DNA of 64,000 bases from Bacteroidota bacterium (GCA_049324055.1 JBMOLS010000007.1:32493-96492); one strand, 5' to 3'; positions 1-64,000 are shown, counted from the first letter of the stretch. Made by a program: numbers and translations. The notes: generated from the letters alone by a model not told the origin.

Positions 1-1
1 G

Positions 2-331
2 CTTCGTGTTACCGCCATCGTTAACAACCTCCTCACCAATGCAGCGAAGTACCAGCGCAAGGACGAGGGCCATCCGTGGGTAAATGTTCGCTTTAATGCC
101 AATGAAACAGGCGCCACCCTTACCGTAAGCGATAATGGAGAGGGTATCCCAGAGGAGATGCACCAGCGTATTTTTGATATGTTTGTGAGGCACTCCCAGA
201 ATTCAACCGGCTCGGGTCTGGGATTGTACATGTGCAAGGAAATGGTGGAGCGCCTGCAGGGTTCCATTTCTTTACACTCCATTCCGGGGAAGGGATCTAC
301 TTTTACGCTTTTCTTTCCACACTTGCCATAA
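2..331 (+). CDS. sensor histidine kinase, C-terminal HATPase_c fragment (5' end outside window)
   Basis: Frame 2 is open from the window edge to TAA at 329-331. The translation ...NNLLTNAAKY...SDNGEGIPEE...GSGLGLYMCKEMVERLQGSI...GKGSTF carries the N, G1 (DxGxG) and G2 (GxGLGL) boxes of GHKL ATPases. Confidence 0.85.
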   Translation, partial: LRVTAIVNNLLTNAAKYQRKDEGHPWVNVRFNANETGATLTVSDNGEGIPEEMHQRIFDMFVRHSQNSTGSGLGLYMCKEMVERLQGSISLHSIPGKGSTFTLFFPHLP

Positions 332-419
332 ACCCCGAGGGCTGCCACGCAGGTAAGCCAAGGGCTTGGAGATCAACCTGCGCTGCGTTACCTTATGCAA
401 CATATCAACCTTTCTATCT

Positions 420-1859
420 ATGCGAATGATGACCGTCTTCGGTGTGGTTGCTGTCATTTTTCTCAGTTGCTCGCCCGTGGAGCCCCCGGCACCCGTGGGC
501 CCGTTGCCTACCAAGGCGCAGTTGAACTGGCATCGTATGGAGATGAATGCTTTCATTCACTTCACCATCAATACCTACACCGACCTGGAGTGGGGCATGG
601 GCAGCGAATCACCAGCCTTGTTTCGGCCCTCGCAATTCAATGCCGACCAATGGGTAAGCGTGCTGGCCGACACCGGGTTTAAGGGTGTGATACTTACCTG
701 TAAACACCACGATGGATTTTGCCTGTGGCCAAGTGCCTATACCAATCATTCCGTGAAGAGCAGTCCTTTTATGAATGGCGAGGGCGATGTGGTGAAGGCC
801 GTTTCGGAGGCATGCAAAAAGTACGGATTGAAGTTTGGTGTGTACGTGTCGCCCTGGGATCGCAACCATGCGGGCTACGGCACGCCAGCCTACATCGTTT
901 ATTACCGAAATCAACTAAAGGAATTGTTTACACAATACGGCCCCATTTTCGAAATGTGGTTCGATGGCGCGAATGGAGGCACCGGCTACTATGGTGGCGC
1001 CAATGAAAAGCGCGCCATTGACGGATCTACCTACTACGATTGGCCGGGCACGCTTAACCTGGTGAGAAGCATGGAGCCGGACGTGGTATTTTTCAGCGAT
1101 GCCGGCCCGGGCGTGCGGTGGGTGGGCAATGAAAAAGGTATTGCCGGGGAAACCAACTGGAACACCATTACCACCGACACACTTTTTGCCGGAAAGGCCG
1201 GGATCGAAGGTTTGCTCAACACCGGTCACGAAAAGGGTACGTCTTGGGTGCCAGCCGAAACCGATGTGTCGATCAGACCGGGTTGGTTTTACCATGCCCG
1301 CGAAGATTCCCTGGTAAAAACGCCCGAACGGCTTTTTGAAATCTACCTTACTTCCGTGGGGCGGGGTTCTACCTTGTTGCTGAATGTGCCTCCCGACCCG
1401 CGTGGACTGCTGCACGAAAACGATGTGGCGGCCCTCAAAGGATTCAAAGAATTACTCGACACAGCCTTTGCTGAAAACTTAGCGATCCCTGCGAAGGCTT
1501 CTGCCACAAGCTTTCGCGGGAATTCAGATCGTTTCAGGCCCGCGCTCTTAACTGATGAAAACCCGGAAACCTATTGGGCTTTAGATGATGGCGAAACGTC
1601 TGCTTCGGTTGAGTTGGAGTGGGACGAACCGCGTACGATCCGCTACGTGGTTTTGCAGGAGTACATACAACTGGGGCAGCGGGTAAAAGCCTTTCAGGTG
1701 GAAGTTTTGAAGGATGGGCAATGGCAACAGGCGGCCACCGGCACCACCATTGGCTACAAGCGAATTTTGAAGTTGCAGCCGATGACGGCTCAGAAAATCA
1801 GGGTGTCGATAATCGATGCCCGGGCGTGCCCCGTATTGCATACCCTAGCCGTCTATTGA
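420..1859 (+). CDS. alpha-L-fucosidase (GH29) with C-terminal F5/8 type C (discoidin-like) domain, probable lipoprotein
   Basis: Lies in ORF 366-1859. GH29-like motifs are present (KHHDGFCLWPS, WFDGANGG). The C-terminal ~130 aa (ETYWALDDGE...RYVVLQEY...) looks like F5/8C. The start is moved to ATG 420, which gives the signal MRMMTVFGVVAVIFLSC with a lipobox. Confidence 0.85.
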   Translation: MRMMTVFGVVAVIFLSCSPVEPPAPVGPLPTKAQLNWHRMEMNAFIHFTINTYTDLEWGMGSESPALFRPSQFNADQWVSVLADTGFKGVILTCKHHDGFCLWPSAYTNHSVKSSPFMNGEGDVVKAVSEACKKYGLKFGVYVSPWDRNHAGYGTPAYIVYYRNQLKELFTQYGPIFEMWFDGANGGTGYYGGANEKRAIDGSTYYDWPGTLNLVRSMEPDVVFFSDAGPGVRWVGNEKGIAGETNWNTITTDTLFAGKAGIEGLLNTGHEKGTSWVPAETDVSIRPGWFYHAREDSLVKTPERLFEIYLTSVGRGSTLLLNVPPDPRGLLHENDVAALKGFKELLDTAFAENLAIPAKASATSFRGNSDRFRPALLTDENPETYWALDDGETSASVELEWDEPRTIRYVVLQEYIQLGQRVKAFQVEVLKDGQWQQAATGTTIGYKRILKLQPMTAQKIRVSIIDARACPVLHTLAVY

Positions 1860-1976
1860 TTTAAGCACGCCATCCCGCAAAGAGCGGTAGTGCTGCAATG
1901 GTTACACACCATTCATGTTAAAATTTGAAACCCTTGCTGTCGTTTTGCAGTTAACGACACCAATTTATTTTCCGCT

Positions 1977-4409
1977 ATGCTCCAAAATTTCTTTAAAACT
2001 GCCATCCGTACGATTCTCAAAAACCAATCGTACGCTATTATTAATTTCATAGGTTTAACCAGTGGCGTGGCGCTGGCCTTGCTGATCATCACCTATGTTC
2101 GGTCGGAACTCAGCTACGATCAGTTTCATGAACACGGAGACCGATTGTACCGTATCCGGTACGATGCCCCCAACGGACTGGGACTGGCCACTTCGCCACC
2201 ACCCATTGCTCCGGCCATGAAAGATTTCTTCCCCGAAGTGGAAGAAGCCGCGCGGTTGTATGCCCGCAACATGAGTATAAAGCGGCCCGATGCGGAAGAA
2301 GCCTTTGAAGAAAATGGTGTCTTCTTTGCCGATTCTACGCTGATGAAGATGATGACCTTTCAGTTTGTGAAGGGTAATCCCGAAAGGGCGCTGGTCGACA
2401 AGTTTACTGTGTTGATAAACGAGGAGATGGCTAAAAAGTACTTTGGCGATGCCAACCCGATAGGCGAACCGCTGCTATTTGGTGGCAAACACAACTTCAA
2501 GGTGGTGGGCGTGGTGAAAGACTTTCCTGAGAACTCGCACCTGCGGTTCAGCATGCTGGTGCCCTACGAGAACATGTTCGACATGGAAACGGATGAGACT
2601 GCCCAGATTCTTCGCAACAACCTGGCCATCAATTTTGTGATCAGTCACTCATACACCTATGTGCTGTTGAAGCCCGGTGCCGATCCCAAAAATGTCGACA
2701 ATCAGTTCGATGCCTTCCTTAAAAAATATGCGCGCCCTGATTTGTTGGTAGGGCAGAAGTTTACGTTGTTTCCGGTGAAAAACATTCACCTGCAGTCTAC
2801 CTTGCTGGCCGAACCTTCTCCCACCAACTCGATGACCAACCTGTATATCTTCATGGGGGTAGGGCTGTTAACCATTCTGATTGCCTGTATCAACTATGTC
2901 AACCTGAGTACGGCTCAATCCTTCACACGCATCAAAGAGATTGGGTTGCGCAAAATACTGGGTTCGATGAAGTCGCAGATCATTGTACAGTTCTTGTCGG
3001 AGAGTTTTTTGTTCTGCCTGGTGTCATTCGCCTTGTCGTTTGTCGTATTCTACTTCGCTTTACCGTCCCTAAATGAACTTACCGATAAAGAATTACTGTT
3101 TATCGATGTGGTAGACTGGAAGTTGGTAGGCCTTTCACTGGGTTTGCTGGTGTTGATTACCTTTCTTGCGGGTGGCTATCCATCTTATTTTGTGGCACGC
3201 TTCGATTCTGTTCACTCCATCAAAGGAGGTGCGGCCAATATGGGCAGCCAAAGATTGCGCAAAGTGCTGGTGGTATTTCAGTTGGGCATTGCCTGCCTGC
3301 TGTTGTCTGGTTCGCTGGTTATCATGAAGCAATTGAATTACCTGGCCGATCGACCGCTCGGTTTCCAGAAAGACCATGTCATCGCCATTCCGCTTTTCAG
3401 CCAGAACCTCAATGGCATCTTCAGCAGGCGCGATACGCTCTTCCAAACCCGCCTGCAGAGTTACCGCGATGCGGTAGAAGCGCAGACGGGGGTGCAAAGC
3501 ACTACGTTGTCATCGACTGCGCCAGGGCTGGGTTTGGTCTACAGGGGCACGATACCTGAGGGCTTTACACAGGAAGACCGACTCTTCATTGCCAACTTTG
3601 CCGTTGATTATGACTTTAGAGATACTTACGGCATCGAGGTGGTGGCAGGGCGGTTCTTCAGCCGCGAATATGGCACCGATGCCACCGAGGGATTTCTGGT
3701 GAACGAAAGAGCGGTGCAGGAATTTAAATGGGAGACACCCGAGAAGGCCTTGGGCAAAACGATCAACCTGGAGGGCAAAGTAGGCAAAGTAGTGGGCGTG
3801 CTGAAGGATTTTCACTTTACGTCTCTCACAACAGCCGTATCTGCCCTGGTGATGGATGTAAACCCCAATCAGTTCAATGTGTTGTCGGTACGTTTCGAGA
3901 ATGCCAACATACAATCTACGCTGGATAAACTGGAGTTGGAGTGGAACCGCATGTTTCCGGAGAAATCGTTTGAGTTTAATTTCCTGGACGAGCAAATCAA
4001 CCAACAATACAGCAACTTTCAGAACTTTGGTATTATCATTCAAACCTTTACCGTCATTGCGGTGCTCATTGCCTGCCTCGGTGTCTATGGGTTGGTGTTG
4101 TTTGTAGTGCAGCGCAAAGTGAAAGAGATTGGAGTGCGCAAGGTATTGGGCGCCAGCATCGGCAGCATTCTGAACCTCATCTACAAAGACTTTGCATGGC
4201 TGATATTGATCGGTTTTGTTTTGGCCGTGCCCGCTTCTTACTATTTGATGAGCGAGTGGTTGAATAACTTTATCTACCACACACCTATTGATGTGGGCAC
4301 GTACCTCATCAGCCTGGTGTTGGTGTTGGCCGTAACGGCACTTACCATCAGCTACCAGGCCATGAAGGCCTCGATGGCCAACCCGGTGAAGTCGTTGCGC
4401 AGCGAATAG
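1977..4409 (+). CDS. FtsX-family ABC-transporter permease, MacB-like duplicated type (810 aa)
   Basis: N-terminal TM segment, then a large periplasmic domain. Two FtsX 4-TM modules follow, each preceded by the EIGLRKxLG / EIGVRKVLGAS amphipathic motif. No ATPase gene is adjacent. Confidence 0.85.
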   Translation: MLQNFFKTAIRTILKNQSYAIINFIGLTSGVALALLIITYVRSELSYDQFHEHGDRLYRIRYDAPNGLGLATSPPPIAPAMKDFFPEVEEAARLYARNMSIKRPDAEEAFEENGVFFADSTLMKMMTFQFVKGNPERALVDKFTVLINEEMAKKYFGDANPIGEPLLFGGKHNFKVVGVVKDFPENSHLRFSMLVPYENMFDMETDETAQILRNNLAINFVISHSYTYVLLKPGADPKNVDNQFDAFLKKYARPDLLVGQKFTLFPVKNIHLQSTLLAEPSPTNSMTNLYIFMGVGLLTILIACINYVNLSTAQSFTRIKEIGLRKILGSMKSQIIVQFLSESFLFCLVSFALSFVVFYFALPSLNELTDKELLFIDVVDWKLVGLSLGLLVLITFLAGGYPSYFVARFDSVHSIKGGAANMGSQRLRKVLVVFQLGIACLLLSGSLVIMKQLNYLADRPLGFQKDHVIAIPLFSQNLNGIFSRRDTLFQTRLQSYRDAVEAQTGVQSTTLSSTAPGLGLVYRGTIPEGFTQEDRLFIANFAVDYDFRDTYGIEVVAGRFFSREYGTDATEGFLVNERAVQEFKWETPEKALGKTINLEGKVGKVVGVLKDFHFTSLTTAVSALVMDVNPNQFNVLSVRFENANIQSTLDKLELEWNRMFPEKSFEFNFLDEQINQQYSNFQNFGIIIQTFTVIAVLIACLGVYGLVLFVVQRKVKEIGVRKVLGASIGSILNLIYKDFAWLILIGFVLAVPASYYLMSEWLNNFIYHTPIDVGTYLISLVLVLAVTALTISYQAMKASMANPVKSLRSE

Positions 4410-4464
4410 GGCAACTGGGGCAGTTTCAGAGCTGATTATTGCCCGTAGCAACGCACTGCACAGA

Positions 4465-4512
4465 AAACCCGCCAGGTCGTAGGATAACGGACTGGCGGGT
4501 TTTTCCTTTTTG
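4465..4512 (+). terminator. rho-independent terminator after the FtsX permease gene
   Basis: cccgccag (4468-4475) pairs with ctggcggg (4492-4499). The hairpin is followed by tttttccttttt. Confidence 0.7.
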
Positions 4513-4568
4513 AAACTTCCACTTCGGTGACAAACTCCGCAGCAAATAGCCCGATACTTTTTTGGATT

Positions 4569-4593
4569 AATAATTGTCTATTTTACACTTATT
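4569..4593. promoter_or_regulatory. imperfect palindrome aataaTtgt-N7-acaCttatt upstream of araB, candidate operator
   Basis: 8 of 9 positions are inverted-repeat matches, and the site ends 27 nt before the araB ATG. Assigning it to the NUDIX-type regulator encoded at the end of the operon is inference only. Confidence 0.25.
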
Positions 4594-4619
4594 CAAAAAT
4601 AAATGTATCTTGAGCCGCT

Positions 4620-6281
4620 ATGCAGGCAGATGCATTTGTTTTGGGTGTCGACTACGGAACAGATTCTGTTCGTACCGTTCTGGTGAATGCCCGCCATGGG
4701 GAAGAGGTGGCCCATGCTGTTTTCTACTATCCCCGCTGGCGCGATGGCCTCTTTTGCGATGCCTCACTGAGTCAATACCGTCAGCATCCGCTGGATTACA
4801 TCGAGGGGCTGGAGTCTACCATCCGCGATTGCGTGAAGCAGGCCGGGTCTGCCGCCAGGCACATCAAAGCCATTGCCGTAGACACCACCGGCTCCACCCC
4901 GGTAGCGGTGGACCGGCAAGGCGTACCGTTGAGCTTGCATACTACGTTTGCCAAAAATCCCCATGCCATGTTTGTGTTGTGGAAAGACCACACAGCGGTG
5001 GCCGAGGCAGCCGAGATCAATCAGCACAATGAACGGTTTCCTGAAAATTACCTTCGCTTCGTAGGGGGCATCTACTCTTCGGAGTGGTTTTGGGCAAAAC
5101 TGCTGCGCACACTGCGGGTGGATGCTGCGGTCCGCGGGGCTTGCTATTCGTGGGTAGAGCACTGCGACTGGATTCCTTTTCTGCTCACGGGCGGCACCGA
5201 TGTGAAAGAAATGAAGCGAGGCGTGTGTGCGGCCGGCCATAAAGCCTTGTGGTCGCCTGCGTGGGGCGGTTTGCCGCCTGCCTCATTTTTTTCAGCATTA
5301 GATCCATTGCTTGGTCAGCTTGCGCATCCCCTGTTCGATAAGGTTTTCACTTCCGATCAGCCCGCGGGTCGTCTATCGCCTGAATGGGCGCAACGCCTGG
5401 GCCTTACCACCGAAGTGCTGGTAGGCGTGGGCGCTTTCGATGCACACATGGGTGCGGTGGGTGGACAGATCGAGCCGTACCACCTCAGCAAGGTGATGGG
5501 AACTTCCACTTGCGATATGCTGGTGGCGCCAAGCAATGAAGTGCAAAACCGTTTGGTAGGGGGCATTTGCGGCCAGGTAGAGGGCTCCATTATTCCGGGC
5601 ATGATCGGTATGGAAGCGGGGCAGTCTGCTTTTGGCGATACCTATGCGTGGTTTAAAAACCTGCTGACGTGGCCCCTGCAACTTCTTTCGCAATCGGCCC
5701 TGGTAGATAAATCGGTGGCGCAGCAACTACAGCAGGAAACATCCAAACAGATTATCCGGCAACTTACGCGACAAGCACAAACACTTACCGTTACAGAAGG
5801 CGATGAATTAGCCCTGGACTGGTTGAACGGAAGACGAACACCCGATGCCAACCAGGCTTTGAAAGCAGTGGTAAGCGGCCTGCACCTTGGCACCGATGCA
5901 CCCAGGATGTACAAAGCACTGGTGGAGAGCACCTGCTTTGGCGCACGAGCCATTGTAGACCGTTTTGTGCGCGAAGGCATACCCGTTAAGGGTTTGATTG
6001 GCCTCGGAGGTGTGGCGCAACAATCGCCCTACGTAATGCAGGTGATGGCGGATGTGATGAACCGCCCCATCCGGATACACAAATCTGATCAAACCTGTGC
6101 GTTGGGTGCCGCCATGTTTGCGGCAACGGCAGCGGGCATTTATCCCAAAGTAGAAGAGGCCATGCAAGCCATGGGCCCAGGTTTTGATGTGGAATACCGT
6201 CCCGATGCTAAAGTGACATCTGTCTATGAAAAGCGATATCAAAAATTCAAGAAGTTGTCGGACATGATGGCGGACTTATGA
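4620..6281 (+). CDS. araB: ribulokinase (FGGY family)
   Basis: 553 aa. The N-terminus VLGVDYGTDSVR is typical of FGGY kinases and the length is typical of AraB. It is followed by araD and araA. Confidence 0.9.
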   Translation: MQADAFVLGVDYGTDSVRTVLVNARHGEEVAHAVFYYPRWRDGLFCDASLSQYRQHPLDYIEGLESTIRDCVKQAGSAARHIKAIAVDTTGSTPVAVDRQGVPLSLHTTFAKNPHAMFVLWKDHTAVAEAAEINQHNERFPENYLRFVGGIYSSEWFWAKLLRTLRVDAAVRGACYSWVEHCDWIPFLLTGGTDVKEMKRGVCAAGHKALWSPAWGGLPPASFFSALDPLLGQLAHPLFDKVFTSDQPAGRLSPEWAQRLGLTTEVLVGVGAFDAHMGAVGGQIEPYHLSKVMGTSTCDMLVAPSNEVQNRLVGGICGQVEGSIIPGMIGMEAGQSAFGDTYAWFKNLLTWPLQLLSQSALVDKSVAQQLQQETSKQIIRQLTRQAQTLTVTEGDELALDWLNGRRTPDANQALKAVVSGLHLGTDAPRMYKALVESTCFGARAIVDRFVREGIPVKGLIGLGGVAQQSPYVMQVMADVMNRPIRIHKSDQTCALGAAMFAATAAGIYPKVEEAMQAMGPGFDVEYRPDAKVTSVYEKRYQKFKKLSDMMADL

Positions 6282-6994
6282 AAAAATATGACCACATACG
6301 AGAGCAGGCTTACCGGGCCAATATGCAATTGCCCTCTTTGGGGTTGGTGGTTTTTACATTCGGCAACGTAAGCGCTGCCGATAGGGACGCAGGCGTGTTT
6401 GCGATTAAACCGAGTGGGGTGGCCTATCAGGATTTGTCGCCCGCAAAAATGGTTGTGGTAGATTTTGATGGCAATACAGTAGACGGTGCGCTGCGACCTT
6501 CTTCGGATACGAAGACCCACGCAGTGTTATATAAGCATTTTGAAAAGATCAAAGGCATAGCGCACACCCACTCCACCTATGCAACGGCCTGGGCACAGGC
6601 GTTGCGCGATATCCCCATTTATGGCACCACCCATGCCGACCATAACACCGTGAACATTCCTTGTGCGCCACCCATGAGCGATGAGATGATACAGGGTGAC
6701 TACGAATACCAGACTGGCTTTCAGATCATTCAATTTTTGCAAAGCCGGGGGTTGAATTATGAAGAAGTGGAGATGATTTTGGTAGGCAGCCACGCACCAT
6801 TTACATGGGGAAGTTCAGCCGACAAGGCAGTGTATAACAGTGCAGTCCTCGAGCAGATAGCGCACATGGCCTGGTTAACGGAGCAAATACGCCCGGGTGC
6901 CGAGCGATTGAAAGCATCTCTGATTCAAAAACATTATCAACGCAAGCATGGCGAAGGCGCCTACTATGGTCAGGAGGAGAAAGGTGCCTCTTGA
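6278..6994 (+). CDS. araD: L-ribulose-5-phosphate 4-epimerase (class II aldolase fold)
   Basis: 238 aa. Motifs GNVSA...IKPSG and HTHSTYATAW. The start overlaps the araB stop by 4 nt (ATGA). Confidence 0.9.
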   Translation: MKKYDHIREQAYRANMQLPSLGLVVFTFGNVSAADRDAGVFAIKPSGVAYQDLSPAKMVVVDFDGNTVDGALRPSSDTKTHAVLYKHFEKIKGIAHTHSTYATAWAQALRDIPIYGTTHADHNTVNIPCAPPMSDEMIQGDYEYQTGFQIIQFLQSRGLNYEEVEMILVGSHAPFTWGSSADKAVYNSAVLEQIAHMAWLTEQIRPGAERLKASLIQKHYQRKHGEGAYYGQEEKGAS

Positions 6995-7030
6995 GTTTGG
7001 GGTTGATCGGGTTTTATCGAACAGAAAAAA

Positions 7031-8527
7031 ATGAAGATTGATTTAAAGCAGTTTGAGGTTTGGTTTGTTACAGGCAGCCAGCATTTATACGGACCGGAAA
7101 CATTACAAAAAGTGGCGGAGCACTCACAGCAGATTGCCAGAGCGCTCAATAATGCTGCGAACATCCCGGCAACGGTGGTGTATAAGCCTGTGGTAAAAAC
7201 CCCGGAAGAGATTTTTCAATTGTGTATAGAGGCCAACTCACATTCCCGCTGTATCGGTTTGGTAGCATGGATGCACACCTTTTCGCCAGCCAAGATGTGG
7301 ATTGGTGGCTTGAAGGTATTGACGAAACCGTTGCTTCATTTTCATACACAATTTAACCGCGACATACCCTGGTCTGCCATCGACATGGATTTTATGAACC
7401 TGAACCAGAGTGCCCATGGCGACCGCGAGTTTGGATTCATCATGACGCGCATGCGCCTCGACCGAAAGGTGGTGGCGGGCCATTGGCAACAGCCGGAGGT
7501 ACAACAGCAGGTAGCCGGTTGGGTGCGGGCAGCCGCGGCCTGGCACGATTGGCAGGGGGCACGTTTTTGCCGCTTCGGTGACAACATGCGGCAGGTAGCG
7601 GTTACCGAAGGAGACAAAGTGGAGGCAGAAATACAGTTTGGATTCTCTGTAAATGGTTTTGGCGTGGGCGATCTGGTGAAAGAAATACAGGACGTCACCG
7701 ATGCGGAAGTAGATGGATTGATTCAGGAATACAATGACCAATACGTAGTGCAGGCCTCTTTGAAGAAAGGGGGGAGCCAACATGCCTCATTGCGCGAAGC
7801 CGCCCGTATTGAGTCGGGTATTCGAGCATTTCTGTCGAAGGGAAATTTCAAAGGATTTACCGATACGTTTGAAGACCTTCATGGCCTGGCGCAACTCCCG
7901 GGCCTTGCGGTGCAGCGCCTGATGGCCGATGGATATGGTTTTGGTGCCGAAGGCGATTGGAAAACGGCCGCACTGGTGCGCGCCATGAAGGTAATGGCGC
8001 ATGGATTACCCGGAGGTAATTCCTTCATGGAAGATTACACCTATCATTTCGAGCCTGGCCATGAAGCGGTGCTGGGTGCACACATGTTGGAGATTTGCCC
8101 CTCCATAGCAGCCGGTAAGCCGTCATGCGAAATTCACCCGTTGGGCATTGGTGGCAAGGCCGATCCGGTCAGGTTGGTTTTTCAGGCGCAAGGCGGTGAG
8201 GCGCTGAATGCTTCGTTGATTGACCTGGGCCACCGCTTTAGGCTGTTGGTGAATGAAGTGAAAGCCATAGAGCCGCCCCAATCTTTACCCAAGCTGCCGG
8301 TGGCGCGTGTATTGTGGAAACCACTGCCCGATATGGTTACCGGGTGCACCGCCTGGATTTATGCAGGAGGTGCGCACCATACCTGCTATAGCCAAAACCT
8401 TACGGTTGACCACCTGGCAAATTTTGCGGCCATGGCTGGCGTGGAGTTGGTACATATTGGAGATGAGACGAAACTACAGCAACTGCGGAATGAATTGAGG
8501 TGGAGCGAAGCGTATTTCAGAAAGTAA
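7031..8527 (+). CDS. araA: L-arabinose isomerase
   Basis: 498 aa. The N-terminus [13 protein letters not shown] and the segments [10 protein letters not shown] and FMEDYTYH are characteristic of AraA. Confidence 0.9.
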
Positions 8528-8591
8528 TTTAGATGTATTGATGAGCAACAGTTACCACACAAATAACACTTAACCTTTACCTTAACTTACT

Positions 8592-10208
8592 ATGACTGGT
8601 TTTGCAACACTGGATTGGGTAGTCATCGGGGTATATTTCCTGTTGATTGCGGCTTTGGCTATCTGGGTAATTACCCGAAAGCAGCAAAGTACTGAAGATT
8701 ATTTTCTGGCTGGCCGCAATATAGGTTGGTTCGTGGTAGGGGCTTCCATTTTTGCTTCCAACATTGGCTCCGAGCACGTGGTGGGTCTGGCCGGTGCGGG
8801 TGCCGGGGGCAAAATACCCATGCTGATTTACGAACTGCACGCGTGGCTGGTGATAACGCTGGGCTGGGTATTTCTTCCATTTTATATACGAAGTGGTGTT
8901 TTCACCATGCCCGAGTTCCTGGAGAGGCGCTTCAACGCGAGTACCCGTTGGTTTTTAAGTGTGTTTTCGTTGGTGGCCTATGTGCTCACCAAAGTATCGG
9001 TTACCGTTTATGCAGGCGGTATTGTAATCGCTTCCCTGCTCAACATCGACTTCTGGTTTGGCGCGCTTATGACGGTGATCCTCACAGGCATATATACGGT
9101 GTTGGGAGGCATGCGGGCCGTGGTTTATACCGAGGCGTTGCAGACGGTGGTATTGGTGATTGGTGCAGGTACCCTTACATTTATCGGGCTAAACGAAGTG
9201 GGCGGCTGGGAAGGCATGCGTCAATCGTTAGAGCCTGGTTATCTCAATATGTGGCGCCCCGCTACCGACCCTGATTTCCCCTGGCCCAGCCTGGTAATAT
9301 CAAGCTCCATCGTTGGCTTGTGGTATTGGTGCACAGACCAGTACATTGTGCAGCGGGTGCTGGCAGCCAGGAACATACAGCAGGGAAGGAGAGGAACCAT
9401 CTTTGGCGGATTCCTGAAACTGATGCCCGTTTTTCTGTTTCTGATACCTGGCGTGATAGCGCTGGCGTTGAAAAATAAAGGTCAGCTTTCGTGGGATACA
9501 CCCGACCAGGCCTTTGCCGCTTTGTTGATGAACAAGATGCCCGTGGGGCTGCGCGGATTGGTGGCAGCCGGTTTGCTCGCGGCCCTGATGAGTTCGTTGG
9601 CATCGGTATTTAACTCCTGTTCTACCCTTTTTACGGTCGATGTCTATAAAAAACTAAAACCCAACACACCAGAAAAAGATTTGCTGCGCATAGGCCGCAT
9701 AGCCACCGCTATTGTGGTGGTGCTCGGCATTGCCTGGATACCTATTATGCAAAACATCTCTGGCGTGCTCTACGAGTACTTGCAGTCGGTGCAATCGTAT
9801 ATTGCGCCACCCATCACAGCCGTCTTTCTGCTTGGTATTTTCTATAACCGCATCAACAGCAGGGGCGCTTTGGCTACGCTGGTGGTGGGCATGGCGATTG
9901 GCTTTGTTCGAATTGGCCTCGAACTCGCCATCGACTCACTTACTCCCGGCAGTATTTTGCATACCCTGGGTAGCACCAACTTCCTCACCTTTGCGTCTTG
10001 GTTTTTCCTGTTTTGCGTGATTTTATGCCTGTTGGTAAGCTGGACGGCCCCCGCGCCTTCTGCCGCCCAAATCCAGGGATTAACGTTCGGCACCCTGTCG
10101 GAGGAGCAGCGCAAGGCAAACCGGGCCAGCTATAACGTGTGGGATATTGTTTTGTCGCTGGCAGTCATTGCGATAGTGGTATGGGTAATGGTATCGTTTA
10201 CCGGCTAA
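8592..10208 (+). CDS. sodium:solute symporter (SSF/SGLT-like), probable pentose transporter
   Basis: 538 aa, multi-TM. SSF-type N-terminus (DYFLAGRNIGWFVVGASIFASNIGSEHVVG). Lies within the ara operon. Confidence 0.85.
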   Translation: MTGFATLDWVVIGVYFLLIAALAIWVITRKQQSTEDYFLAGRNIGWFVVGASIFASNIGSEHVVGLAGAGAGGKIPMLIYELHAWLVITLGWVFLPFYIRSGVFTMPEFLERRFNASTRWFLSVFSLVAYVLTKVSVTVYAGGIVIASLLNIDFWFGALMTVILTGIYTVLGGMRAVVYTEALQTVVLVIGAGTLTFIGLNEVGGWEGMRQSLEPGYLNMWRPATDPDFPWPSLVISSSIVGLWYWCTDQYIVQRVLAARNIQQGRRGTIFGGFLKLMPVFLFLIPGVIALALKNKGQLSWDTPDQAFAALLMNKMPVGLRGLVAAGLLAALMSSLASVFNSCSTLFTVDVYKKLKPNTPEKDLLRIGRIATAIVVVLGIAWIPIMQNISGVLYEYLQSVQSYIAPPITAVFLLGIFYNRINSRGALATLVVGMAIGFVRIGLELAIDSLTPGSILHTLGSTNFLTFASWFFLFCVILCLLVSWTAPAPSAAQIQGLTFGTLSEEQRKANRASYNVWDIVLSLAVIAIVVWVMVSFTG

Positions 10209-10209
10209 G

Positions 10210-10899
10210 ATGAAAATATCTACCTATTACTTGCAGCCCCGGTTGTTGGTGGCTGTGGATTGCGTTATTTTGGGTTTCGATGGTACTGCCCTGAAAGTGT
10301 TGGTGATCAAGCGTGGCTTTGAACCCGAAAAAGGCAAATGGTCGCTGCCGGGAGGTTTCGTTTCTGCAGATGAGAGTACGGAGGAAGCAGCGGCACGCGT
10401 GCTGGGCCAACTTACGGGCTTACAACAGGTGTATATGGAGCAACTTCATTGCTTCAGCGCCATCAACCGCGATGTAGCCGGAAGGGTCATCTCCATCGCT
10501 TACTTTGCGCTGATCAACATTCAAAATTACCAACACCACTTGTCGCACAAGCACGAAGCTGCTTGGGTGCCACTCCGGAGCATGCCAGCGCTTATTTTCG
10601 ATCACAACAAAATGGTAGACAAAGCATGGACGGCTCTGCGCGAACGGGTAGCCAACCACCCGATTGGTTTTGAGTTGCTGCCCACCCGCTTTACGTTGCC
10701 ACAGTTGCAATGCTTGTACGAAGCCATCTACAACAGCAAACTGGACAAACGAAACTTCAGTAGAAAGGTGAAGGCCCTGGGCGTATTGAAACGACTTACC
10801 GAAAAGGAAAAAACCTCTTCGCGCAAGGGCGCTTTCTTTTACGTGTTCGATCGGAAAAAATACCAACGACTGGCACGCCAAGGGATGCGACTGATATAG
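10210..10899 (+). CDS. NUDIX-domain / winged-helix transcriptional regulator (NrtR family, AraR-like)
   Basis: 229 aa. The N-terminal NUDIX fold has a degenerate box (GKWSLPGGFVSADESTEEAAARVLGQLTG). The C-terminal part is a ~90-aa wHTH-like tail (FTLPQLQCLYEAI...NFSRKV). The gene starts 1 nt after the transporter stop. Bacteroides AraR has this same architecture and context. Confidence 0.7.
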   Translation: MKISTYYLQPRLLVAVDCVILGFDGTALKVLVIKRGFEPEKGKWSLPGGFVSADESTEEAAARVLGQLTGLQQVYMEQLHCFSAINRDVAGRVISIAYFALINIQNYQHHLSHKHEAAWVPLRSMPALIFDHNKMVDKAWTALRERVANHPIGFELLPTRFTLPQLQCLYEAIYNSKLDKRNFSRKVKALGVLKRLTEKEKTSSRKGAFFYVFDRKKYQRLARQGMRLI

Positions 10900-10900
10900 G

Positions 10901-11485
10901 CTACACTTTCAGGCAGCCCCGAAACCCTCTTACGCCATAATATGATTCTGCTCCGTTGTGGTACACAAATACGTGGCCGAAGCGGTAGTCGCAGAAGAGG
11001 GCTCCCCCTAGTTTTCTGATATCGGCTGGTGTTAGAACCCAGCTCGATGTTTTTGCATCGAAGGTGCCTAGTTGCTGCAAAGCGCGGTATTCCTCTTCCG
11101 ATAGTATGTCGATACCCATTTCTTCGGCCATGTTAAGCGCGCTGTTTGCGGGTTTGTGTTCTTTCCTCGATTCAAGGGCCTCGTGATCGTAACAAATACT
11201 TCTGCGCCCCTTGGGCGTTTCGGCAGCACAGTCATAAAAAAGAAATTCACCCGTTTTTTTATCAACGCCCACCACATCGGGTTCGCCCCCCGTGGTTTCC
11301 ATCTGGTGAAGCGACCATAATTTCTCCGGCTTCGCTTTCAACCTCGTTTGCACCTCTGCCCACTTAATGCCTTTGTGCCGATTCATGTTTTTTTCGAAGC
11401 GGGCCTGCAGGGTTAGCAAAAGTTCATCGCGTTCGCTGGCCTGCAACGAACGGGCGGAAGGCTGTTTCTTTTTGGTGGATTTCAT
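10901..11485 (-). CDS. DUF4256 domain protein
   Basis: Lies in ORF 10901-11593. The start is moved to MKSTKKK (ATG 11485) to avoid overlapping the upstream gene. The sequence (HQMETTGGEPDVV...FYDCAAE...RRSICYD) matches my recollection of DUF4256. Confidence 0.6.
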   Translation of the reverse strand: MKSTKKKQPSARSLQASERDELLLTLQARFEKNMNRHKGIKWAEVQTRLKAKPEKLWSLHQMETTGGEPDVVGVDKKTGEFLFYDCAAETPKGRRSICYDHEALESRKEHKPANSALNMAEEMGIDILSEEEYRALQQLGTFDAKTSSWVLTPADIRKLGGALFCDYRFGHVFVYHNGAESYYGVRGFRGCLKV

Positions 11486-11544
11486 TTCTGCTGATCTGAT
11501 AGTGGAAGATTGTATTTTTTCGATTGCCGAGCAACGATTTTCCT

Positions 11545-11928
11545 TCAGTTTTTGGCTTGTGCCACCTTTCGGTCTGCCGGCCTGAAATACCATGAAACCA
11601 CGGTAAGCACCAGCAACAACGTTGGGCCAAACAAGTCGGCAGGCGCACTACCCGCAGCAACGTGCGAGTACACCGCGCCTGACATGGCGAAGAAAAAGCC
11701 CGCGTATGCCCATTCTTTCACCAGCGGAAATTTGGGAACCAGCACGGCAATTGAGCCCAATATTTTCCAGACACCCAACAACGTGAGGAAATAGGCAGGG
11801 TAGCCGAGTGCCAGTACAAATGCGATTTCTTCTTCCATCTGCAATAGCTGTACCACACCAGTGGATAACATTCCCAGGGCAAGCCATAGCGTGGCAACCC
11901 AATAGATAATCTTATTTCTTTTCGACAT
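11545..11928 (-). CDS. DoxX-like family membrane protein
   Basis: 127 aa with 4 predicted TM helices. Typical partner of SRPBCC/ArsR genes. Confidence 0.65.
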   Translation of the reverse strand: MSKRNKIIYWVATLWLALGMLSTGVVQLLQMEEEIAFVLALGYPAYFLTLLGVWKILGSIAVLVPKFPLVKEWAYAGFFFAMSGAVYSHVAAGSAPADLFGPTLLLVLTVVSWYFRPADRKVAQAKN

Positions 11929-11936
11929 AATAAATG

Positions 11937-12404
11937 TTATTTAAGTTTTTGAACGACTTCTTGCAGACGGTTGTGCGCCATGTTGAGCCCTTGAGCGAAA
12001 GGCATTTGCAACATCTGGTCTCGCAGCTCAATCGACCGGTATACGATCTGCATGGTGAGCTTACTGGTGTCTTCCGTTAGTTTTTCGAATTCGAAGAACT
12101 CCAGTTGCACATCAAATGGCGTGTTCTCCATTTCGAACGTGCGTATGATTTTTTTATTGGGAATAAACTCATGAAACACGCCACTCGCCTGGAACACAAC
12201 ATTGCCCTGCGGATCGCTTGTTTCGAAACGCCAGCTACCGTGCTTCTTGTTTTCCAACCTTACTACTTTGGTGCTCATCCACTGGGCAACTATCTCGGGA
12301 TCTTCATGGGCTTTGAACAATAGGTGAACGGGCAGATCGAATGTGCGGGTGATGGTGAGTTCTTGCCGTCCGTTTTCGGCTTCTACTTTTGTTTTGTGTG
12401 CCAT
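11937..12404 (-). CDS. SRPBCC (AHSA1/Aha1-like) domain protein
   Basis: 155 aa. Starts 1 nt downstream of the ArsR-family gene. Sequence pattern ELTITRTFDLPVHLLFKAHEDPEIVAQW. Confidence 0.7.
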   Translation of the reverse strand: MAHKTKVEAENGRQELTITRTFDLPVHLLFKAHEDPEIVAQWMSTKVVRLENKKHGSWRFETSDPQGNVVFQASGVFHEFIPNKKIIRTFEMENTPFDVQLEFFEFEKLTEDTSKLTMQIVYRSIELRDQMLQMPFAQGLNMAHNRLQEVVQKLK

Positions 12405-12405
12405 C

Positions 12406-12729
12406 TTATTTGCTTTTGTGTTTTTTCATGATGTGCTCCAATTTGCTGAACCTGTCTTCCCACATGTTGCGGAACGGCTCAATGAAGTCGGCTATCTCCT
12501 TGAATTTTTTTGGATTGAGATGATAGTGGATTTCCCGTCCGCTTTGTTCTTGTTTCAGCAACTCACATTCGGTTAGTATCTGCAAATGCCTGGAAACCGT
12601 AGGGCGTGCTGTGTCGAAATTAGATGCAATGGCACCGGCCGTCATCGAAGGCGAAGCAGCCAACAACAGCAGAATGGCCCTGCGCGTAGGGTCGGCAATG
12701 GCCTGAAAAACGTCTCGCCTTAAATTCAT
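12406..12729 (-). CDS. ArsR/SmtB-family transcriptional regulator
   Basis: 107 aa. [16 protein letters not shown] ... TVSRHLQIL is the ArsR wHTH signature. Confidence 0.85.
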
Positions 12730-12776
12730 TGTGTAGCTATTTGACTACAAATATATGTAGCCAAATAGCTACACAA
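12729..12776. promoter_or_regulatory. 48-bp near-perfect palindrome (two TGTAGC/GCTACA inverted-repeat sites), putative ArsR-family operator
   Basis: ttgtgtagctatttg (12729-12743) is the exact reverse complement of caaatagctacacaa (12762-12776), and the centre is also palindromic. The sub-sites are tgtagctatttgactaca (12732-12749) and tgtagccaaatagctaca (12756-12773). The palindrome starts at the ATG of the ArsR-like gene. Confidence 0.6.
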
Positions 12777-12798
12777 AGTATTTAGGTGAAATTATTTT

Positions 12799-13461
12799 CT
12801 AACGTGATGTTACGATATTCCTTACATCGCCTAAACGGTGTAGCAGGTAATCTGGCTGAGCGGCCAGCAAGGTATGCCGGCTTTGGGTGCCCGAAAGAAC
12901 GGCAGCCGTAAGGGCGCCCGCGTTCTTGCCTTCCGCTACATCTGCGGCTGTATCGCCTACCTTTAATAAGGTAGTTGGCGTTCGAATGCCCACCCGTTGC
13001 AGCATCAATATAATCATGTCGGGGTGGGGGCGTCCGCGCAGGTTGGGCCCGGGTGTTCCTACAAAATCGAAACGAGACGGAGCCCACCCAATATGGCGGA
13101 GTAACAAATCCAGGAGTTCAGCAGGTAAGCCCGAGCCCAGGCCCAGCCGGATGCCTTGCCCGTTCAGGAAGTCGAAGAGTGGTGCGGCCTCCGGGTGGGC
13201 CTCAAAGGCCGATACTTGTTTTTCCACCCGCTTTACAAAATCATCGAAAAGTGTTTTTACCATTGCGGATGGCAGCCCGTGGTGTGTAACCAGGCGAGCA
13301 ATCATTTCTTTTTTATCCAGGCCACGGTTGGCAGTAATCAATTCCGGATCGGGGCTCAAACCATGTGCCTGGAAGGCAGCATCAAAACATTGGCTGATCA
13401 CAGTGTGGTCTTTCTCCAATACCGTGGTACCAACCACATCGAATAGCACTGCCTGAATCAT
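12799..13461 (-). CDS. HAD-superfamily hydrolase (phosphonatase-like subfamily)
   Basis: 220 aa. Motif I is at the N-terminus (VLFDVVGTTV), with a VGDTAADV motif near the C-terminus. Confidence 0.75.
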   Translation of the reverse strand: MIQAVLFDVVGTTVLEKDHTVISQCFDAAFQAHGLSPDPELITANRGLDKKEMIARLVTHHGLPSAMVKTLFDDFVKRVEKQVSAFEAHPEAAPLFDFLNGQGIRLGLGSGLPAELLDLLLRHIGWAPSRFDFVGTPGPNLRGRPHPDMIILMLQRVGIRTPTTLLKVGDTAADVAEGKNAGALTAAVLSGTQSRHTLLAAQPDYLLHRLGDVRNIVTSR

Positions 13462-13498
13462 TCGACAAATGTATTCGAATGATGCGAAAGTGGGTGGC

Positions 13499-14098
13499 TC
13501 AATACACGTTCATTCCTAAAATAATGTCGCGCCTGCCCTCCCAAACTCCATGGGTATTTTTTCTGACTGTAATAATGCCGCTGCCTCCTCTTTTTTGCTG
13601 CCCGTTGCGCACGCGCGTGGTTACCAGTTGGTCGTCATCAAACAGGTAATCGTCTATCCAGTAGTAGCGTCCGTCTGGTTCCATCACAATCGGGTGGATG
13701 TGCGCAGGATCTGTTCTGCCCGGGTAGGCGGCCGGGCGGATGGTGGTAAACTCGTAGCGCCCGTTGTAGTCGGTTTTAACCCAGCCCCGCAGCGCGCCAT
13801 GTTTTCTTGCATTCTTTTGGTTATCGCCAGGCGCATAGATGCCGTGGTGGTTGGTGTGGTACACATATAAAATTACATGGGGAGCCGGTGTCTTTCCATC
13901 GCGTTGATAGATGGTGCCGCGGATGACCAAAGGTTCCCCGGGTGTGCTGGCAGACCCCAGCCGGGTAGACCACGAGGGTTGCGCAGGCATATCGGCAAAC
14001 ATCAGTTCGCAATCTTCGCACGAACCGACACTTTTGCCTGACTGTGCCATGGACAGCCCGCAGGCCAACAGGAATGTTATTGTGGTGAGTAATCGCAT
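13499..14098 (-). CDS. secreted intradiol ring-cleavage dioxygenase-like protein
   Basis: Lies in ORF 13499-14221. The start is moved to MRLLTTITFLLACGLSMAQ (ATG 14098), which gives a signal peptide. The segments YVYHTNHHGIY ... RPAAYPGRTDPAHIHP resemble the dioxygenase_C fold. Confidence 0.6.
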   Translation of the reverse strand: MRLLTTITFLLACGLSMAQSGKSVGSCEDCELMFADMPAQPSWSTRLGSASTPGEPLVIRGTIYQRDGKTPAPHVILYVYHTNHHGIYAPGDNQKNARKHGALRGWVKTDYNGRYEFTTIRPAAYPGRTDPAHIHPIVMEPDGRYYWIDDYLFDDDQLVTTRVRNGQQKRGGSGIITVRKNTHGVWEGRRDIILGMNVY

Positions 14099-14250
14099 AG
14101 ATAGAAGGTGTTTTTGATGAGTACTTCTAACGGTATGGGGCCTGGTTCGCTGTGCCCATAGGGCAACTGGTTGGTTTTTCTTGACGAAATGCACGGAATG
14201 CGCTCTTCTTCTTACAGCCAAATCCGTTAAATTGAAGGTTGTAAAATGCC

Positions 14251-15285
14251 ATGAACCTTTTCTGGAAATACAAGGGCGATCATATTCTTTTCTGGACAGT
14301 AACAGTTGGCTTCCATGTTTATACGCGCTTGTATGTAGCGGAGACGGCAGGCTGGGGCCACTTTCTCTTCGAGGTAGTGCTGCGTAATGGGCTGCTGGCC
14401 ATGGTTATCTACGCCCATTTGGAGTATCTGGTGCCGGTGTGGGCACAACAACAAAAGTGGGTGCCCTACCTGCTGGGGTTGCTGCTATGTTTTGCGTTCT
14501 ATGTGCTGGTAAAAAATACCCACGACTATTACCTGAATGTTTTTACAGGTAAGATGCCGTTGCCCTTCTGGCGATATTCCTTTTACAATTTCTCCATCGC
14601 TCTTTTCTACCTCACTTTTGCACTTGCCTTGCAGCTAAGTAAAGAGTGGTATTTTCAACGCAAGCGCTTGCGCGAAATGGAATTGGAGAAGCTGCAGACC
14701 GAATTGGAGTACCTCAAATCCCAGATTAATCCGCACTTTTTGTTTAACTCGCTCAACACCATTTTTTTTCAGATTGATAAGAATAACCTCGTGGCACGCG
14801 AAACGCTCACCAAATTTTCCGACATGCTGCGCTTTCAACTGTATGAATGCAACGGCCACGCCATTGCGCTGCAGCGCGAAACGGAATACCTGCGGCACTA
14901 TGTCGATCTACAACGCCTGCGCAAAGACCATCGTTACCACATCACTTTCGCCACAGAAGGGGAGTTGCAGAACCGGAACATCGCGCCATTGTTGCTGATG
15001 CCATTGGTGGAAAACGCATTCAAGCACGTATCGCACTTTCCGCAAGGAGACAACCGCATTGCGCTGAAGCTTCTGGTCCGCGATGGCGCCATTGAGTTTG
15101 TGGCACAAAACACACGCGAAACAAGGGTGCAAAGAACCGAACCGGGAGGCATTGGTCTCCGTAACCTGCAGCGGAGGTTAGAGTTGCAGTATCCCCATCG
15201 CCACCGGCTGGAGATAGTTGAAACCACCCGGGAATTTGAAGTACGGTTAACACTCATGGAAGAAAAAACAATAGATCAATCGTAA
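14251..15285 (+). CDS. sensor histidine kinase, LytS/YehU-type (His_kinase domain)
   Basis: 344 aa with N-terminal TM helices. The motif QINPHFLFNSLNTIFF is followed by an HATPase region (PLVENAFKH, GGIGLRNL). Confidence 0.85.
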   Translation: MNLFWKYKGDHILFWTVTVGFHVYTRLYVAETAGWGHFLFEVVLRNGLLAMVIYAHLEYLVPVWAQQQKWVPYLLGLLLCFAFYVLVKNTHDYYLNVFTGKMPLPFWRYSFYNFSIALFYLTFALALQLSKEWYFQRKRLREMELEKLQTELEYLKSQINPHFLFNSLNTIFFQIDKNNLVARETLTKFSDMLRFQLYECNGHAIALQRETEYLRHYVDLQRLRKDHRYHITFATEGELQNRNIAPLLLMPLVENAFKHVSHFPQGDNRIALKLLVRDGAIEFVAQNTRETRVQRTEPGGIGLRNLQRRLELQYPHRHRLEIVETTREFEVRLTLMEEKTIDQS

Positions 15286-15995
15286 TGGCATTGCAAGTAT
15301 TGATAGTGGACGATGAACCTGTGGCCCGCGAGGGCATGGCAGAATACGTGAAGGAAGTGCCGTTTCTGCAGGTGGCAGGTCAATGCAGCCATGCGGCAGA
15401 GGCGGCCGATGTACTGACACGCCATCAAATTGATCTGATGCTGCTCGATATACACATGCCGCGCCTGTCGGGACTGGAGTGGCTCAAGACATTGAGCCAT
15501 CCACCGATGGTAATCTTTACAACTGCCTTTGGCGAATATGCGTTGGAAGGTTATGCCCTGGATGTAATCGATTACCTGGTGAAGCCGATACCTTTTCCCA
15601 GATTTCTGAAAGCGGTGCAAAAAGCCTACGACTTTCACCAGCTGAAGGCGAAACCCGCCATGAGTACGCCAGAATTTTTCTTTGTGAAAAGCAATGGAAA
15701 ATTCGAGCGTGTTTTCTTTCGCGATTTGCTGTACGTGGAGGCAATGCAGAACTACATAGTGTTACACCTGCCAGGGCAGAAGCTGATTGTGTACATGACG
15801 CTGAGCGGAATTGAGTCTGCCTTGCCGCCAAGCGATTTTTTGAAAGTGCACAAAAGTTTTATCGTGGCCATTGCGCAGGTGCAAGCCATTGAAAACAACG
15901 AAGTGCTCATACGCGGAGCACGCATCCCCATCAGCCGCAGCCTGCGCGAGGAGGTGGTGCACCGCATAATGGGCAATAACCTGCTGAGCCGCTAG
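15285..15995 (+). CDS. LytTR-family response regulator
   Basis: 236 aa. The receiver domain has VLIVDDEP and LLDIHMP. The C-terminal LytTR domain has FFRDLLYVEA...Y and SFLKVHKSFIV. It overlaps the kinase stop by 1 nt. Confidence 0.9.
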   Translation: MALQVLIVDDEPVAREGMAEYVKEVPFLQVAGQCSHAAEAADVLTRHQIDLMLLDIHMPRLSGLEWLKTLSHPPMVIFTTAFGEYALEGYALDVIDYLVKPIPFPRFLKAVQKAYDFHQLKAKPAMSTPEFFFVKSNGKFERVFFRDLLYVEAMQNYIVLHLPGQKLIVYMTLSGIESALPPSDFLKVHKSFIVAIAQVQAIENNEVLIRGARIPISRSLREEVVHRIMGNNLLSR

Positions 15996-16007
15996 TTCGT
16001 CCTTGCC

Positions 16008-18467
16008 TTACTCGTAGCGCAACGTATGGGCCGGGTTGGTGCGTGCCGCACGGATGGTTTGCATACTTACGGTTAGCAAGGCCACCACCACTGCAGCTAT
16101 GGCCGACAGCAGGTAAGCCACCACGCTCATGTTAATGTGGTAGGCAAAAGAGTGCAGCCATTGGTTCATAAAATACCACGCGATGGGCCACGCAAGCAAA
16201 TTGGCAATCAGTATAAGCGATACAATTTCTTTAGAGAGCAGGGCCAGAATGCTCGGCACCGAGGCGCCCATCACTTTGCGGATGCCAATCTCCTTCACAC
16301 GTTGCATGGTGTTGAAGGTGGCCAGCCCGAACAAGCCCAGGCAGGCTATGAAGATGGCCATGGCAGCGAAAATGGTAAAGAGCTTTCCTTCCTTTTGCTC
16401 CGCTTCATAGAGGCGGGCATAGCGGTCGTCCATAAATTGGTACTCGTAGGGAATGCCCGGCAACATACGTTTCCAGATGTCTTCCAGGTGGGCTAACCCG
16501 TCTTGCATTTGGTTGCCCGCAATCTTTACGGATAGAAAGTTGGTGCCTCCCTGGCGGGTAGGTACAAAAATCATCGGGGCTACTTCCTGGTGCAAAGATT
16601 CGAAATGAAAATCCTTCACGATGCCGATCAGCTTGCCGGTAGTGCCACCATAGCCAAAGTCTTTGCCTACGCCTTCTTCGGGTGTCTGCCAGCCGATGGC
16701 TTTGGCTGCCGCTTCGTTGATGACAAAGGCCAGAGAGTCGTCTGTGGGTATGTCTCTTGAAAACGTGCGGCCAGCGGCCAGTTCAATGCCATAGGTATCG
16801 AAGAACTCGTGATCCACAGCCACGTATTTCAGGTTTACACCCGTGTTTACCAGGCTGTCGCCTTTTACAATGGTGCTGCCGCTGCCTTGCGAATCCAGTA
16901 AACGACCGGTGGGAATGCGCGAAGAGCGACCCACATTTTTGATGGACGAAGACAACAGCATTTCATTGTAGAAGGCATCGTACTGGTCGTTTAACAAGCC
17001 GTAGTAGGTAAGGGTAATCACCTGGTTGCGGTCGTAGCCTAAGTCGCGGTTGTTCAGGTAGCTCAGTTGCTGAAAGGTGATGGCGGTGGCAATGATAAGC
17101 ACAATGCTGATAGAAAACTGCGCCACCACCAGTGTTTTGCGCAGTGCGCCTTTGCCTTTCACCGATCCTTGCTGTCCTTTCAGCACCAGGGCTGGCTTAA
17201 AGCCGGATACCACAAATGCAGGATAGATGCCAGCCAAAAGACCTACCGTTAGCGCAAACAGCACCAGGCCGGCCGCCAGTTTCCAGTTGGCAAGCAAGTC
17301 CAGCACCAGCCCCTTGCCGGTGAACTGGTTCAGCCAGTCTATCGCTACCCACGCGATGCCCAAAGCCAGCAAAAGCGAGAAGAGTGCGATGAGGGTGGAT
17401 TCGCTCAGGTATTGGGTAATGAGTTGATTTTTGAAGGCGCCCACCACCTTGCGCAACCCCACCTCTTTGGCGCGCTTGGTAGCCCGCGCAGTAGACAGGT
17501 TGATGAAGTTAAAGCAGGCGATGAGGATGATGAAGACACCAATCACGGCCATCATGTACACATTGTTGATGTTGCCATTTACTTCTATTTCGTCATCCAG
17601 GTGCGAACGCAGGTGCACATCGGTCACCTTCTGCAGCGTCAGTTCAGTAACCCGTGAGGCCACAAAGTCGGGAGATACGCCAAAGTTGGCGCGCGCATAG
17701 GTGCCGTAATGCTTATCTAAAAACTCGGGAAAGCGCTGGGCCACGTTCTGGGGCTGGGTGCCTTCTGCCAGCAACAGGTAGGTAGTGAAGGCATTGTTGC
17801 CCCAGTTGGTTTCCAAACCACTGCGTCCATAAATGTTATCGTCTTCTAAGGTAACAAACGACACCAGGAAATCGGGGTGCCAATGTGTTTGCAAGGGGAA
17901 ATTTTTGAACACGCCCGTTACTTCGATATCCAGCGCGTTGTTGAAGCGCAGCCGCTTGCCCACAATGTTGGTGGAATTGAAATAACGCATAGCCGTTTCT
18001 TCGGAGAGCATGACCGTAAACGGCCGCAGAAAATCGCGGGCGGGGTCGCCAGAGATGACGTTGATATCGAAAATTTTGAACAGGTTGGGTTCAGCCAGGA
18101 AAAGGTCGTTTTCCCTGAAGGACTTGATCTCGCCATTTTCTTCGAGGCCCACCACCGTGTTATACTGCAGGGTGCGCGCCATCAGTTCAATTTCACCGAA
18201 GTCGTTCTTCAGCAGCGGCCCAATGGGAGGGGCCACACTGGAAAGGTGTAGCCGTGGGTTGCGCTCGTTGTCGTAGAAGATGCGGGTAACGCGGTAAATA
18301 CGGTCAGCGTGTGTATGGTAGCGATCGTAGCTCAGTTCATCGACCACAAAAAGGTAAATCAACACGGCACCCGCCATGGCCAGGGCCAGGCCCGATATGT
18401 TGATGAAGGCCGTGAGCTTGTTGCGAAAGATGGAGCGCAGCGCCACCTTGATGTAGTTTTCTATCAT
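16008..18467 (-). CDS. FtsX-family ABC-transporter permease, MacB-like duplicated type (819 aa), paralog of 1977-4409
   Basis: Same architecture and motifs as the 1977-4409 gene (KEVGLRKVVGA and KEIGIRKVMGAS before the two FtsX modules). No ATPase partner is nearby. Confidence 0.85.
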   Translation of the reverse strand: MIENYIKVALRSIFRNKLTAFINISGLALAMAGAVLIYLFVVDELSYDRYHTHADRIYRVTRIFYDNERNPRLHLSSVAPPIGPLLKNDFGEIELMARTLQYNTVVGLEENGEIKSFRENDLFLAEPNLFKIFDINVISGDPARDFLRPFTVMLSEETAMRYFNSTNIVGKRLRFNNALDIEVTGVFKNFPLQTHWHPDFLVSFVTLEDDNIYGRSGLETNWGNNAFTTYLLLAEGTQPQNVAQRFPEFLDKHYGTYARANFGVSPDFVASRVTELTLQKVTDVHLRSHLDDEIEVNGNINNVYMMAVIGVFIILIACFNFINLSTARATKRAKEVGLRKVVGAFKNQLITQYLSESTLIALFSLLLALGIAWVAIDWLNQFTGKGLVLDLLANWKLAAGLVLFALTVGLLAGIYPAFVVSGFKPALVLKGQQGSVKGKGALRKTLVVAQFSISIVLIIATAITFQQLSYLNNRDLGYDRNQVITLTYYGLLNDQYDAFYNEMLLSSSIKNVGRSSRIPTGRLLDSQGSGSTIVKGDSLVNTGVNLKYVAVDHEFFDTYGIELAAGRTFSRDIPTDDSLAFVINEAAAKAIGWQTPEEGVGKDFGYGGTTGKLIGIVKDFHFESLHQEVAPMIFVPTRQGGTNFLSVKIAGNQMQDGLAHLEDIWKRMLPGIPYEYQFMDDRYARLYEAEQKEGKLFTIFAAMAIFIACLGLFGLATFNTMQRVKEIGIRKVMGASVPSILALLSKEIVSLILIANLLAWPIAWYFMNQWLHSFAYHINMSVVAYLLSAIAAVVVALLTVSMQTIRAARTNPAHTLRYE

Positions 18468-18543
18468 AACAAATCTGTTGAGGCAGTTTTTCTTGTTCGG
18501 TTCTTATCTTAGACAACACGGTTTCACCGAGGTTGCACCCGGG

Positions 18544-18987
18544 TCAATTGTTTTTTGTGGGTGGTGGACTTTGCCACACAATGTTGGTGATGAGCCAGCG
18601 GCCATCGTATTGGGCCAACTGAAAATAGTCGGTGCCCCATTGCGCGGTTAGTTTGCCGCAGGCGGTCTGATCTTGCACATCGAAAATTTCGATTTGGCGT
18701 GGTGCATCGGCCGGCAACGTTTTTTTGATGTTCCATTTGCCTGCCAGTTCATACAGTTGCGTGTACGTCATGATGGACTCTGGCTGATAGTCGGGTTTGT
18801 CTTGCGGACGCCAGAACCCTTTTTTGGTAAGTTGTGGATGGACGCTTCGCTGGATGCGTTCGGGTTGCACCAGGTAAAGTGCGTCTACATAATCTTCAAT
18901 GGCGGCATAGACCAGTTCGCGATCGGTTTGCGCGTGGGCGGCCGGAAGCCAGCAAAGGGCAGCCGCCAGTATGAGTAACTTCTGCAT
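18544..18987 (-). CDS. secreted NTF2-like (putative lumazine-binding-like) protein
   Basis: 147 aa. Signal peptide MQKLLILAAALCWLPAAHAQ. The pattern AIEDYVDALY...GKLTAQWGTDYFQLAQYDGRWLI is typical of this small NTF2-fold family. Confidence 0.55.
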   Translation of the reverse strand: MQKLLILAAALCWLPAAHAQTDRELVYAAIEDYVDALYLVQPERIQRSVHPQLTKKGFWRPQDKPDYQPESIMTYTQLYELAGKWNIKKTLPADAPRQIEIFDVQDQTACGKLTAQWGTDYFQLAQYDGRWLITNIVWQSPPPTKNN

Positions 18988-19221
18988 GGTAAAGGTTTTA
19001 ATTTAATCAGTGTTATGCCAAAACCCGGCCATGGGCGGAAAACATCCAAAAAGGGCCATGGGCGCCTGGAGGCTGTTCGCGGGCGTTCAGCCATCGGCCG
19101 CAGTCGGACTACCCCAAACCGTGGCGGCAAGACACCTCCGGGCTGCTACTCCATCCCCGAAAGGGCACCAAAAGACCCAAAACCGGGGACTCGAAAACGC
19201 ATAAACTTTGCCTTATTTCGT

Positions 19222-19229
19222 TATTTTTG
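19222..19229 (+). promoter_or_regulatory. Bacteroidota -7 promoter box (exact TAnnTTTG: tatttttg)
   Basis: An exact match to the consensus, 24 nt upstream of ATG 19253. Such 8-mers also occur by chance in AT-rich spacers. Confidence 0.3.
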
Positions 19230-19252
19230 CTAATTGTGCTTACCTCACAGTA

Positions 19253-19972
19253 ATGAATAAAGGGCTTTATCTATGGTTAGGCTTGTGGATGGTGGCGAGT
19301 GCGTGTACCCAACGCCTGATTTGCCCTGCCTACCAAAGTGCCTTTATCTACGACAAAGAAGCGCTTCGTAAGAAATTCAGCTACTTCAAGGAGGATTCCA
19401 CACCCAAAATTCTGACGGCCAGCAAAAACAAGTACCTGGTGGCAGTGCCTGAATCGTACCGCAAGAAGCTGCGCAACCTGCAAACTGTGGAGATGAAGCC
19501 GGTGTATCCGGTGATTCCCGATTCACTGAAACTGGACAAAGGAGGCGACCAACTGATGGCCGAAATGGACGTGGTGCCCGACAGTGCCGCGGCCCAGCCC
19601 ATGGACAGTGTCTACGCCATTACCAAAACCAAAGAGAAATACAACGTAGACCAGGATATCTACATGTGGTACTTCCGCGATATCCTGGTGCTGCCCGATG
19701 TGCGTGCCGCCATGCAGCAGCGCGATGAATCGCGCAAAGAAAATGAAAAAGAGGGGGGGCCTAAGGAGAAGAAGGGCTTCTTCTCCTTCCTGAAAAAGAA
19801 AAAGGCAGATTCGCTGGCGGTGGACGAGCCCAAAGATGCGCCTGCAGATAGTTTATCTACACGCCCGGCACGCAAGGGGCTGTTTAACAAGAAAAACAAA
19901 CCAAAGAAACAAGAGTCTACACCTAAGAAGGAACCGGCCAAGCGAGAGGAAGACGAGGATGATGGCTTTTAA
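19253..19972 (+). CDS. hypothetical lipoprotein with Lys/Glu-rich low-complexity tail
   Basis: Lies in ORF 19208-19972. The start is moved to MNKGLYLWLGLWMVASAC, which gives a lipobox. The C-terminal ~90 aa are KE-rich (KKKKADS...KKNKPKKQESTPKKEPAKREEDEDD). Confidence 0.6.
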   Translation: MNKGLYLWLGLWMVASACTQRLICPAYQSAFIYDKEALRKKFSYFKEDSTPKILTASKNKYLVAVPESYRKKLRNLQTVEMKPVYPVIPDSLKLDKGGDQLMAEMDVVPDSAAAQPMDSVYAITKTKEKYNVDQDIYMWYFRDILVLPDVRAAMQQRDESRKENEKEGGPKEKKGFFSFLKKKKADSLAVDEPKDAPADSLSTRPARKGLFNKKNKPKKQESTPKKEPAKREEDEDDGF

Positions 19973-20038
19973 TGGTTTATGAAAGTCAGGCGTACCAGAG
20001 CGACCTCGCTGACAACGGATTTTGAAAAAACAGAGGCG

Positions 20039-20737
20039 TTAACTGAATAACGTAAGGTTTCCATGCTGATCGGCCGGAGGGGCAGGTAGCAGCAGAGAAG
20101 CCTCATCGTTGCTGGCATCGTTGATGCGTGGGGAAACCGTGTAGTTCTCCAGCAGTATTCCTTTTTTCGTTTTTTCCAGCAGTTGCAGCAACGCGTCCTC
20201 ATCGGCATCGGGTTGCAGCCAGGTGGCGTAGTCTTCTTTCTTAAGAATAGCCGGCATGCGGTCACTCAGCGCAGCCACTTCGGGCGAGGCCGGGCATGTA
20301 ATGAGGGTAAAGGTGTGGAACACTTCACCGGTTTCATCGTCAAATTCTTCCCAGAAGCCGACCATGCCAAACAGGCCTTTATCGGGCGTACGCAGCCGGT
20401 AGGGGATGGTTGTTTTTTTGCCGAGCCGTTTCCACAGGTAGAAGCCATCGGCAGGCACCAGGCAGCGGTATTTCTTCAACGACTTGCGCAATGTGGCGCG
20501 CTCGCTGATCTGCTCGCAGTGAACGTTGATGATTTTTTCGCTGATGGCTTTGTTCTTGGCCCACTGGGGCATGGTGCCCCAATAGAAGTGCGACAGACCG
20601 GTGCTGCCGGTGGTAATTACCGGCAATAGTTGCGAGGGGGCCGCATTGTAGCGTGGCTTTTCGAATCCGTAAGGATCTACCCTGAAATGGTCTGCCACCT
20701 GGGCGGCTGTGCACGCCAGCGAGTATCTTTCTATCAT
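20039..20737 (-). CDS. SRAP (SOS-response associated peptidase / DUF159, YedK-HMCES family) homolog with substituted catalytic residues
   Basis: 232 aa. Family motifs are recognisable (RYNAAPSQ, CLVPADGFYLWK, DRMPAIL). The N-terminus is MIERY rather than MCGRF/Y. An in-frame TGA lies 4 codons upstream of the ATG. The ATG overlaps the stop of the upstream hydrolase gene (ATGA). Confidence 0.75.
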   Translation of the reverse strand: MIERYSLACTAAQVADHFRVDPYGFEKPRYNAAPSQLLPVITTGSTGLSHFYWGTMPQWAKNKAISEKIINVHCEQISERATLRKSLKKYRCLVPADGFYLWKRLGKKTTIPYRLRTPDKGLFGMVGFWEEFDDETGEVFHTFTLITCPASPEVAALSDRMPAILKKEDYATWLQPDADEDALLQLLEKTKKGILLENYTVSPRINDASNDEASLLLPAPPADQHGNLTLFS

Positions 20738-21687
20738 CCGGTCAGGTTGTCAATAAACTGTAAAGATTGCAACTCCGACCAATATAAACCAGTGCGATTA
20801 AAAAGGGCGAAGCCTACGTGCCCCCCGCGCTCAGGGTAGCGCACAGTAAGAAAAGAGTTGGCGGAAGCGGGGTAGCATTTCGTGGAAAGGAAGGGGTCGT
20901 TCTTCGCATTGAGCAGCAACACGGGCCGCTGAATGTGGCCGATGAAGTGCATGGAACTGCATTGCTCATAGTAGTCCAGCGCATCGCGAAAGCCATGCAA
21001 TACAGAGGTGTAGCGGTTGTCGAAATCGATTAGCGTCTGTATTTTGTTGAGTCCCCGGGTGCTCAGGGCTTTGTTTGACTTTGCCTTGCGAAGTATTTTT
21101 TCTTTGAGGCTGCGGAGAAACCGTTTTGCATATACCGCGTTACCGGGTTGCGAAATCTGAACACAACTGCCATGCAAGTCGAGCGGAACGGAAATGGCCA
21201 CGGCACCGCGCACGGGTTCGGGCAGGGCAGCCGACTGTTCGCCCAGGTACTTCAGCGTCAGGTTACCACCCAGGCTAAAGCCAATGAGGTAGATCTTTCT
21301 GTAGCCCTTCCGTTGTGCGTGTTGCACCACGGTGTGTAAGTCGTCTGTAGCACCGCTGTGGTAAAAGCGCGTTTGGCGATTCATTTCTTCGCTGCAGCCG
21401 CGGTAATTCCAGGCCAGCACATCATACCCTGCGGTTGCAAAGGCACGTGCCATTCCTTTCATGTAGGGCCGGGTGCTATTACCTTCCAGGCCGTGCGAGA
21501 GGATGACGAGTTTTTCCGCATCGTTGCGAATCCAGTCGAGGTCGAGAAAGTCATCATCGGGCGTGGCCATGCGCTCGCGCTGGTAAGGTGCCAATGCCAC
21601 ACTGCGAAACAGTGCCGGGTAGATGGTTTCAGCATGCCGGTTGAATAACCACCAGGGCGATTGGTAATGGTCGGCTGCCGTATTCAC
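20734..21687 (-). CDS. alpha/beta-fold hydrolase (YheT/ABHD1-3-like)
   Basis: 317 aa. WWLFNRHAETIYPALF at the N-terminus, HGLEG, and the nucleophile elbow GFSLGGN. Confidence 0.75.
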   Translation of the reverse strand: MNTAADHYQSPWWLFNRHAETIYPALFRSVALAPYQRERMATPDDDFLDLDWIRNDAEKLVILSHGLEGNSTRPYMKGMARAFATAGYDVLAWNYRGCSEEMNRQTRFYHSGATDDLHTVVQHAQRKGYRKIYLIGFSLGGNLTLKYLGEQSAALPEPVRGAVAISVPLDLHGSCVQISQPGNAVYAKRFLRSLKEKILRKAKSNKALSTRGLNKIQTLIDFDNRYTSVLHGFRDALDYYEQCSSMHFIGHIQRPVLLLNAKNDPFLSTKCYPASANSFLTVRYPERGGHVGFALFNRTGLYWSELQSLQFIDNLTG

Positions 21688-21694
21688 GCTGCTG

Positions 21695-22222
21695 TTATTT
21701 CCAGCCCATGCGTTCTTTCAGGCTGGTTACATGGCCCAGGTGGTGGTCGCCATGCCACGCGTAGAGGGCCACTTGCCGGTCGAGGCGCACGTGCTTGTTG
21801 GTTTCCGGATGCAGGAATGAACGCTGCCAGTCGCTGGGACCAATTTGCCTGAGCAACGTGGTCCATTTGGCGTGCAGGGCAATCAGCAATTGCAGCGAGA
21901 GGGCAGGGGGGGCCTTTGTTTCAGGCGTCTGGGCCCAGTCTTTTTCATTGTACGCTTTGATGAGCGGTGTCTCCTCCGTCAGGGTCCACTTCAGCCGTAT
22001 GTAGGCGTTCATGTGGCTATCGGCCACGTGGTGTATCACCTGTCGCAGTGTCCAGCCGCCATCGCGGTAGGGGGTATCGAGTTGTGCATTGGTTAAGGTT
22101 GCGGCAGCCGCGGCCAGCCTTTGTGGCAACGTGGCGATACGTTCTATGCAGGCGTTCAGTTCTGCGGGTGTGTAGTTTTCTTGCGGCACAAAAGTGCCAA
22201 TAGGGTAGCGTGGATCGGACAT
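21695..22222 (-). CDS. DinB/YfiT-family metal-dependent protein (bacillithiol-transferase-like)
   Basis: 175 aa. YPIGTF at the N-terminus and His-rich helices (VIHHVADSHMNAY, WHGDHHLGH). Confidence 0.75.
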   Translation of the reverse strand: MSDPRYPIGTFVPQENYTPAELNACIERIATLPQRLAAAAATLTNAQLDTPYRDGGWTLRQVIHHVADSHMNAYIRLKWTLTEETPLIKAYNEKDWAQTPETKAPPALSLQLLIALHAKWTTLLRQIGPSDWQRSFLHPETNKHVRLDRQVALYAWHGDHHLGHVTSLKERMGWK

Positions 22223-22258
22223 GGGTAAAATCGGGTTTTGAAAAATACCAGAACGAAA

Positions 22259-23074
22259 TTAGTCGTTGTTTTGTTCGGCCACCGCCTCTCTCAATTCTTC
22301 TTCTGTGTAGTTTTTCTTCAGCTTCACCGGCTTGCTCTTCCGCTTTTTGCGAACGCGTATGTTTGTGAATTCAATGAGCAGCGAGAAGGCTACGGCAAAG
22401 TAGATATAGCCTTTGGGTATCTCTTGGTGTAAACCTTCCAGCATTAATGTGAAACCGATGAGGATGAGAAAGCCCAGGGCCAACACTTCCATAGAGGGAT
22501 GGTTTTTGATGAAATCGCTGATGGCCCCGGCAAAAAACATCATCACAAAAATGGAAACAACTACGGCTATGATCATGATGATTACCTGCTCGGGCGGAAC
22601 AATGCCCACGGCCGTAAGGATGGAGTCGAAAGAAAAGATGATGTCGAGCAGGATGATCTGAACAATGGTTCCCACGAAAGTGGCGGCTGCTTTTTTTGCA
22701 CTTCCCTCGTCTTCCTCTTCCCCTTCCATTTCGTGGTTGATCTCCAGCGTACTTTTCGCGATGAGGAACAAGCCGCCAAACAACAAAATCAGGTCGCGCC
22801 CGCTGAAGCTGTGCGGATTGTTCATGAGAATGTTGGCAGGAATGGTGAACAGCGGCTCGGTGAAACCGATGATCCAGGTGATGCCCAGCAGTAACAACAC
22901 CCGCACCACCATGGCCAATGCCAGGCCAAAATTGCGGGCTTTTTTGCGCTGGTCTTCTGGTAACTTATTGGATACAATGGAAATAAAAATAATGTTGTCG
23001 ATACCTAAAACGATCTCAAGGAAACAGAGCGTGAGCAGGGCCAACCAAGTGTCGGCTTTAAGGAACAATTCCAT
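22259..23074 (-). CDS. TerC-family integral membrane protein
   Basis: 271 aa, multi-TM. LEIVLGIDNIIFISI and LLDIIFSFDSILTAVG are the TerC repeated motifs. Confidence 0.85.
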   Translation of the reverse strand: MELFLKADTWLALLTLCFLEIVLGIDNIIFISIVSNKLPEDQRKKARNFGLALAMVVRVLLLLGITWIIGFTEPLFTIPANILMNNPHSFSGRDLILLFGGLFLIAKSTLEINHEMEGEEEDEGSAKKAAATFVGTIVQIILLDIIFSFDSILTAVGIVPPEQVIIMIIAVVVSIFVMMFFAGAISDFIKNHPSMEVLALGFLILIGFTLMLEGLHQEIPKGYIYFAVAFSLLIEFTNIRVRKKRKSKPVKLKKNYTEEELREAVAEQNND

Positions 23075-23250
23075 ACGAGGGTTTGTCGAGTTTGTTCGGT
23101 TCGAACTTCCAAATTAAGCAAAGCCCCGAACTTCAAAAAACTATGCCCTGAAATTGAAAAAAAATCTCTGAGAAGGTGGGGCCGAACTCTATTTTTGATG
23201 GCTGCGTCACTACTTTGTATACGGAATCCCTTTATTTTTGCGCGATTCAC

Positions 23251-23337
23251 GGAGAGGTGCCAGAGTGGCCGAATGGGACGGTCTCGAAAACCGTTATACG
23301 GGCAACTGTATCGAGGGTTCGAATCCCTCCCTCTCCG
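23251..23337 (+). tRNA. tRNA-Ser (anticodon CGA)
   Basis: The acceptor stem ggagagg pairs with cctctcc. The anticodon stem is acggt/accgt with loop cuCGAaa. There is a long variable arm, and the T-arm is gaggg-ttcgaat-ccctc. No encoded CCA. Confidence 0.93.
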
Positions 23338-23476
23338 CTCTATCGTCCAAAGCCCCGCATGATTGGGCGAAGAGGGTTCTTAGAAGTCATCTCAAAAGAT
23401 ACACCTCCTTGCCGAAGCGAAGTAGCAGGCAGGCACCGAGTGCCGGTATATCAATAGGTATGAATGAGCAGAAACC

Positions 23477-24256
23477 ATGAACACCAGCCAACTGAAATGG
23501 AAAAATATTGATGCCTACCACGCTGCTTTTCCGCTTCCTGTCAGAAAGCGGTTGGCGCAAATGCGGAAAGCTATACGGCAGGCGGCACCGCAGGCAACGG
23601 AAACAATTAGCTATGGCATGCCGGCCTTCCGGCAAAACAAGGTGCTAGTTTATTATGGGGCCAACAAGGCGCACATCGGGTTTTACCCCACTCCCGGCCC
23701 GATTGTACTTTTTAAGAAAGAGCTGACGTCTTATCAAATGTCCAAAGGTGCCATTCAATTTCCATTCGATAAACCGCTGCCCATACCCTTGATAAAGAAG
23801 CTGGTGAAGTTTCGGGTGGAAGAAGATGCCTACACTTCAAAGGCTAAAGCGGCTGCACAAAAAACGAAGTTGGATGGTGAAATCGACCGATACAATCGGC
23901 AACAAGGTGCACACCGAGCCATTTGCGATCGGTTGGCAGTAGAGATCAACAAACAGTTGAAGGGTGCCGAAAACAAGATATGGCACCGCCACCCGGTATG
24001 GTTTCTGAATGGTAACCCCATTGTGGGTTACAGCCAACAAAAGCAAGGCATTCGCCTCATGTTCTGGAGCGGCCAGGGCTTCGATGAAGAAAAGCTAAAT
24101 GTAAGCGGACAGAAGTTTAAAGATGCCTCCATTTTTTATAGTAAAGCGGATGACATCAACGCGCCCGATCTGAAGCGCTGGCTCAAGAAAGCCGAAACGA
24201 TTCAGTGGGATTATAAGAACCTGGTGAAACGCAAAGGGCGGCTGGTGCGCCTGTAG
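23477..24256 (+). CDS. DUF1801 (YdhG-like) domain protein, apparently two tandem domains
   Basis: 259 aa. The N-terminal half has ISYGMPAF...HIGFYP, typical of DUF1801. The C-terminal half repeats a similar pattern (HPVWFLNGNPIVGYS...). Confidence 0.6.
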   Translation: MNTSQLKWKNIDAYHAAFPLPVRKRLAQMRKAIRQAAPQATETISYGMPAFRQNKVLVYYGANKAHIGFYPTPGPIVLFKKELTSYQMSKGAIQFPFDKPLPIPLIKKLVKFRVEEDAYTSKAKAAAQKTKLDGEIDRYNRQQGAHRAICDRLAVEINKQLKGAENKIWHRHPVWFLNGNPIVGYSQQKQGIRLMFWSGQGFDEEKLNVSGQKFKDASIFYSKADDINAPDLKRWLKKAETIQWDYKNLVKRKGRLVRL

Positions 24257-24277
24257 CCGTAATTACCACTTGGCCGG

Positions 24278-24739
24278 CTACACCACTTCTAATTCCTGCG
24301 GCAGCACCAATTGCACCGACTTTAACCACTCCGCTTCCAACAGATTTGCCCAGGTATGCATGTACTTCACCACATCAGCATTCACATTGTGTTTCAGGTT
24401 GCGTTCGCCCAAAGGTAAGCCGCGCAGCACCCTGGCATCCGACAGGCGTTCCAGGTGCTTGAGGTCATCGGCATCGAAACCAAAGGCAAGCAATTCAGAA
24501 ATCACATCATCCATCGGTAAGCCGCTGGTGGGGCAGTAGTCGTTAAGTTGCTCAGACCAATCGCCATGGCCCAGTAATGCTCTTCTGTGTATTTCGGCCT
24601 TCGTAAGTTGGGTTACCTGTTGCGCCAGGAAACCACAGTTGCAGGCACCCATGTGGCCCCACTGGTAGTCGTGGTTGTTGGCCAATTGTTTGGCGGCCTC
24701 GCGAATAGCATTAATGACCTCTGCTGAAACTTTTGCCAT
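24278..24739 (-). CDS. hypothetical protein (153 aa)
   Basis: Clean ORF with normal composition, but I recognise no motif. It is divergent from the M13-like gene, with 61 bp between the start codons. Confidence 0.5.
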   Translation of the reverse strand: MAKVSAEVINAIREAAKQLANNHDYQWGHMGACNCGFLAQQVTQLTKAEIHRRALLGHGDWSEQLNDYCPTSGLPMDDVISELLAFGFDADDLKHLERLSDARVLRGLPLGERNLKHNVNADVVKYMHTWANLLEAEWLKSVQLVLPQELEVV

Positions 24740-24782
24740 ACCGGTAATGTGTTTTCAAACTAATATAAATAACATTGAAGTT

Positions 24783-24790
24783 TATTTTTG
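24783..24790 (+). promoter_or_regulatory. Bacteroidota -7 promoter box (exact TAnnTTTG: tatttttg)
   Basis: An exact consensus match 11 nt before ATG 24801 and 47 nt before ATG 24837. Confidence 0.3.
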
Positions 24791-24800
24791 GTTCTTGAAA

Positions 24801-26690
24801 ATGTTTGGTGTGGAGCAACTTGATAACCGCCTGATAATGGCGCTGTTGTTGTTGGCAGGCGCCTGCGGATCACCTCCCCGGGAGGCAGCACCAGATGCAG
24901 TGCCTTCGGTTCTCAATCCCGACACCACAGTGCGGCCCGCAGCCGATTTTTACCGGTTTGCCAATCATTATTGGATGCAGACCGCACCGATTCCTGCCGG
25001 CTACCAGGCATGGACGATTTACCACGAACTGGAACACACCAACCGGCAGCAGTTGCTGGAAATTATGCAGCGTGTACCAGAAAATCCGCGTTACCCGGAA
25101 GGGTCGGGCATCCGCAAGGCATGGTACATGTTTCAAGTGGGGATGGATTCGGTGCGGGCAGAACGCCTGGGGTTGCGTCCCTTGCGGCCCCTGCTCAATG
25201 CCATTGCATCCATTCGAACCCCTGCCGATTTGTTGACTTACCTGAAAGAAGATTATTTCTGGGTGCCGCCCTTTTTTCAGTGCACACCTTCGGGTGATGG
25301 AAGAGCAACGTTGACCCCGGCTGGTCTGGGGTTGCCGGATCTGCAGGACTACCTGGCACTGGATGCGGAAGCCCGAAGCACACGGCAACAATACGTGGCG
25401 ATGATGGAACAGTTCTTCCGGCTCGCTGGTCAGTCGGAGAGTGCCGCGCAAGCAGATGCATGGGAAGTATGGGAAGTGGAATCTGCCTTAGCCAGGGCGT
25501 GGCTGCAGACGGACGATGTGCCACGCAGCTATTTTCGGTGGACCGAACTAGATCAGATTTCATCGGGCTTTTCGTGGTCGGCCTGGAAGGCAGCTACCAA
25601 CCTGCCTGCGGAGTGGGTGTTCACCTCGCGCGCAGAGATGGCCGCACTGGACAGAATTTTCGACCTGCCCCTGGACAGACTGAAGAGCTACCTGAAAGGA
25701 CAGTTGTTGCGCAAGGCCGCACCCTTTCTTACGGTCGGTTTTCAACAGGCTCACGCTGACTTTTATCCCACAAACCCCTTCGATGCTACGCGGATGCACC
25801 GCGTGTTGCGCGTGGTGAACGAAACATTTGCCGATGCCGTGGGCAGGGTATATGTGCAGCAATATGCTTCCAACGATGGCTTGCTGCAGGCGCAGGCGTT
25901 GGCCGCCAACATTCGCCTGGCCCTTGCCGACCGCATCAAAGCCTTGCCCATAGCCGACTCTTTGAAGGTGGAACCTTTGGCGAGATTGCAGGATCTGACA
26001 GTCCATGTCGGCTATCCGGACACGTGGAGGCGTTATACTGCCCTGGTGCACGAAAAAGACACCGCGCGTATTTCGTGGGTGGGTTATGTAATGCAGGCAA
26101 GAAAATTTCAATACCAGGAACTTTGGCGACCACCTATGCCTGGCGAGTGGAATACCCCCGCGCAGTCAACCCAACTGGTTTACGAGGAGGCCACTCACAC
26201 CCTCACCATCCCGGCCGGCTTTCTGCAACACCCGGTTTGGCATCAAAAAGCAGATGTGCCTGCCCAATATGGCTTATGTGGAACGGAGGTGGCCCGCGCT
26301 TTGGTGCCCCTTTTCCAGGGGGTTTTTCACCCGGTGCTGGCACCCTTTAGGCAGGCTATACAACGGGGACCTCGCGGGGCGGATGAACAGGAAAAAGCTG
26401 CCTTGTGGGAAACGGAAAGCGTGGCTTTGCACGTAGCGCTAGAAGCATGGAGACGGTACCAGCGCGAAAACCCCGCCTATCGAAGTACCTCCCGGTGGAC
26501 ACCCGAACAGCAGTTCTTCATCGCCTGGGCCGCGCTTTGGCGAACAAAACACCTTCAACCGCCTGACGAACACCTGTTTCAGGATTGGATGAAGCCTCTC
26601 TTTTATTGTGATTCTTTTTACGAGGCTTTTGCGGTGCAAACTACCGATGCTGCGTTTGTGGCTCCGCAGCAGCGCCTGGTCTTTTGGTGA
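24801..26690 (+). CDS. M13 (neprilysin/PepO) family homolog lacking the HExxH zinc motif, probable lipoprotein
   Basis: Lies in ORF 24675-26690. The start is moved to ATG 24801 (or 24837), which gives the lipobox LLLLAGAC. M13 landmarks are present: FYRFANHYW at the N-terminus, IPAGFLQHPVW, QQFFIAWAALW, and a C-terminal ...VFW. The position where xYGxxGxVIGHExxH is expected reads QYGLCGTEVARALVP (26265-26309). Confidence 0.75.
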   Translation: MFGVEQLDNRLIMALLLLAGACGSPPREAAPDAVPSVLNPDTTVRPAADFYRFANHYWMQTAPIPAGYQAWTIYHELEHTNRQQLLEIMQRVPENPRYPEGSGIRKAWYMFQVGMDSVRAERLGLRPLRPLLNAIASIRTPADLLTYLKEDYFWVPPFFQCTPSGDGRATLTPAGLGLPDLQDYLALDAEARSTRQQYVAMMEQFFRLAGQSESAAQADAWEVWEVESALARAWLQTDDVPRSYFRWTELDQISSGFSWSAWKAATNLPAEWVFTSRAEMAALDRIFDLPLDRLKSYLKGQLLRKAAPFLTVGFQQAHADFYPTNPFDATRMHRVLRVVNETFADAVGRVYVQQYASNDGLLQAQALAANIRLALADRIKALPIADSLKVEPLARLQDLTVHVGYPDTWRRYTALVHEKDTARISWVGYVMQARKFQYQELWRPPMPGEWNTPAQSTQLVYEEATHTLTIPAGFLQHPVWHQKADVPAQYGLCGTEVARALVPLFQGVFHPVLAPFRQAIQRGPRGADEQEKAALWETESVALHVALEAWRRYQRENPAYRSTSRWTPEQQFFIAWAALWRTKHLQPPDEHLFQDWMKPLFYCDSFYEAFAVQTTDAAFVAPQQRLVFW

Positions 26691-26767
26691 TATTTGATCA
26701 ATTAAAAAGCATTCATTTTGTTATTTTAACCGGGCTTGCTATTATTGCCCCACAATTTTTCAGCTAC

Positions 26768-26953
26768 ATGGGAAAAGGAGACAAGAAATCGAAGAAAGGA
26801 AAGCGCTGGAGACATTCTTTTGGTGTATCCAGAAACCGCCAGGCCATTAAGGCCAAATTGAAGCGCAATGCTTCCAAGAAAAAGAAAGAGGGTACAGTTG
26901 CAGCAGCTCCTGTAAAGGTGAAACGCGTAGTAAAGAAGAAGGCAGAAGCCTGA
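26768..26953 (+). CDS. 30S ribosomal protein bTHX
   Basis: MGKGDKKSKKGKRWRHSFGVSRNR... is the THX signature. 61 aa and highly basic. The ATG at 26768 lies inside listed ORF 26684-26953. Confidence 0.8.
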   Translation: MGKGDKKSKKGKRWRHSFGVSRNRQAIKAKLKRNASKKKKEGTVAAAPVKVKRVVKKKAEA

Positions 26954-26966
26954 TCATTTCGAATTA

Positions 26967-27038
26967 ATGAAGCACAACGTACATACTGCATGGTGGTGGC
27001 AAGGTTCTGAACCGAATCGGTGCCCGGCTGTGTTGTAA
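26967..27038 (+). CDS. trp operon leader peptide (23 codons, three consecutive Trp codons)
   Basis: The ORF reads atg aag cac aac gta cat act gca TGG TGG TGG caa ... taa, giving MKHNVHTAWWWQGSEPNRCPAVL*. It is too short for the supplied ORF track. It lies 92 nt upstream of trpE and directly upstream of an intrinsic terminator. Confidence 0.75.
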   Translation: MKHNVHTAWWWQGSEPNRCPAVL

Positions 27039-27077
27039 CGTTTGCTATTCACAATAGAGAAAGCCTGCTCCGATTCG
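27013..27077 (+). promoter_or_regulatory. candidate antiterminator helix of the trp attenuator
   Basis: 27013-27020 cgaatcgg pairs with 27070-27077 ccgattcg (8 bp). In addition 27022-23 pairs with 27067-68, and 27026-29 ggct pairs with 27062-65 agcc. This helix sequesters the whole 5' arm of the terminator. Confidence 0.55.
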
Positions 27078-27101
27078 ATCGGGGCAGGCTTTTGTTTTTT
27101 T
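27059..27101 (+). terminator. intrinsic terminator (trp attenuator; also the first terminator after the bTHX gene)
   Basis: A 14-15 bp GC-rich stem (27060-27074 with 27078-92, one G.U pair) is followed by ttttgttttttt. It ends 29 nt before the trpE ATG. Confidence 0.85.
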
Positions 27102-27129
27102 AATCGTTTGAATTGTTGAGAAACAGCGC

Positions 27130-28533
27130 ATGAAAAAATTTCAGATAACTACCACGCAGCGCAGCCTGCTGGCCGATACGCTCACACCAGTAAACATCTA
27201 CCTGAAGCTGCGCGATGTGTTTGCGGGCACCATCCTGCTGGAGAGTTCCGATTATCACGGCCATGAAAACAGCTTGTCGGTTATTGGCTGCGACCCGGTG
27301 GCCTCGTTCGTGGTGAAGAACGATGTATGCGAAATGGAATACCCCGATGGCACCACGCAAACCGCACAGGTGGGGCAGCCGGGCCAGTTTATTGGGTTAC
27401 TCGAGGCATTCCGCACGGCATTTCAACCCGACCGCACCGTGCAGCTGAAATACATGAACAGCGGGCTGTTTGGTTACATGGCGTACGATGCCATTCCCTT
27501 GTTCGAAGACATTTCTTTTGCCGATCGCGACAAACAGATACCCGATGTGGTGTACAAGTTCTACCGTTACATCATTGTGGTAGATCATTTTTCCAACGAG
27601 ATGGCGCTGTACGAGCATGCGGTAGCGGGTAGTAAGGGAGTGGGTCTGGCGCGGCTGGAGCAGATTATTTACAGTAACCGCTTCTCCACCTACCCGTTTG
27701 ACCGTACCGGCAAGGAACAATCTAATTTTACCGATGAAGAATTTTTGGAAATCATTGAAAAGGGAAAACAGCACTGCTACCGAGGCGATGTATTTCAGAT
27801 CGTATTGTCGCGCAGGTTTGAGTGCACGTTCCGGGGCGATGAGTTCAATGTGTACCGGGCGCTGCGCTCCATCAACCCATCTCCCTACCTTTTTTATTTC
27901 GACTATGGCAGCTTCAAGCTGATGGGCTCTTCGCCCGAGGCGCAGTTGCAGGTAAAGAACGGGTCGGCTTTCATTTATCCCATTGCCGGTACCTTTCGCA
28001 GGTCGGGCAACGATTTGGAAGACCAGGCATTGGCAGAGAAACTGATGGCCGATGAAAAAGAGAATGCAGAGCACGTGATGCTGGTAGACCTGGCCCGCAA
28101 CGACATGAGTCGCCATGCAGAGGCCGTAAAAGTGGAGGTGTTTAAAGAGATACAATTCTATTCGCACGTTATTCACCTGGTATCGAAGGTAAGTGGCCGC
28201 ATTCGCGAGGGCGCTTCGGTGGTGCACATGGCAGCCGACACGTTTCCGGCCGGCACGCTTTCGGGTGCACCCAAGCACAAAGCAATGACGTTGATCAACC
28301 GCTTCGAGAATGTAAATCGCGGCTACTACGGTGGTGCCATCGGCTTTCTGGGTTTCGATGGCTCTTTTAATCATGCCATCATGATCCGAACCTTCCTGAG
28401 TAAAGGCAACCGGCTGGTGTACCAGGCAGGTGCCGGTATTGTGGCGAAGTCGGCAGCGGAAAGTGAACTGAATGAAGTGAACAATAAACTGGCCGCGCTG
28501 CGCAAGTCGCTGGAGCTGGCCGAAAAACTATAA
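27130..28533 (+). CDS. trpE: anthranilate synthase component I
   Basis: 467 aa. LLESS near the N-terminus and chorismate-binding motifs (GAPKHKAMTLI, RGYYGGAIGF). Confidence 0.93.
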   Translation: MKKFQITTTQRSLLADTLTPVNIYLKLRDVFAGTILLESSDYHGHENSLSVIGCDPVASFVVKNDVCEMEYPDGTTQTAQVGQPGQFIGLLEAFRTAFQPDRTVQLKYMNSGLFGYMAYDAIPLFEDISFADRDKQIPDVVYKFYRYIIVVDHFSNEMALYEHAVAGSKGVGLARLEQIIYSNRFSTYPFDRTGKEQSNFTDEEFLEIIEKGKQHCYRGDVFQIVLSRRFECTFRGDEFNVYRALRSINPSPYLFYFDYGSFKLMGSSPEAQLQVKNGSAFIYPIAGTFRRSGNDLEDQALAEKLMADEKENAEHVMLVDLARNDMSRHAEAVKVEVFKEIQFYSHVIHLVSKVSGRIREGASVVHMAADTFPAGTLSGAPKHKAMTLINRFENVNRGYYGGAIGFLGFDGSFNHAIMIRTFLSKGNRLVYQAGAGIVAKSAAESELNEVNNKLAALRKSLELAEKL

Positions 28534-28542
28534 TGCAAGAAG

Positions 28543-29112
28543 ATGAAGATACTGGTATTAGATAACTACGATTCGTTTACCTACAACCTGGTGCACGTGG
28601 TGCGCGAACTGGGCTTTACGCCCGATGTGTACCGCAACGACAAGATTGCACTGGAGGCAGTGGCGCAGTACGATAAGATTTTGCTTTCCCCCGGCCCGGG
28701 CATTCCCGATGAGGCGGGAATCATGAAAGAGGTGATACGAACGTATGGGCTGAGCAAAAGCATTCTGGGTATTTGCCTGGGGCATCAGGGCCTGGCCGAA
28801 GTGTACGGGGCATCGCTCTTTAACATTCCCAACGTGTTGCATGGCGTTACGTCTCCTGTTACGGTGCTCGACAACGAGGAGCTATTATTTCGCGGGGTAG
28901 CCCAACCGTTTCAGGCCACGCATTACCATTCGTGGGCAGTGAGGCCAGACAGCATTACACCCGAATTGATCGTGACGGCCACGAATCCAGAAGGGCTGAT
29001 TATGGGGTTGCGCCACCGTCAGCACGATGTGCGCGGGCTCCAGTTTCACCCCGAGTCTATCATGACAACCGAGGGCCCCAAAATGATCGGCAATTGGTTA
29101 GGAAAACAATAA
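28543..29112 (+). CDS. trpG: anthranilate synthase component II (glutamine amidotransferase)
   Basis: 189 aa. LDNYDSFTYNL, GICLGHQ (catalytic Cys) and FHPES. Confidence 0.9.
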   Translation: MKILVLDNYDSFTYNLVHVVRELGFTPDVYRNDKIALEAVAQYDKILLSPGPGIPDEAGIMKEVIRTYGLSKSILGICLGHQGLAEVYGASLFNIPNVLHGVTSPVTVLDNEELLFRGVAQPFQATHYHSWAVRPDSITPELIVTATNPEGLIMGLRHRQHDVRGLQFHPESIMTTEGPKMIGNWLGKQ

Positions 29113-29155
29113 GGAGGGGAGGAACGAGAATTCAAAAAATCGGAGGAACCAGACC

Positions 29156-30139
29156 ATGAAGGAAATACTCAACGAACTAATCAACCACCAGTCGCTGAAC
29201 AAAGAAGCGGCCCGGCAGGTTTTGGTGGACATTGCTTCTGCCAAGTACAATGCCAGCCAGGTGTCGGCTTTCATGACCGTGTACATGATGCGTACCGTTA
29301 CGGTGGATGAATTGCAGGGCTTCCGCGATGCCATGTTGGAGTTGTGCGTGCCCGCGCGCTTCGATGCACCAGTGATGGATGTATGCGGCACCGGGGGTGA
29401 TGGCAAGAATACCTTTAACATCTCTACGCTCTCGTCTTTTGTGGTGGCCGCTGCCGGGCAGCCGGTAGCCAAACATGGCAACTATGGGGTTTCGTCCATC
29501 AGCGGGTCGAGCAATATCCTCGAGTATTTCAAATACCCTTTCACCAACCAGGTAGACGACTTAAAAAGGAGTCTGGACAGGGCGAACATCTGTTTCATGC
29601 ATGCGCCCTTGTTTCACCCGGCCATGAAAAACGTGGCGCCCATCCGCAAGGAGCTGGGCGTAAAAACATTTTTTAACATGTTGGGGCCCATGGTGAATCC
29701 CGCCTTTCCAACGCGGCAACTGGTGGGCGTTTTCAGCCTGGAGCTGGCCCGGCAGTATGGCTACCTCTATCAACAAACCGAAAAAAATTACCTGATACTG
29801 CACGCCATCGATGGCTATGATGAAGTGTCGCTGACGGGTGCGGTAAAATACTACGCGAACCAGGGCGAATACCTGGTAGAGCCCAAAGACATGGGGTTGC
29901 GTAAATGGCGGTCGGATGATATCCGCGGAGGAACTACCGTGGAGGAATCGGCCAGGATTTTTCTCTCCATTCTGGAGGGCAAGGGCACCGAAGCGCAAAA
30001 CCAGGTGGTGGCGGCCAATGCCGGCATGGCTTTGCACGCGGCCAATCTCAACCTGAATATTGCCGAGGCGGTGGCAATGGCGTTGGAGGTTTTATTAAGG
30101 GGCGATGCCTATCAGGCATTTAAAAGATTAATGCAATGA
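29156..30139 (+). CDS. trpD: anthranilate phosphoribosyltransferase
   Basis: 327 aa. CGTGGDGKNTFNIST and KHGN motifs. Confidence 0.92.
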   Translation: MKEILNELINHQSLNKEAARQVLVDIASAKYNASQVSAFMTVYMMRTVTVDELQGFRDAMLELCVPARFDAPVMDVCGTGGDGKNTFNISTLSSFVVAAAGQPVAKHGNYGVSSISGSSNILEYFKYPFTNQVDDLKRSLDRANICFMHAPLFHPAMKNVAPIRKELGVKTFFNMLGPMVNPAFPTRQLVGVFSLELARQYGYLYQQTEKNYLILHAIDGYDEVSLTGAVKYYANQGEYLVEPKDMGLRKWRSDDIRGGTTVEESARIFLSILEGKGTEAQNQVVAANAGMALHAANLNLNIAEAVAMALEVLLRGDAYQAFKRLMQ

Positions 30140-30948
30140 CGAAGACCATGAACATACTCGATGAAATTGTGCTGCACAAACAGCGGGAGGTAGCCGAACG
30201 GAAACAACAACGTCCGCTGTCGCAATTGGAAGACAGCCCTTACTTTAAACGCGAGCCTTATTCTTTGCGCCACTTTTTGGTACGTGCCGACAAAACTGGC
30301 ATCATTGCCGAGTTTAAACGCAAATCACCTTCCAGGGGAGTAATCAATGGATCGGCCTCGGTAGCGCAAGTGGTGGCAGGTTATACCGCTGCCGGTGCGT
30401 CAGCCATTTCGGTTTTGTCTGATCATACTTTTTTTGGAGGAAGCACGGAAGACGTAATGATGGCCAGACTGGCAACCAATTGCCCGATTTTGCGGAAAGA
30501 TTTTGTGATAGACGAGTATCAGGTAGTGGAGGCGAAATCCATGGGTGCCGATGTTATTCTTTTGATAGCGGCCATTCTAACGCCTGCGCAGGCAACACAG
30601 TTGGCCCAGGTTGCACATGGGCTGGGTATGGAGGTTTTGCTGGAAGTACACAATGAAGAAGAGTTGCAGTTGCACCAACACATAGGTGCCGATGTGATCG
30701 GGGTAAACAACCGGAACCTGAAAACGTTCGAAGTGGACGTAGCGACTTCGCTCCGGCTGGCGCAATTGATTCCGCAGGAAATAATAAAAGTATCGGAGAG
30801 CGGACTTAGCGAACCCGAAACGGTTGTTAAGCTGCGGTCGGCCGGCTATCGCGGGTTTTTAATGGGAGAGAACTTTATGAAGCATGCGCACCCCGAGCAG
30901 GCTGCCCAGGCATTCATGGACGCCTTGCGAAAGTTAAGTAAGAAATGA
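30136..30948 (+). CDS. trpC: indole-3-glycerol-phosphate synthase
   Basis: 270 aa. IAEFKRKSPS, KDF and INNRNL-type motifs. Overlaps the trpD stop by 4 nt. Confidence 0.92.
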   Translation: MTKTMNILDEIVLHKQREVAERKQQRPLSQLEDSPYFKREPYSLRHFLVRADKTGIIAEFKRKSPSRGVINGSASVAQVVAGYTAAGASAISVLSDHTFFGGSTEDVMMARLATNCPILRKDFVIDEYQVVEAKSMGADVILLIAAILTPAQATQLAQVAHGLGMEVLLEVHNEEELQLHQHIGADVIGVNNRNLKTFEVDVATSLRLAQLIPQEIIKVSESGLSEPETVVKLRSAGYRGFLMGENFMKHAHPEQAAQAFMDALRKLSKK

Positions 30949-31589
30949 TGCGCGATCGGAAAGTAAAATTAAAAGTCTGTGGCATGAAGTTCCACGAGAA
31001 CATCCAAAGCATCAGCGAGGTGCAACCGGACTACATGGGCTTTATCTTTTACCCAATGTCGCCCCGCTTTGTGGGCGAGGCTTTCAGCGCTCCCAATATA
31101 TCGCCCCACATCCAAATGGTAGGTGTTTTCGTGAATGAAGAAGAAGAGAACATTCTCCGCAAGAGCAGGCTGCTCGGGTCGGATGTCGTTCAACTGCATG
31201 GGCAGGAGAGCGCCACGCTCTGTGGCCGGCTGCAGGAGCAGGGGAAGACAGTGATCAAGGCCTTTGCCATGCACCCTCACTTTGACTTCGAGCTGTTAAC
31301 ACCCTACGAGCACGTGGTAGATTACTTTCTGTTTGATACAAAAGGCAAACAGCCTGGTGGAAACGCTTTTTCATTCGATTGGTCCTTACTGAAGCAATAC
31401 CACCAGCGCATTCCTTTTTTTCTCAGTGGGGGATTAAACAAACACAACATCGCACAATTAAATGAAGTACTTTCGATGAACCTGCACGCACTCGACATCA
31501 ACAGTGGGGCAGAAGTGTCAGCGGGATTGAAAGATAAAAGTGAAGTGGCGGCAATCAAGAGATGGTTAGATGATTTGAACAACAGTTAA
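30945..31589 (+). CDS. trpF: phosphoribosylanthranilate isomerase
   Basis: 214 aa. KVCGM near the N-terminus, VQLHG, and DINSGAE at the C-terminus. Overlaps the trpC stop by 4 nt. Confidence 0.9.
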
Positions 31590-31599
31590 AACAGAGGTT

Positions 31600-32784
31600 A
31601 TGCAAAAATACCAGGTGAACGAAGAAGGGTACTATGGCGATTTTGGCGGTGCCTACATTCCGGAAATGTTGTATCCCAATGTAGAAGAGCTGCGCACAAA
31701 CTACCTGCAGTGGATGCAACAGGAAGATTTTCGAAAAGAGTTCGATGCTTTGCTGCGCGATTACGTGGGCAGGCCCACTCCGCTGTTCAAGGCAGAACGA
31801 CTATCGGACAAGTATAAAAGCAACATCTACCTGAAGCGTGAGGACCTCTGCCACACGGGAGCGCACAAAATCAACAACACCATTGGTCAGATCTTGCTGG
31901 CCAAGCGCCTCGGGAAGAAGAAAATCATTGCCGAGACAGGCGCAGGCCAGCATGGTGTGGCAACGGCTACGGTTTGTGCGCTCATGGGCATTGAATGCAC
32001 TGTTTACATGGGTGAACTGGACATGCAAAGGCAGCGGCCCAACGTGGAGCGCATGCGCATACTGGGGGCAAAGGTAATCCCCGCGCTGAGCGGCAACAAA
32101 ACACTGAAAGATGCCACCAACGAGGCCATGCGTCACTGGATCAACAACCCTACCGACACGCACTACATCATTGGTTCGGTAGTGGGGCCACATCCTTACC
32201 CCGATATGGTGGCGCGTTTCCAGTCGGTGATCAGCGAGGAAATCAAAGCGCAGCTTACGGAACTGCTCGGTCACCCTTATCCGGATTACGTGGTGGCGTG
32301 TGTGGGGGGCGGCAGCAATGCAGCGGGCGCTTTTTATCATTTTTTGAACGATGAGCACGTGCAACTGGTAGGGGCCGAAGCGGCCGGAAAAGGCGTAGAC
32401 TCGGGCGAGTCGGCTGCCACCACGGCCTTGGGTAAGCCGGGTGTGCTGCACGGCAGCAAAACGTTGCTGATGCAAACGGAAGACGGGCAAGTGATTGAAC
32501 CCTATTCTATTTCTGCCGGCCTCGACTACCCCGGCATCGGGCCGTTGCACGCACACCTGTTTACGGAAGGGCGGGTGCAGTTCCTCAGCGCTACCGATGA
32601 AGAAGCCATGCAGGCGGGCATCGAACTGAGTCGGCTTGAAGGCATTATACCTGCCATCGAGTCGGCACATGCACTGGCCGTGCTGCCTCAGTTGCCGTTG
32701 CAAAGCGAAGACGTGGTGGTCATCAATTTATCGGGCCGTGGCGATAAGGATTTAGAGACGTATATTCGGTGGGGTAAATACTAA
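31600..32784 (+). CDS. trpB: tryptophan synthase beta chain
   Basis: 394 aa. The PLP-lysine motif is HTGAHKINN, followed by GGGSNA. Confidence 0.95.
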
Positions 32785-32788
32785 TGTT

Positions 32789-33715
32789 ATGAAGCAAGTC
32801 TTTTGGAAGTGGCATGGTTTCAGCGTTGCAGCCGTTGGCTGTGCTTTCGTTGTTTTGCTGTCGTGTGCGCAACGCGAAGAAAAGCTAAGTGAGGCAGCAC
32901 ATCAACAAGAAGTCGATGCGTGGTTCGAGGATCGGATCCGCAACTTAAAAGATACCACCGGCTGGCTGAACCTGGTGGGCCTTTACTGGTTGCAGGAAGG
33001 CATTAACACCTTCGGCAGCGCTGCAACCAATCAGGTAGTTTTTCCTGCGGGCACCATCGCGGCCGATGCAGGTTATTTTTTGGTAAAGAACGGAGTAGTA
33101 ACCATGAATGTGAACACGGGAGTGCCAATCACCTCCCGGGGTGCGGCCGTTACATCAATGGTGGTATTTCACCCCGACTCTGCACGGTTGCCGCGCGTGG
33201 AGCACGGTTCGCTGCAGTGGTTCATCATCCAACGCGACAACCAGGTGGGCGTACGCCTGCGCGATTTACACAGTGCCGCAGTGTCTCGGTTCAAAGGCAT
33301 TGAAAGATATCCGGTGGATTTGCAGTGGAGGGTAGAAGCCTCCTTCGAACCCACCGAAGGCAAGACCATTGACATCACCAACGTATTAGGCCAAACCGTA
33401 CCCACGCCATCGCCCGGTGTTCTCACGTTTCAAATAGACGGAAAGAAATATTCGATTGACGCATTGGAGGGTGGCGATGAGCTCTTCCTCATTTTCGCTG
33501 ACGATACCAATGGAAAAGAAACCTACCCGGCCGGGAGGTATTTGTATGTGAAGAAGCCCGGAGCAGACAATAAGGTGGTCATCGACTTTAACAAGGCCTA
33601 CAACCCGCCCTGTGCCTTTACGCCCTTTGCCACGTGCCCGCTTCCGCCCCGGCAAAATGTATTGGCACTGGCTGTTACGGCCGGTGAAAAAAATTACGAA
33701 GGAAACAAGCACTAA
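32789..33715 (+). CDS. DUF1684 domain lipoprotein, embedded between trpB and trpA
   Basis: 308 aa. Signal with lipobox (VVLLSC). The C-terminal DFNKAYNPPCAFTPFATCPLPPRQN...AGEKNY is the DUF1684 signature. It starts 4 nt after trpB and ends 22 nt before trpA. Confidence 0.75.
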   Translation: MKQVFWKWHGFSVAAVGCAFVVLLSCAQREEKLSEAAHQQEVDAWFEDRIRNLKDTTGWLNLVGLYWLQEGINTFGSAATNQVVFPAGTIAADAGYFLVKNGVVTMNVNTGVPITSRGAAVTSMVVFHPDSARLPRVEHGSLQWFIIQRDNQVGVRLRDLHSAAVSRFKGIERYPVDLQWRVEASFEPTEGKTIDITNVLGQTVPTPSPGVLTFQIDGKKYSIDALEGGDELFLIFADDTNGKETYPAGRYLYVKKPGADNKVVIDFNKAYNPPCAFTPFATCPLPPRQNVLALAVTAGEKNYEGNKH

Positions 33716-33737
33716 GTGTTGCCAACATTGCCTACGC

Positions 33738-34523
33738 ATGAATCGACTTCAAAATCTCTTCAAGAAAAAAAACACAAACCTTTTATCGGTTTTTTATACG
33801 GCCGGTTATCCCAACCTGAATGACACGGTGCCCATAGGGGTGGCGTTGCAGAAAGCCGGTGCCGATCTGATTGAAATAGGCATACCCTTTTCCGACCCGG
33901 TGGCCGATGGCCCCACCATTCAGGAAAGCAACAAGGTAGCCATCGACAACGGTATTCACGTAAAACGCATCTTGCAACAAGTGCAGGAGCTGCGGCAGCA
34001 GGTGCAGATGCCCATTATTTTGATGGGCTACTTGAACCCGGTGTTGCAGTACGGAATGGAGCAATTCTGTGCGGATGCGTCCGCGGCTGGTGCCGATGGT
34101 TGTATTTTTCCCGACATGCCGTGGCACGATTACGAAAAACAGTACAAAACGCTGTTTCAAAAATCGGGCTTGTCGCATATTTTTTTGATAGCGCCAACCA
34201 CGGCTGCCGCGCGCATCGAGCGCATCGATGCCGCCACCGATAGCTTTATCTATGCTGTATCCGCTTCGAGCACTACCGGCACACGGGGTAGCTTTACCCC
34301 CGAGCAACTGACTTACTTTCAGCGACTAAAGGAGGCCCAACTCAAGAACCCGTTTCTGGTGGGCTTTGGGGTTGCCAACCACGAAACGTTTCGCACAGCC
34401 TGCAGGTATGGTGCCGGGGCCATTGTGGGGAGCGCTTTCATCCAATTGTTAAAATCGAAAGGAGGGGATGAGGCGGCCATTGCAGCTTTTGTGGCCGAAA
34501 TGAAAGGAGCCGCGCCCGAATAA
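33738..34523 (+). CDS. trpA: tryptophan synthase alpha chain
   Basis: Lies in ORF 33612-34523. The start is moved to MNRLQNLF (ATG 33738). Motifs are IEIGIPFSDPVADGPTIQ and GFGV. Confidence 0.9.
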   Translation: MNRLQNLFKKKNTNLLSVFYTAGYPNLNDTVPIGVALQKAGADLIEIGIPFSDPVADGPTIQESNKVAIDNGIHVKRILQQVQELRQQVQMPIILMGYLNPVLQYGMEQFCADASAAGADGCIFPDMPWHDYEKQYKTLFQKSGLSHIFLIAPTTAAARIERIDAATDSFIYAVSASSTTGTRGSFTPEQLTYFQRLKEAQLKNPFLVGFGVANHETFRTACRYGAGAIVGSAFIQLLKSKGGDEAAIAAFVAEMKGAAPE

Positions 34524-34565
34524 AAAATCGTCCTGTTTTCAGCGGGTTTTCCTATCTTCACCCGC

Positions 34566-34913
34566 ATGACAGTATATGGAATCAAGAACTGCAACACGGT
34601 AAAAGCGGCCCTGGACTGGCTGAAGAAAAATAAGGTTGCGTTCGACTTTCACGATTATAAAACCAAGGGCGTGACGGAGGAATTATTGAAGAGCTGGAGC
34701 AAGCAGGTAGGGTGGGAGAGCCTGGTGAACAAGCGAGGCACCACCTGGCGCCAGTTGGAGGAGTCGGTACAGAAAAAAATTACCAACGAAGCGGCTGCCA
34801 TACAGTTGATGCTGGAGAAAACGAGCGTCATCAAAAGACCGCTTATTGAAGAAAAGGGGAAGGTACTTACCCTGGGCTTTGACGAGCCTGCCTACCAGAA
34901 GTTATTTCAATAA
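34566..34913 (+). CDS. ArsC/Spx-family protein (YffB-like)
   Basis: 115 aa. The N-terminus is MTVYGIKNCNTVKKA-type, with the pattern WLKKNKVAFDFHDYK. Confidence 0.8.
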   Translation: MTVYGIKNCNTVKAALDWLKKNKVAFDFHDYKTKGVTEELLKSWSKQVGWESLVNKRGTTWRQLEESVQKKITNEAAAIQLMLEKTSVIKRPLIEEKGKVLTLGFDEPAYQKLFQ

Positions 34914-34986
34914 CCGGCAACACTTTTTGCAATGCCACCAGCGTTAACAGGCAGATTTCTTTTCCATTGATGGCCCCTTTCCGCGC

Positions 34987-36387
34987 ATGACGATTTCCTT
35001 CTCATCTTTGATTAAAACATTTTCGCTTTGGTCCGGCAGGGCAGGCGTGCGGCTCACGCTGCTGCTGTCGCTGATTTTCTTTTGGGCGGTGAGCACCTGG
35101 CTGCAAAATGAATATGGGCAGGATGACTCGAACCTGTGGATTGTGATGCGTTTGCTGCTGGTGCTGCTGCAGTGGACGGTGGTAGGACTTTTCGCTTTCA
35201 GCCTCTTGTCGGCTACGTTGATCTGGCTGTTGAGCAAGTCGAGGCAAAGGGCAGGGCGTTTGCAGGCACAGGTTACGCTGGGCGATGGCCGACAGGCCGA
35301 GGCCGGATGGGCGCCCGTCTCCATTCAGGTAACGGGCTTGACGTGGCGGCCGTTATTGGGCACCGTGCAGGCGCGGTTGCTTTTCTCGCAGCAGCGGCTC
35401 TCGGAGCGGATCTTGCTGGATACCAGTGTGCGCAAACCGCGAAGCATCGTGCGCGATGGCCTGCGGGGAGCGGGCCTCACCCTGCTGCACGACCGCGGTA
35501 TTTATGAAGTAGAGGCTGTGTTGATTTCCTTTTGCGACATGTTCGGACTGGTGTCGTTGCCGGTTACGCTGCCCTACGTACAGCAACTGGTTACGTTGCC
35601 GGTGGCGCAGCCTGCCGTACAGGTAAAGGCGCAACCCCATGCCGTGGAAGAGCAGAAGCACCGCATCGATATTCCGCGCAGGGTGGAGGGGGAGTATGTT
35701 AACTACAAGGAGTTTGAAACGGGCGACAACATTCAGCGCATTGTTTGGAAAATTTACGCCAAAAGCGGCCAGTTGGTGGTGCGCATTCCCGAAACCAAAG
35801 ATCCCTATGCCTCGCACCTGTATTTCTATGTGAGCTATTTTCTGGGAATGGGAACTCCGCAGGGCGCCTTTGAACAAGAACTGTTGAACGCTTACAAAGA
35901 CCGGCTGCGCAACCTGCTGGAAGCCTTGCAACGCAATGGCTACGATGTGCGCTTACAACACGACCAGGAGGTGCCGCGCCTGCAGGGCCAGGCCGACAAG
36001 AAAGATAGTTTGTTTCAGATAGCGGCTGCCTCGTGGCAAACCGAAACGCCACCGGCCGCATTCATTCAATATACCAAAGCTGCCTTTGTAGCGCTGCCTT
36101 CGCTGGTGCCCGCAACGGAGGTGGAAATTATTCTTAAAAACCTCCCGCTGTCGATTCCGGTTATCGTTATTCAATTGTCGGAGGTAATACCTTCACCGTT
36201 CCAGTTTACTTTTAAAGATATTTTCTTCAGGCCCGAAGAGCAGCCGACCGATCAATTGCGGCAGTCGTGGTTGTTGGCGCCTTTGCGCAGGGAGTTGCTG
36301 AAAAATGAAAAAAATATCGAGCGCCTGTTGAAACAAAGGGGCCATGCGTGGCTCACTAAAAACATTGAGACAGATGGAAGAGCGTAG
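34987..36387 (+). CDS. DUF58 domain membrane protein (MoxR-system partner)
   Basis: 466 aa with 2-3 N-terminal TM helices. The DUF58 core motif is GEYVNYKEFETGDNIQRIVWKIYAKSGQLVVRIPE. Confidence 0.75.
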   Translation: MTISFSSLIKTFSLWSGRAGVRLTLLLSLIFFWAVSTWLQNEYGQDDSNLWIVMRLLLVLLQWTVVGLFAFSLLSATLIWLLSKSRQRAGRLQAQVTLGDGRQAEAGWAPVSIQVTGLTWRPLLGTVQARLLFSQQRLSERILLDTSVRKPRSIVRDGLRGAGLTLLHDRGIYEVEAVLISFCDMFGLVSLPVTLPYVQQLVTLPVAQPAVQVKAQPHAVEEQKHRIDIPRRVEGEYVNYKEFETGDNIQRIVWKIYAKSGQLVVRIPETKDPYASHLYFYVSYFLGMGTPQGAFEQELLNAYKDRLRNLLEALQRNGYDVRLQHDQEVPRLQGQADKKDSLFQIAAASWQTETPPAAFIQYTKAAFVALPSLVPATEVEIILKNLPLSIPVIVIQLSEVIPSPFQFTFKDIFFRPEEQPTDQLRQSWLLAPLRRELLKNEKNIERLLKQRGHAWLTKNIETDGRA

Positions 36388-39058
36388 CACAACACGGTGG
36401 CAGCAATTGATGGTGCGTTGGGCGTGGGTGGTGGTACCCACGTTGCTCATCGGCTTCATTACGCTGAGCTTCCTTAACTTTTCGTACACGGCTTTGAACA
36501 CAGGCCTGGTAAGCCAAACCCTTTATTTCGGGGCAGGGTTGGTCATTTCCTATTCGCTCTATTTTTTCCGCGCACGCTGGACGGTGACCGGGGCCCTGCT
36601 GGTGTTAGCCTATCTGCTTGCTGAACGGATCATCACTTTCCTGCCGGGCGAGTTTGATGTGTTTTATGCCACAGCACGCTTTCAATTGTATTCTACGCTG
36701 TTTTTGTTCGGATGGGCATTTGGTTTTCTGTTGATTAAACTGCGGTGGGCCTATGTACTACTGTTTGCGTTGTTGGGCACGGTTACGCTGGTTTCGGTTT
36801 CCGATACGGTTGACCTGAGCCTGCAATATATCTTACTGCACCTAGCACCCGTATTGGTGTATGGTCTGTACATGTATTTCTTATCGCCCTTGCTGGTAGC
36901 CAACGCAACGCTCACTACAAAAAAGTCAGGCAAGTTGCTGCTGCGCACTGCGTTGTTTGCGCTTTTGGTATTGCTTGCGTTGGTGGCCACCGAAAGATTG
37001 TTGCGGGGTGAATTACAGGCAGTAGAAAAAGAACTGGCTGCCCGCGGGGCGCAGGGCGACAAAGATGGCCAGAACAACGAAGGGGGTTACGATGAGCGCT
37101 ATGGCCTAATGGAGAAGGATGACGATGGCTACCGCCTGAAAGACACCATGCGGGTGAATTCGCGCATGAGCCAGTCGGATAAGCTGATGTTTTGCAGCAA
37201 ACTCGATAACTTTTACCCCGATGGCACGCCCATTCCACTTTACTTTGTGTACCATTACCTCACGCGCTACGATCCCGTAAAGGAAAGCTTTACCCGCGAT
37301 GTGAATGTGCCTTCGTTTGATGAGCTCGAAGTTGATCCGACCGAGTTGCCTATGTATTATAGTTTCACAGATACCAGTATCATCCGCAAATCAAAAGCCA
37401 ACCGTTACCGCAAGCTGGTGGAAGCGCAGGTCTACCTGTCGGAAAATACCTGGAAACATTCCGTGCTGGGGCCTGCCAGTGTTTTTTCCATTCAAACTAT
37501 TCCGGTAGAGAAGGATTTCCAGAAAACGTTTTTGGCGGCTTACAAGATTTATGCCTACGCGTCTGATTTAAACAATGCCTATTTTGTGTACAACATTTCG
37601 GCCAGCCCGCAGTTGGAGCCGCTGCAAGAGCAACGGCACGAAGAGTTACGGGTGGTGGAGAATTATGAGGGTGTAGACCAGGCATTTCTGGATTACTACA
37701 CCCAAATGCCAACGGGTGGTATTTATGATTCCATCGCTCGTCTGGCCCAAAAGCTGGTGCCCATGGATGCCGCACCCGTAGATAAGGTGTTGGCCGTGCG
37801 CGATTTTTTCCTGCAACGGAATGAAAACGGTAAAATGGTATTTCGCTACACGCTGAATGCAGGCGCCATAGACGACCCGAATATTCCCAGCTCTAAAATG
37901 CTCTACGACTTTCTTTTCAAGACACATGCCGGCTATTGCACCTACTATGCGGGTGCATCGCACTTTATGTTGCGCGCCCTGGGTGTACCCACACGCTTTA
38001 CCACCGGCTTTGCTACCGTTAACCGCAGCGACAAAAACAAGGGCTGGTATTGGTTCTATGCCAGCCAAGCCCACGCGTGGACGCAGGTATATTTTCCTGA
38101 ATACGGATGGCTCGATTTCGACATGACCATCGGCAACGAAGACCAGCAGGGCGCACCCAAACCAGACGGAACGCCTCCGTTGCCACCGCCCGATCCGTGG
38201 CTGGTGTTGAACGCCAAAGTGGAGACAACAGACGCAGTGAGCAAATCCCTGTCGGCTTCGTTCCGCAGCTTGCTCTTTCACAATACACCCTTCGAGCTGG
38301 CCAACAGCCAACAAAAAAATATTGATGCCACACTGTGCCGTGTGTTGTATGGTGAGAAAGACACCACCTTCCAGGCCATACAGCCGGGAGATTCCGTGAT
38401 CATCGTGTCGTATAAGGATGAGGCCAAACGAATACCTGCATTAAGACCGGGTGTAAAGATCGAGCAGCAGGTGGCAGGGTTCCCTGCACCCATCATTGCC
38501 GATGAAATACACATCCGGCCGCGCGAGAAGGAGGAGAAGAAAGAAGACACTTCGGGCAGGCCAACCAAACCAGAGGAGCCAAAGACCGATTGGAAGAAGA
38601 TAGGAGTGCTAACGGCAAAAGCGATCGGGTCGATACTGATACTATTGATCTTTGCACCCTTACTCTACTTGTTGTACCGCCTGGGGCGGGTGGCACTGGC
38701 CGCAAAAGAAACCGCTCGTGCTGACGAGGTGTATCGAATGGCTTTGTACCGGTTGCACATGGCGGGGTTAGCACGCGGCACCGATACACCTTTGAATTAT
38801 GCGCAACAAAAAGTAGACCCGTTGCTGGGAACCTCTTTTGCGGACTTCATGCGGATTTACCTGCGTTTAAAGTACACGCAAGGGCAACTGCGTTCTGGCG
38901 ATGGCGAAGTGATCGATACATTCCGAAAAGGATTGGGCCCCGCGTTGCACAAACATTTTGGGCCAGGCCGTATATTCATCAACTATTTTAACCTGCTACA
39001 GGCGTGGCGTTACTTTCAGCAGCCCATAGCAACCGACATCGAAAATTCTACTCTATGA
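36374..39058 (+). CDS. polytopic transglutaminase-like membrane protein (TGase core + DUF4129-like tail)
   Basis: Lies in ORF 36344-39058; the start is uncertain (36344, 36374 or 36410). About 6 N-terminal TM helices. The Cys-His-Asp TGase core is HAGYCTYYA ... AHAWTQVY ... WLDFDMT. It also has a late TM helix and a C-terminal helical tail. It overlaps the DUF58 stop. Confidence 0.8.
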   Translation: MEERSTTRWQQLMVRWAWVVVPTLLIGFITLSFLNFSYTALNTGLVSQTLYFGAGLVISYSLYFFRARWTVTGALLVLAYLLAERIITFLPGEFDVFYATARFQLYSTLFLFGWAFGFLLIKLRWAYVLLFALLGTVTLVSVSDTVDLSLQYILLHLAPVLVYGLYMYFLSPLLVANATLTTKKSGKLLLRTALFALLVLLALVATERLLRGELQAVEKELAARGAQGDKDGQNNEGGYDERYGLMEKDDDGYRLKDTMRVNSRMSQSDKLMFCSKLDNFYPDGTPIPLYFVYHYLTRYDPVKESFTRDVNVPSFDELEVDPTELPMYYSFTDTSIIRKSKANRYRKLVEAQVYLSENTWKHSVLGPASVFSIQTIPVEKDFQKTFLAAYKIYAYASDLNNAYFVYNISASPQLEPLQEQRHEELRVVENYEGVDQAFLDYYTQMPTGGIYDSIARLAQKLVPMDAAPVDKVLAVRDFFLQRNENGKMVFRYTLNAGAIDDPNIPSSKMLYDFLFKTHAGYCTYYAGASHFMLRALGVPTRFTTGFATVNRSDKNKGWYWFYASQAHAWTQVYFPEYGWLDFDMTIGNEDQQGAPKPDGTPPLPPPDPWLVLNAKVETTDAVSKSLSASFRSLLFHNTPFELANSQQKNIDATLCRVLYGEKDTTFQAIQPGDSVIIVSYKDEAKRIPALRPGVKIEQQVAGFPAPIIADEIHIRPREKEEKKEDTSGRPTKPEEPKTDWKKIGVLTAKAIGSILILLIFAPLLYLLYRLGRVALAAKETARADEVYRMALYRLHMAGLARGTDTPLNYAQQKVDPLLGTSFADFMRIYLRLKYTQGQLRSGDGEVIDTFRKGLGPALHKHFGPGRIFINYFNLLQAWRYFQQPIATDIENSTL

Positions 39059-40041
39059 CAAATGCTACAACCAAACTAAAGGCATTAACCGACAACATCG
39101 AAACCGTTATCCGCGGCAAATCGCAGGAGGTGAAATACGTGGTAACCGCATTGCTGGCCCGTGGCCATATTTTGCTGGAAGACAACCCAGGTGCAGGTAA
39201 AACGGTGTTGTCCAAAACCCTGGCACAATCGATCTCCGAGGCTGCTACCGACTTCCATCAACCGGGTGGCGGGGTCAGCTTTAAGCGTATTCAGTTTACG
39301 CCCGATTTGCTGCCCATGGATTTGATCGGCTCTCACATTTTCGATGAAGCCCGCAGGGATTTTGTTTTTAAGAAGGGGCCCCTGTTCACACACGTGTTGC
39401 TGGCCGATGAAATCAACCGGGCCTCACCCAAGGTGCAAAGCGCCTTGCTGGAATGTATGGCCGAAAATCAGATCTCGGTAGGCGATACCACCTATCCGCT
39501 CGATCAGTTTTTCTTCACCATCGCCACGCAAAACCCGATTGAGATGGAGGGCACCTACCCGCTGCCGGCCGCCCAGTTAGATCGCTTCTTTATGAAGATC
39601 TCTTTTGGCTATGTGTCCGAAGAAGTGGAGTTTGACATTTACACCAACTACCTGAGCATTGGCAACTCCAAAAACACGGTAAAGCAAGTGTTGAGCTACA
39701 ACGATGTGATCGCCTTACAACAGGAGGCAGAACAGGTATACCTGCACCCGGAGTTGGTGCGTGCCGTGGTGCGCCTGGTGCAAGGCACACGCAACCACCC
39801 CGAGATTGCACTCGGGTGCTCTACACGAGGAGGCATTACCTTCATCAAATGTTTGAAGGCGTGGGCCCTGGTTCACCAACGCGATTATGTGATTGAGGAC
39901 GATGTGCGGGCACTCGCTCAACCCGTTTTGCACCACCGCTTGATTTTCAGAAACCGCGAGGCTGCCCGAACCGCTCTGCAACAGGTAGTGGACAAAGAAG
40001 TGGATAAGTTGGTGAAGATGGGAATAGCTACAAAAGCCTGA
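39055..40041 (+). CDS. MoxR-family AAA+ ATPase
   Basis: Lies in ORF 39004-40041. The start is moved to MTNATTKL (ATG 39055), which overlaps the upstream stop (ATGA). Walker A is GAGKT, followed by RIQFTPDLLPMDLIG. Walker B is LLADEINRA. Confidence 0.9.
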   Translation: MTNATTKLKALTDNIETVIRGKSQEVKYVVTALLARGHILLEDNPGAGKTVLSKTLAQSISEAATDFHQPGGGVSFKRIQFTPDLLPMDLIGSHIFDEARRDFVFKKGPLFTHVLLADEINRASPKVQSALLECMAENQISVGDTTYPLDQFFFTIATQNPIEMEGTYPLPAAQLDRFFMKISFGYVSEEVEFDIYTNYLSIGNSKNTVKQVLSYNDVIALQQEAEQVYLHPELVRAVVRLVQGTRNHPEIALGCSTRGGITFIKCLKAWALVHQRDYVIEDDVRALAQPVLHHRLIFRNREAARTALQQVVDKEVDKLVKMGIATKA

Positions 40042-40046
40042 ACGAG

Positions 40047-42059
40047 GTGATACGGTACTGTATTTTATTCGGAGTGTTGATGTTGGCCGGTGTGTGCACA
40101 CGCGCCCAGCAGAATAGTTTGCGCCAACAGATGGATAGCGAGCGAAGCGGCTCTTTCCTCGACCCGAAGATGCTGGAGAAAGCCCGCAGCTTTATCCGCA
40201 GAGACAGCACCTACTACCTGGGCTACATGCTGGAAGGTGCCTACCTGTTTTTCCGCGCTAACGATGAGTTGGGGTTCCGCAAGGCGGCCACACCCTTACA
40301 GAAAGCGCTCGACAAAATCGAGAACGATTACGACAAACAACTGAGAACACGTTCGAATAACTATGCGGTGTACAGCGCGGTGTATCGCTACCATTTTGAC
40401 TACGGCCTGATTACCTATTTTTTGAGTCGCTGCTATCAGAATGTGGAACAGCAGGACAAAGCCATGGAGGTACTGATGCACATCCGCGACCGGAATTTCC
40501 AGATGGAAGTAAACATGGATTCGTACAATACCATGGCGTGGATTGTGCATCGCAGCCGGGTCTATACTTCCGAGAAATATCCGTTTTTGAAGAACTCTGT
40601 TCGCGAGAATGTAAACGCGGCCAACCGCTACCTCGATTCAGCCATTTTGAAACTGCGGAAAGATATACCGATGAACACCGGGCTGTTCGACCCTAACTTT
40701 CTAAACAGGCAATTTCTCAGCACCTTTCACTACAAAGCCATCATTCACGACTACCTGCTCGACATTGACTCGGCCAATTACTATTACGATGTGCTGATTC
40801 AAAACAATGCACACTCGCCCAACAACTATGCAGAGTTCAAAATGGCGATGGGCGAATTCCAGGAGGCAGAACTGTATTTTAAGGAAGCGGAAGAGCGCGA
40901 GCAGAGTCCAGAAAAAACTACGAAAGAATACTATTACATGCGCGGCATTTTGGCCACCTACCGGGGCCAGCCCGAGCAGGCCGATACGCTGTTGTCGAAA
41001 GTATTGCGCGAGCAAGGCAGCACACCCGGCTACGGCTGGCATTCAATAGGGCAGGCGCGTGCGCAGCACTACGAGGGACTGACGGCCGAAAGTCAGGAAC
41101 GCACTAACAAAGCTGCTCGTTTTCAAGAGTTACACATCGGAACCACGTGGGGGCAGGAGCAGTACAACCTGGCAGTGGCATCGCTGCACTACATCAATCA
41201 GCTTCAGTTCAAGAAAGAGTATTGGTTCGAACACGATGAATGGTACTTCTGGCTGAATCCGGTAAACTGGTATCGGTGGATCAAGTATACATTGGAGATC
41301 AGGCACCATAAGATGGTGCTGGCCTCGCTGGTGGCCGGAAACCCCGAGCGCGAGCAGGTGATCTACTCCGTGTTCTCGCCCGAAAACCTGATGACGTTCG
41401 ATGAGGTGTGGGCCGTGCTGGACGGATTTGGCAACGAATATTTCATCGACCTTTACAAAAGACGCCTGCAAACCGACAAGCGCCCCCGCGTGAAAAAGTA
41501 TTACCGGTATTTTTTAGGAAAGCTGTACCTGGCCGAAGGCAATGAATCGGAGGCGGTGCGTTACTTTGAAGAGGTGCTGGCTGACCCGGAGATTGACGAC
41601 CCCTATGAAACTCTTTTGGTAGCACGCACTTACGAGGGCCTTGCGTTGGCTACATCTGGTCAGGATCGTGCGGATTACCTGGGGCAATTTTATATTCGTT
41701 ATCCGCAACTGGTTCCCTTCTCTGATTTGAGAATGGTTTTCGGATTAGCGGTGAATGGCAAGGTAGGCGAACGGGAGGAGGCCATCCTGGCCGAATTGAA
41801 AAATACCAGCATCGCCTTCAACGATGGCGAAGAAGCAATCAACGTAACGCTTTCGTTCGAGCAAAAGGGCGCTGCGATTGACGTGCATTACCAGGTAGCT
41901 ACGCACGAACACGTGTGGCACCAGGGCACCTTGCGCGTAGAAGAAAACGAATTAGCTGGGGCGGGCAAACTATTGGCGTACCGGCTGTTCGGCATTCATA
42001 AATCCAGGATAGGAGGGCGGCTGCCTGCCGCCCCTGCGCCCGTTCCTGCTGCGGTATAG
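40047..42059 (+). CDS. hypothetical secreted 670-aa protein, helical-repeat (TPR-like) appearance, fourth gene of the MoxR operon
   Basis: Signal peptide MIRYCILFGVLMLAGVCTRAQQ. It starts 5 nt after the MoxR stop. The sequence is rich in Y/F/E/K helical segments, and I recognise no catalytic motif. Confidence 0.6.
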   Translation: MIRYCILFGVLMLAGVCTRAQQNSLRQQMDSERSGSFLDPKMLEKARSFIRRDSTYYLGYMLEGAYLFFRANDELGFRKAATPLQKALDKIENDYDKQLRTRSNNYAVYSAVYRYHFDYGLITYFLSRCYQNVEQQDKAMEVLMHIRDRNFQMEVNMDSYNTMAWIVHRSRVYTSEKYPFLKNSVRENVNAANRYLDSAILKLRKDIPMNTGLFDPNFLNRQFLSTFHYKAIIHDYLLDIDSANYYYDVLIQNNAHSPNNYAEFKMAMGEFQEAELYFKEAEEREQSPEKTTKEYYYMRGILATYRGQPEQADTLLSKVLREQGSTPGYGWHSIGQARAQHYEGLTAESQERTNKAARFQELHIGTTWGQEQYNLAVASLHYINQLQFKKEYWFEHDEWYFWLNPVNWYRWIKYTLEIRHHKMVLASLVAGNPEREQVIYSVFSPENLMTFDEVWAVLDGFGNEYFIDLYKRRLQTDKRPRVKKYYRYFLGKLYLAEGNESEAVRYFEEVLADPEIDDPYETLLVARTYEGLALATSGQDRADYLGQFYIRYPQLVPFSDLRMVFGLAVNGKVGEREEAILAELKNTSIAFNDGEEAINVTLSFEQKGAAIDVHYQVATHEHVWHQGTLRVEENELAGAGKLLAYRLFGIHKSRIGGRLPAAPAPVPAAV

Positions 42060-42084
42060 CTCCGATAGAAATCGGTTGGAAGTT

Positions 42085-43272
42085 CTAATTTTCCAACGCC
42101 TTTACGCCCGGTAGTACTTTGCCCTCAAAGTATTCCAACAGGGCGCCACCACCGGTGGATACATAACTTACTTTTTCGCTGAAGCCCAACTGCGCTACGG
42201 CTGCAGCCGAGTCGCCACCACCGATTAAGGAGAAGGCGCCCTTGCCGGTGGCACGCACTACAGCCTCGGCAATTTTTTTGGTGCCGTTCGCAAACTTATC
42301 CATCTCGAAAACGCCCATGGGGCCATTCCATAAAATGGTTTTGGCGTCTTCCACTACCTTAGAGAACACTGCGATGGCCTGGGGTCCGATGTCCAAACCC
42401 ATCCAACCATCGGGTATGGCGGTGTTCATAGCGGTTTGGGTGGCAGCGTTGGCGTCAAACTTATCGGCTGCAATAGAATCAATGGGCAAATGCAACTCCA
42501 CGCCTTTGGCTTTCGCCTTTTGTATCAATTCTTTGGCCAGGTCCAGTTTGTCTTCTTCCACCAGCGATTTACCCACCTGGCCGCCCAAGGCTTTGAAGAA
42601 GGTATAACTCATGCCTCCGCCAATGATGAGGTGGTTTACCGTGTCGAGCAAACGCTCAATGATCAGAATCTTATCAGAAATTTTTGCACCCCCCATAATG
42701 GCCACGAAAGGCTTCTCTGCATTTTCCAACACCTTCTTCGCATTCGATACCTCGGCCGCCATGACATAACCTGCCGCTTTTTCTTTGAAGAATTGCGCCA
42801 CAATGGTGGTGGAAGCGTGTGCCCGGTGTGCGGTGCCAAAGGCATCGTTCACGTATACATCGCCCAGCTTCGATAGTTTTTCCGCGAAAGCGAGATCGCC
42901 TTTTTCTTCTTCTTTGTAGAAGCGCAGGTTTTCTAAAATCAACACTTCTCCCGGACGCAAGGCAGCCGCTTTGGTTTTGGCTTCTTCGCCAATGCAGTCG
43001 TTGGCAAATTGCACGGGTTTACCCAACAGTTTTTCGGTGGTGGACAGCGTATGCTTCAGTGAATACTTTTCTTCGGGTCCTTCTTTCGGTCGGCCCAGGT
43101 GCGACATCAGGATGCAGCTGCCCCCGTCCTTCAGGATTCTTTGAATGGTGGGGATGGTGGCACGTATGCGATTGTCGTCTGTAACCTGGAAGCTTTTGTC
43201 CAGCGGAACATTGAAGTCTACACGAATGAGGGCGCGCTTGCCGGCAAAAGAAAGGTCGTTGATGGTCTTCAT
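42085..43272 (-). CDS. pgk: phosphoglycerate kinase
   Basis: 395 aa. RVDFNVP, MSHLGRPKG-type and STGGGA motifs. Confidence 0.95.
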   Translation of the reverse strand: MKTINDLSFAGKRALIRVDFNVPLDKSFQVTDDNRIRATIPTIQRILKDGGSCILMSHLGRPKEGPEEKYSLKHTLSTTEKLLGKPVQFANDCIGEEAKTKAAALRPGEVLILENLRFYKEEEKGDLAFAEKLSKLGDVYVNDAFGTAHRAHASTTIVAQFFKEKAAGYVMAAEVSNAKKVLENAEKPFVAIMGGAKISDKILIIERLLDTVNHLIIGGGMSYTFFKALGGQVGKSLVEEDKLDLAKELIQKAKAKGVELHLPIDSIAADKFDANAATQTAMNTAIPDGWMGLDIGPQAIAVFSKVVEDAKTILWNGPMGVFEMDKFANGTKKIAEAVVRATGKGAFSLIGGGDSAAAVAQLGFSEKVSYVSTGGGALLEYFEGKVLPGVKALEN

Positions 43273-43356
43273 AGTTCAAGTTAAAAAGGTCACGAATTTA
43301 GCAATACCTTCGTCTGGCAATCAAGTTTGCACTATGTTTTTACCGCAATCGTTTGA

Positions 43357-44472
43357 TCAGTCACCGAAGGAAACACCGAGGCCTTTGGCCGCTTCCACCA
43401 AAAATGAATCGCGTTTTACAAAGCTCATTTCCCGGGTTGCTTCTTCCAGCGAAACGGCCGTAATCTGGTTGTTGCGGTATGATACCATGCTGCCAAATTT
43501 TTTCTGCAGCACCAACTCAAAAGCCTTCACACCAAAGAGCGAGGCCAGCACGCGGTCGAATGCAATGGGTGTGCCGCCCCGTTGTGTGTGGCCCAGCACC
43601 GTCTCGCGAATTTCAGCTTTACAGCCCGCATCTTTTAGTTGTTTGGAAAGCTGGTAGGCCACGCCACCCAGGCGCACGTGCTCAGAGCCTTTGTCGCCTG
43701 CAGAAGAAACAATGGTGCCGTCTTTGGGTTTGGCACCTTCGGCAATTACAATGTTGGCAAAACCTCTCCCTCGCTTGTAGCGCAGGTCGAGGCGTTTCAC
43801 CAGCTTGTTGATGTCGTAGGGGATCTCGGGTATCAGGCATATTTCAGCGCCTCCCGCAATGGCGGTATGAAGGGCAATCCAGCCGGCATCGCGGCCCATC
43901 ACCTCCATGATCATCACGCGGTGGTGACTCTCTGCCGTGGTTACCAGCTTATCAAAACTATCGGTTGCAATCTGCACAGCCGTTTGGAACCCAAAGGTCA
44001 TGTCGGTAGCAGAAAGATCGTTGTCGATGGTCTTCGGTACGCCAATGATGGGCACACCCTTATCAAACAAAACTTTAGAGATGCGCTGTGAGCCATCGCC
44101 TCCGATGTTGATGACCGCATCGAACTGCAGCTTCTTTAATTTTTTTACCAGCTCATCCGAGCGGTCTTCAAAATGCACGGTGCCGTCAGGCTGAACAACC
44201 GGGTACTTAATGGGGTTCGACTTATTGGTGGTTTTCAGGATGGTGCCGCCTTTGATGTGGATGCCTGCCGTGCGCTTAGAAGTAAGGGGCACAATTTCCT
44301 GCGGTTCGTTCAAAACGCCATTGAACGCTTCCACGCTACCAAATACTTCCCACTTCACTGTTTTGTTCATCTGATTTTGCCTGCGTGCCCGCTTGGCTAT
44401 GCCGCGGATCACCGCATTCAGTCCGGGGCAGTCGCCACCGCCTGTTAGCACCAGCACTTTTTTTGTTTCCAT
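43357..44472 (-). CDS. pfkA: 6-phosphofructokinase (GGDGS type, consistent with ATP dependence)
   Basis: Lies in ORF 43357-44526. The start is moved to METKKVLVLTGGGDCPGLNA. Motifs are IGGDGS, PKTIDND, MGR and GHTQRGG. Confidence 0.88.
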   Translation of the reverse strand: METKKVLVLTGGGDCPGLNAVIRGIAKRARRQNQMNKTVKWEVFGSVEAFNGVLNEPQEIVPLTSKRTAGIHIKGGTILKTTNKSNPIKYPVVQPDGTVHFEDRSDELVKKLKKLQFDAVINIGGDGSQRISKVLFDKGVPIIGVPKTIDNDLSATDMTFGFQTAVQIATDSFDKLVTTAESHHRVMIMEVMGRDAGWIALHTAIAGGAEICLIPEIPYDINKLVKRLDLRYKRGRGFANIVIAEGAKPKDGTIVSSAGDKGSEHVRLGGVAYQLSKQLKDAGCKAEIRETVLGHTQRGGTPIAFDRVLASLFGVKAFELVLQKKFGSMVSYRNNQITAVSLEEATREMSFVKRDSFLVEAAKGLGVSFGD

Positions 44473-44571
44473 ATGCACAAGTATGAAATGGAAAAGTACA
44501 ATATTTTTGGATGGTAGTTCATTCAATTAGTGACTACCACCTGGATTAATAACTGAATTTTTCGCGTTTGT

Positions 44572-45555
44572 TCAGCGAAGTTTCGAGCCGGTGAAACGGG
44601 CCACCTCATTCGGTGCCGCAGCTCTCTGCAATCGGTCGTTAATGGCCCGGCCCAAGCCCTCTTGGGGAACCCGTTCCGCCAGAATGATGTCCACATCTTC
44701 TCCATCCAACTCGCGCAGTGCCGTAAAAAGTTTTTGGGCGGCCTCCCGCAAGTTTCCAGCGGGCGACAGCACCACCTGGTGGGCGTGGCGATAATCGGTT
44801 TGAAAGGAGAGAATACCCACCTGCCGGTGCGCATGCGCCTGTAGTAGCTCGGGCAAACTACCCAGCAGTAAAGGCTTGCGTGGTGCGTAATGGCTGGCCA
44901 ACTGGCCGGGTGCTTGTGGGTTGGAGGTGGAGTGAATGCGAACGCTCACCGGCCCCACCACCTCTTCGATTTGTTCAACGGTGATGCCGCCCAGCCGGTG
45001 CACCACCGTTTGTTCACCTTCAAAGCCTACGATGGTCGATTCGATGCCCACTTCGCAGGGCCCGCCATCCAGGATGTAGGGAATACGGTTGCCTAACTGT
45101 GCGTTTACGTGGGCGGCCGAAGTGGGGCTGATGTAGCCAAACGGGTTGGCGCTGGGTGCGGCCAGCGGAAAGTCCAACTGCTGCAGGAGTGCACGCGTTA
45201 ACGGGTGGTTGGGGCAGCGCAACCCTACGGTATCAAGTCCGGAGGTAACCAGCGAGGGAATGTTTTGTCTTTTGGGCAGCAACAAGGAGAGTGGCCCCGG
45301 CCAGAATTTTTCGGCCAGCAACGCGGCTTTCGGTGGCACCTCGCTGGCGTACCTGCCCACGCTGGCCCAATTCGGAACATGCACAATCAGTGGATCGAAG
45401 GTGGGGCGCTCTTTCACTTCGAAAATGCGCGCCACCGCCCCTGCGTTTAAAGCATTCCCTGCCAGGCCATACACCGTTTCGGTGGGTATGGCCACCAACT
45501 CGCCCTTCACAAGCAAAGTTTTGGCGCGCGCGATGTCAGTTCCAATTTGTGCCAC
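44572..45555 (-). CDS. tsaC: L-threonylcarbamoyladenylate synthase (YrdC domain + Sua5 C-terminal domain)
   Basis: 327 aa. The motif is VAIPTETVYGLAGNA. The protein is of the long form. Confidence 0.85.
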   Translation of the reverse strand: MAQIGTDIARAKTLLVKGELVAIPTETVYGLAGNALNAGAVARIFEVKERPTFDPLIVHVPNWASVGRYASEVPPKAALLAEKFWPGPLSLLLPKRQNIPSLVTSGLDTVGLRCPNHPLTRALLQQLDFPLAAPSANPFGYISPTSAAHVNAQLGNRIPYILDGGPCEVGIESTIVGFEGEQTVVHRLGGITVEQIEEVVGPVSVRIHSTSNPQAPGQLASHYAPRKPLLLGSLPELLQAHAHRQVGILSFQTDYRHAHQVVLSPAGNLREAAQKLFTALRELDGEDVDIILAERVPQEGLGRAINDRLQRAAAPNEVARFTGSKLR

Positions 45556-45610
45556 GCGGCAAAGCTAACCATAATTTGCCATCGCACGATAAACCCGCTA
45601 TTTTGCGTAC

Positions 45611-45772
45611 ATGAGTAACAAGACACGCTCGATACTAAAAGCGGTGGCAGTGCTGGTGGTATTGCTGGCCGTAGCCATGCAGTTGCAGTGGATCATCATA
45701 CCCGCCATCAGCGCCTACAAGTTTTGGATGGTGGTTTTTGCCTTTGGTGTGCTATTGATTGCTTCGCGCTGA
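45611..45772 (+). CDS. possible small membrane protein (53 aa, two hydrophobic helices)
   Basis: ATG 45611 to TGA 45770-72 gives MSNKTRSILKAVAVLVVLLAVAMQLQWIIIPAISAYKFWMVVFAFGVLLIASR. It is below the ORF-track cutoff. It fills an otherwise empty gap and overlaps the 3' end of the NUDIX gene tail-to-tail by 21 nt. Confidence 0.35.
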   Translation: MSNKTRSILKAVAVLVVLLAVAMQLQWIIIPAISAYKFWMVVFAFGVLLIASR

Positions 45773-46303
45773 CTTGTCGCGCATGCGAAGCACAGACGTA
45801 CTGCTGTTGTACTTTTCGAGGTCAGTCAGTAACACCCACTTCAGCTCGGTTGACTCGTGATTGATTTGAAGAGGGGTGGTTTCATCGGCTTCAAACAAAA
45901 AGCGAATGTCGTAATGGTCGTGTGAGGGGAAACTGCCCCGTGCCGGAATCTCGTGAATATCGATATCAAAAAGCCCGGTTGAAACGGGTTGTACCAGCAG
46001 GCCGGTTTCTTCCTGCGCTTCTTTTTGGGCAACGGCCCACACATTTTCTTCGCCATCGGCATGGCCACCCGGCTGCAGCCATTTATTCAACTTGGCGTGA
46101 TGCACCAGCAACACTTTTTTTCCATCGTGCGATCGAATCCAGGCAGAGCCGGTAACATGCCCGGGCAAATGGTTGCGGTGGAAGCAGCGGGGATGAGCGA
46201 GCAACGCCAGGAAGCGGGCCACAAAATGCTGCTCTTCCTCAAAAGCGGTTTGGTAAGCCCGGAGCGCTTCCGTCAGCGCGGTGCGGTTCAAGAGGCTACT
46301 CAA
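45752..46303 (-). CDS. NUDIX hydrolase
   Basis: 183 aa. The NUDIX box is GGHADGEENVWAVAQKEAQEETGL. Confidence 0.85.
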   Translation of the reverse strand: MSSLLNRTALTEALRAYQTAFEEEQHFVARFLALLAHPRCFHRNHLPGHVTGSAWIRSHDGKKVLLVHHAKLNKWLQPGGHADGEENVWAVAQKEAQEETGLLVQPVSTGLFDIDIHEIPARGSFPSHDHYDIRFLFEADETTPLQINHESTELKWVLLTDLEKYNSSTSVLRMRDKSARSNQ

Positions 46304-46637
46304 TGACCACCGTTACTTTGTTGATGCGTCCTGCCTGCAGTTCACCGGTTTGTTCGCCCCCGCCAAAATTATTCTTGTCGCCTTTTTGCGCCAGCACGAA
46401 ATACGAAATGGCCTTCAGGTCTTTGAATTTGGCAACGCCTTTCTTATCGGTAGTAGCTGTTTGCACCGCATTCTTTTCAGCCTTGTAGTCGGCTTCGTTT
46501 TCATACAACGACACCGTCACACCTTCTTCGGTGTTGCCCAGTTCGTTTCGTATGGTAATGTGCATCTGGGTTTTGATGATCTGGAAAGACAACAGCAGCA
46601 CTGCGAGTGCCGGTATAACAAGTTTCGGAAGTTTCAT
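46296..46637 (-). CDS. small secreted protein, carboxypeptidase-regulatory-like beta-sandwich
   Basis: 113 aa with a signal peptide. The pattern GVTVSLYENE...TTDKKGVAKFKDL resembles CarboxypepD_reg-type domains. Confidence 0.5.
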   Translation of the reverse strand: MKLPKLVIPALAVLLLSFQIIKTQMHITIRNELGNTEEGVTVSLYENEADYKAEKNAVQTATTDKKGVAKFKDLKAISYFVLAQKGDKNNFGGGEQTGELQAGRINKVTVVIE

Positions 46638-46653
46638 AAGTGAAGTATTTTGG

Positions 46654-47328
46654 TCACGTAGTTACTAAAATCCGCTGAAAAAAGCCACTGCCAGCCGACA
46701 GGCTAACTGGATTATCCGTGGTAAGCAGTTGGCGGGTTAAATCACACGTATCGCACCTATTTCCGAGGGAGGGGAATGGTTTATTTCCGAAGCAGGGTAT
46801 CTCATCGACCAAGCCTGCCTGCCTAAGTGTTGACACCTTCCTGTCAGCAGCATATGTTGTCCCCTGATATGTAAATACTGTGTTAGCAATTACAGATTGG
46901 TCAAGTTTTAATAACCATTCAAATGTTTTTTGATTTTCCCCGGCCGAACGAAGGTGTCGTGCAGCCCTTAATACAGTTTTTATGAATATGCTTCCTGTGT
47001 ATTTGTCGTAGTGATTAGTTTGAGATAGAAGAATCTCTGCATCCTCAATTAAATTACTATTCTGCCAATCCTTAATTTTTTCCGTGTATGTCAGCCAAAG
47101 CTTTTCATTTTGTATTGGTTTGAAGGTAGGGAAATGTGTGTCGAAGAACTCATAAATTTCTTTCGCTTCATCAAAGTTTCCAATTTTTCGATGACACTGT
47201 GCTGGTCTATATCCATTCCACTCATTCCTTTCTAAGTCCCAAATCTTAATATATAAAGGTAGAGCCTCTTGAAAGTCTTGGCCTTCCTTAAGTCTTGTAG
47301 CTTCTGCCTTTAATTCTTGTAGTGTCAT
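46654..47328 (-). CDS. hypothetical protein (224 aa), AT-rich orphan with TPR-like N-terminus
   Basis: This is the only long ORF in a visibly AT-rich stretch (~46850-47500). The 3' ~200 nt return to host-like GC, so it could be chimeric or truncated. Confidence 0.4.
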   Translation of the reverse strand: MTLQELKAEATRLKEGQDFQEALPLYIKIWDLERNEWNGYRPAQCHRKIGNFDEAKEIYEFFDTHFPTFKPIQNEKLWLTYTEKIKDWQNSNLIEDAEILLSQTNHYDKYTGSIFIKTVLRAARHLRSAGENQKTFEWLLKLDQSVIANTVFTYQGTTYAADRKVSTLRQAGLVDEIPCFGNKPFPSLGNRCDTCDLTRQLLTTDNPVSLSAGSGFFQRILVTT

Positions 47329-47434
47329 CTATCTCAGTAAAATTGCGCCCAACGCTTGTATTTAGGAAGCTAGTTTCCTATGTGGCTTATTATGTAGATC
47401 GAATTTAAGTGTATGGGCAATATTATCTAACAGG

Positions 47435-47503
47435 CTAATCAAAGATTAAAAAGCTGAAAAAATAAAGCTTATCGTTATCTCCAAATTTATATTTCCGACT
47501 CAT
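47435..47503 (-). pseudogene. 5' stub of an IS200/IS605-type Y1 (RayT-like) transposase gene
   Basis: MSRKYKFGDNDKLYFFSFLIFD* matches the conserved N-terminus of Bacteroidota Y1_Tnp/REP-associated transposases (MSxKYKF..p..lYF.sF). It stops after 22 codons. The HUH and Tyr motifs are absent. Confidence 0.5.
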
Positions 47504-47518
47504 GCAGTAAATCATCGA

Positions 47519-47723
47519 GCCACTTGTGGAGGTCAAGTGCGAAGTTGTGCGGGTCTGGCGCTTACTTGTTGGGGTCAGGCGGGAGGTAGTGCAGGTCTGA
47601 TGCTTTCTTGTTAAGGTCAGGTGCGAAGTTGTGTAGGTCTGATGCGTACTTGTTGCGGTCAGGTGCGAAGTTGTGCAGGTCTGATGCCCACTTGTTGAGG
47701 TCAAGCGAAGGTAGCGCAGGTAC
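47519..47723. repeat. tandem repeat, 42-bp unit x ~4.9 (underlying ~21-bp half-unit)
   Basis: The units start at 47531, 47573, 47615 and 47657, each with ggtcaRgtgcgaagttgtgYaggtctgatgcNNacttgttNN. Partial copies lie at both ends. The two half-units share 14 of 21 positions. Confidence 0.9.
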
Positions 47724-47777
47724 ACGAGGTGCGGAAGGGTACTTCGGGCTACCAAAGAATTACCTTCCCCCAACTTT

Positions 47778-50700
47778 CTACCGCAACAGCGCCACGCCCC
47801 CTCGTTTTTCCTGCACGCCTTTATCGGGGCGGAAGGAACTTACATATTGTATCACATAGGAATACGTGCCCGGAGGAAGGGGCTGTGCCGGGTTATTGTT
47901 GTAGCCGCCATTCCAGGTAAAATCGCGATTGGCCGCGGTAAACACCAACTCTCCCCAACGGTTGTAAATAAACACATTGAAGTTTTCATCGGTAATAAAG
48001 AAGGTGAACACCCGGAAGTTCTTGTTGGCTTCCTGCGCGCTGGTGGGCCGGAAGGCGTTGGGTGCGTTGATCTTCGGCAGGCATTCGTTCAGCACCTCGG
48101 TTTCATCGGTGGCTACGCAGGCAAATTCGTTGGTCAATTCCACTTCATACAACCCTTCGCTGTCGGCTGTCAATACCTGTTGGGTGTAGTTGAGTGTCAG
48201 TTCGTTTTTAAACCAGGCATAGCTGGTAAAGGTGCCTGGGTCCAGATCCACACTCCGGGTATCGGGATCCACATTGTCGGGGTCGTTACAGATCACCACG
48301 CGGTTGGGCAGCGAGCCCACCGGCAACGGTTGACGAGTAATCAGCAATGAAGCAGAAGCGTTGCACGATGCTTTGCTGACGGTAACGCGGTAGGTGCCCT
48401 CGGCCGTTTGATCGGTAGTGGCCGTGTTTACACCTGTCAAGGTGGTTCCATTCAATGTCCACGCATAATTTACCCCGGTGGCGGTGGTGGCTGCGGTCAG
48501 CGTAAAAGGTTGCTCATCCTGGCAGGGCGGGGTAGAGGTAAGCGATGCATCTACCGGGCCGATGACAGACACCTGCAGTTGATTCGATCGGCTGGTGGTG
48601 CAACCCGACTGCGGATCGAAGATGGCCACTTCATACCGAATACCGCTCTGTGTGATGTCTACCAACTGCTGGCTGCCGGCCAACGTCAGGTCGGGGGTGG
48701 CCGCTCCGTTCACAAACCAGCGGTAGGTAAAACTGCCTGCCGGTGCAGCCGACACCAGTACAGAACTGGCACATTCATTCGACTGTGTTAGCACAGGCGT
48801 GGTGAGGTTGCCCACATTCAAATCGATGGTTTGGGTAGCGGGGCAGGAACCGGGCGCGGTCGCTGTAACCGTGAAGGTGGCTTGTCCAACACCTGCCGTT
48901 AACCGTACTGTTGCCTGATTGGTGGCACCAGTAATGGCGCTCGCAGGGGTGCTGCTCCAACTATAGGTGGAAGCTCCCGTGGCAACAATTTCGAGGTCGC
49001 AGAGGTTGGGTGTGAGTGTTACTGGCACGGGTGCATCTGGCGTTACTGTTAAAGGCTCCGTGTCTAAACAACCATTTACATCTACTACTTCAATCACGTA
49101 GCTTCCGGCCGTAAGTCCATTCTGCGTTATATACGGACTGGCAACTGCTGTGGGGCTTGTGTCTGCCACCAGACCGGTGCTACTGTTGGTAATGGTGAAA
49201 CTGTACGGACTCACTCCGCCCGTTACTGCAATCGAGTAGTCAACCGGGTCGCAGTTGATGCCTGAAATAGTGGGTGTGATGGTGAGGCTAATATCATTGA
49301 TACCAATGGACTGAGAGAGGGTGCAACCCGAAATCTGGTCGGTTACGATTACCGAATAGGTTCCCGCCACCAGGTTAGGCACCGTGATGGTGGTGGGTGC
49401 CGCTTGATCTATGTCGGCTTGCGAAGTTCCTGCACCTGAGATGAAATACTGGTACAATGGCCCACCGGCAGGTGTTGAAGCATTCAGTTGTAGTTGAACC
49501 GAGCCGGTTGGTGTACCGCAAGAGGTAGGGTCTGTACCGGTAAACGTAAAATTGGGCGATACATTGACCGTATACGTTTTGCTGTCATCCACAAAACAGG
49601 TGGTGATCGGATCGGTTACTCGAACGGCATAGGTAAATACACCGGGGGTGTTTGTATCTACTGCCAGCGCTTGCGAATTGCCCGCTGCCGTGCCGTTGAT
49701 GGTCCACGCATAGGTGGCGCCCGGGTTTTGTGCGTTCAGGGCGGGCGTGTTATTGTCTTCACACACGGTGATGTCAGGCCCCAGGTCTACAATGGGTCTG
49801 TTTTCCGCAACCAGAAACTGCCCGTCATCAACGCATCCGTTGGCATCGGTTACGGTTACGGTAATCAGCGCCTGCTCGTTTACTACAATGGTTTGCGTGG
49901 TTTCTTGTGTAGACCAGAAATAGGTAAGCCCCGGTTGGTTGGTTGGGTTGGCATCGAGGGTGGCTGGGCCTGTACAAAGCACAGCGGCACCATTGGGTGC
50001 ATTGGGTCTGTTAAATATGGTGAAGTTTTCGCGCAGCGTGGTATCTGGCGCACAGCGATTGTGCAGGCGCAACGTTACCGAGTAATTGCCGGGCGCAGCA
50101 AAGAGGAAGTTGAAGGAGGCATCGGTTGATTGTGTAATCAGCGTAGAACCCTGAAACACACTCCAGTTAAATTCATCTATCTGGTCGCGCGAAGAACCTG
50201 AAAACCGTGTGCTGTCCCCCAGGCAGACACCGTCCACAGTGATGGAGGGACCTCCCAAGGCGTTGGAGTTGATCTGAATAAAGTTAGGCAAACCGAGTCT
50301 ACTGTTGGTGCCTGAAGCAAGCTGGAACCCATTGAGAGTAAACACTGAGAGTTGGGTAGTGTCTTCATTGGCCTGAATGGTTCCCAGCGAGCCACTGCTG
50401 GCGGCATTATTAACAGCCACATAGATTTGTCCGTTGGGTGCCACCTGCACCGCGCCCAATTCGGCCGCAGGCGATAATTTCTGCTTGAAGAAGGGGCGGT
50501 TCAACGAGTCGAGGAAATACTCGAACAGGTGCGAGGAGCCACTGCTTACCTTCACCGTGGCAAACAGCTTATTGCCGGCTGGTGAGAATTCCACCCCATA
50601 AATCTGCCCGTTGGGCTCATTCAGGTCGATGTTGCGCAGGTTGGTTACGTGCCCTGCTGTATCGAGTGTAAACAGCTCCACCCGGTTGCTAACGCCTGGG

Positions 50701-52997
50701 TTGGAGATGGGCACCGCCAGGTTATTGCGGGGTCCCAATTTCATATAACCCTCTCCGTTTTGCTGGATGGACTGATCGTGGTCGGAACCAATGCTGGAGA
50801 ACACAGGGTTGCCGATGCCATTGGGTGTGATGCGGTAGGCCCGGAACGTATTGTTGCCGTATTCATGTGCGATGAGGAACTGCCCGTTGGCTGTAATCCG
50901 TTCGGTACTTTTGGCGAACAAGCCGATGTTTTGCTGTGTAACGGCACCCAACCCGTTGTTCAACTTCAGATCGAACAGCGAGTATTTCATAATCAAGGAA
51001 TCGGTACCGTTGATGGCCTGGGTGGTGAAGATGTAATACAGCGTTTCATCGCCCGGTACGGGCACAATCAATGCCGACTGGGTGGAGGCAGGGTTCCCCC
51101 CAATGTTGCTGGCAATCAGGTTATGATCGCGGTCGAAGACAGCGTTGCCATCGGTATAAAAAATCGTTTCGCCATTCCGGTCGCACACAATCGAGCAACC
51201 TTCCGGGGCATCCATCACACTCTCGTTCAGGGCGGTGGGCGGTTGTGTGTTGAAATCAATACCCGCCCGGTTGCCGAAATACCATTTATTAAATATCTGG
51301 TCTTGCAACCCATACTCACGCACGTTCACGCCCGCATAGGCCGAGCAGCCCGTTGCATCGGTTACCACCACATAATAATAACCGGCCGAGTCAGGTGTAA
51401 GCACCGGCCCCAGGTCTCCGTTCGACCACACAATGGAAGTGGCCGTGCCACCCGATATGTTGGCCGTAACCTGAAACTGGCTGGGAGACGAAGAGCCGCG
51501 TGGAGGGGGGAACTCACTGCGGCATGCCGTGGTATCCTGCGTCATTTGTATCTGCAGGGCAAACGCATTGATTGTAACCGGCTGCGAGGTGCTCTGACTT
51601 TGTCCGCGATAGAAGGCCGTGAGGTTTACGTTAAATGTGCCGGCCGTAGCATACGTGTGTACCGGGCTGGGCCCTGCGCCAAAACTGCTGTCGCCAAAAT
51701 CCCACACTAAACTGTCTGCGCCAGGTCTTACCGTGGCAAAGAAGGTGGTGGGTGCGTTTTGGCACGTACCTGCAAACGTAAAGTCCACCGTTAGCTGTAT
51801 GGAGTCTTTGGGAGCAAATTGCGGAAATTGCGTACCCACCCAATTTGCGGAGCCCAGCGGAGCGGGTTCATACTGCACCCGCGCAGCAACGCTATCGGGG
51901 TGGGCTATTCTTCCCAACAGGAAAGGGCCGCCCGATGCAGCCTGGTACAGGTGGTAAATGGTGCTGTCGGGTGCCATCTGCAAACCAAAACTCCGGTGAA
52001 TAGCGGTCGGTATTACCGGAGCCAAAGTAACAGCCGCATTTAGGTAGTCGTATTGCAAAACCATGGCGGTAACGCCTGCATCGCCATGGCGCGATAAATA
52101 CAAATACCTGCCGTTATTACTCCACTCAATGTCGTAAATCGATTGGTTGTTGGCTGCGGGTGTGGCCGAGTTCAGGATGGTGCGGTCGAAGGTAAGAACT
52201 CCCGAGGCGTTGTTGAAGTTCAGGATGATGGCATCGGTGTCTGCATCTTGTGGGGCCACGGCTATTTTTTGTGTGGCCGGGTGGTAGCCCAGGTGGGCCG
52301 CGGCCGTGGGCAGGGCCGCAGCTCCCGATGTAATGGTGTTGAACGTGCCAGTGTAGGCGGCCGCATTGATGAGCGTGGCAGTAAAGGTTTGTGTATTCAC
52401 CTGCTGCGTAATCAGCCAGAAGTCAATTTGGTTGTCGTGCGGCACCACCACCATGCCCTCGGCCCGTTGGGTCAGGCCGGGAATGGCGGTATTTTTCGAC
52501 TCTACATCGCCTGCGGCAGGAGCCGGGAAGGCCGCGTTGCCAAATAAGCCCATGTCAACAATTGTGTAAGAGATGGCCCCGTCCACACCATTCATAAAAT
52601 CAGCGCTGTTGGTGAAGACAAAGTATTTGCCAGCCTGGCCGGGTACGGGGCAAATGGCCACGGGTTGATTGGCGGAAGCAAATCCATTCAGGCCGCCCCC
52701 GTTGGGCATGGGCAGGTGGTTTCGGTCGTAAACCTGGGTGCCATCGGTGTAAAACAGCAGGTTGCCGTTGGCTGGATCGGTAGCCACCGCACTGCCACCG
52801 CTGCCGAAGGGAACGGCTTTGTTGGTGATGAGCGATGCCGTTCGATCCACGCGGTTAAACCGGATGCCGTTGGCAGAGTTGCCATACAACCAGTTGTGTT
52901 GTTCCAGGGTTTGCGTCCGTGCTGGCAAGGCCAGGCATGCCATCAGGCCAACCATCCAAACTGTTCCTACAACTGTTCTTGCTCCAATCCTTCTCAT
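47778..52997 (-). CDS. large T9SS-secreted surface protein with type-B (gliding-motility-associated) C-terminal domain, PKD and Ig-like repeats
   Basis: Lies in ORF 47778-53102. The start is moved to MRRIGARTVVGTVWMVGLMACLALPARTQ. Two PKD-like domains are present (one with WDFGDS...HTY...G.F.V.L). The C-terminal ~90 aa (PNAFRPT...NKNFRVF...IYNRWGELVF...WNG...GTYSYVI) is the CHU_C/type-B CTD signature. Confidence 0.88.
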   Translation of the reverse strand: MRRIGARTVVGTVWMVGLMACLALPARTQTLEQHNWLYGNSANGIRFNRVDRTASLITNKAVPFGSGGSAVATDPANGNLLFYTDGTQVYDRNHLPMPNGGGLNGFASANQPVAICPVPGQAGKYFVFTNSADFMNGVDGAISYTIVDMGLFGNAAFPAPAAGDVESKNTAIPGLTQRAEGMVVVPHDNQIDFWLITQQVNTQTFTATLINAAAYTGTFNTITSGAAALPTAAAHLGYHPATQKIAVAPQDADTDAIILNFNNASGVLTFDRTILNSATPAANNQSIYDIEWSNNGRYLYLSRHGDAGVTAMVLQYDYLNAAVTLAPVIPTAIHRSFGLQMAPDSTIYHLYQAASGGPFLLGRIAHPDSVAARVQYEPAPLGSANWVGTQFPQFAPKDSIQLTVDFTFAGTCQNAPTTFFATVRPGADSLVWDFGDSSFGAGPSPVHTYATAGTFNVNLTAFYRGQSQSTSQPVTINAFALQIQMTQDTTACRSEFPPPRGSSSPSQFQVTANISGGTATSIVWSNGDLGPVLTPDSAGYYYVVVTDATGCSAYAGVNVREYGLQDQIFNKWYFGNRAGIDFNTQPPTALNESVMDAPEGCSIVCDRNGETIFYTDGNAVFDRDHNLIASNIGGNPASTQSALIVPVPGDETLYYIFTTQAINGTDSLIMKYSLFDLKLNNGLGAVTQQNIGLFAKSTERITANGQFLIAHEYGNNTFRAYRITPNGIGNPVFSSIGSDHDQSIQQNGEGYMKLGPRNNLAVPISNPGVSNRVELFTLDTAGHVTNLRNIDLNEPNGQIYGVEFSPAGNKLFATVKVSSGSSHLFEYFLDSLNRPFFKQKLSPAAELGAVQVAPNGQIYVAVNNAASSGSLGTIQANEDTTQLSVFTLNGFQLASGTNSRLGLPNFIQINSNALGGPSITVDGVCLGDSTRFSGSSRDQIDEFNWSVFQGSTLITQSTDASFNFLFAAPGNYSVTLRLHNRCAPDTTLRENFTIFNRPNAPNGAAVLCTGPATLDANPTNQPGLTYFWSTQETTQTIVVNEQALITVTVTDANGCVDDGQFLVAENRPIVDLGPDITVCEDNNTPALNAQNPGATYAWTINGTAAGNSQALAVDTNTPGVFTYAVRVTDPITTCFVDDSKTYTVNVSPNFTFTGTDPTSCGTPTGSVQLQLNASTPAGGPLYQYFISGAGTSQADIDQAAPTTITVPNLVAGTYSVIVTDQISGCTLSQSIGINDISLTITPTISGINCDPVDYSIAVTGGVSPYSFTITNSSTGLVADTSPTAVASPYITQNGLTAGSYVIEVVDVNGCLDTEPLTVTPDAPVPVTLTPNLCDLEIVATGASTYSWSSTPASAITGATNQATVRLTAGVGQATFTVTATAPGSCPATQTIDLNVGNLTTPVLTQSNECASSVLVSAAPAGSFTYRWFVNGAATPDLTLAGSQQLVDITQSGIRYEVAIFDPQSGCTTSRSNQLQVSVIGPVDASLTSTPPCQDEQPFTLTAATTATGVNYAWTLNGTTLTGVNTATTDQTAEGTYRVTVSKASCNASASLLITRQPLPVGSLPNRVVICNDPDNVDPDTRSVDLDPGTFTSYAWFKNELTLNYTQQVLTADSEGLYEVELTNEFACVATDETEVLNECLPKINAPNAFRPTSAQEANKNFRVFTFFITDENFNVFIYNRWGELVFTAANRDFTWNGGYNNNPAQPLPPGTYSYVIQYVSSFRPDKGVQEKRGGVALLR

Positions 52998-53196
52998 TCG
53001 TCTGTCCACTTCTCTGTTTTGTCGAAAAATAAAACGCCCAAAGTGCACTAAAGTATACAATTTGAGGCAAAATATCGTTAGACCTTCGGCCGTACTTGGC
53101 ATCTAAACGGCCAATGATTTTTTAATTCCGATATTGTGTATCTTTTGCCGTTGTTAGTCATTTTTGTGAGATGAACTTATCGCTTAACTTGTCGGG

Positions 53197-54279
53197 ATGG
53201 ACTGTGTGAAATACCCCTCTTTGTTGTATATCTGGTTAAGTAGAACATCCGTACTTGTACTGCTGGCGGTAATACTGTGGGCACCGTCCACGGTAAGCGC
53301 ACAAGACCCTCAGTTCTCTCAATTTTATGCCGCCCCTTTGTACCTGAATCCCGCTTTTGCAGGTTCTACCCAGCAGGGGCGCGTGGGCATGAACTACCGC
53401 AACCAGTGGCCAGCCATTGATGCCAACTTCACCACCGTGTCTGCCTTTGCCGATTTTTACATTGAAGATAAAAACAGTGGTGTGGGCGCATTGCTAACCC
53501 GAGACTATGTGAACCTGGTGGGGCTGCAGTCTATCAGCCTCGCTGTTCAGTATGCTTACCAACTCGAAATTACCAAGGGTCTTGGCTTTCGCCCTGGCTT
53601 TCAGGCTGCTATTTACAACCGGTCGATCAATTTCGGGCGGTTAACGTTTGGCGATCAGTTCGATCCCAGCACAGGCGACCTTACTTTCCCAACGGGCGAA
53701 CAAATCAACACCGGCCAGAGCAGGTTCTTTCCCGACATTGCCATGGGCGGATTGTTGTACACGCCCAACGCGTGGCTTGGCTTTGCGGCCCATCACCTTA
53801 CCCAGCCTAACCAGTCGCTGATTGGCGAAAAGGCCAACCTGCCGATAAAATATTCTGCGCATGCGGGTTGGAAATTTTTCTTCAAGCCGGGCGTAATTGG
53901 CGATGGCGTGTACGCCCGCAAGAGCGAGCGCAGTGTGGCGCCTGCCGTGCAGTACCGTCACCAGGGGCCGTTCGACCAGTTGGATGTGGGCATGTACTTT
54001 ACGTTCGAACCGTTGATTTTGGGAACCTGGTACCGTGGTGTTCCCTTCAAGCCGGTGAATGGTTTTGGCAACAACGAATCGATTGTGTTGTTGTTGGGGC
54101 TCACGCTGAAGGGGCAGAAAGACGTGCTGAATATTGGCTACAGCTACGACTATACCATTTCGCAACTGGGGCCCGGCAGTGGCGGGTCGCATGAGTTCAG
54201 TTTGGTTTACTCGTGGCCCATCCGCAATCCACGCAAGCCACCCAAGGATAAGCTGGTGATTCCCTGCCCTGATTTTTAA
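53197..54279 (+). CDS. PorP/SprF-family type IX secretion system membrane protein
   Basis: 360 aa. A signal peptide is followed by QDPQFSQFYAAPLYLNPAFAG, and the protein has a beta-barrel-like composition. Confidence 0.88.
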   Translation: MDCVKYPSLLYIWLSRTSVLVLLAVILWAPSTVSAQDPQFSQFYAAPLYLNPAFAGSTQQGRVGMNYRNQWPAIDANFTTVSAFADFYIEDKNSGVGALLTRDYVNLVGLQSISLAVQYAYQLEITKGLGFRPGFQAAIYNRSINFGRLTFGDQFDPSTGDLTFPTGEQINTGQSRFFPDIAMGGLLYTPNAWLGFAAHHLTQPNQSLIGEKANLPIKYSAHAGWKFFFKPGVIGDGVYARKSERSVAPAVQYRHQGPFDQLDVGMYFTFEPLILGTWYRGVPFKPVNGFGNNESIVLLLGLTLKGQKDVLNIGYSYDYTISQLGPGSGGSHEFSLVYSWPIRNPRKPPKDKLVIPCPDF

Positions 54280-54857
54280 ACTTTCAACTTTTTAAGCGGA
54301 ATGGTAAGGCCCGGCACCACGGTGGTTGCAACGAGGTCGCTATCGAATGAGGTTATCTCTTCGGTGTGCCCGTGCATATCGTAGGTGTAGGCCTTTTTTT
54401 CCAATGGATCGATGAGCCAGGCCAACTGGCACCCATTACTGATCCATTCGGTCATTTTCTGTTTAAGCGCCTTTAGTGAATCCGAATGCGATCGTACTTC
54501 AATGACAAAATCGGGAACAAGGGGCGGGAATTTCTCTTTTTGTTTGTCTGTGAGTTTGTCCCAACGTTCTTTCGATACCCACGCAGCATCCGGAGCCCTC
54601 ATGGCACCATTAGGCAAGAGAAAACCTGCTGATGATTCGAAGCCGAAGCCTTCATGCTCGTGGGCAGCAGCCCACTCCATGAAATAGATTAAAACTTTAA
54701 AAAGCTGGTTACTGGAAGTTCCTCCGGTAGGTGACATGACTATGATTTGGCCTAATTCATCGCGTTCAATTCTCAACTGCTTGTTGGAGGTGCACAATTC
54801 GTACAGCCACTCATCAGTCTGCTCCACAGAGTCTGGATAAACGAAATCGATGTTCAT
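54276..54857 (-). CDS. Uma2-family (DUF820) putative endonuclease
   Basis: 193 aa. The PD-(D/E)xK-like pattern is PDAAWVS...PDFVIEVRS. It overlaps the porP/sprF stop tail-to-tail by 4 nt. Confidence 0.75.
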   Translation of the reverse strand: MNIDFVYPDSVEQTDEWLYELCTSNKQLRIERDELGQIIVMSPTGGTSSNQLFKVLIYFMEWAAAHEHEGFGFESSAGFLLPNGAMRAPDAAWVSKERWDKLTDKQKEKFPPLVPDFVIEVRSHSDSLKALKQKMTEWISNGCQLAWLIDPLEKKAYTYDMHGHTEEITSFDSDLVATTVVPGLTIPLKKLKV

Positions 54858-54876
54858 ACATCAAATTTAATAAATT

Positions 54877-55851
54877 TTAATCTTCGCCACTGGCATTCAG
54901 CTTGCACACATTGTCGAAGCCGAGGTGCATCAAAGCATCGCCCGCATTTACCACGGGGTTGTTGTTCAGGCCCACCACATAACCCATGGCCGGGGCTTTG
55001 ATGGTTTCTTTGAATTCGCCAAACGGATCGGTAATGGTACCCACAATTTCATTTTTGTGAACCAGTTGCCCGCTGTGAATATTTGCCTGGAAGAGCCCGG
55101 CTGTTTTTGCCCGCACCCACGATGAACTCCAGACGATGCGGTTTTCTTCTTTGGGCGCTGGTGCCCAGTCGATCATGTGCAGGTGTTTCATCAACCTAAG
55201 CGTACCGTTGATGCCTTCTTCGATGGCGTGTTGGTCGAAGCGGATGGATTCACCTCCCTCGTAAACAATGATGTTTTTGCCGTGGCGAGCGGCCGTTTGC
55301 CGCAGGGAGTGGGGCCGAAAGGGCGCATCGAGTGTGAAGGGTGCGTGGAAAGCGGCTGCGAGTTCGGCATTTTTTTCATCTTGCAGCACGCAGCGTACCT
55401 GCGGGTAATTGGTGCGCATGGCGCCACCGGTGTGGAAGTCGATACCGTAGTCGATGGCCGGAATGATTTCGTGTGTAACGTGCCAGGCCACCCGCGATGC
55501 CAACGACCCGCCTTTGCTGCCGGGGAAGGAGCGGTTGATGTCTTTTCCGTCCGGTACTTCGCGTGAATAGTTCAAAAACCCATAGATGTTTACAATGGGC
55601 ATGCAGAGCACGGTGCCGCGTTTCACTTTGTGGTGCCCGACATCCAGTATTCTGCGCACAATCTCCATCCCGTTGATCTCATCGCCATGCATGCCGGCCA
55701 TCAGCGCCAGCGTGGGGCCATCTTCCGGAGCCCGGTATACGTAAATGGGTGTATCAATTTGCGTGTGCGAGGGGAGCCGCGCAATGTTGATTTTGATTTC
55801 CTTGAACTCGCCTGGCCGCAGTTCGTGATGGGCTATCTTTTGCAGCTTCAT
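54877..55851 (-). CDS. succinylglutamate desuccinylase/aspartoacylase-family (M14-like) zinc hydrolase
   Basis: 324 aa. The HGDEINGMEI zinc motif is present, with a later DFH segment. This family is commonly found beside RimK and DUF785 genes. Confidence 0.78.
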   Translation of the reverse strand: MKLQKIAHHELRPGEFKEIKINIARLPSHTQIDTPIYVYRAPEDGPTLALMAGMHGDEINGMEIVRRILDVGHHKVKRGTVLCMPIVNIYGFLNYSREVPDGKDINRSFPGSKGGSLASRVAWHVTHEIIPAIDYGIDFHTGGAMRTNYPQVRCVLQDEKNAELAAAFHAPFTLDAPFRPHSLRQTAARHGKNIIVYEGGESIRFDQHAIEEGINGTLRLMKHLHMIDWAPAPKEENRIVWSSSWVRAKTAGLFQANIHSGQLVHKNEIVGTITDPFGEFKETIKAPAMGYVVGLNNNPVVNAGDALMHLGFDNVCKLNASGED

Positions 55852-55903
55852 ACTGCAAGGTAAGGTAACGTGATTTGCTGATTTATTTATGTCCGGAATA
55901 TCC

Positions 55904-55911
55904 TAAATTTG
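55904..55911 (+). promoter_or_regulatory. Bacteroidota -7 promoter box (exact TAnnTTTG: taaatttg) for the TA cassette
   Basis: An exact consensus match ending 5 nt before ATG 55917. This would make the antitoxin mRNA essentially leaderless. Confidence 0.3.
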
Positions 55912-55916
55912 TTAGT

Positions 55917-56147
55917 ATGGAGACGACAATACGCGTGCGACCCTCGGAATTGAATGAAAAACTTCTCGCAAAAATCAAGGAGTTCATTGGCAACAAGGAT
56001 GTAGATATTACTATTTCCGTTCGCGAGTTCGATCCATCCTTTACCGAAGATTTAAGACGATCGGAAGAAGAGGCAAAGGATGGAAACAAGCTTATTTCCT
56101 TTACCATGGAAGAGTTTGTGAACTATCATCCGGCCAAAAAGAAGTAG
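55917..56147 (+). CDS. putative antitoxin of the YoeB module (not obviously Phd/YefM)
   Basis: Lies in ORF 55875-56147. The start is moved to METTIRV, giving 76 aa. The stop lies 2 nt before the yoeB ATG, and the C-terminal half is acidic. Confidence 0.6.
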   Translation: METTIRVRPSELNEKLLAKIKEFIGNKDVDITISVREFDPSFTEDLRRSEEEAKDGNKLISFTMEEFVNYHPAKKK

Positions 56148-56149
56148 GC

Positions 56150-56407
56150 ATGAGGCAAATCAGCTTTACGCCACTGTCTTTCAAAGAATTTAATGATTGG
56201 TTTGCGGAGGACGATGAGATGGTTGAGAAAATTCGTTTGCTGATTCGCGATATTGACCGCGATCCCTTTCATGGCCTTGGTAAACCCGAACCGCTGAGGG
56301 GTAATTGGAGTGGAGCATGGAGTAGGAGGATTAACCATGAACATCGCCTGATTTACAAGGTATCGGATACGCAAATCTTAATACTGAAGTGCAGGGGGCA
56401 TTACTGA
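56150..56407 (+). CDS. yoeB: Txe/YoeB-family toxin (ribosome-dependent mRNA interferase)
   Basis: 85 aa. GKPEPLRGNWSGAWSRRINHEHRLIYKV....CRGHY aligns closely with E. coli YoeB, including the Glu, Arg and terminal His-Tyr catalytic residues. Confidence 0.9.
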   Translation: MRQISFTPLSFKEFNDWFAEDDEMVEKIRLLIRDIDRDPFHGLGKPEPLRGNWSGAWSRRINHEHRLIYKVSDTQILILKCRGHY

Positions 56408-56409
56408 GT

Positions 56410-57318
56410 CTACGCATTCACCTTGTCTTTCTGAATCTTCTTTTTGGCGGCATTCTTCTCTAAGTATTGAATAATCTTTCCACCAATGTCCACCTTGGTG
56501 GCACCTTCAATGCCTTCGAGGCCGGGCGAAGAGTTTACTTCAATAATGAGCGGACCCCGCTTGGAGGGCAGCATATCCACACCGGCCACACCGAGGCCCA
56601 TTTTTTTGGCAGCCGTAATGGCGGCATGTTTTTCCTGGCGGTTTAACTTATATACTTCTGCATAGCCACCGCGGTGCAGGTTTGAGCGAAATTCGCCATC
56701 GCGGGCTTGCCTGCGCATGGCGCCCACTACTTCGCCATCTACCACAAAGGCGCGTATGTCGGAGCCTTTGGCCTCTTTGATGAACTCTTGCACAATGATG
56801 CGGGCGTGCAAGCCATGAAAAGCTTCTATTACAGATTGTGCCGCTTTTTTGTTTTCGGCCAGCACAACGCCCAGGCCTTGTGTTCCTTCCAGCAGTTTGA
56901 TCACTACGGGTGCACCACCTACAGCTTCTATTACACCCTCTGTATCGCGGGAGTAGTCCATGAAAATAGTTTTGGGCAGATCTAACCCGGCCCGCGAAAG
57001 TATCTGCAAGCTGCGCAGCTTATCGCGCGAGCGGATCAACGCCTGCGACTCTACGGCAGTAAACACTTTCATCATCTCGAACTGGCGTACCACGGCTGCT
57101 CCGTAAAACGTTACGGAAGCCCCGATGCGGGGGATCACCGCATCGAAATAATCCATCTTGCGGCCGTTGTACCACACCATCGGGTTTTTCTTTTCAATGA
57201 GCAACACACACTTCATGTGGTCGATGATTTCCACCTTGTGGCCGCGCTTTTCGCCTGCTTCTTTCAGGCGGGCGGTTGAGTACAGGCGGGCATCGCGCGA
57301 TAGAATCGCTATGTTCAT
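56410..57318 (-). CDS. rimK: RimK-family alpha-L-glutamate ligase (ATP-grasp)
   Basis: 302 aa. The ATP-grasp motifs include [26 protein letters not shown] and [12 protein letters not shown]. Confidence 0.88.
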
Positions 57319-57328
57319 AATTGATATT

Positions 57329-57787
57329 TTAGGACTGTGGTTGGGTTGTTTGCCCTGGGGCCAGGCCTGCGTTTAACTTATGTTGGTAATATAGGTCTTT
57401 TTTGGTTACATCGATCAGGAAGCGGTGGCGCAATATTTTACGGCCCAACAGGATGGGGAATTTCAAGCTGCCGCGGTTGCTTAAAGAAAATTCCGCACGG
57501 ATCAAACGATCGTAAATCTTGATACGCGTTTTGATTACGTAACGCATCTCAGCTTCGCCAAATGAATTTTTTATTTCGCGCTGGTCGAATTTCTTAAACA
57601 CAAATTTCATCCCGGTAAACTCCGGGTGTTCTTCATCTAACAAAACAAATTCCAGTTGGCCATTTACCACTTCGGCCGTAGAGCAGTGCAGACAACACGT
57701 GTAGGCACCTGTATCTATTTTAGCGTGAATGTTGTACAACCCCAGCGAGGGTAAGTCCACACGGTCGGAGCGCCCCAGAATTAGCAT
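57329..57787 (-). CDS. DUF785 / retropepsin-like 'ATP-dependent zinc protease' (RimB-like)
   Basis: 152 aa. [13 protein letters not shown] has the DTGA aspartic-protease-like motif. It lies immediately upstream of rimK. Confidence 0.75.
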
Positions 57788-57810
57788 TTCACAAACTAAT
57801 TGATTTGAGT

Positions 57811-57842
57811 AAAATAAAAAAGCCCTGCAAGAACAGGGCCTT
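57811..57842 (-). terminator. rho-independent terminator after the DUF2911 gene
   Basis: On the minus strand, aggccctg-ttcttg-cagggctt is followed by ttttattttac. Confidence 0.7.
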
Positions 57843-57861
57843 TAAATGAGAATTGGACCGA

Positions 57862-58365
57862 CTACTTGGATACTTTAAATGCCACTTGAGTATTCTCCCA
57901 CTTCAGTACTACACTGTTTTTCTCAACAGCGATGTTGAAAGTTTCTACGAAGCTGCTGGTCTTTGCAGGCTTCACGCTTACGCGAAGCACGTCTTCGTCT
58001 TGCTTATAAGTATATGCTCCCCACTTGATCGTCTTATTGAAGATGATCACCCACTCGTTTTCACCAGGGATGGTAAACAGACCATATTTGCCGGCAGCAA
58101 GTTCTTTGCCTTCAATTTTTACGGGTGCGCTGAACTCAATTGAGGTGGTTGCGTTAGCGCCTGTTCTCCAAACTTCACCGTAGGGCACTAATCCACCCAT
58201 GATCTTGCGGCCCCGGGCCGAAGGCTGATGATAGTCTATGGTTACCTTTACACCATCGATGGTGCCTTCTGCTTTTGCGGGGGGGCTGGAAGGTTTTTCC
58301 TGCGCCATTACACCAAAGGCAGAGGCGAATACGAGCAAAAACAACGAAGCTAATTTTGTTTTCAT
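57862..58365 (-). CDS. DUF2911 domain secreted protein
   Basis: Lies in ORF 57862-58467. The start is moved to MKTKLASLFLLVFASAFG, which gives a signal peptide. The motif is YGEVWRTGANATT...FTIPGENEWVIIFN. Confidence 0.75.
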   Translation of the reverse strand: MKTKLASLFLLVFASAFGVMAQEKPSSPPAKAEGTIDGVKVTIDYHQPSARGRKIMGGLVPYGEVWRTGANATTSIEFSAPVKIEGKELAAGKYGLFTIPGENEWVIIFNKTIKWGAYTYKQDEDVLRVSVKPAKTSSFVETFNIAVEKNSVVLKWENTQVAFKVSK

Positions 58366-58397
58366 AACACTACTTGGGTTAAAGTTAATCGATTCAA

Positions 58398-58438
58398 CAG
58401 AAAAATGCCCCAAACTGTTTTTCAATTCGGGGCATTCA
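58398..58438 (-). terminator. probable terminator after ffh
   Basis: On the minus strand, aatgcccc-(17 nt)-ggggcatt is followed by ttttctg. The loop is rather long. Confidence 0.45.
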
Positions 58439-58544
58439 AAACTATCTGTAATAAACCTCTCTACCAATGCTGTTAACGGATTTTTAACAAAGTTATTTCA
58501 TCCGCCACCGCCTTATTCCTCAAATTACCTCCAGCCGCGGTAGG

Positions 58545-59876
58545 CTACCTGCCGAAAGGATTGATGGCCGACAAGGCGCGTTTGCCTCCACCCATCTTAT
58601 TCATGGTCTTCATCATCTTGCGCATGTCTTCAAATTGCTTCAGCAATTGGTTTACCTGCTGCACCGATGTGCCGCTTCCTTTGGCAATGCGGTTTTTCCG
58701 GCTGGGGTTAATGATGTCCGGATTTTCGCGTTCTTTAATGGTCATTGAGCGGATGATGGCCTCTACGGGTTTAAATGAGTTATCGTCAATATCCACGCCC
58801 TTCAGCGCTTTGCCCATGCCGGGTATCATGCCCAGCAGGTCTTTCATGTTACCCATTTTCTTGATCTGCTCCAGTTGCAACAGGAAGTCGTTGAAGTCGA
58901 ACTGGTTTTTGCGGATCTTCTTGTTGAGGCGCGCAGCTTCTTCAGCATCGAAGGTCTGTTGTGCTTTTTCCACCAGCGTTACCACATCGCCCATGCCCAA
59001 AATGCGGCTTGCCATACGGTCGGGGTAGAAGCGTTCGATGGCATCCATCTTTTCGCCTGCGCTGATGAACTTGATCGGCTTTTCTACTACCCTGCGAATG
59101 GAAAGAGCGGCACCCCCCCGCGTGTCGCCATCCATTTTGGTAAGCACTACACCATTGAAGTTGAGACGGTCGTTGAAGGCTTTGGCCGTATTCACTGCAT
59201 CTTGCCCGGTCATGGCGTCTACCACAAACAGGGTTTCCGATGGGTTGAGTGCTTCTTTCAGCCGCGCAATCTCATCCATCATCTCCTCATCTACCGCCAA
59301 ACGGCCGGCTGTATCCACAATTACCACACGCGCATTGATGGTTTTGGCGTGGGCGATGGCCGCTTTGGCAATTTTTACGGCATCTTTATTGTCGGGTTCG
59401 GCATACACTTCCACTTCGATCTGCTGCCCCAGCACTTTCAACTGGTCGATGGCGGCAGGGCGGTAGATGTCGCAGGCGGCCAGCATCACCTGGCGGCCCT
59501 GGCGTTTCAGGTAGCTGGCCAACTTTCCAGAGAAGGTGGTTTTACCCGAGCCCTGCAAACCCGCTATCAGAATAACCGCGGGGTTTCCGTTAATTTGAAT
59601 TTCTTCACTTTCGCCTCCCATCAATCGGGTCAGCTCATCGTTGGTGATTTTTACCAACAACTGCCCGGGCGAGATGGCCGTGAGCACATTTTGCCCCATG
59701 GCCTTCTCTTTGATTTCGTCTGATACTTCTTTGGCAACCTTGTAGTTAACGTCTGCATCAATCAGCGCTTTGCGTATTTCTTTGATAGTGCCCGCTACGT
59801 TTATTTCGGTAATGCGTCCCTGACCTTTCAGGGTTTGAAAGGCCTTGTCCAGCTTCAGACTTAAATTTTCGAACAT
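58545..59876 (-). CDS. ffh: signal recognition particle protein
   Basis: Lies in ORF 58545-59963. The start is moved to MFENLSLKLDKAF. GTPase motifs are GLQGSGKTT, DTAGR and TKMDGD. The M-domain is Met-rich. Confidence 0.95.
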   Translation of the reverse strand: MFENLSLKLDKAFQTLKGQGRITEINVAGTIKEIRKALIDADVNYKVAKEVSDEIKEKAMGQNVLTAISPGQLLVKITNDELTRLMGGESEEIQINGNPAVILIAGLQGSGKTTFSGKLASYLKRQGRQVMLAACDIYRPAAIDQLKVLGQQIEVEVYAEPDNKDAVKIAKAAIAHAKTINARVVIVDTAGRLAVDEEMMDEIARLKEALNPSETLFVVDAMTGQDAVNTAKAFNDRLNFNGVVLTKMDGDTRGGAALSIRRVVEKPIKFISAGEKMDAIERFYPDRMASRILGMGDVVTLVEKAQQTFDAEEAARLNKKIRKNQFDFNDFLLQLEQIKKMGNMKDLLGMIPGMGKALKGVDIDDNSFKPVEAIIRSMTIKERENPDIINPSRKNRIAKGSGTSVQQVNQLLKQFEDMRKMMKTMNKMGGGKRALSAINPFGR

Positions 59877-60136
59877 GCAAGTATCTTTAAATAAGGATGC
59901 AAAATTAACTGGCGCGGATGGCGCTTCCAAATAGGCTACGGGCCCCACGGTTGCTCCATACACCCCCTAATCTTTTTCAATAGGGGCTATATTCTTACAT
60001 CAAAACTTCTCATAGCCCGATCAAAAATTCCCATTGTGGGATGTTATTCCAATAAAAAAGCGCCATATTTCCTCAAAATTGCCTATTTTTATAAACGGCA
60101 CTTTTTTGGCCCTTACCTAGACCTTACACTGCCACT

Positions 60137-60553
60137 ATGAATCTGAAATCTGTGCTCGCCAATTTGTATTACTTACTTATCTATGCCGATGGCAAGATAA
60201 ACGACCGAGAAGTAGTATTGGGAAAAAAGATGATGGCAGCGGAGGGCATGGATGAAGTTGCGCTGCACAAGCACATCGATTTATTGAAAACAAAGGACAA
60301 AGGCACTATTTTGAAAGACAGTATTGCGAGCTTGCGTAAGTTGGACAGCAAGCAACAGGTGCGTTGTATCGCCTGGTTGTGTGTGGTGGCCAACTCCGAT
60401 GGTTTTATGGATAAAGAAGAGTGGATGTTTATTTATAAAATCTACCACACGGAGCTAAAGCTTTCGCTGGACGAAATTATGAAAACCCAGAAAGATCTGA
60501 ACAAAATTATTCATGGCAGATCATTCCATTCGCTGGGTGTTATTGTGGATTGA
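60137..60553 (+). CDS. TerB-like domain protein
   Basis: 138 aa. The patterns YYLLIYADGKINDRE and VANSDGFMDKEEW are the paired ADG/SDG...E motifs typical of TerB-fold proteins. Confidence 0.55.
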   Translation: MNLKSVLANLYYLLIYADGKINDREVVLGKKMMAAEGMDEVALHKHIDLLKTKDKGTILKDSIASLRKLDSKQQVRCIAWLCVVANSDGFMDKEEWMFIYKIYHTELKLSLDEIMKTQKDLNKIIHGRSFHSLGVIVD

Positions 60554-60558
60554 TCTGC

Positions 60559-61671
60559 TTATTTCAATACCAGTTTTTCCGCTTTGGCCTTTAGCAGATG
60601 ATAGGGTGCACTCATAGCGAGGGTTAGTTCCTCTTCGTTCGCAGCCAGCGTTAGCCAACGATGCACTCCATTGTTTTGCAATTCCACTTCCGATAGCCAG
60701 CACTGACCGCAGACCACGGCAATTTTTTTGTGATGTAGTTGGGCCAACGCCACCACGTGAGATACCACCTTGCCGGAAAAAGTCTGCTCGTCTATTCTGC
60801 CCTCACCCGTAATCACCCAATCGCAGCTTTTAATAAGTACCTCCAGTTGAAGGAGTTCGCCCAAGTATTCAACACCCGGCCTGAGCCGGGCTTGCGAGAA
60901 AAGCCGTAGCGAGGCGCCCAACCCACCGGCAGCGCCTGCACCAGGAAAATCTATATCAACTCCGAATAACCTTTGGGCTAAGTGTTGGTAGTGTACCAGG
61001 CCCTCATTCAACGCACGCACCTGTTCAGGAGTGGCCCCCTTTTGCGGGCCATAGATAAAAGCGGCACCTTTCGGGCCAGTTAGTGGATTGTTGACATCGC
61101 AGAGCACCGTGATCTGTGCTTCGGCCAGGCGCGGATGTTTGCCAGACGTATCAATGGAAGCTATTTTCACCAGGTTGCCACCGGTGGGTACCACGCGCTC
61201 ACCGTGTTCATCGAGGTAACGAATGCCTAACGCAGCGGCCATCCCCGTTCCTGCATCGTTGGTAGCGCTGCCACCAATACCCAACACAATGTGTTGCGCA
61301 CCTCTGTCGAGCGCGTCTGCAATCAGGTCGCCCGTGCCGGCCGAGGAGGTGCGCATCGGGTTTCGCTCCTGATGGGTTAACAACGCCAGGCCACTGGCAG
61401 AAGCCATCTCCATGAATGCAGTGGTACCATCTTGCGAAAGTCCGTAAGTAGCTTGTAGGGGGCGCAGCAGCGGATCGCGCACCGTCACCTTTATTTCAGT
61501 ACCTTGGTATGCCTGCATCAATAATTCGAAGGTGCCTTCGCCACCATCGGCCAATGGCAGCGTTTTTATTTCGTCATGCCCCTGTACGACAAGTCCTTCT
61601 GCCACCGCACGGCAAACCTGCGCTGCGGTGAGCGTACCTTTGAATTTATCAGGTGCGATGAGGATTTTCAA
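60559..61671 (-). CDS. glycerate kinase
   Basis: 370 aa. MKILIAPDKFKGTLTA at the N-terminus, with LADGGEGT and ITGEGRID motifs. Confidence 0.88.
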   Translation of the reverse strand: MKILIAPDKFKGTLTAAQVCRAVAEGLVVQGHDEIKTLPLADGGEGTFELLMQAYQGTEIKVTVRDPLLRPLQATYGLSQDGTTAFMEMASASGLALLTHQERNPMRTSSAGTGDLIADALDRGAQHIVLGIGGSATNDAGTGMAAALGIRYLDEHGERVVPTGGNLVKIASIDTSGKHPRLAEAQITVLCDVNNPLTGPKGAAFIYGPQKGATPEQVRALNEGLVHYQHLAQRLFGVDIDFPGAGAAGGLGASLRLFSQARLRPGVEYLGELLQLEVLIKSCDWVITGEGRIDEQTFSGKVVSHVVALAQLHHKKIAVVCGQCWLSEVELQNNGVHRWLTLAANEEELTLAMSAPYHLLKAKAEKLVLK

Positions 61672-62975
61672 AGGATGAGAAATAAGACTATGGATGTAAG
61701 CAACGTGGTGAGTCCCAGCAACAATGTCAGCACAGTGAAACTGCGGGCTGCTGCGTTCGGATCAATACCTCCAAATTGACTCACCACCCAAAAATAAGAA
61801 TCGTTAGCATGCGATACAGCCATGCTGCCGCCACCGATGGCTACCATCAGCGCTGCCAACTGCGCAGGGGCACCAATGCCGGCACTGCCCGCCAGTGGCG
61901 CCAGCATGGCACTGGAAATAACAATCGCAGACGTGGTAGACCCCTGGGCCGTTTTCATCACCGCGGCAATGGTGAAGGCAACAACCAGAAACCATGCCCC
62001 ATGGGTGGGATGCTCTGAAATGAACGTTGCCAACGCCCCGTCTATACCGCTATTCTTAATCACCATGCCGAAGGCCCCACCTGCACCCGTAACGAGCAAA
62101 ATAACGCCCGCGTCTTTCAGCGCATCTGCATGCCAGGAGGGCCAATGGCTCTTCTCAGACGGTGGGAGCAAGAAAAAGCTGAGCAGCCACCCGGCCAGCA
62201 AAGCTACCACCGGATGCCCCCATATTTTGGCAGCCGGCCACGGAGCCAGTGTGCCTGCACCGATTAATACAATCGGGGTAAGCAACGGCACCCACGCAAG
62301 GCCAGAGGGAAGCCCCACGGTGGACTTTGATGCATCGGGCACGTGCATGAACTGAACATCCTTTCCCAGCCAACGGGCACCGGCATAGGCCACCGCAATG
62401 GTAGGAACCGAGGTGAGTGCGGCCACCGCCACCACCACACCCAGTTGACTGGTTAGACCAAGGGCGGCAGCAGAGGCGAGTGGACCGGGAGTGGGCGGAA
62501 TGAGTGTGTGCGAGGTGTACAATCCCGAGGCCAGGGCCAGCGTAAGCTGTGCGGGGGCCACGGTGGCCTGCGATGCGATGGAAGGGATGAGCCGCGAGAG
62601 GATGATGAATCCGGAGTCGCAGAAGACCGGTATGCCTACCACGGCACCCATTACAGCCATGGCCAGCACGGTGTAACGGGTACCGAACCAACCCAACAAC
62701 TGGTGGCTGATCGTTTCCATGGCGCGTGTTTTTTCGAGCATCACCCCCAGGCAGCAGCCCACCGCTACCAGCAGGCCGATCTGCTGCAACATGGCACCAA
62801 AGCCACGTTGTGCGGCCTCGAGAATGGCAGTGGTGTGCTGGCCCGTAAGCCAACCAAAGCACAAGGCTGCTGCCAGCAATCCAAAAAAGGCAGGCACCTT
62901 CCACCAACGCCCGAGCGCGATGAGTAACCCGAGGGCTATCACCAGCGCCCCTGTTATTTGTGTCAGGCTATTCAT
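61668..62975 (-). CDS. GntP-family permease (gluconate/glycerate:H+ symporter family)
   Basis: 435 aa, ~12 TM helices, with GntP-like composition. It is linked by 4-nt overlaps at both ends. Confidence 0.8.
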   Translation of the reverse strand: MNSLTQITGALVIALGLLIALGRWWKVPAFFGLLAAALCFGWLTGQHTTAILEAAQRGFGAMLQQIGLLVAVGCCLGVMLEKTRAMETISHQLLGWFGTRYTVLAMAVMGAVVGIPVFCDSGFIILSRLIPSIASQATVAPAQLTLALASGLYTSHTLIPPTPGPLASAAALGLTSQLGVVVAVAALTSVPTIAVAYAGARWLGKDVQFMHVPDASKSTVGLPSGLAWVPLLTPIVLIGAGTLAPWPAAKIWGHPVVALLAGWLLSFFLLPPSEKSHWPSWHADALKDAGVILLVTGAGGAFGMVIKNSGIDGALATFISEHPTHGAWFLVVAFTIAAVMKTAQGSTTSAIVISSAMLAPLAGSAGIGAPAQLAALMVAIGGGSMAVSHANDSYFWVVSQFGGIDPNAAARSFTVLTLLLGLTTLLTSIVLFLIL

Positions 62976-64000
62976 GTGCGAAACGGCCAGTAGGGAAGGG
63001 GTTCACCTTTTTTGAAGTCTGTGCGTTCGGCCGACAGTTCTAAAAAGCCATCCACGTTCTTCAGGTTGGCAAAATCACCAGAACCCCCTCCGGCATCCGG
63101 ATATGCCATCAGCACACCGTTTTCATTCTGCACCCGCACCTGCAGAAAATAGGTGAGGGGCGCTGCAAAGGTAAAGTCGGTAGCCAGCCGTGCCTGGGTT
63201 GGCTTTGCGTCTACACCGGCACATCGCAGCAGCCAGGGTTTTACATAGCGAAAGAAACACAGATAGGTGGACACCGGGTTGCCGGGTAAAGCGAACACCG
63301 TGTGGCGGGGGCTGGTGCCGAACCAGAACGGCTTGCCTGGCCGCTGGCTCACCTGGTGGAATCTCTTTTCGATACCCAGTTTCTTAAGAACCTGAGGCAC
63401 GTAGTCGAATTTGCCCTTCGAAACGCCCCCCGACAAAAGCACCAGCTCATACGACTCGAAAATATTTTTCAACCGATCTTCCATGGCTGTTTCGTGATCG
63501 GGAAGGTGGAACAGTGTGGCCTCGTGGCGCAGTTGCTTTAGGGCCGCCTGCAGGGCATAACTGTTCGATCTGCGGATTTGCCACGGCAACGGCTGGGCTT
63601 CAATGGCTACCAACTCATCGCCTGTGCTGATAATAGCTGTACGCGGATAACCAAATACATCTACCTCGTGCAACCCCACTGAGGCCAGCACGGCAATTTC
63701 TGCGGCCGACAGCATAATGCCGGGACTTAGCAGTCGTTGACCCTCCCGGGCATCCTGCCCCTGGTGGTGAATATGTTGGCCCGGTTCCACTTCCGCCTGG
63801 TGTACGGTGGCCACACCCCTGTCAATAAGCACATCCTCATATCTTACCACCGTGTCGGTGCCAGGGGGCAGAACAGCCCCCGTCATTACTTCCATGGCAA
63901 GTAGCGGGTTATCGAGAGAGGCGGGTGGCTTACCAGCTACCTGCGTACTGGCGATTGGAAAGTTGCGATTACCTTTGCGCAACGATTCATGGCGGATGGC
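62972..64000 (-). CDS. MoeA-like molybdopterin molybdotransferase homolog (5' end outside window)
   Basis: The frame is open to the window edge; the listed M at 63982 is a TTG inside the open frame. The MoeA central and C-terminal domains are recognisable (ISTGDEL, LLSGGVSKGKFDY, FALPGNPVS). Confidence 0.8.
   Translation of the reverse strand, partial: AIRHESLRKGNRNFPIASTQVAGKPPASLDNPLLAMEVMTGAVLPPGTDTVVRYEDVLIDRGVATVHQAEVEPGQHIHHQGQDAREGQRLLSPGIMLSAAEIAVLASVGLHEVDVFGYPRTAIISTGDELVAIEAQPLPWQIRRSNSYALQAALKQLRHEATLFHLPDHETAMEDRLKNIFESYELVLLSGGVSKGKFDYVPQVLKKLGIEKRFHQVSQRPGKPFWFGTSPRHTVFALPGNPVSTYLCFFRYVKPWLLRCAGVDAKPTQARLATDFTFAAPLTYFLQVRVQNENGVLMAYPDAGGGSGDFANLKNVDGFLELSAERTDFKKGEPLPYWPFRT

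Follow-up and report, generated by a model that had tools for sequence, protein, structure and literature searches.

Leader-peptide attenuation is a textbook mechanism whose experimental proof comes mostly from Proteobacteria and Actinobacteria. In E. coli trpL, tandem Trp codons of a short ORF are part of a 1:2 hairpin, a 2:3 helix serves as antiterminator, and the 3:4 hairpin with its U tract forms the terminator just before trpE. The locus described in this work lies in a 64,000-nt stretch of DNA from a Cytophagales bacterium, hereafter called the window, and resembles E. coli trpL in all of these points. In contrast, there is no sequence or model similarity between the two, and the E. coli-type Trp_leader (RF00513) gave no Rfam match at the gathering threshold or at E ≤ 10. 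Furthermore, the window leader has three Trp codons where E. coli has two, and its stop codon is located 3' of region 2, whereas the E. coli stop lies between regions 1 and 2. Finally, the window leader is a second cistron after the gene of the 30S ribosomal protein bTHX, whereas E. coli trpL has no cistron before it and follows a promoter under TrpR control.

Likewise, trpL (rnTrpL) of Sinorhizobium meliloti, located upstream of trpE(G), attenuates trp transcription in a ribosome-dependent manner (PMC6614838). Its terminated product is a discrete sRNA, whereas the corresponding product in the window would be a bicistronic bTHX-trpL mRNA, and for a trans function as in S. meliloti the window system gave no evidence.

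Within the phylum, the closest described element is Bacteroid-trp (RF01692), a Bacteroidota motif for which attenuation by a peptide leader was proposed in silico only (Weinberg et al. 2010, PMC2864571). This is the motif that the first-pass annotation of the window had correctly named. It was described as 'a loosely conserved hairpin' only, and an antiterminator does not appear in the description (PMC2864571). The window element is found in the same phylum, likewise upstream of trpE, and has a short ORF with at least two UGG codons. A hairpin spans the Trp codons (26971-27046 in the window), after which a terminator begins; the helix of the Rfam model is likewise placed over the UGG codons. 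In contrast to Bacteroid-trp, the window and its closest relatives have no promoter directly before the leader and carry bTHX in that place.

The window copy fits the description of the Bacteroid-trp family and falls short of the threshold of its model. A scan with this model, which the first-pass annotation had put forward, returned no RF01692 match at gathering (49 bits) in the window, nor at E ≤ 10 on stretches of 351 and 136 nt. Among 40 loci scanned, RF01692 scored 50–72 bits on 16, all of them labelled Flavobacteriaceae or Flavobacteriia, and no Cytophagales, Sphingobacteriales or Chitinophagaceae locus was matched at gathering. Judging by accession prefixes, the original seed of RF01692 presumably includes Algoriphagus (Cytophagales) and Pedobacter sequences; if so, the family as conceived covers the lineage of the window. 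On the entire window, Rfam at gathering reported a single tRNA only. In E-value mode on the 351-nt and 136-nt stretches, weak matches driven by the terminator appeared, for example Thr_leader with 16 bits and the rnk leader with 21 bits, and all of them were far below threshold. In the literature searched, no experiments on the attenuation of trp operons in Bacteroidota turned up.

From the analyses below, we consider the element upstream of the window trp operon to be a real, so far unannotated Trp-sensing leader-peptide switch, most probably a ribosome-mediated transcription attenuator with the classical four-region design. To this reading, which rests on sequence analysis, we assign a probability of roughly 85%.

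Leader ORF and alternative RNA structures

The features of the locus are compiled in Table 1. An ORF of 23 codons that opens with the ATG at 26967, contains WWW at 26991-26999 and stops with TAA at 27036-27038 had been noted before and is as described; a spacer of 91 nt separates it from the trpE ATG at 27130. The leader peptide matched no NCBIfam model. In many related leaders, the stop codon is a TGA that falls within region 2. The only other leader-peptide attenuator candidate in the window, MAMQALPPWFCNTTT at 52087 on the minus strand, lies inside an ORF of 1774 aa and was dismissed as a chance occurrence.

Table 1. Coordinates of the trp leader, its RNA elements and neighboring features, counted from the first nucleotide of the window
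Feature	Position	Strand	Remarks
Candidate Bacteroidota-type promoter upstream of bTHX	26717..26747	+	-33 TTTG at 26717-26720, 19-nt spacer, -7 box TATTATTG at 26740-26747
30S ribosomal protein bTHX gene	26768..26953	+	61 aa; TIGR04560 ribo_THX, 44.1 bits against a cut-off of 26; weak Pfam Thx match
trpL-like leader ORF	26967..27038	+	23 codons, MKHNVHTAWWWQGSEPNRCPAVL and stop; homologous short ORFs in 144/148 loci
Hairpin 1:2 (anti-antiterminator, possibly pause hairpin)	26971..27046	+	Trp codons (region 1) paired with region 2
Putative sensing site	26991..26999	+	TGG TGG TGG, three consecutive Trp codons; TGGTGGTGGCA invariant in the 17 closest leaders
Region 2, antiterminator 5' strand	27013..27029	+	begins 13 nt past the last Trp codon
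Intrinsic terminator (attenuator)	27059..27101	+	16-bp stem 27059-27093, T tract to 27101
Region 3, terminator 5' arm plus loop	27062..27077	+	partner of region 2 in the antiterminator fold
Regulated operon trpE-trpG-trpD-trpC-trpF-trpB-DUF1684-trpA	27130..34523	+	assigned by Pfam, TrpE also by NCBIfam

The terminator consists of a G+C-rich stem with a 3-nt loop and the tail GTTTTTTTAA. With 16 bp, its stem is slightly longer than the 14–15 bp (27060-27092) read from the sequence before. It folds with −26.4 kcal/mol (z = −5.7), a value that none of 200 shuffles attained, and with both strands compared it is the strongest terminator-like hairpin of the 64-kb window. From the end of the T tract, it is 28 nt to the trpE ATG.

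As the first-pass annotation had claimed, region 2 is complementary to the 5' arm of this terminator, and the two helices are mutually exclusive. The core of the antiterminator consists of eight contiguous base pairs, formed by CGAATCGG (27013-27020) with the fully complementary CCGATTCG (27070-27077). Two short helices, 27022-23 with 27067-68 and 27026-29 with 27062-65, extend it. For the duplex we calculated −21.7 kcal/mol versus a mean of −10.3 kcal/mol for dinucleotide shuffles of the upstream strand (z = −5.0, 0/200 as good); the antiterminator fold has −21.9 kcal/mol (z = −2.8).

A further hairpin at 26971-27046, which was not part of the earlier description, folds with −31.4 kcal/mol (z = −3.1) and pairs the Trp codons with 27019-27035. 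The Trp codons hence belong to the 5' strand of hairpin 1:2, and its 3' strand overlaps region 2, so that the full classical layout of 1:2, 2:3 and 3:4 helices is present.

Folding under ribosome masks agreed with the proposed switch. The naked RNA adopts hairpin 1:2 together with the terminator (−58.1 kcal/mol). For transcripts that ended at 27077 or 27085 and had the second Trp codon masked by a ribosome, the 2:3 antiterminator was the minimum-energy structure; with the ribosome at the stop codon, the terminator formed. In the complete transcript, the terminator was preferred even when a stalled ribosome masked the Trp codons, and at full length it is thermodynamically ahead of the antiterminator by about 4.5 kcal/mol. 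From this it follows that the switch would have to be kinetic, as it is in E. coli, and we assume that the decision between antiterminator and terminator is made during transcript growth. When the A site is at the stop codon (27036), the trailing edge of the ribosome footprint reaches the 8-bp core (27013-27020) or ends just 3' of it. Occlusion of this core would depend on ribosome transit and on the refolding of hairpin 1:2.

The proposed sequence of events starts with a polymerase that would transcribe the 23-codon leader ORF with its three consecutive Trp codons. If charged tRNA-Trp is scarce, the ribosome would stall at 26991-26999, open hairpin 1:2 and leave region 2 free. Once 27062-27077 has been made, free region 2 would pair with it; the terminator would then not form and polymerase would read through into trpEGDCFB-DUF1684-trpA. 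If Trp is plentiful, the ribosome would cross region 2 on its way to the stop at 27036, and if the leader is left untranslated, region 2 would be sequestered by hairpin 1:2. In both situations, the 27059-27093 hairpin and the T tract would form, and transcription would end 28 nt before trpE. The attenuator would in this way respond to Trp.

Conservation and co-variation among trpE loci

With the window TrpE as query, 80 genome loci and 80 metagenome loci were retrieved. The best-identity matches were all from Bacteroidota, mostly from MAGs labelled Cytophagales or Cyclobacteriaceae; these closest relatives share 60–73% identity, the best among them 71–73%. We searched for leader ORFs that run from ATG to stop, have 8–45 codons and contain W-x(0-1)-W, in the 148 loci with at least 300 nt of upstream sequence. 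A short ORF with such a Trp run was found upstream of trpE in 144 of the 148 loci, and in two when the reverse complement was searched as a control. WW occurred in 129 and WWW in 98 of these loci, versus one and none in the reverse complement. Whatever the flanking sequence, an ORF of 14–33 codons from ATG to stop invariably reads the Trp codons in frame. Judged by this comparison, the Trp-run ORF upstream of trpE is not due to chance. That orthologous leaders across Bacteroidota retain a short ORF with tandem TGG codons, on which the first-pass annotation had let its reading depend, is hence borne out.

Further analyses were done on 74 sequences, i.e., the window and 73 genome loci with a detectable leader. 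A terminator is present between leader and trpE in all 74. A perfect −7 box, TAnnTTTG, between terminator and trpE occurs in one of the 74 sequences and not in the window. With almost no −7 box after the terminator, trpE transcription has to pass it.

Also the antiterminator is found beyond the window. Tested sequence by sequence against dinucleotide shuffles, it reached p ≤ 0.05 in 45% of the 74 sequences, and 22% had p ≤ 0.01. We furthermore swapped the pairing partners between sequences: region 2 binds the terminator 5' arm of its own leader with −12.2 kcal/mol, versus −9.1 kcal/mol for non-cognate arms (Wilcoxon p = 1.7e-8). In the control with the terminator 3' arm, no cognate advantage was seen.

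By their terminator apex, the 17 closest leaders, the window included, split into two types. Type A (window, L005-7, L081, L085-87 and L090) has the apex GCTCCGATnC... and (C)GATCGG in region 2. Type B (L001-4, L082, L083, L088 and L115) has the apex GCTGTTCAC and GTGAACAGC or GTGA(A/G)CAGC in region 2. Pairing of region 2 with the apex yields −15.6 and −13.7 kcal/mol within the types versus −11.2 and −9.6 kcal/mol across them. A compensatory change also separates the window from L006, where CGAATCGG/CCGATTCG is replaced by TGAATCGG/CCGATTCA and a C-G pair has become U-A. The position of this change is in the terminator loop.

In the alignment of the nine type-A leaders, the terminator is 90.8% paired and has five compensatory pairs. 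The antiterminator is 76.9% paired in the same alignment, versus 21–52% when slid. Its core is conserved in these nine leaders, with one compensatory pair, and did not exceed the shuffle controls; the antiterminator co-variation within the clade is weak because the core is conserved. What we refer to as co-variation of the antiterminator hence are the comparisons between clades, i.e., the cognate versus non-cognate energies and those across the sub-clades. The search for compensatory changes in both helices, as the earlier reading would predict them, was in these terms successful, with the type-A alignment speaking for the terminator and co-variation with the leader's own terminator for the antiterminator. 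For hairpin 1:2, the core helix is 75% paired in nine relatives and has four compensatory pairs, and the entire structure is 66% paired versus 33–44% when slid. Region 2 begins 13–21 nt after the last Trp codon in 17 of 17 leaders, which is just outside a stalled ribosome. Taken together, ORF conservation, terminators, co-variation and masked folds lend good computational support to attenuation mediated by a ribosome.

The bTHX gene and transcription of the leader

The geometry of classic attenuation that had been ascribed to the locus holds, with one amendment. In a classical attenuator no other cistron stands between the leader and the promoter of the operon, whereas in the window the leader adjoins the bTHX gene. 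This adjacency had not been remarked upon before. In the window, 13 nt separate the bTHX stop from the leader ATG. All 17 members of the clade have bTHX directly upstream of the leader, with gaps between stop and ATG of −1 to 20 nt that include TAATG overlaps and TAAATG junctions. As the leader adjoins the bTHX gene, the attenuator terminator would also end the bTHX transcript.

Scans for sigma-70 promoters are uninformative for Bacteroidota, and we replaced them by a search for TAnnTTTG and TTTG elements. Upstream of bTHX, a TAnnnTTG −7 box is positioned 26–37 nt before the bTHX ATG in 17/17 clade members, and a TTG or TTTG −33 element was found within the scanned interval in 16/17. In the window, these elements span 26717-26747, which may function as a promoter; a generic promoter scan also marks 26718-26745. 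No promoter box inside bTHX or before the leader is shared by the 17 clade members. Among the 66 leaders outside the clade, a perfect TAnnTTTG is present in 53 and ends 4–50 nt before the leader ATG, mostly 4–20 and most often 5–10 nt. It is this position of the −7 box in other lineages that the bTHX stop occupies in the clade. It would thus appear that in this clade the 3' end of a ribosomal protein gene has taken the place of a promoter dedicated to the leader.

Since the only conserved promoter is the one upstream of bTHX, the operon probably is fed by read-through from bTHX. On balance we favor, by somewhat better than even odds, that the clade leader lacks a dedicated promoter, that the bTHX promoter drives its transcription and ribosomes that finish bTHX its translation, and that the trp operon would be expressed only by read-through of the shared terminator. 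To the more specific scenario, in which the trp operon of this uncultured lineage lost its promoter, starts at the bTHX promoter, has trpL translated by a re-initiating ribosome and has an attenuator that also serves bTHX as terminator, we would give an even chance.

Alternatively, the leader might have a weak promoter of its own in the 3' part of bTHX. The adjacency would then reflect genome compaction, bTHX transcripts would contribute little, and ribosomes would initiate on trpL independently. For this, TACAGTTG can be cited, which matches the −7 box at five of six positions 66 nt before the leader ATG, as can the fact that Bacteroidota promoters can function without a good −33 element. Speaking against it, no box is conserved at any position of bTHX in the 17 members, while the −7 and −33 elements before bTHX are conserved in 17 and 16 of them. 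Moreover, in the 53 of 66 leaders outside the clade the −7 box falls at the very position that the bTHX stop takes in the clade, and the short or overlapping junctions are typical for co-translated cistrons. We regard an internal promoter as the less likely of the two, but as a serious alternative.

Other readings of the leader and implications

A different question is whether the leader acts through its codons at all. The leader peptide itself might be functional, besides or instead of codon sensing, be it as a Trp-sensing arrest peptide in analogy to TnaC or in trans in analogy to peTrpL of Sinorhizobium. The residues beside the Trp run are somewhat conserved, with N/H/T/A before and H/N/R after it, and for alpha-proteobacteria, peTrpL has been documented to act in trans (PMC7298713). 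Conservation of the flanks, however, is explained by RNA pairing of GCAUGGUGGUGGCA with region 2 in hairpin 1:2. Length and C-terminus of the peptide vary freely; a single change from TGA to TGC at 27021-27023 made the window ORF five codons longer than those of L007 and L085. For a TnaC-type peptide, induction by Trp also would have the wrong sign for a biosynthetic operon. A function of the peptide itself hence is improbable.

Also very improbable is a reader of the leader RNA that acts in trans, i.e., a TRAP-like protein, uncharged tRNA-Trp as in T-boxes, or a Trp riboswitch. Structured leaders with alternative terminator and antiterminator folds are common to all these mechanisms, and UGG could in principle serve as a specifier-like element. 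No T-box or riboswitch, however, was matched by Rfam at gathering, nor at E ≤ 10 on the leader, and for TRAP, 26954-27059 contains one GAG and one TAG triplet versus the 9–11 (G/U)AG repeats needed. The Trp codons that without exception are in frame in a short ORF, and a region 2 that starts just outside the stalled ribosome, equally argue for a translating ribosome as the reader.

Nearly excluded, from the sequence comparisons, is that 27059-27101 is a plain bTHX terminator, with trpE on a separate promoter and a WWW ORF that is fortuitous or non-functional: the hairpin, 105 nt after the bTHX stop, would end bTHX transcripts anyway and a degenerate box, ATCGTTTG, is found at 27103-27110, yet the 28 nt before the trpE ATG hold no −7 box that has a −33 element at the right distance, a perfect box after the terminator is as rare as stated above, leader and terminator are conserved in about 140 loci without upstream bTHX, and the reverse-complement control had no WWW ORF.

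The codon-sensing attenuator thus is the reading that we retain. Its kind has been known since the in silico proposal of 2010, and the surprise is limited in this regard. The present analysis adds evidence for an antiterminator to the published description of Bacteroid-trp. Among the loci sampled, the Rfam model reached only those labelled Flavobacteriaceae, while the element precedes trpE in almost all loci from Cytophagales, Sphingobacteriales, Chitinophagales and Flavobacteriales. The practical value is modest: trp regulation can be annotated better, and the covariance model can be broadened. What appears to be new is a clade that has the attenuator directly behind the bTHX gene, as seen in 17 of 17 loci.

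To our knowledge, Bacteroidota do not use Shine-Dalgarno-based initiation. For this phylum it hence is a real question how translation of a leader can start early enough to direct RNA polymerase. Candidate answers are a −7 box 4–10 nt before the leader ATG, as in most lineages, or the bTHX stop in the same place, as in the clade of the window. If the trp operon indeed depends on the bTHX transcript, tight coupling of transcription and translation would be supplied by the upstream cistron and not by a Shine-Dalgarno site. Trp biosynthesis in these bacteria would then be gated only by attenuation of a ribosomal protein transcript that is linked to growth rate.

Leader length and insertions before trpE

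In two Bacteroidota trpE loci, L007 and L085, the trp leader comprises 18 codons and ends with a TGA stop within region 2, the 5' strand of the antiterminator (CGATCGG-TGA). The window has TGC at this position (27021-27023), and its reading frame continues to TAA at 27036. One stop-codon change therefore sets the difference in leader length, despite which the RNA helices are retained between the window and both L007 and L085.

L007 and L085 also carry palindromic repeats, CCCCTCTCC...GGAGAGGGG, as insertions that separate the attenuator terminator from trpE. In L007 these repeats are followed by the sole perfect -7 box (TAnnTTTG, a Bacteroidota-type promoter element) detected 3' of any attenuator among 74 sequences. 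This box could constitute a secondary promoter, either carried in by the repeat insertion or selected afterwards.

Gene neighbourhood of the trp operon

The trp operon of the window includes a DUF1684 gene, flanked by trpB (31600-32784) and trpA (about 33700-34523). Upstream of the operon, the bTHX ribosomal protein gene is preceded by an M13 peptidase gene, and a tRNA-Ser is the sole Rfam match at gathering level in the window. Three relatives encode a Bacteroidales-type small SRP RNA (RF04183, 73-80 bits) 0.8-1.7 kb upstream of trpE; an Rfam scan of the whole window found none.

In L015, a metagenome-assembled genome of the Roseivirgaceae, a bTHX-like N-terminus is fused to a lysine/alanine-rich tail of ~170 amino acids. 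The leader ATG of this locus follows a near-consensus -7 box at a distance of 7 nt.

Features in the window and in related trpE loci
Feature	Sequence	Position	Strand	Remarks
tRNA-Ser	window	23251-23338	+	Rfam; anticodon CGA, long variable arm
M13 peptidase gene	window	24675-26690		precedes bTHX gene
DUF1684 gene	window	32789-33715	+	PF07920, E = 9e-47
Small SRP RNA	L004	1110-1212		RF04183
Small SRP RNA	L006	1563-1665		RF04183
Small SRP RNA	L011	777-881	minus	RF04183
bTHX-like fusion gene	L015	1721 to about 2321		3' end about 40 nt upstream of trp leader
Palindromic repeats	L007	about 2450-2490		
Palindromic repeats	L085	about 1305-1500		

Promoter boxes at leader starts

Of 66 Bacteroidota loci outside the window's clade (L008-L080), 53 have a perfect TAnnTTTG box upstream of the leader ATG. 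The box ends 4-50 nt from the ATG in these 53 loci, mostly 4-20 nt and most commonly 5-10 nt. In these loci, the mRNA carrying the leader reading frame would be leaderless or nearly so, which may provide a route to prompt leader translation without Shine-Dalgarno sites.
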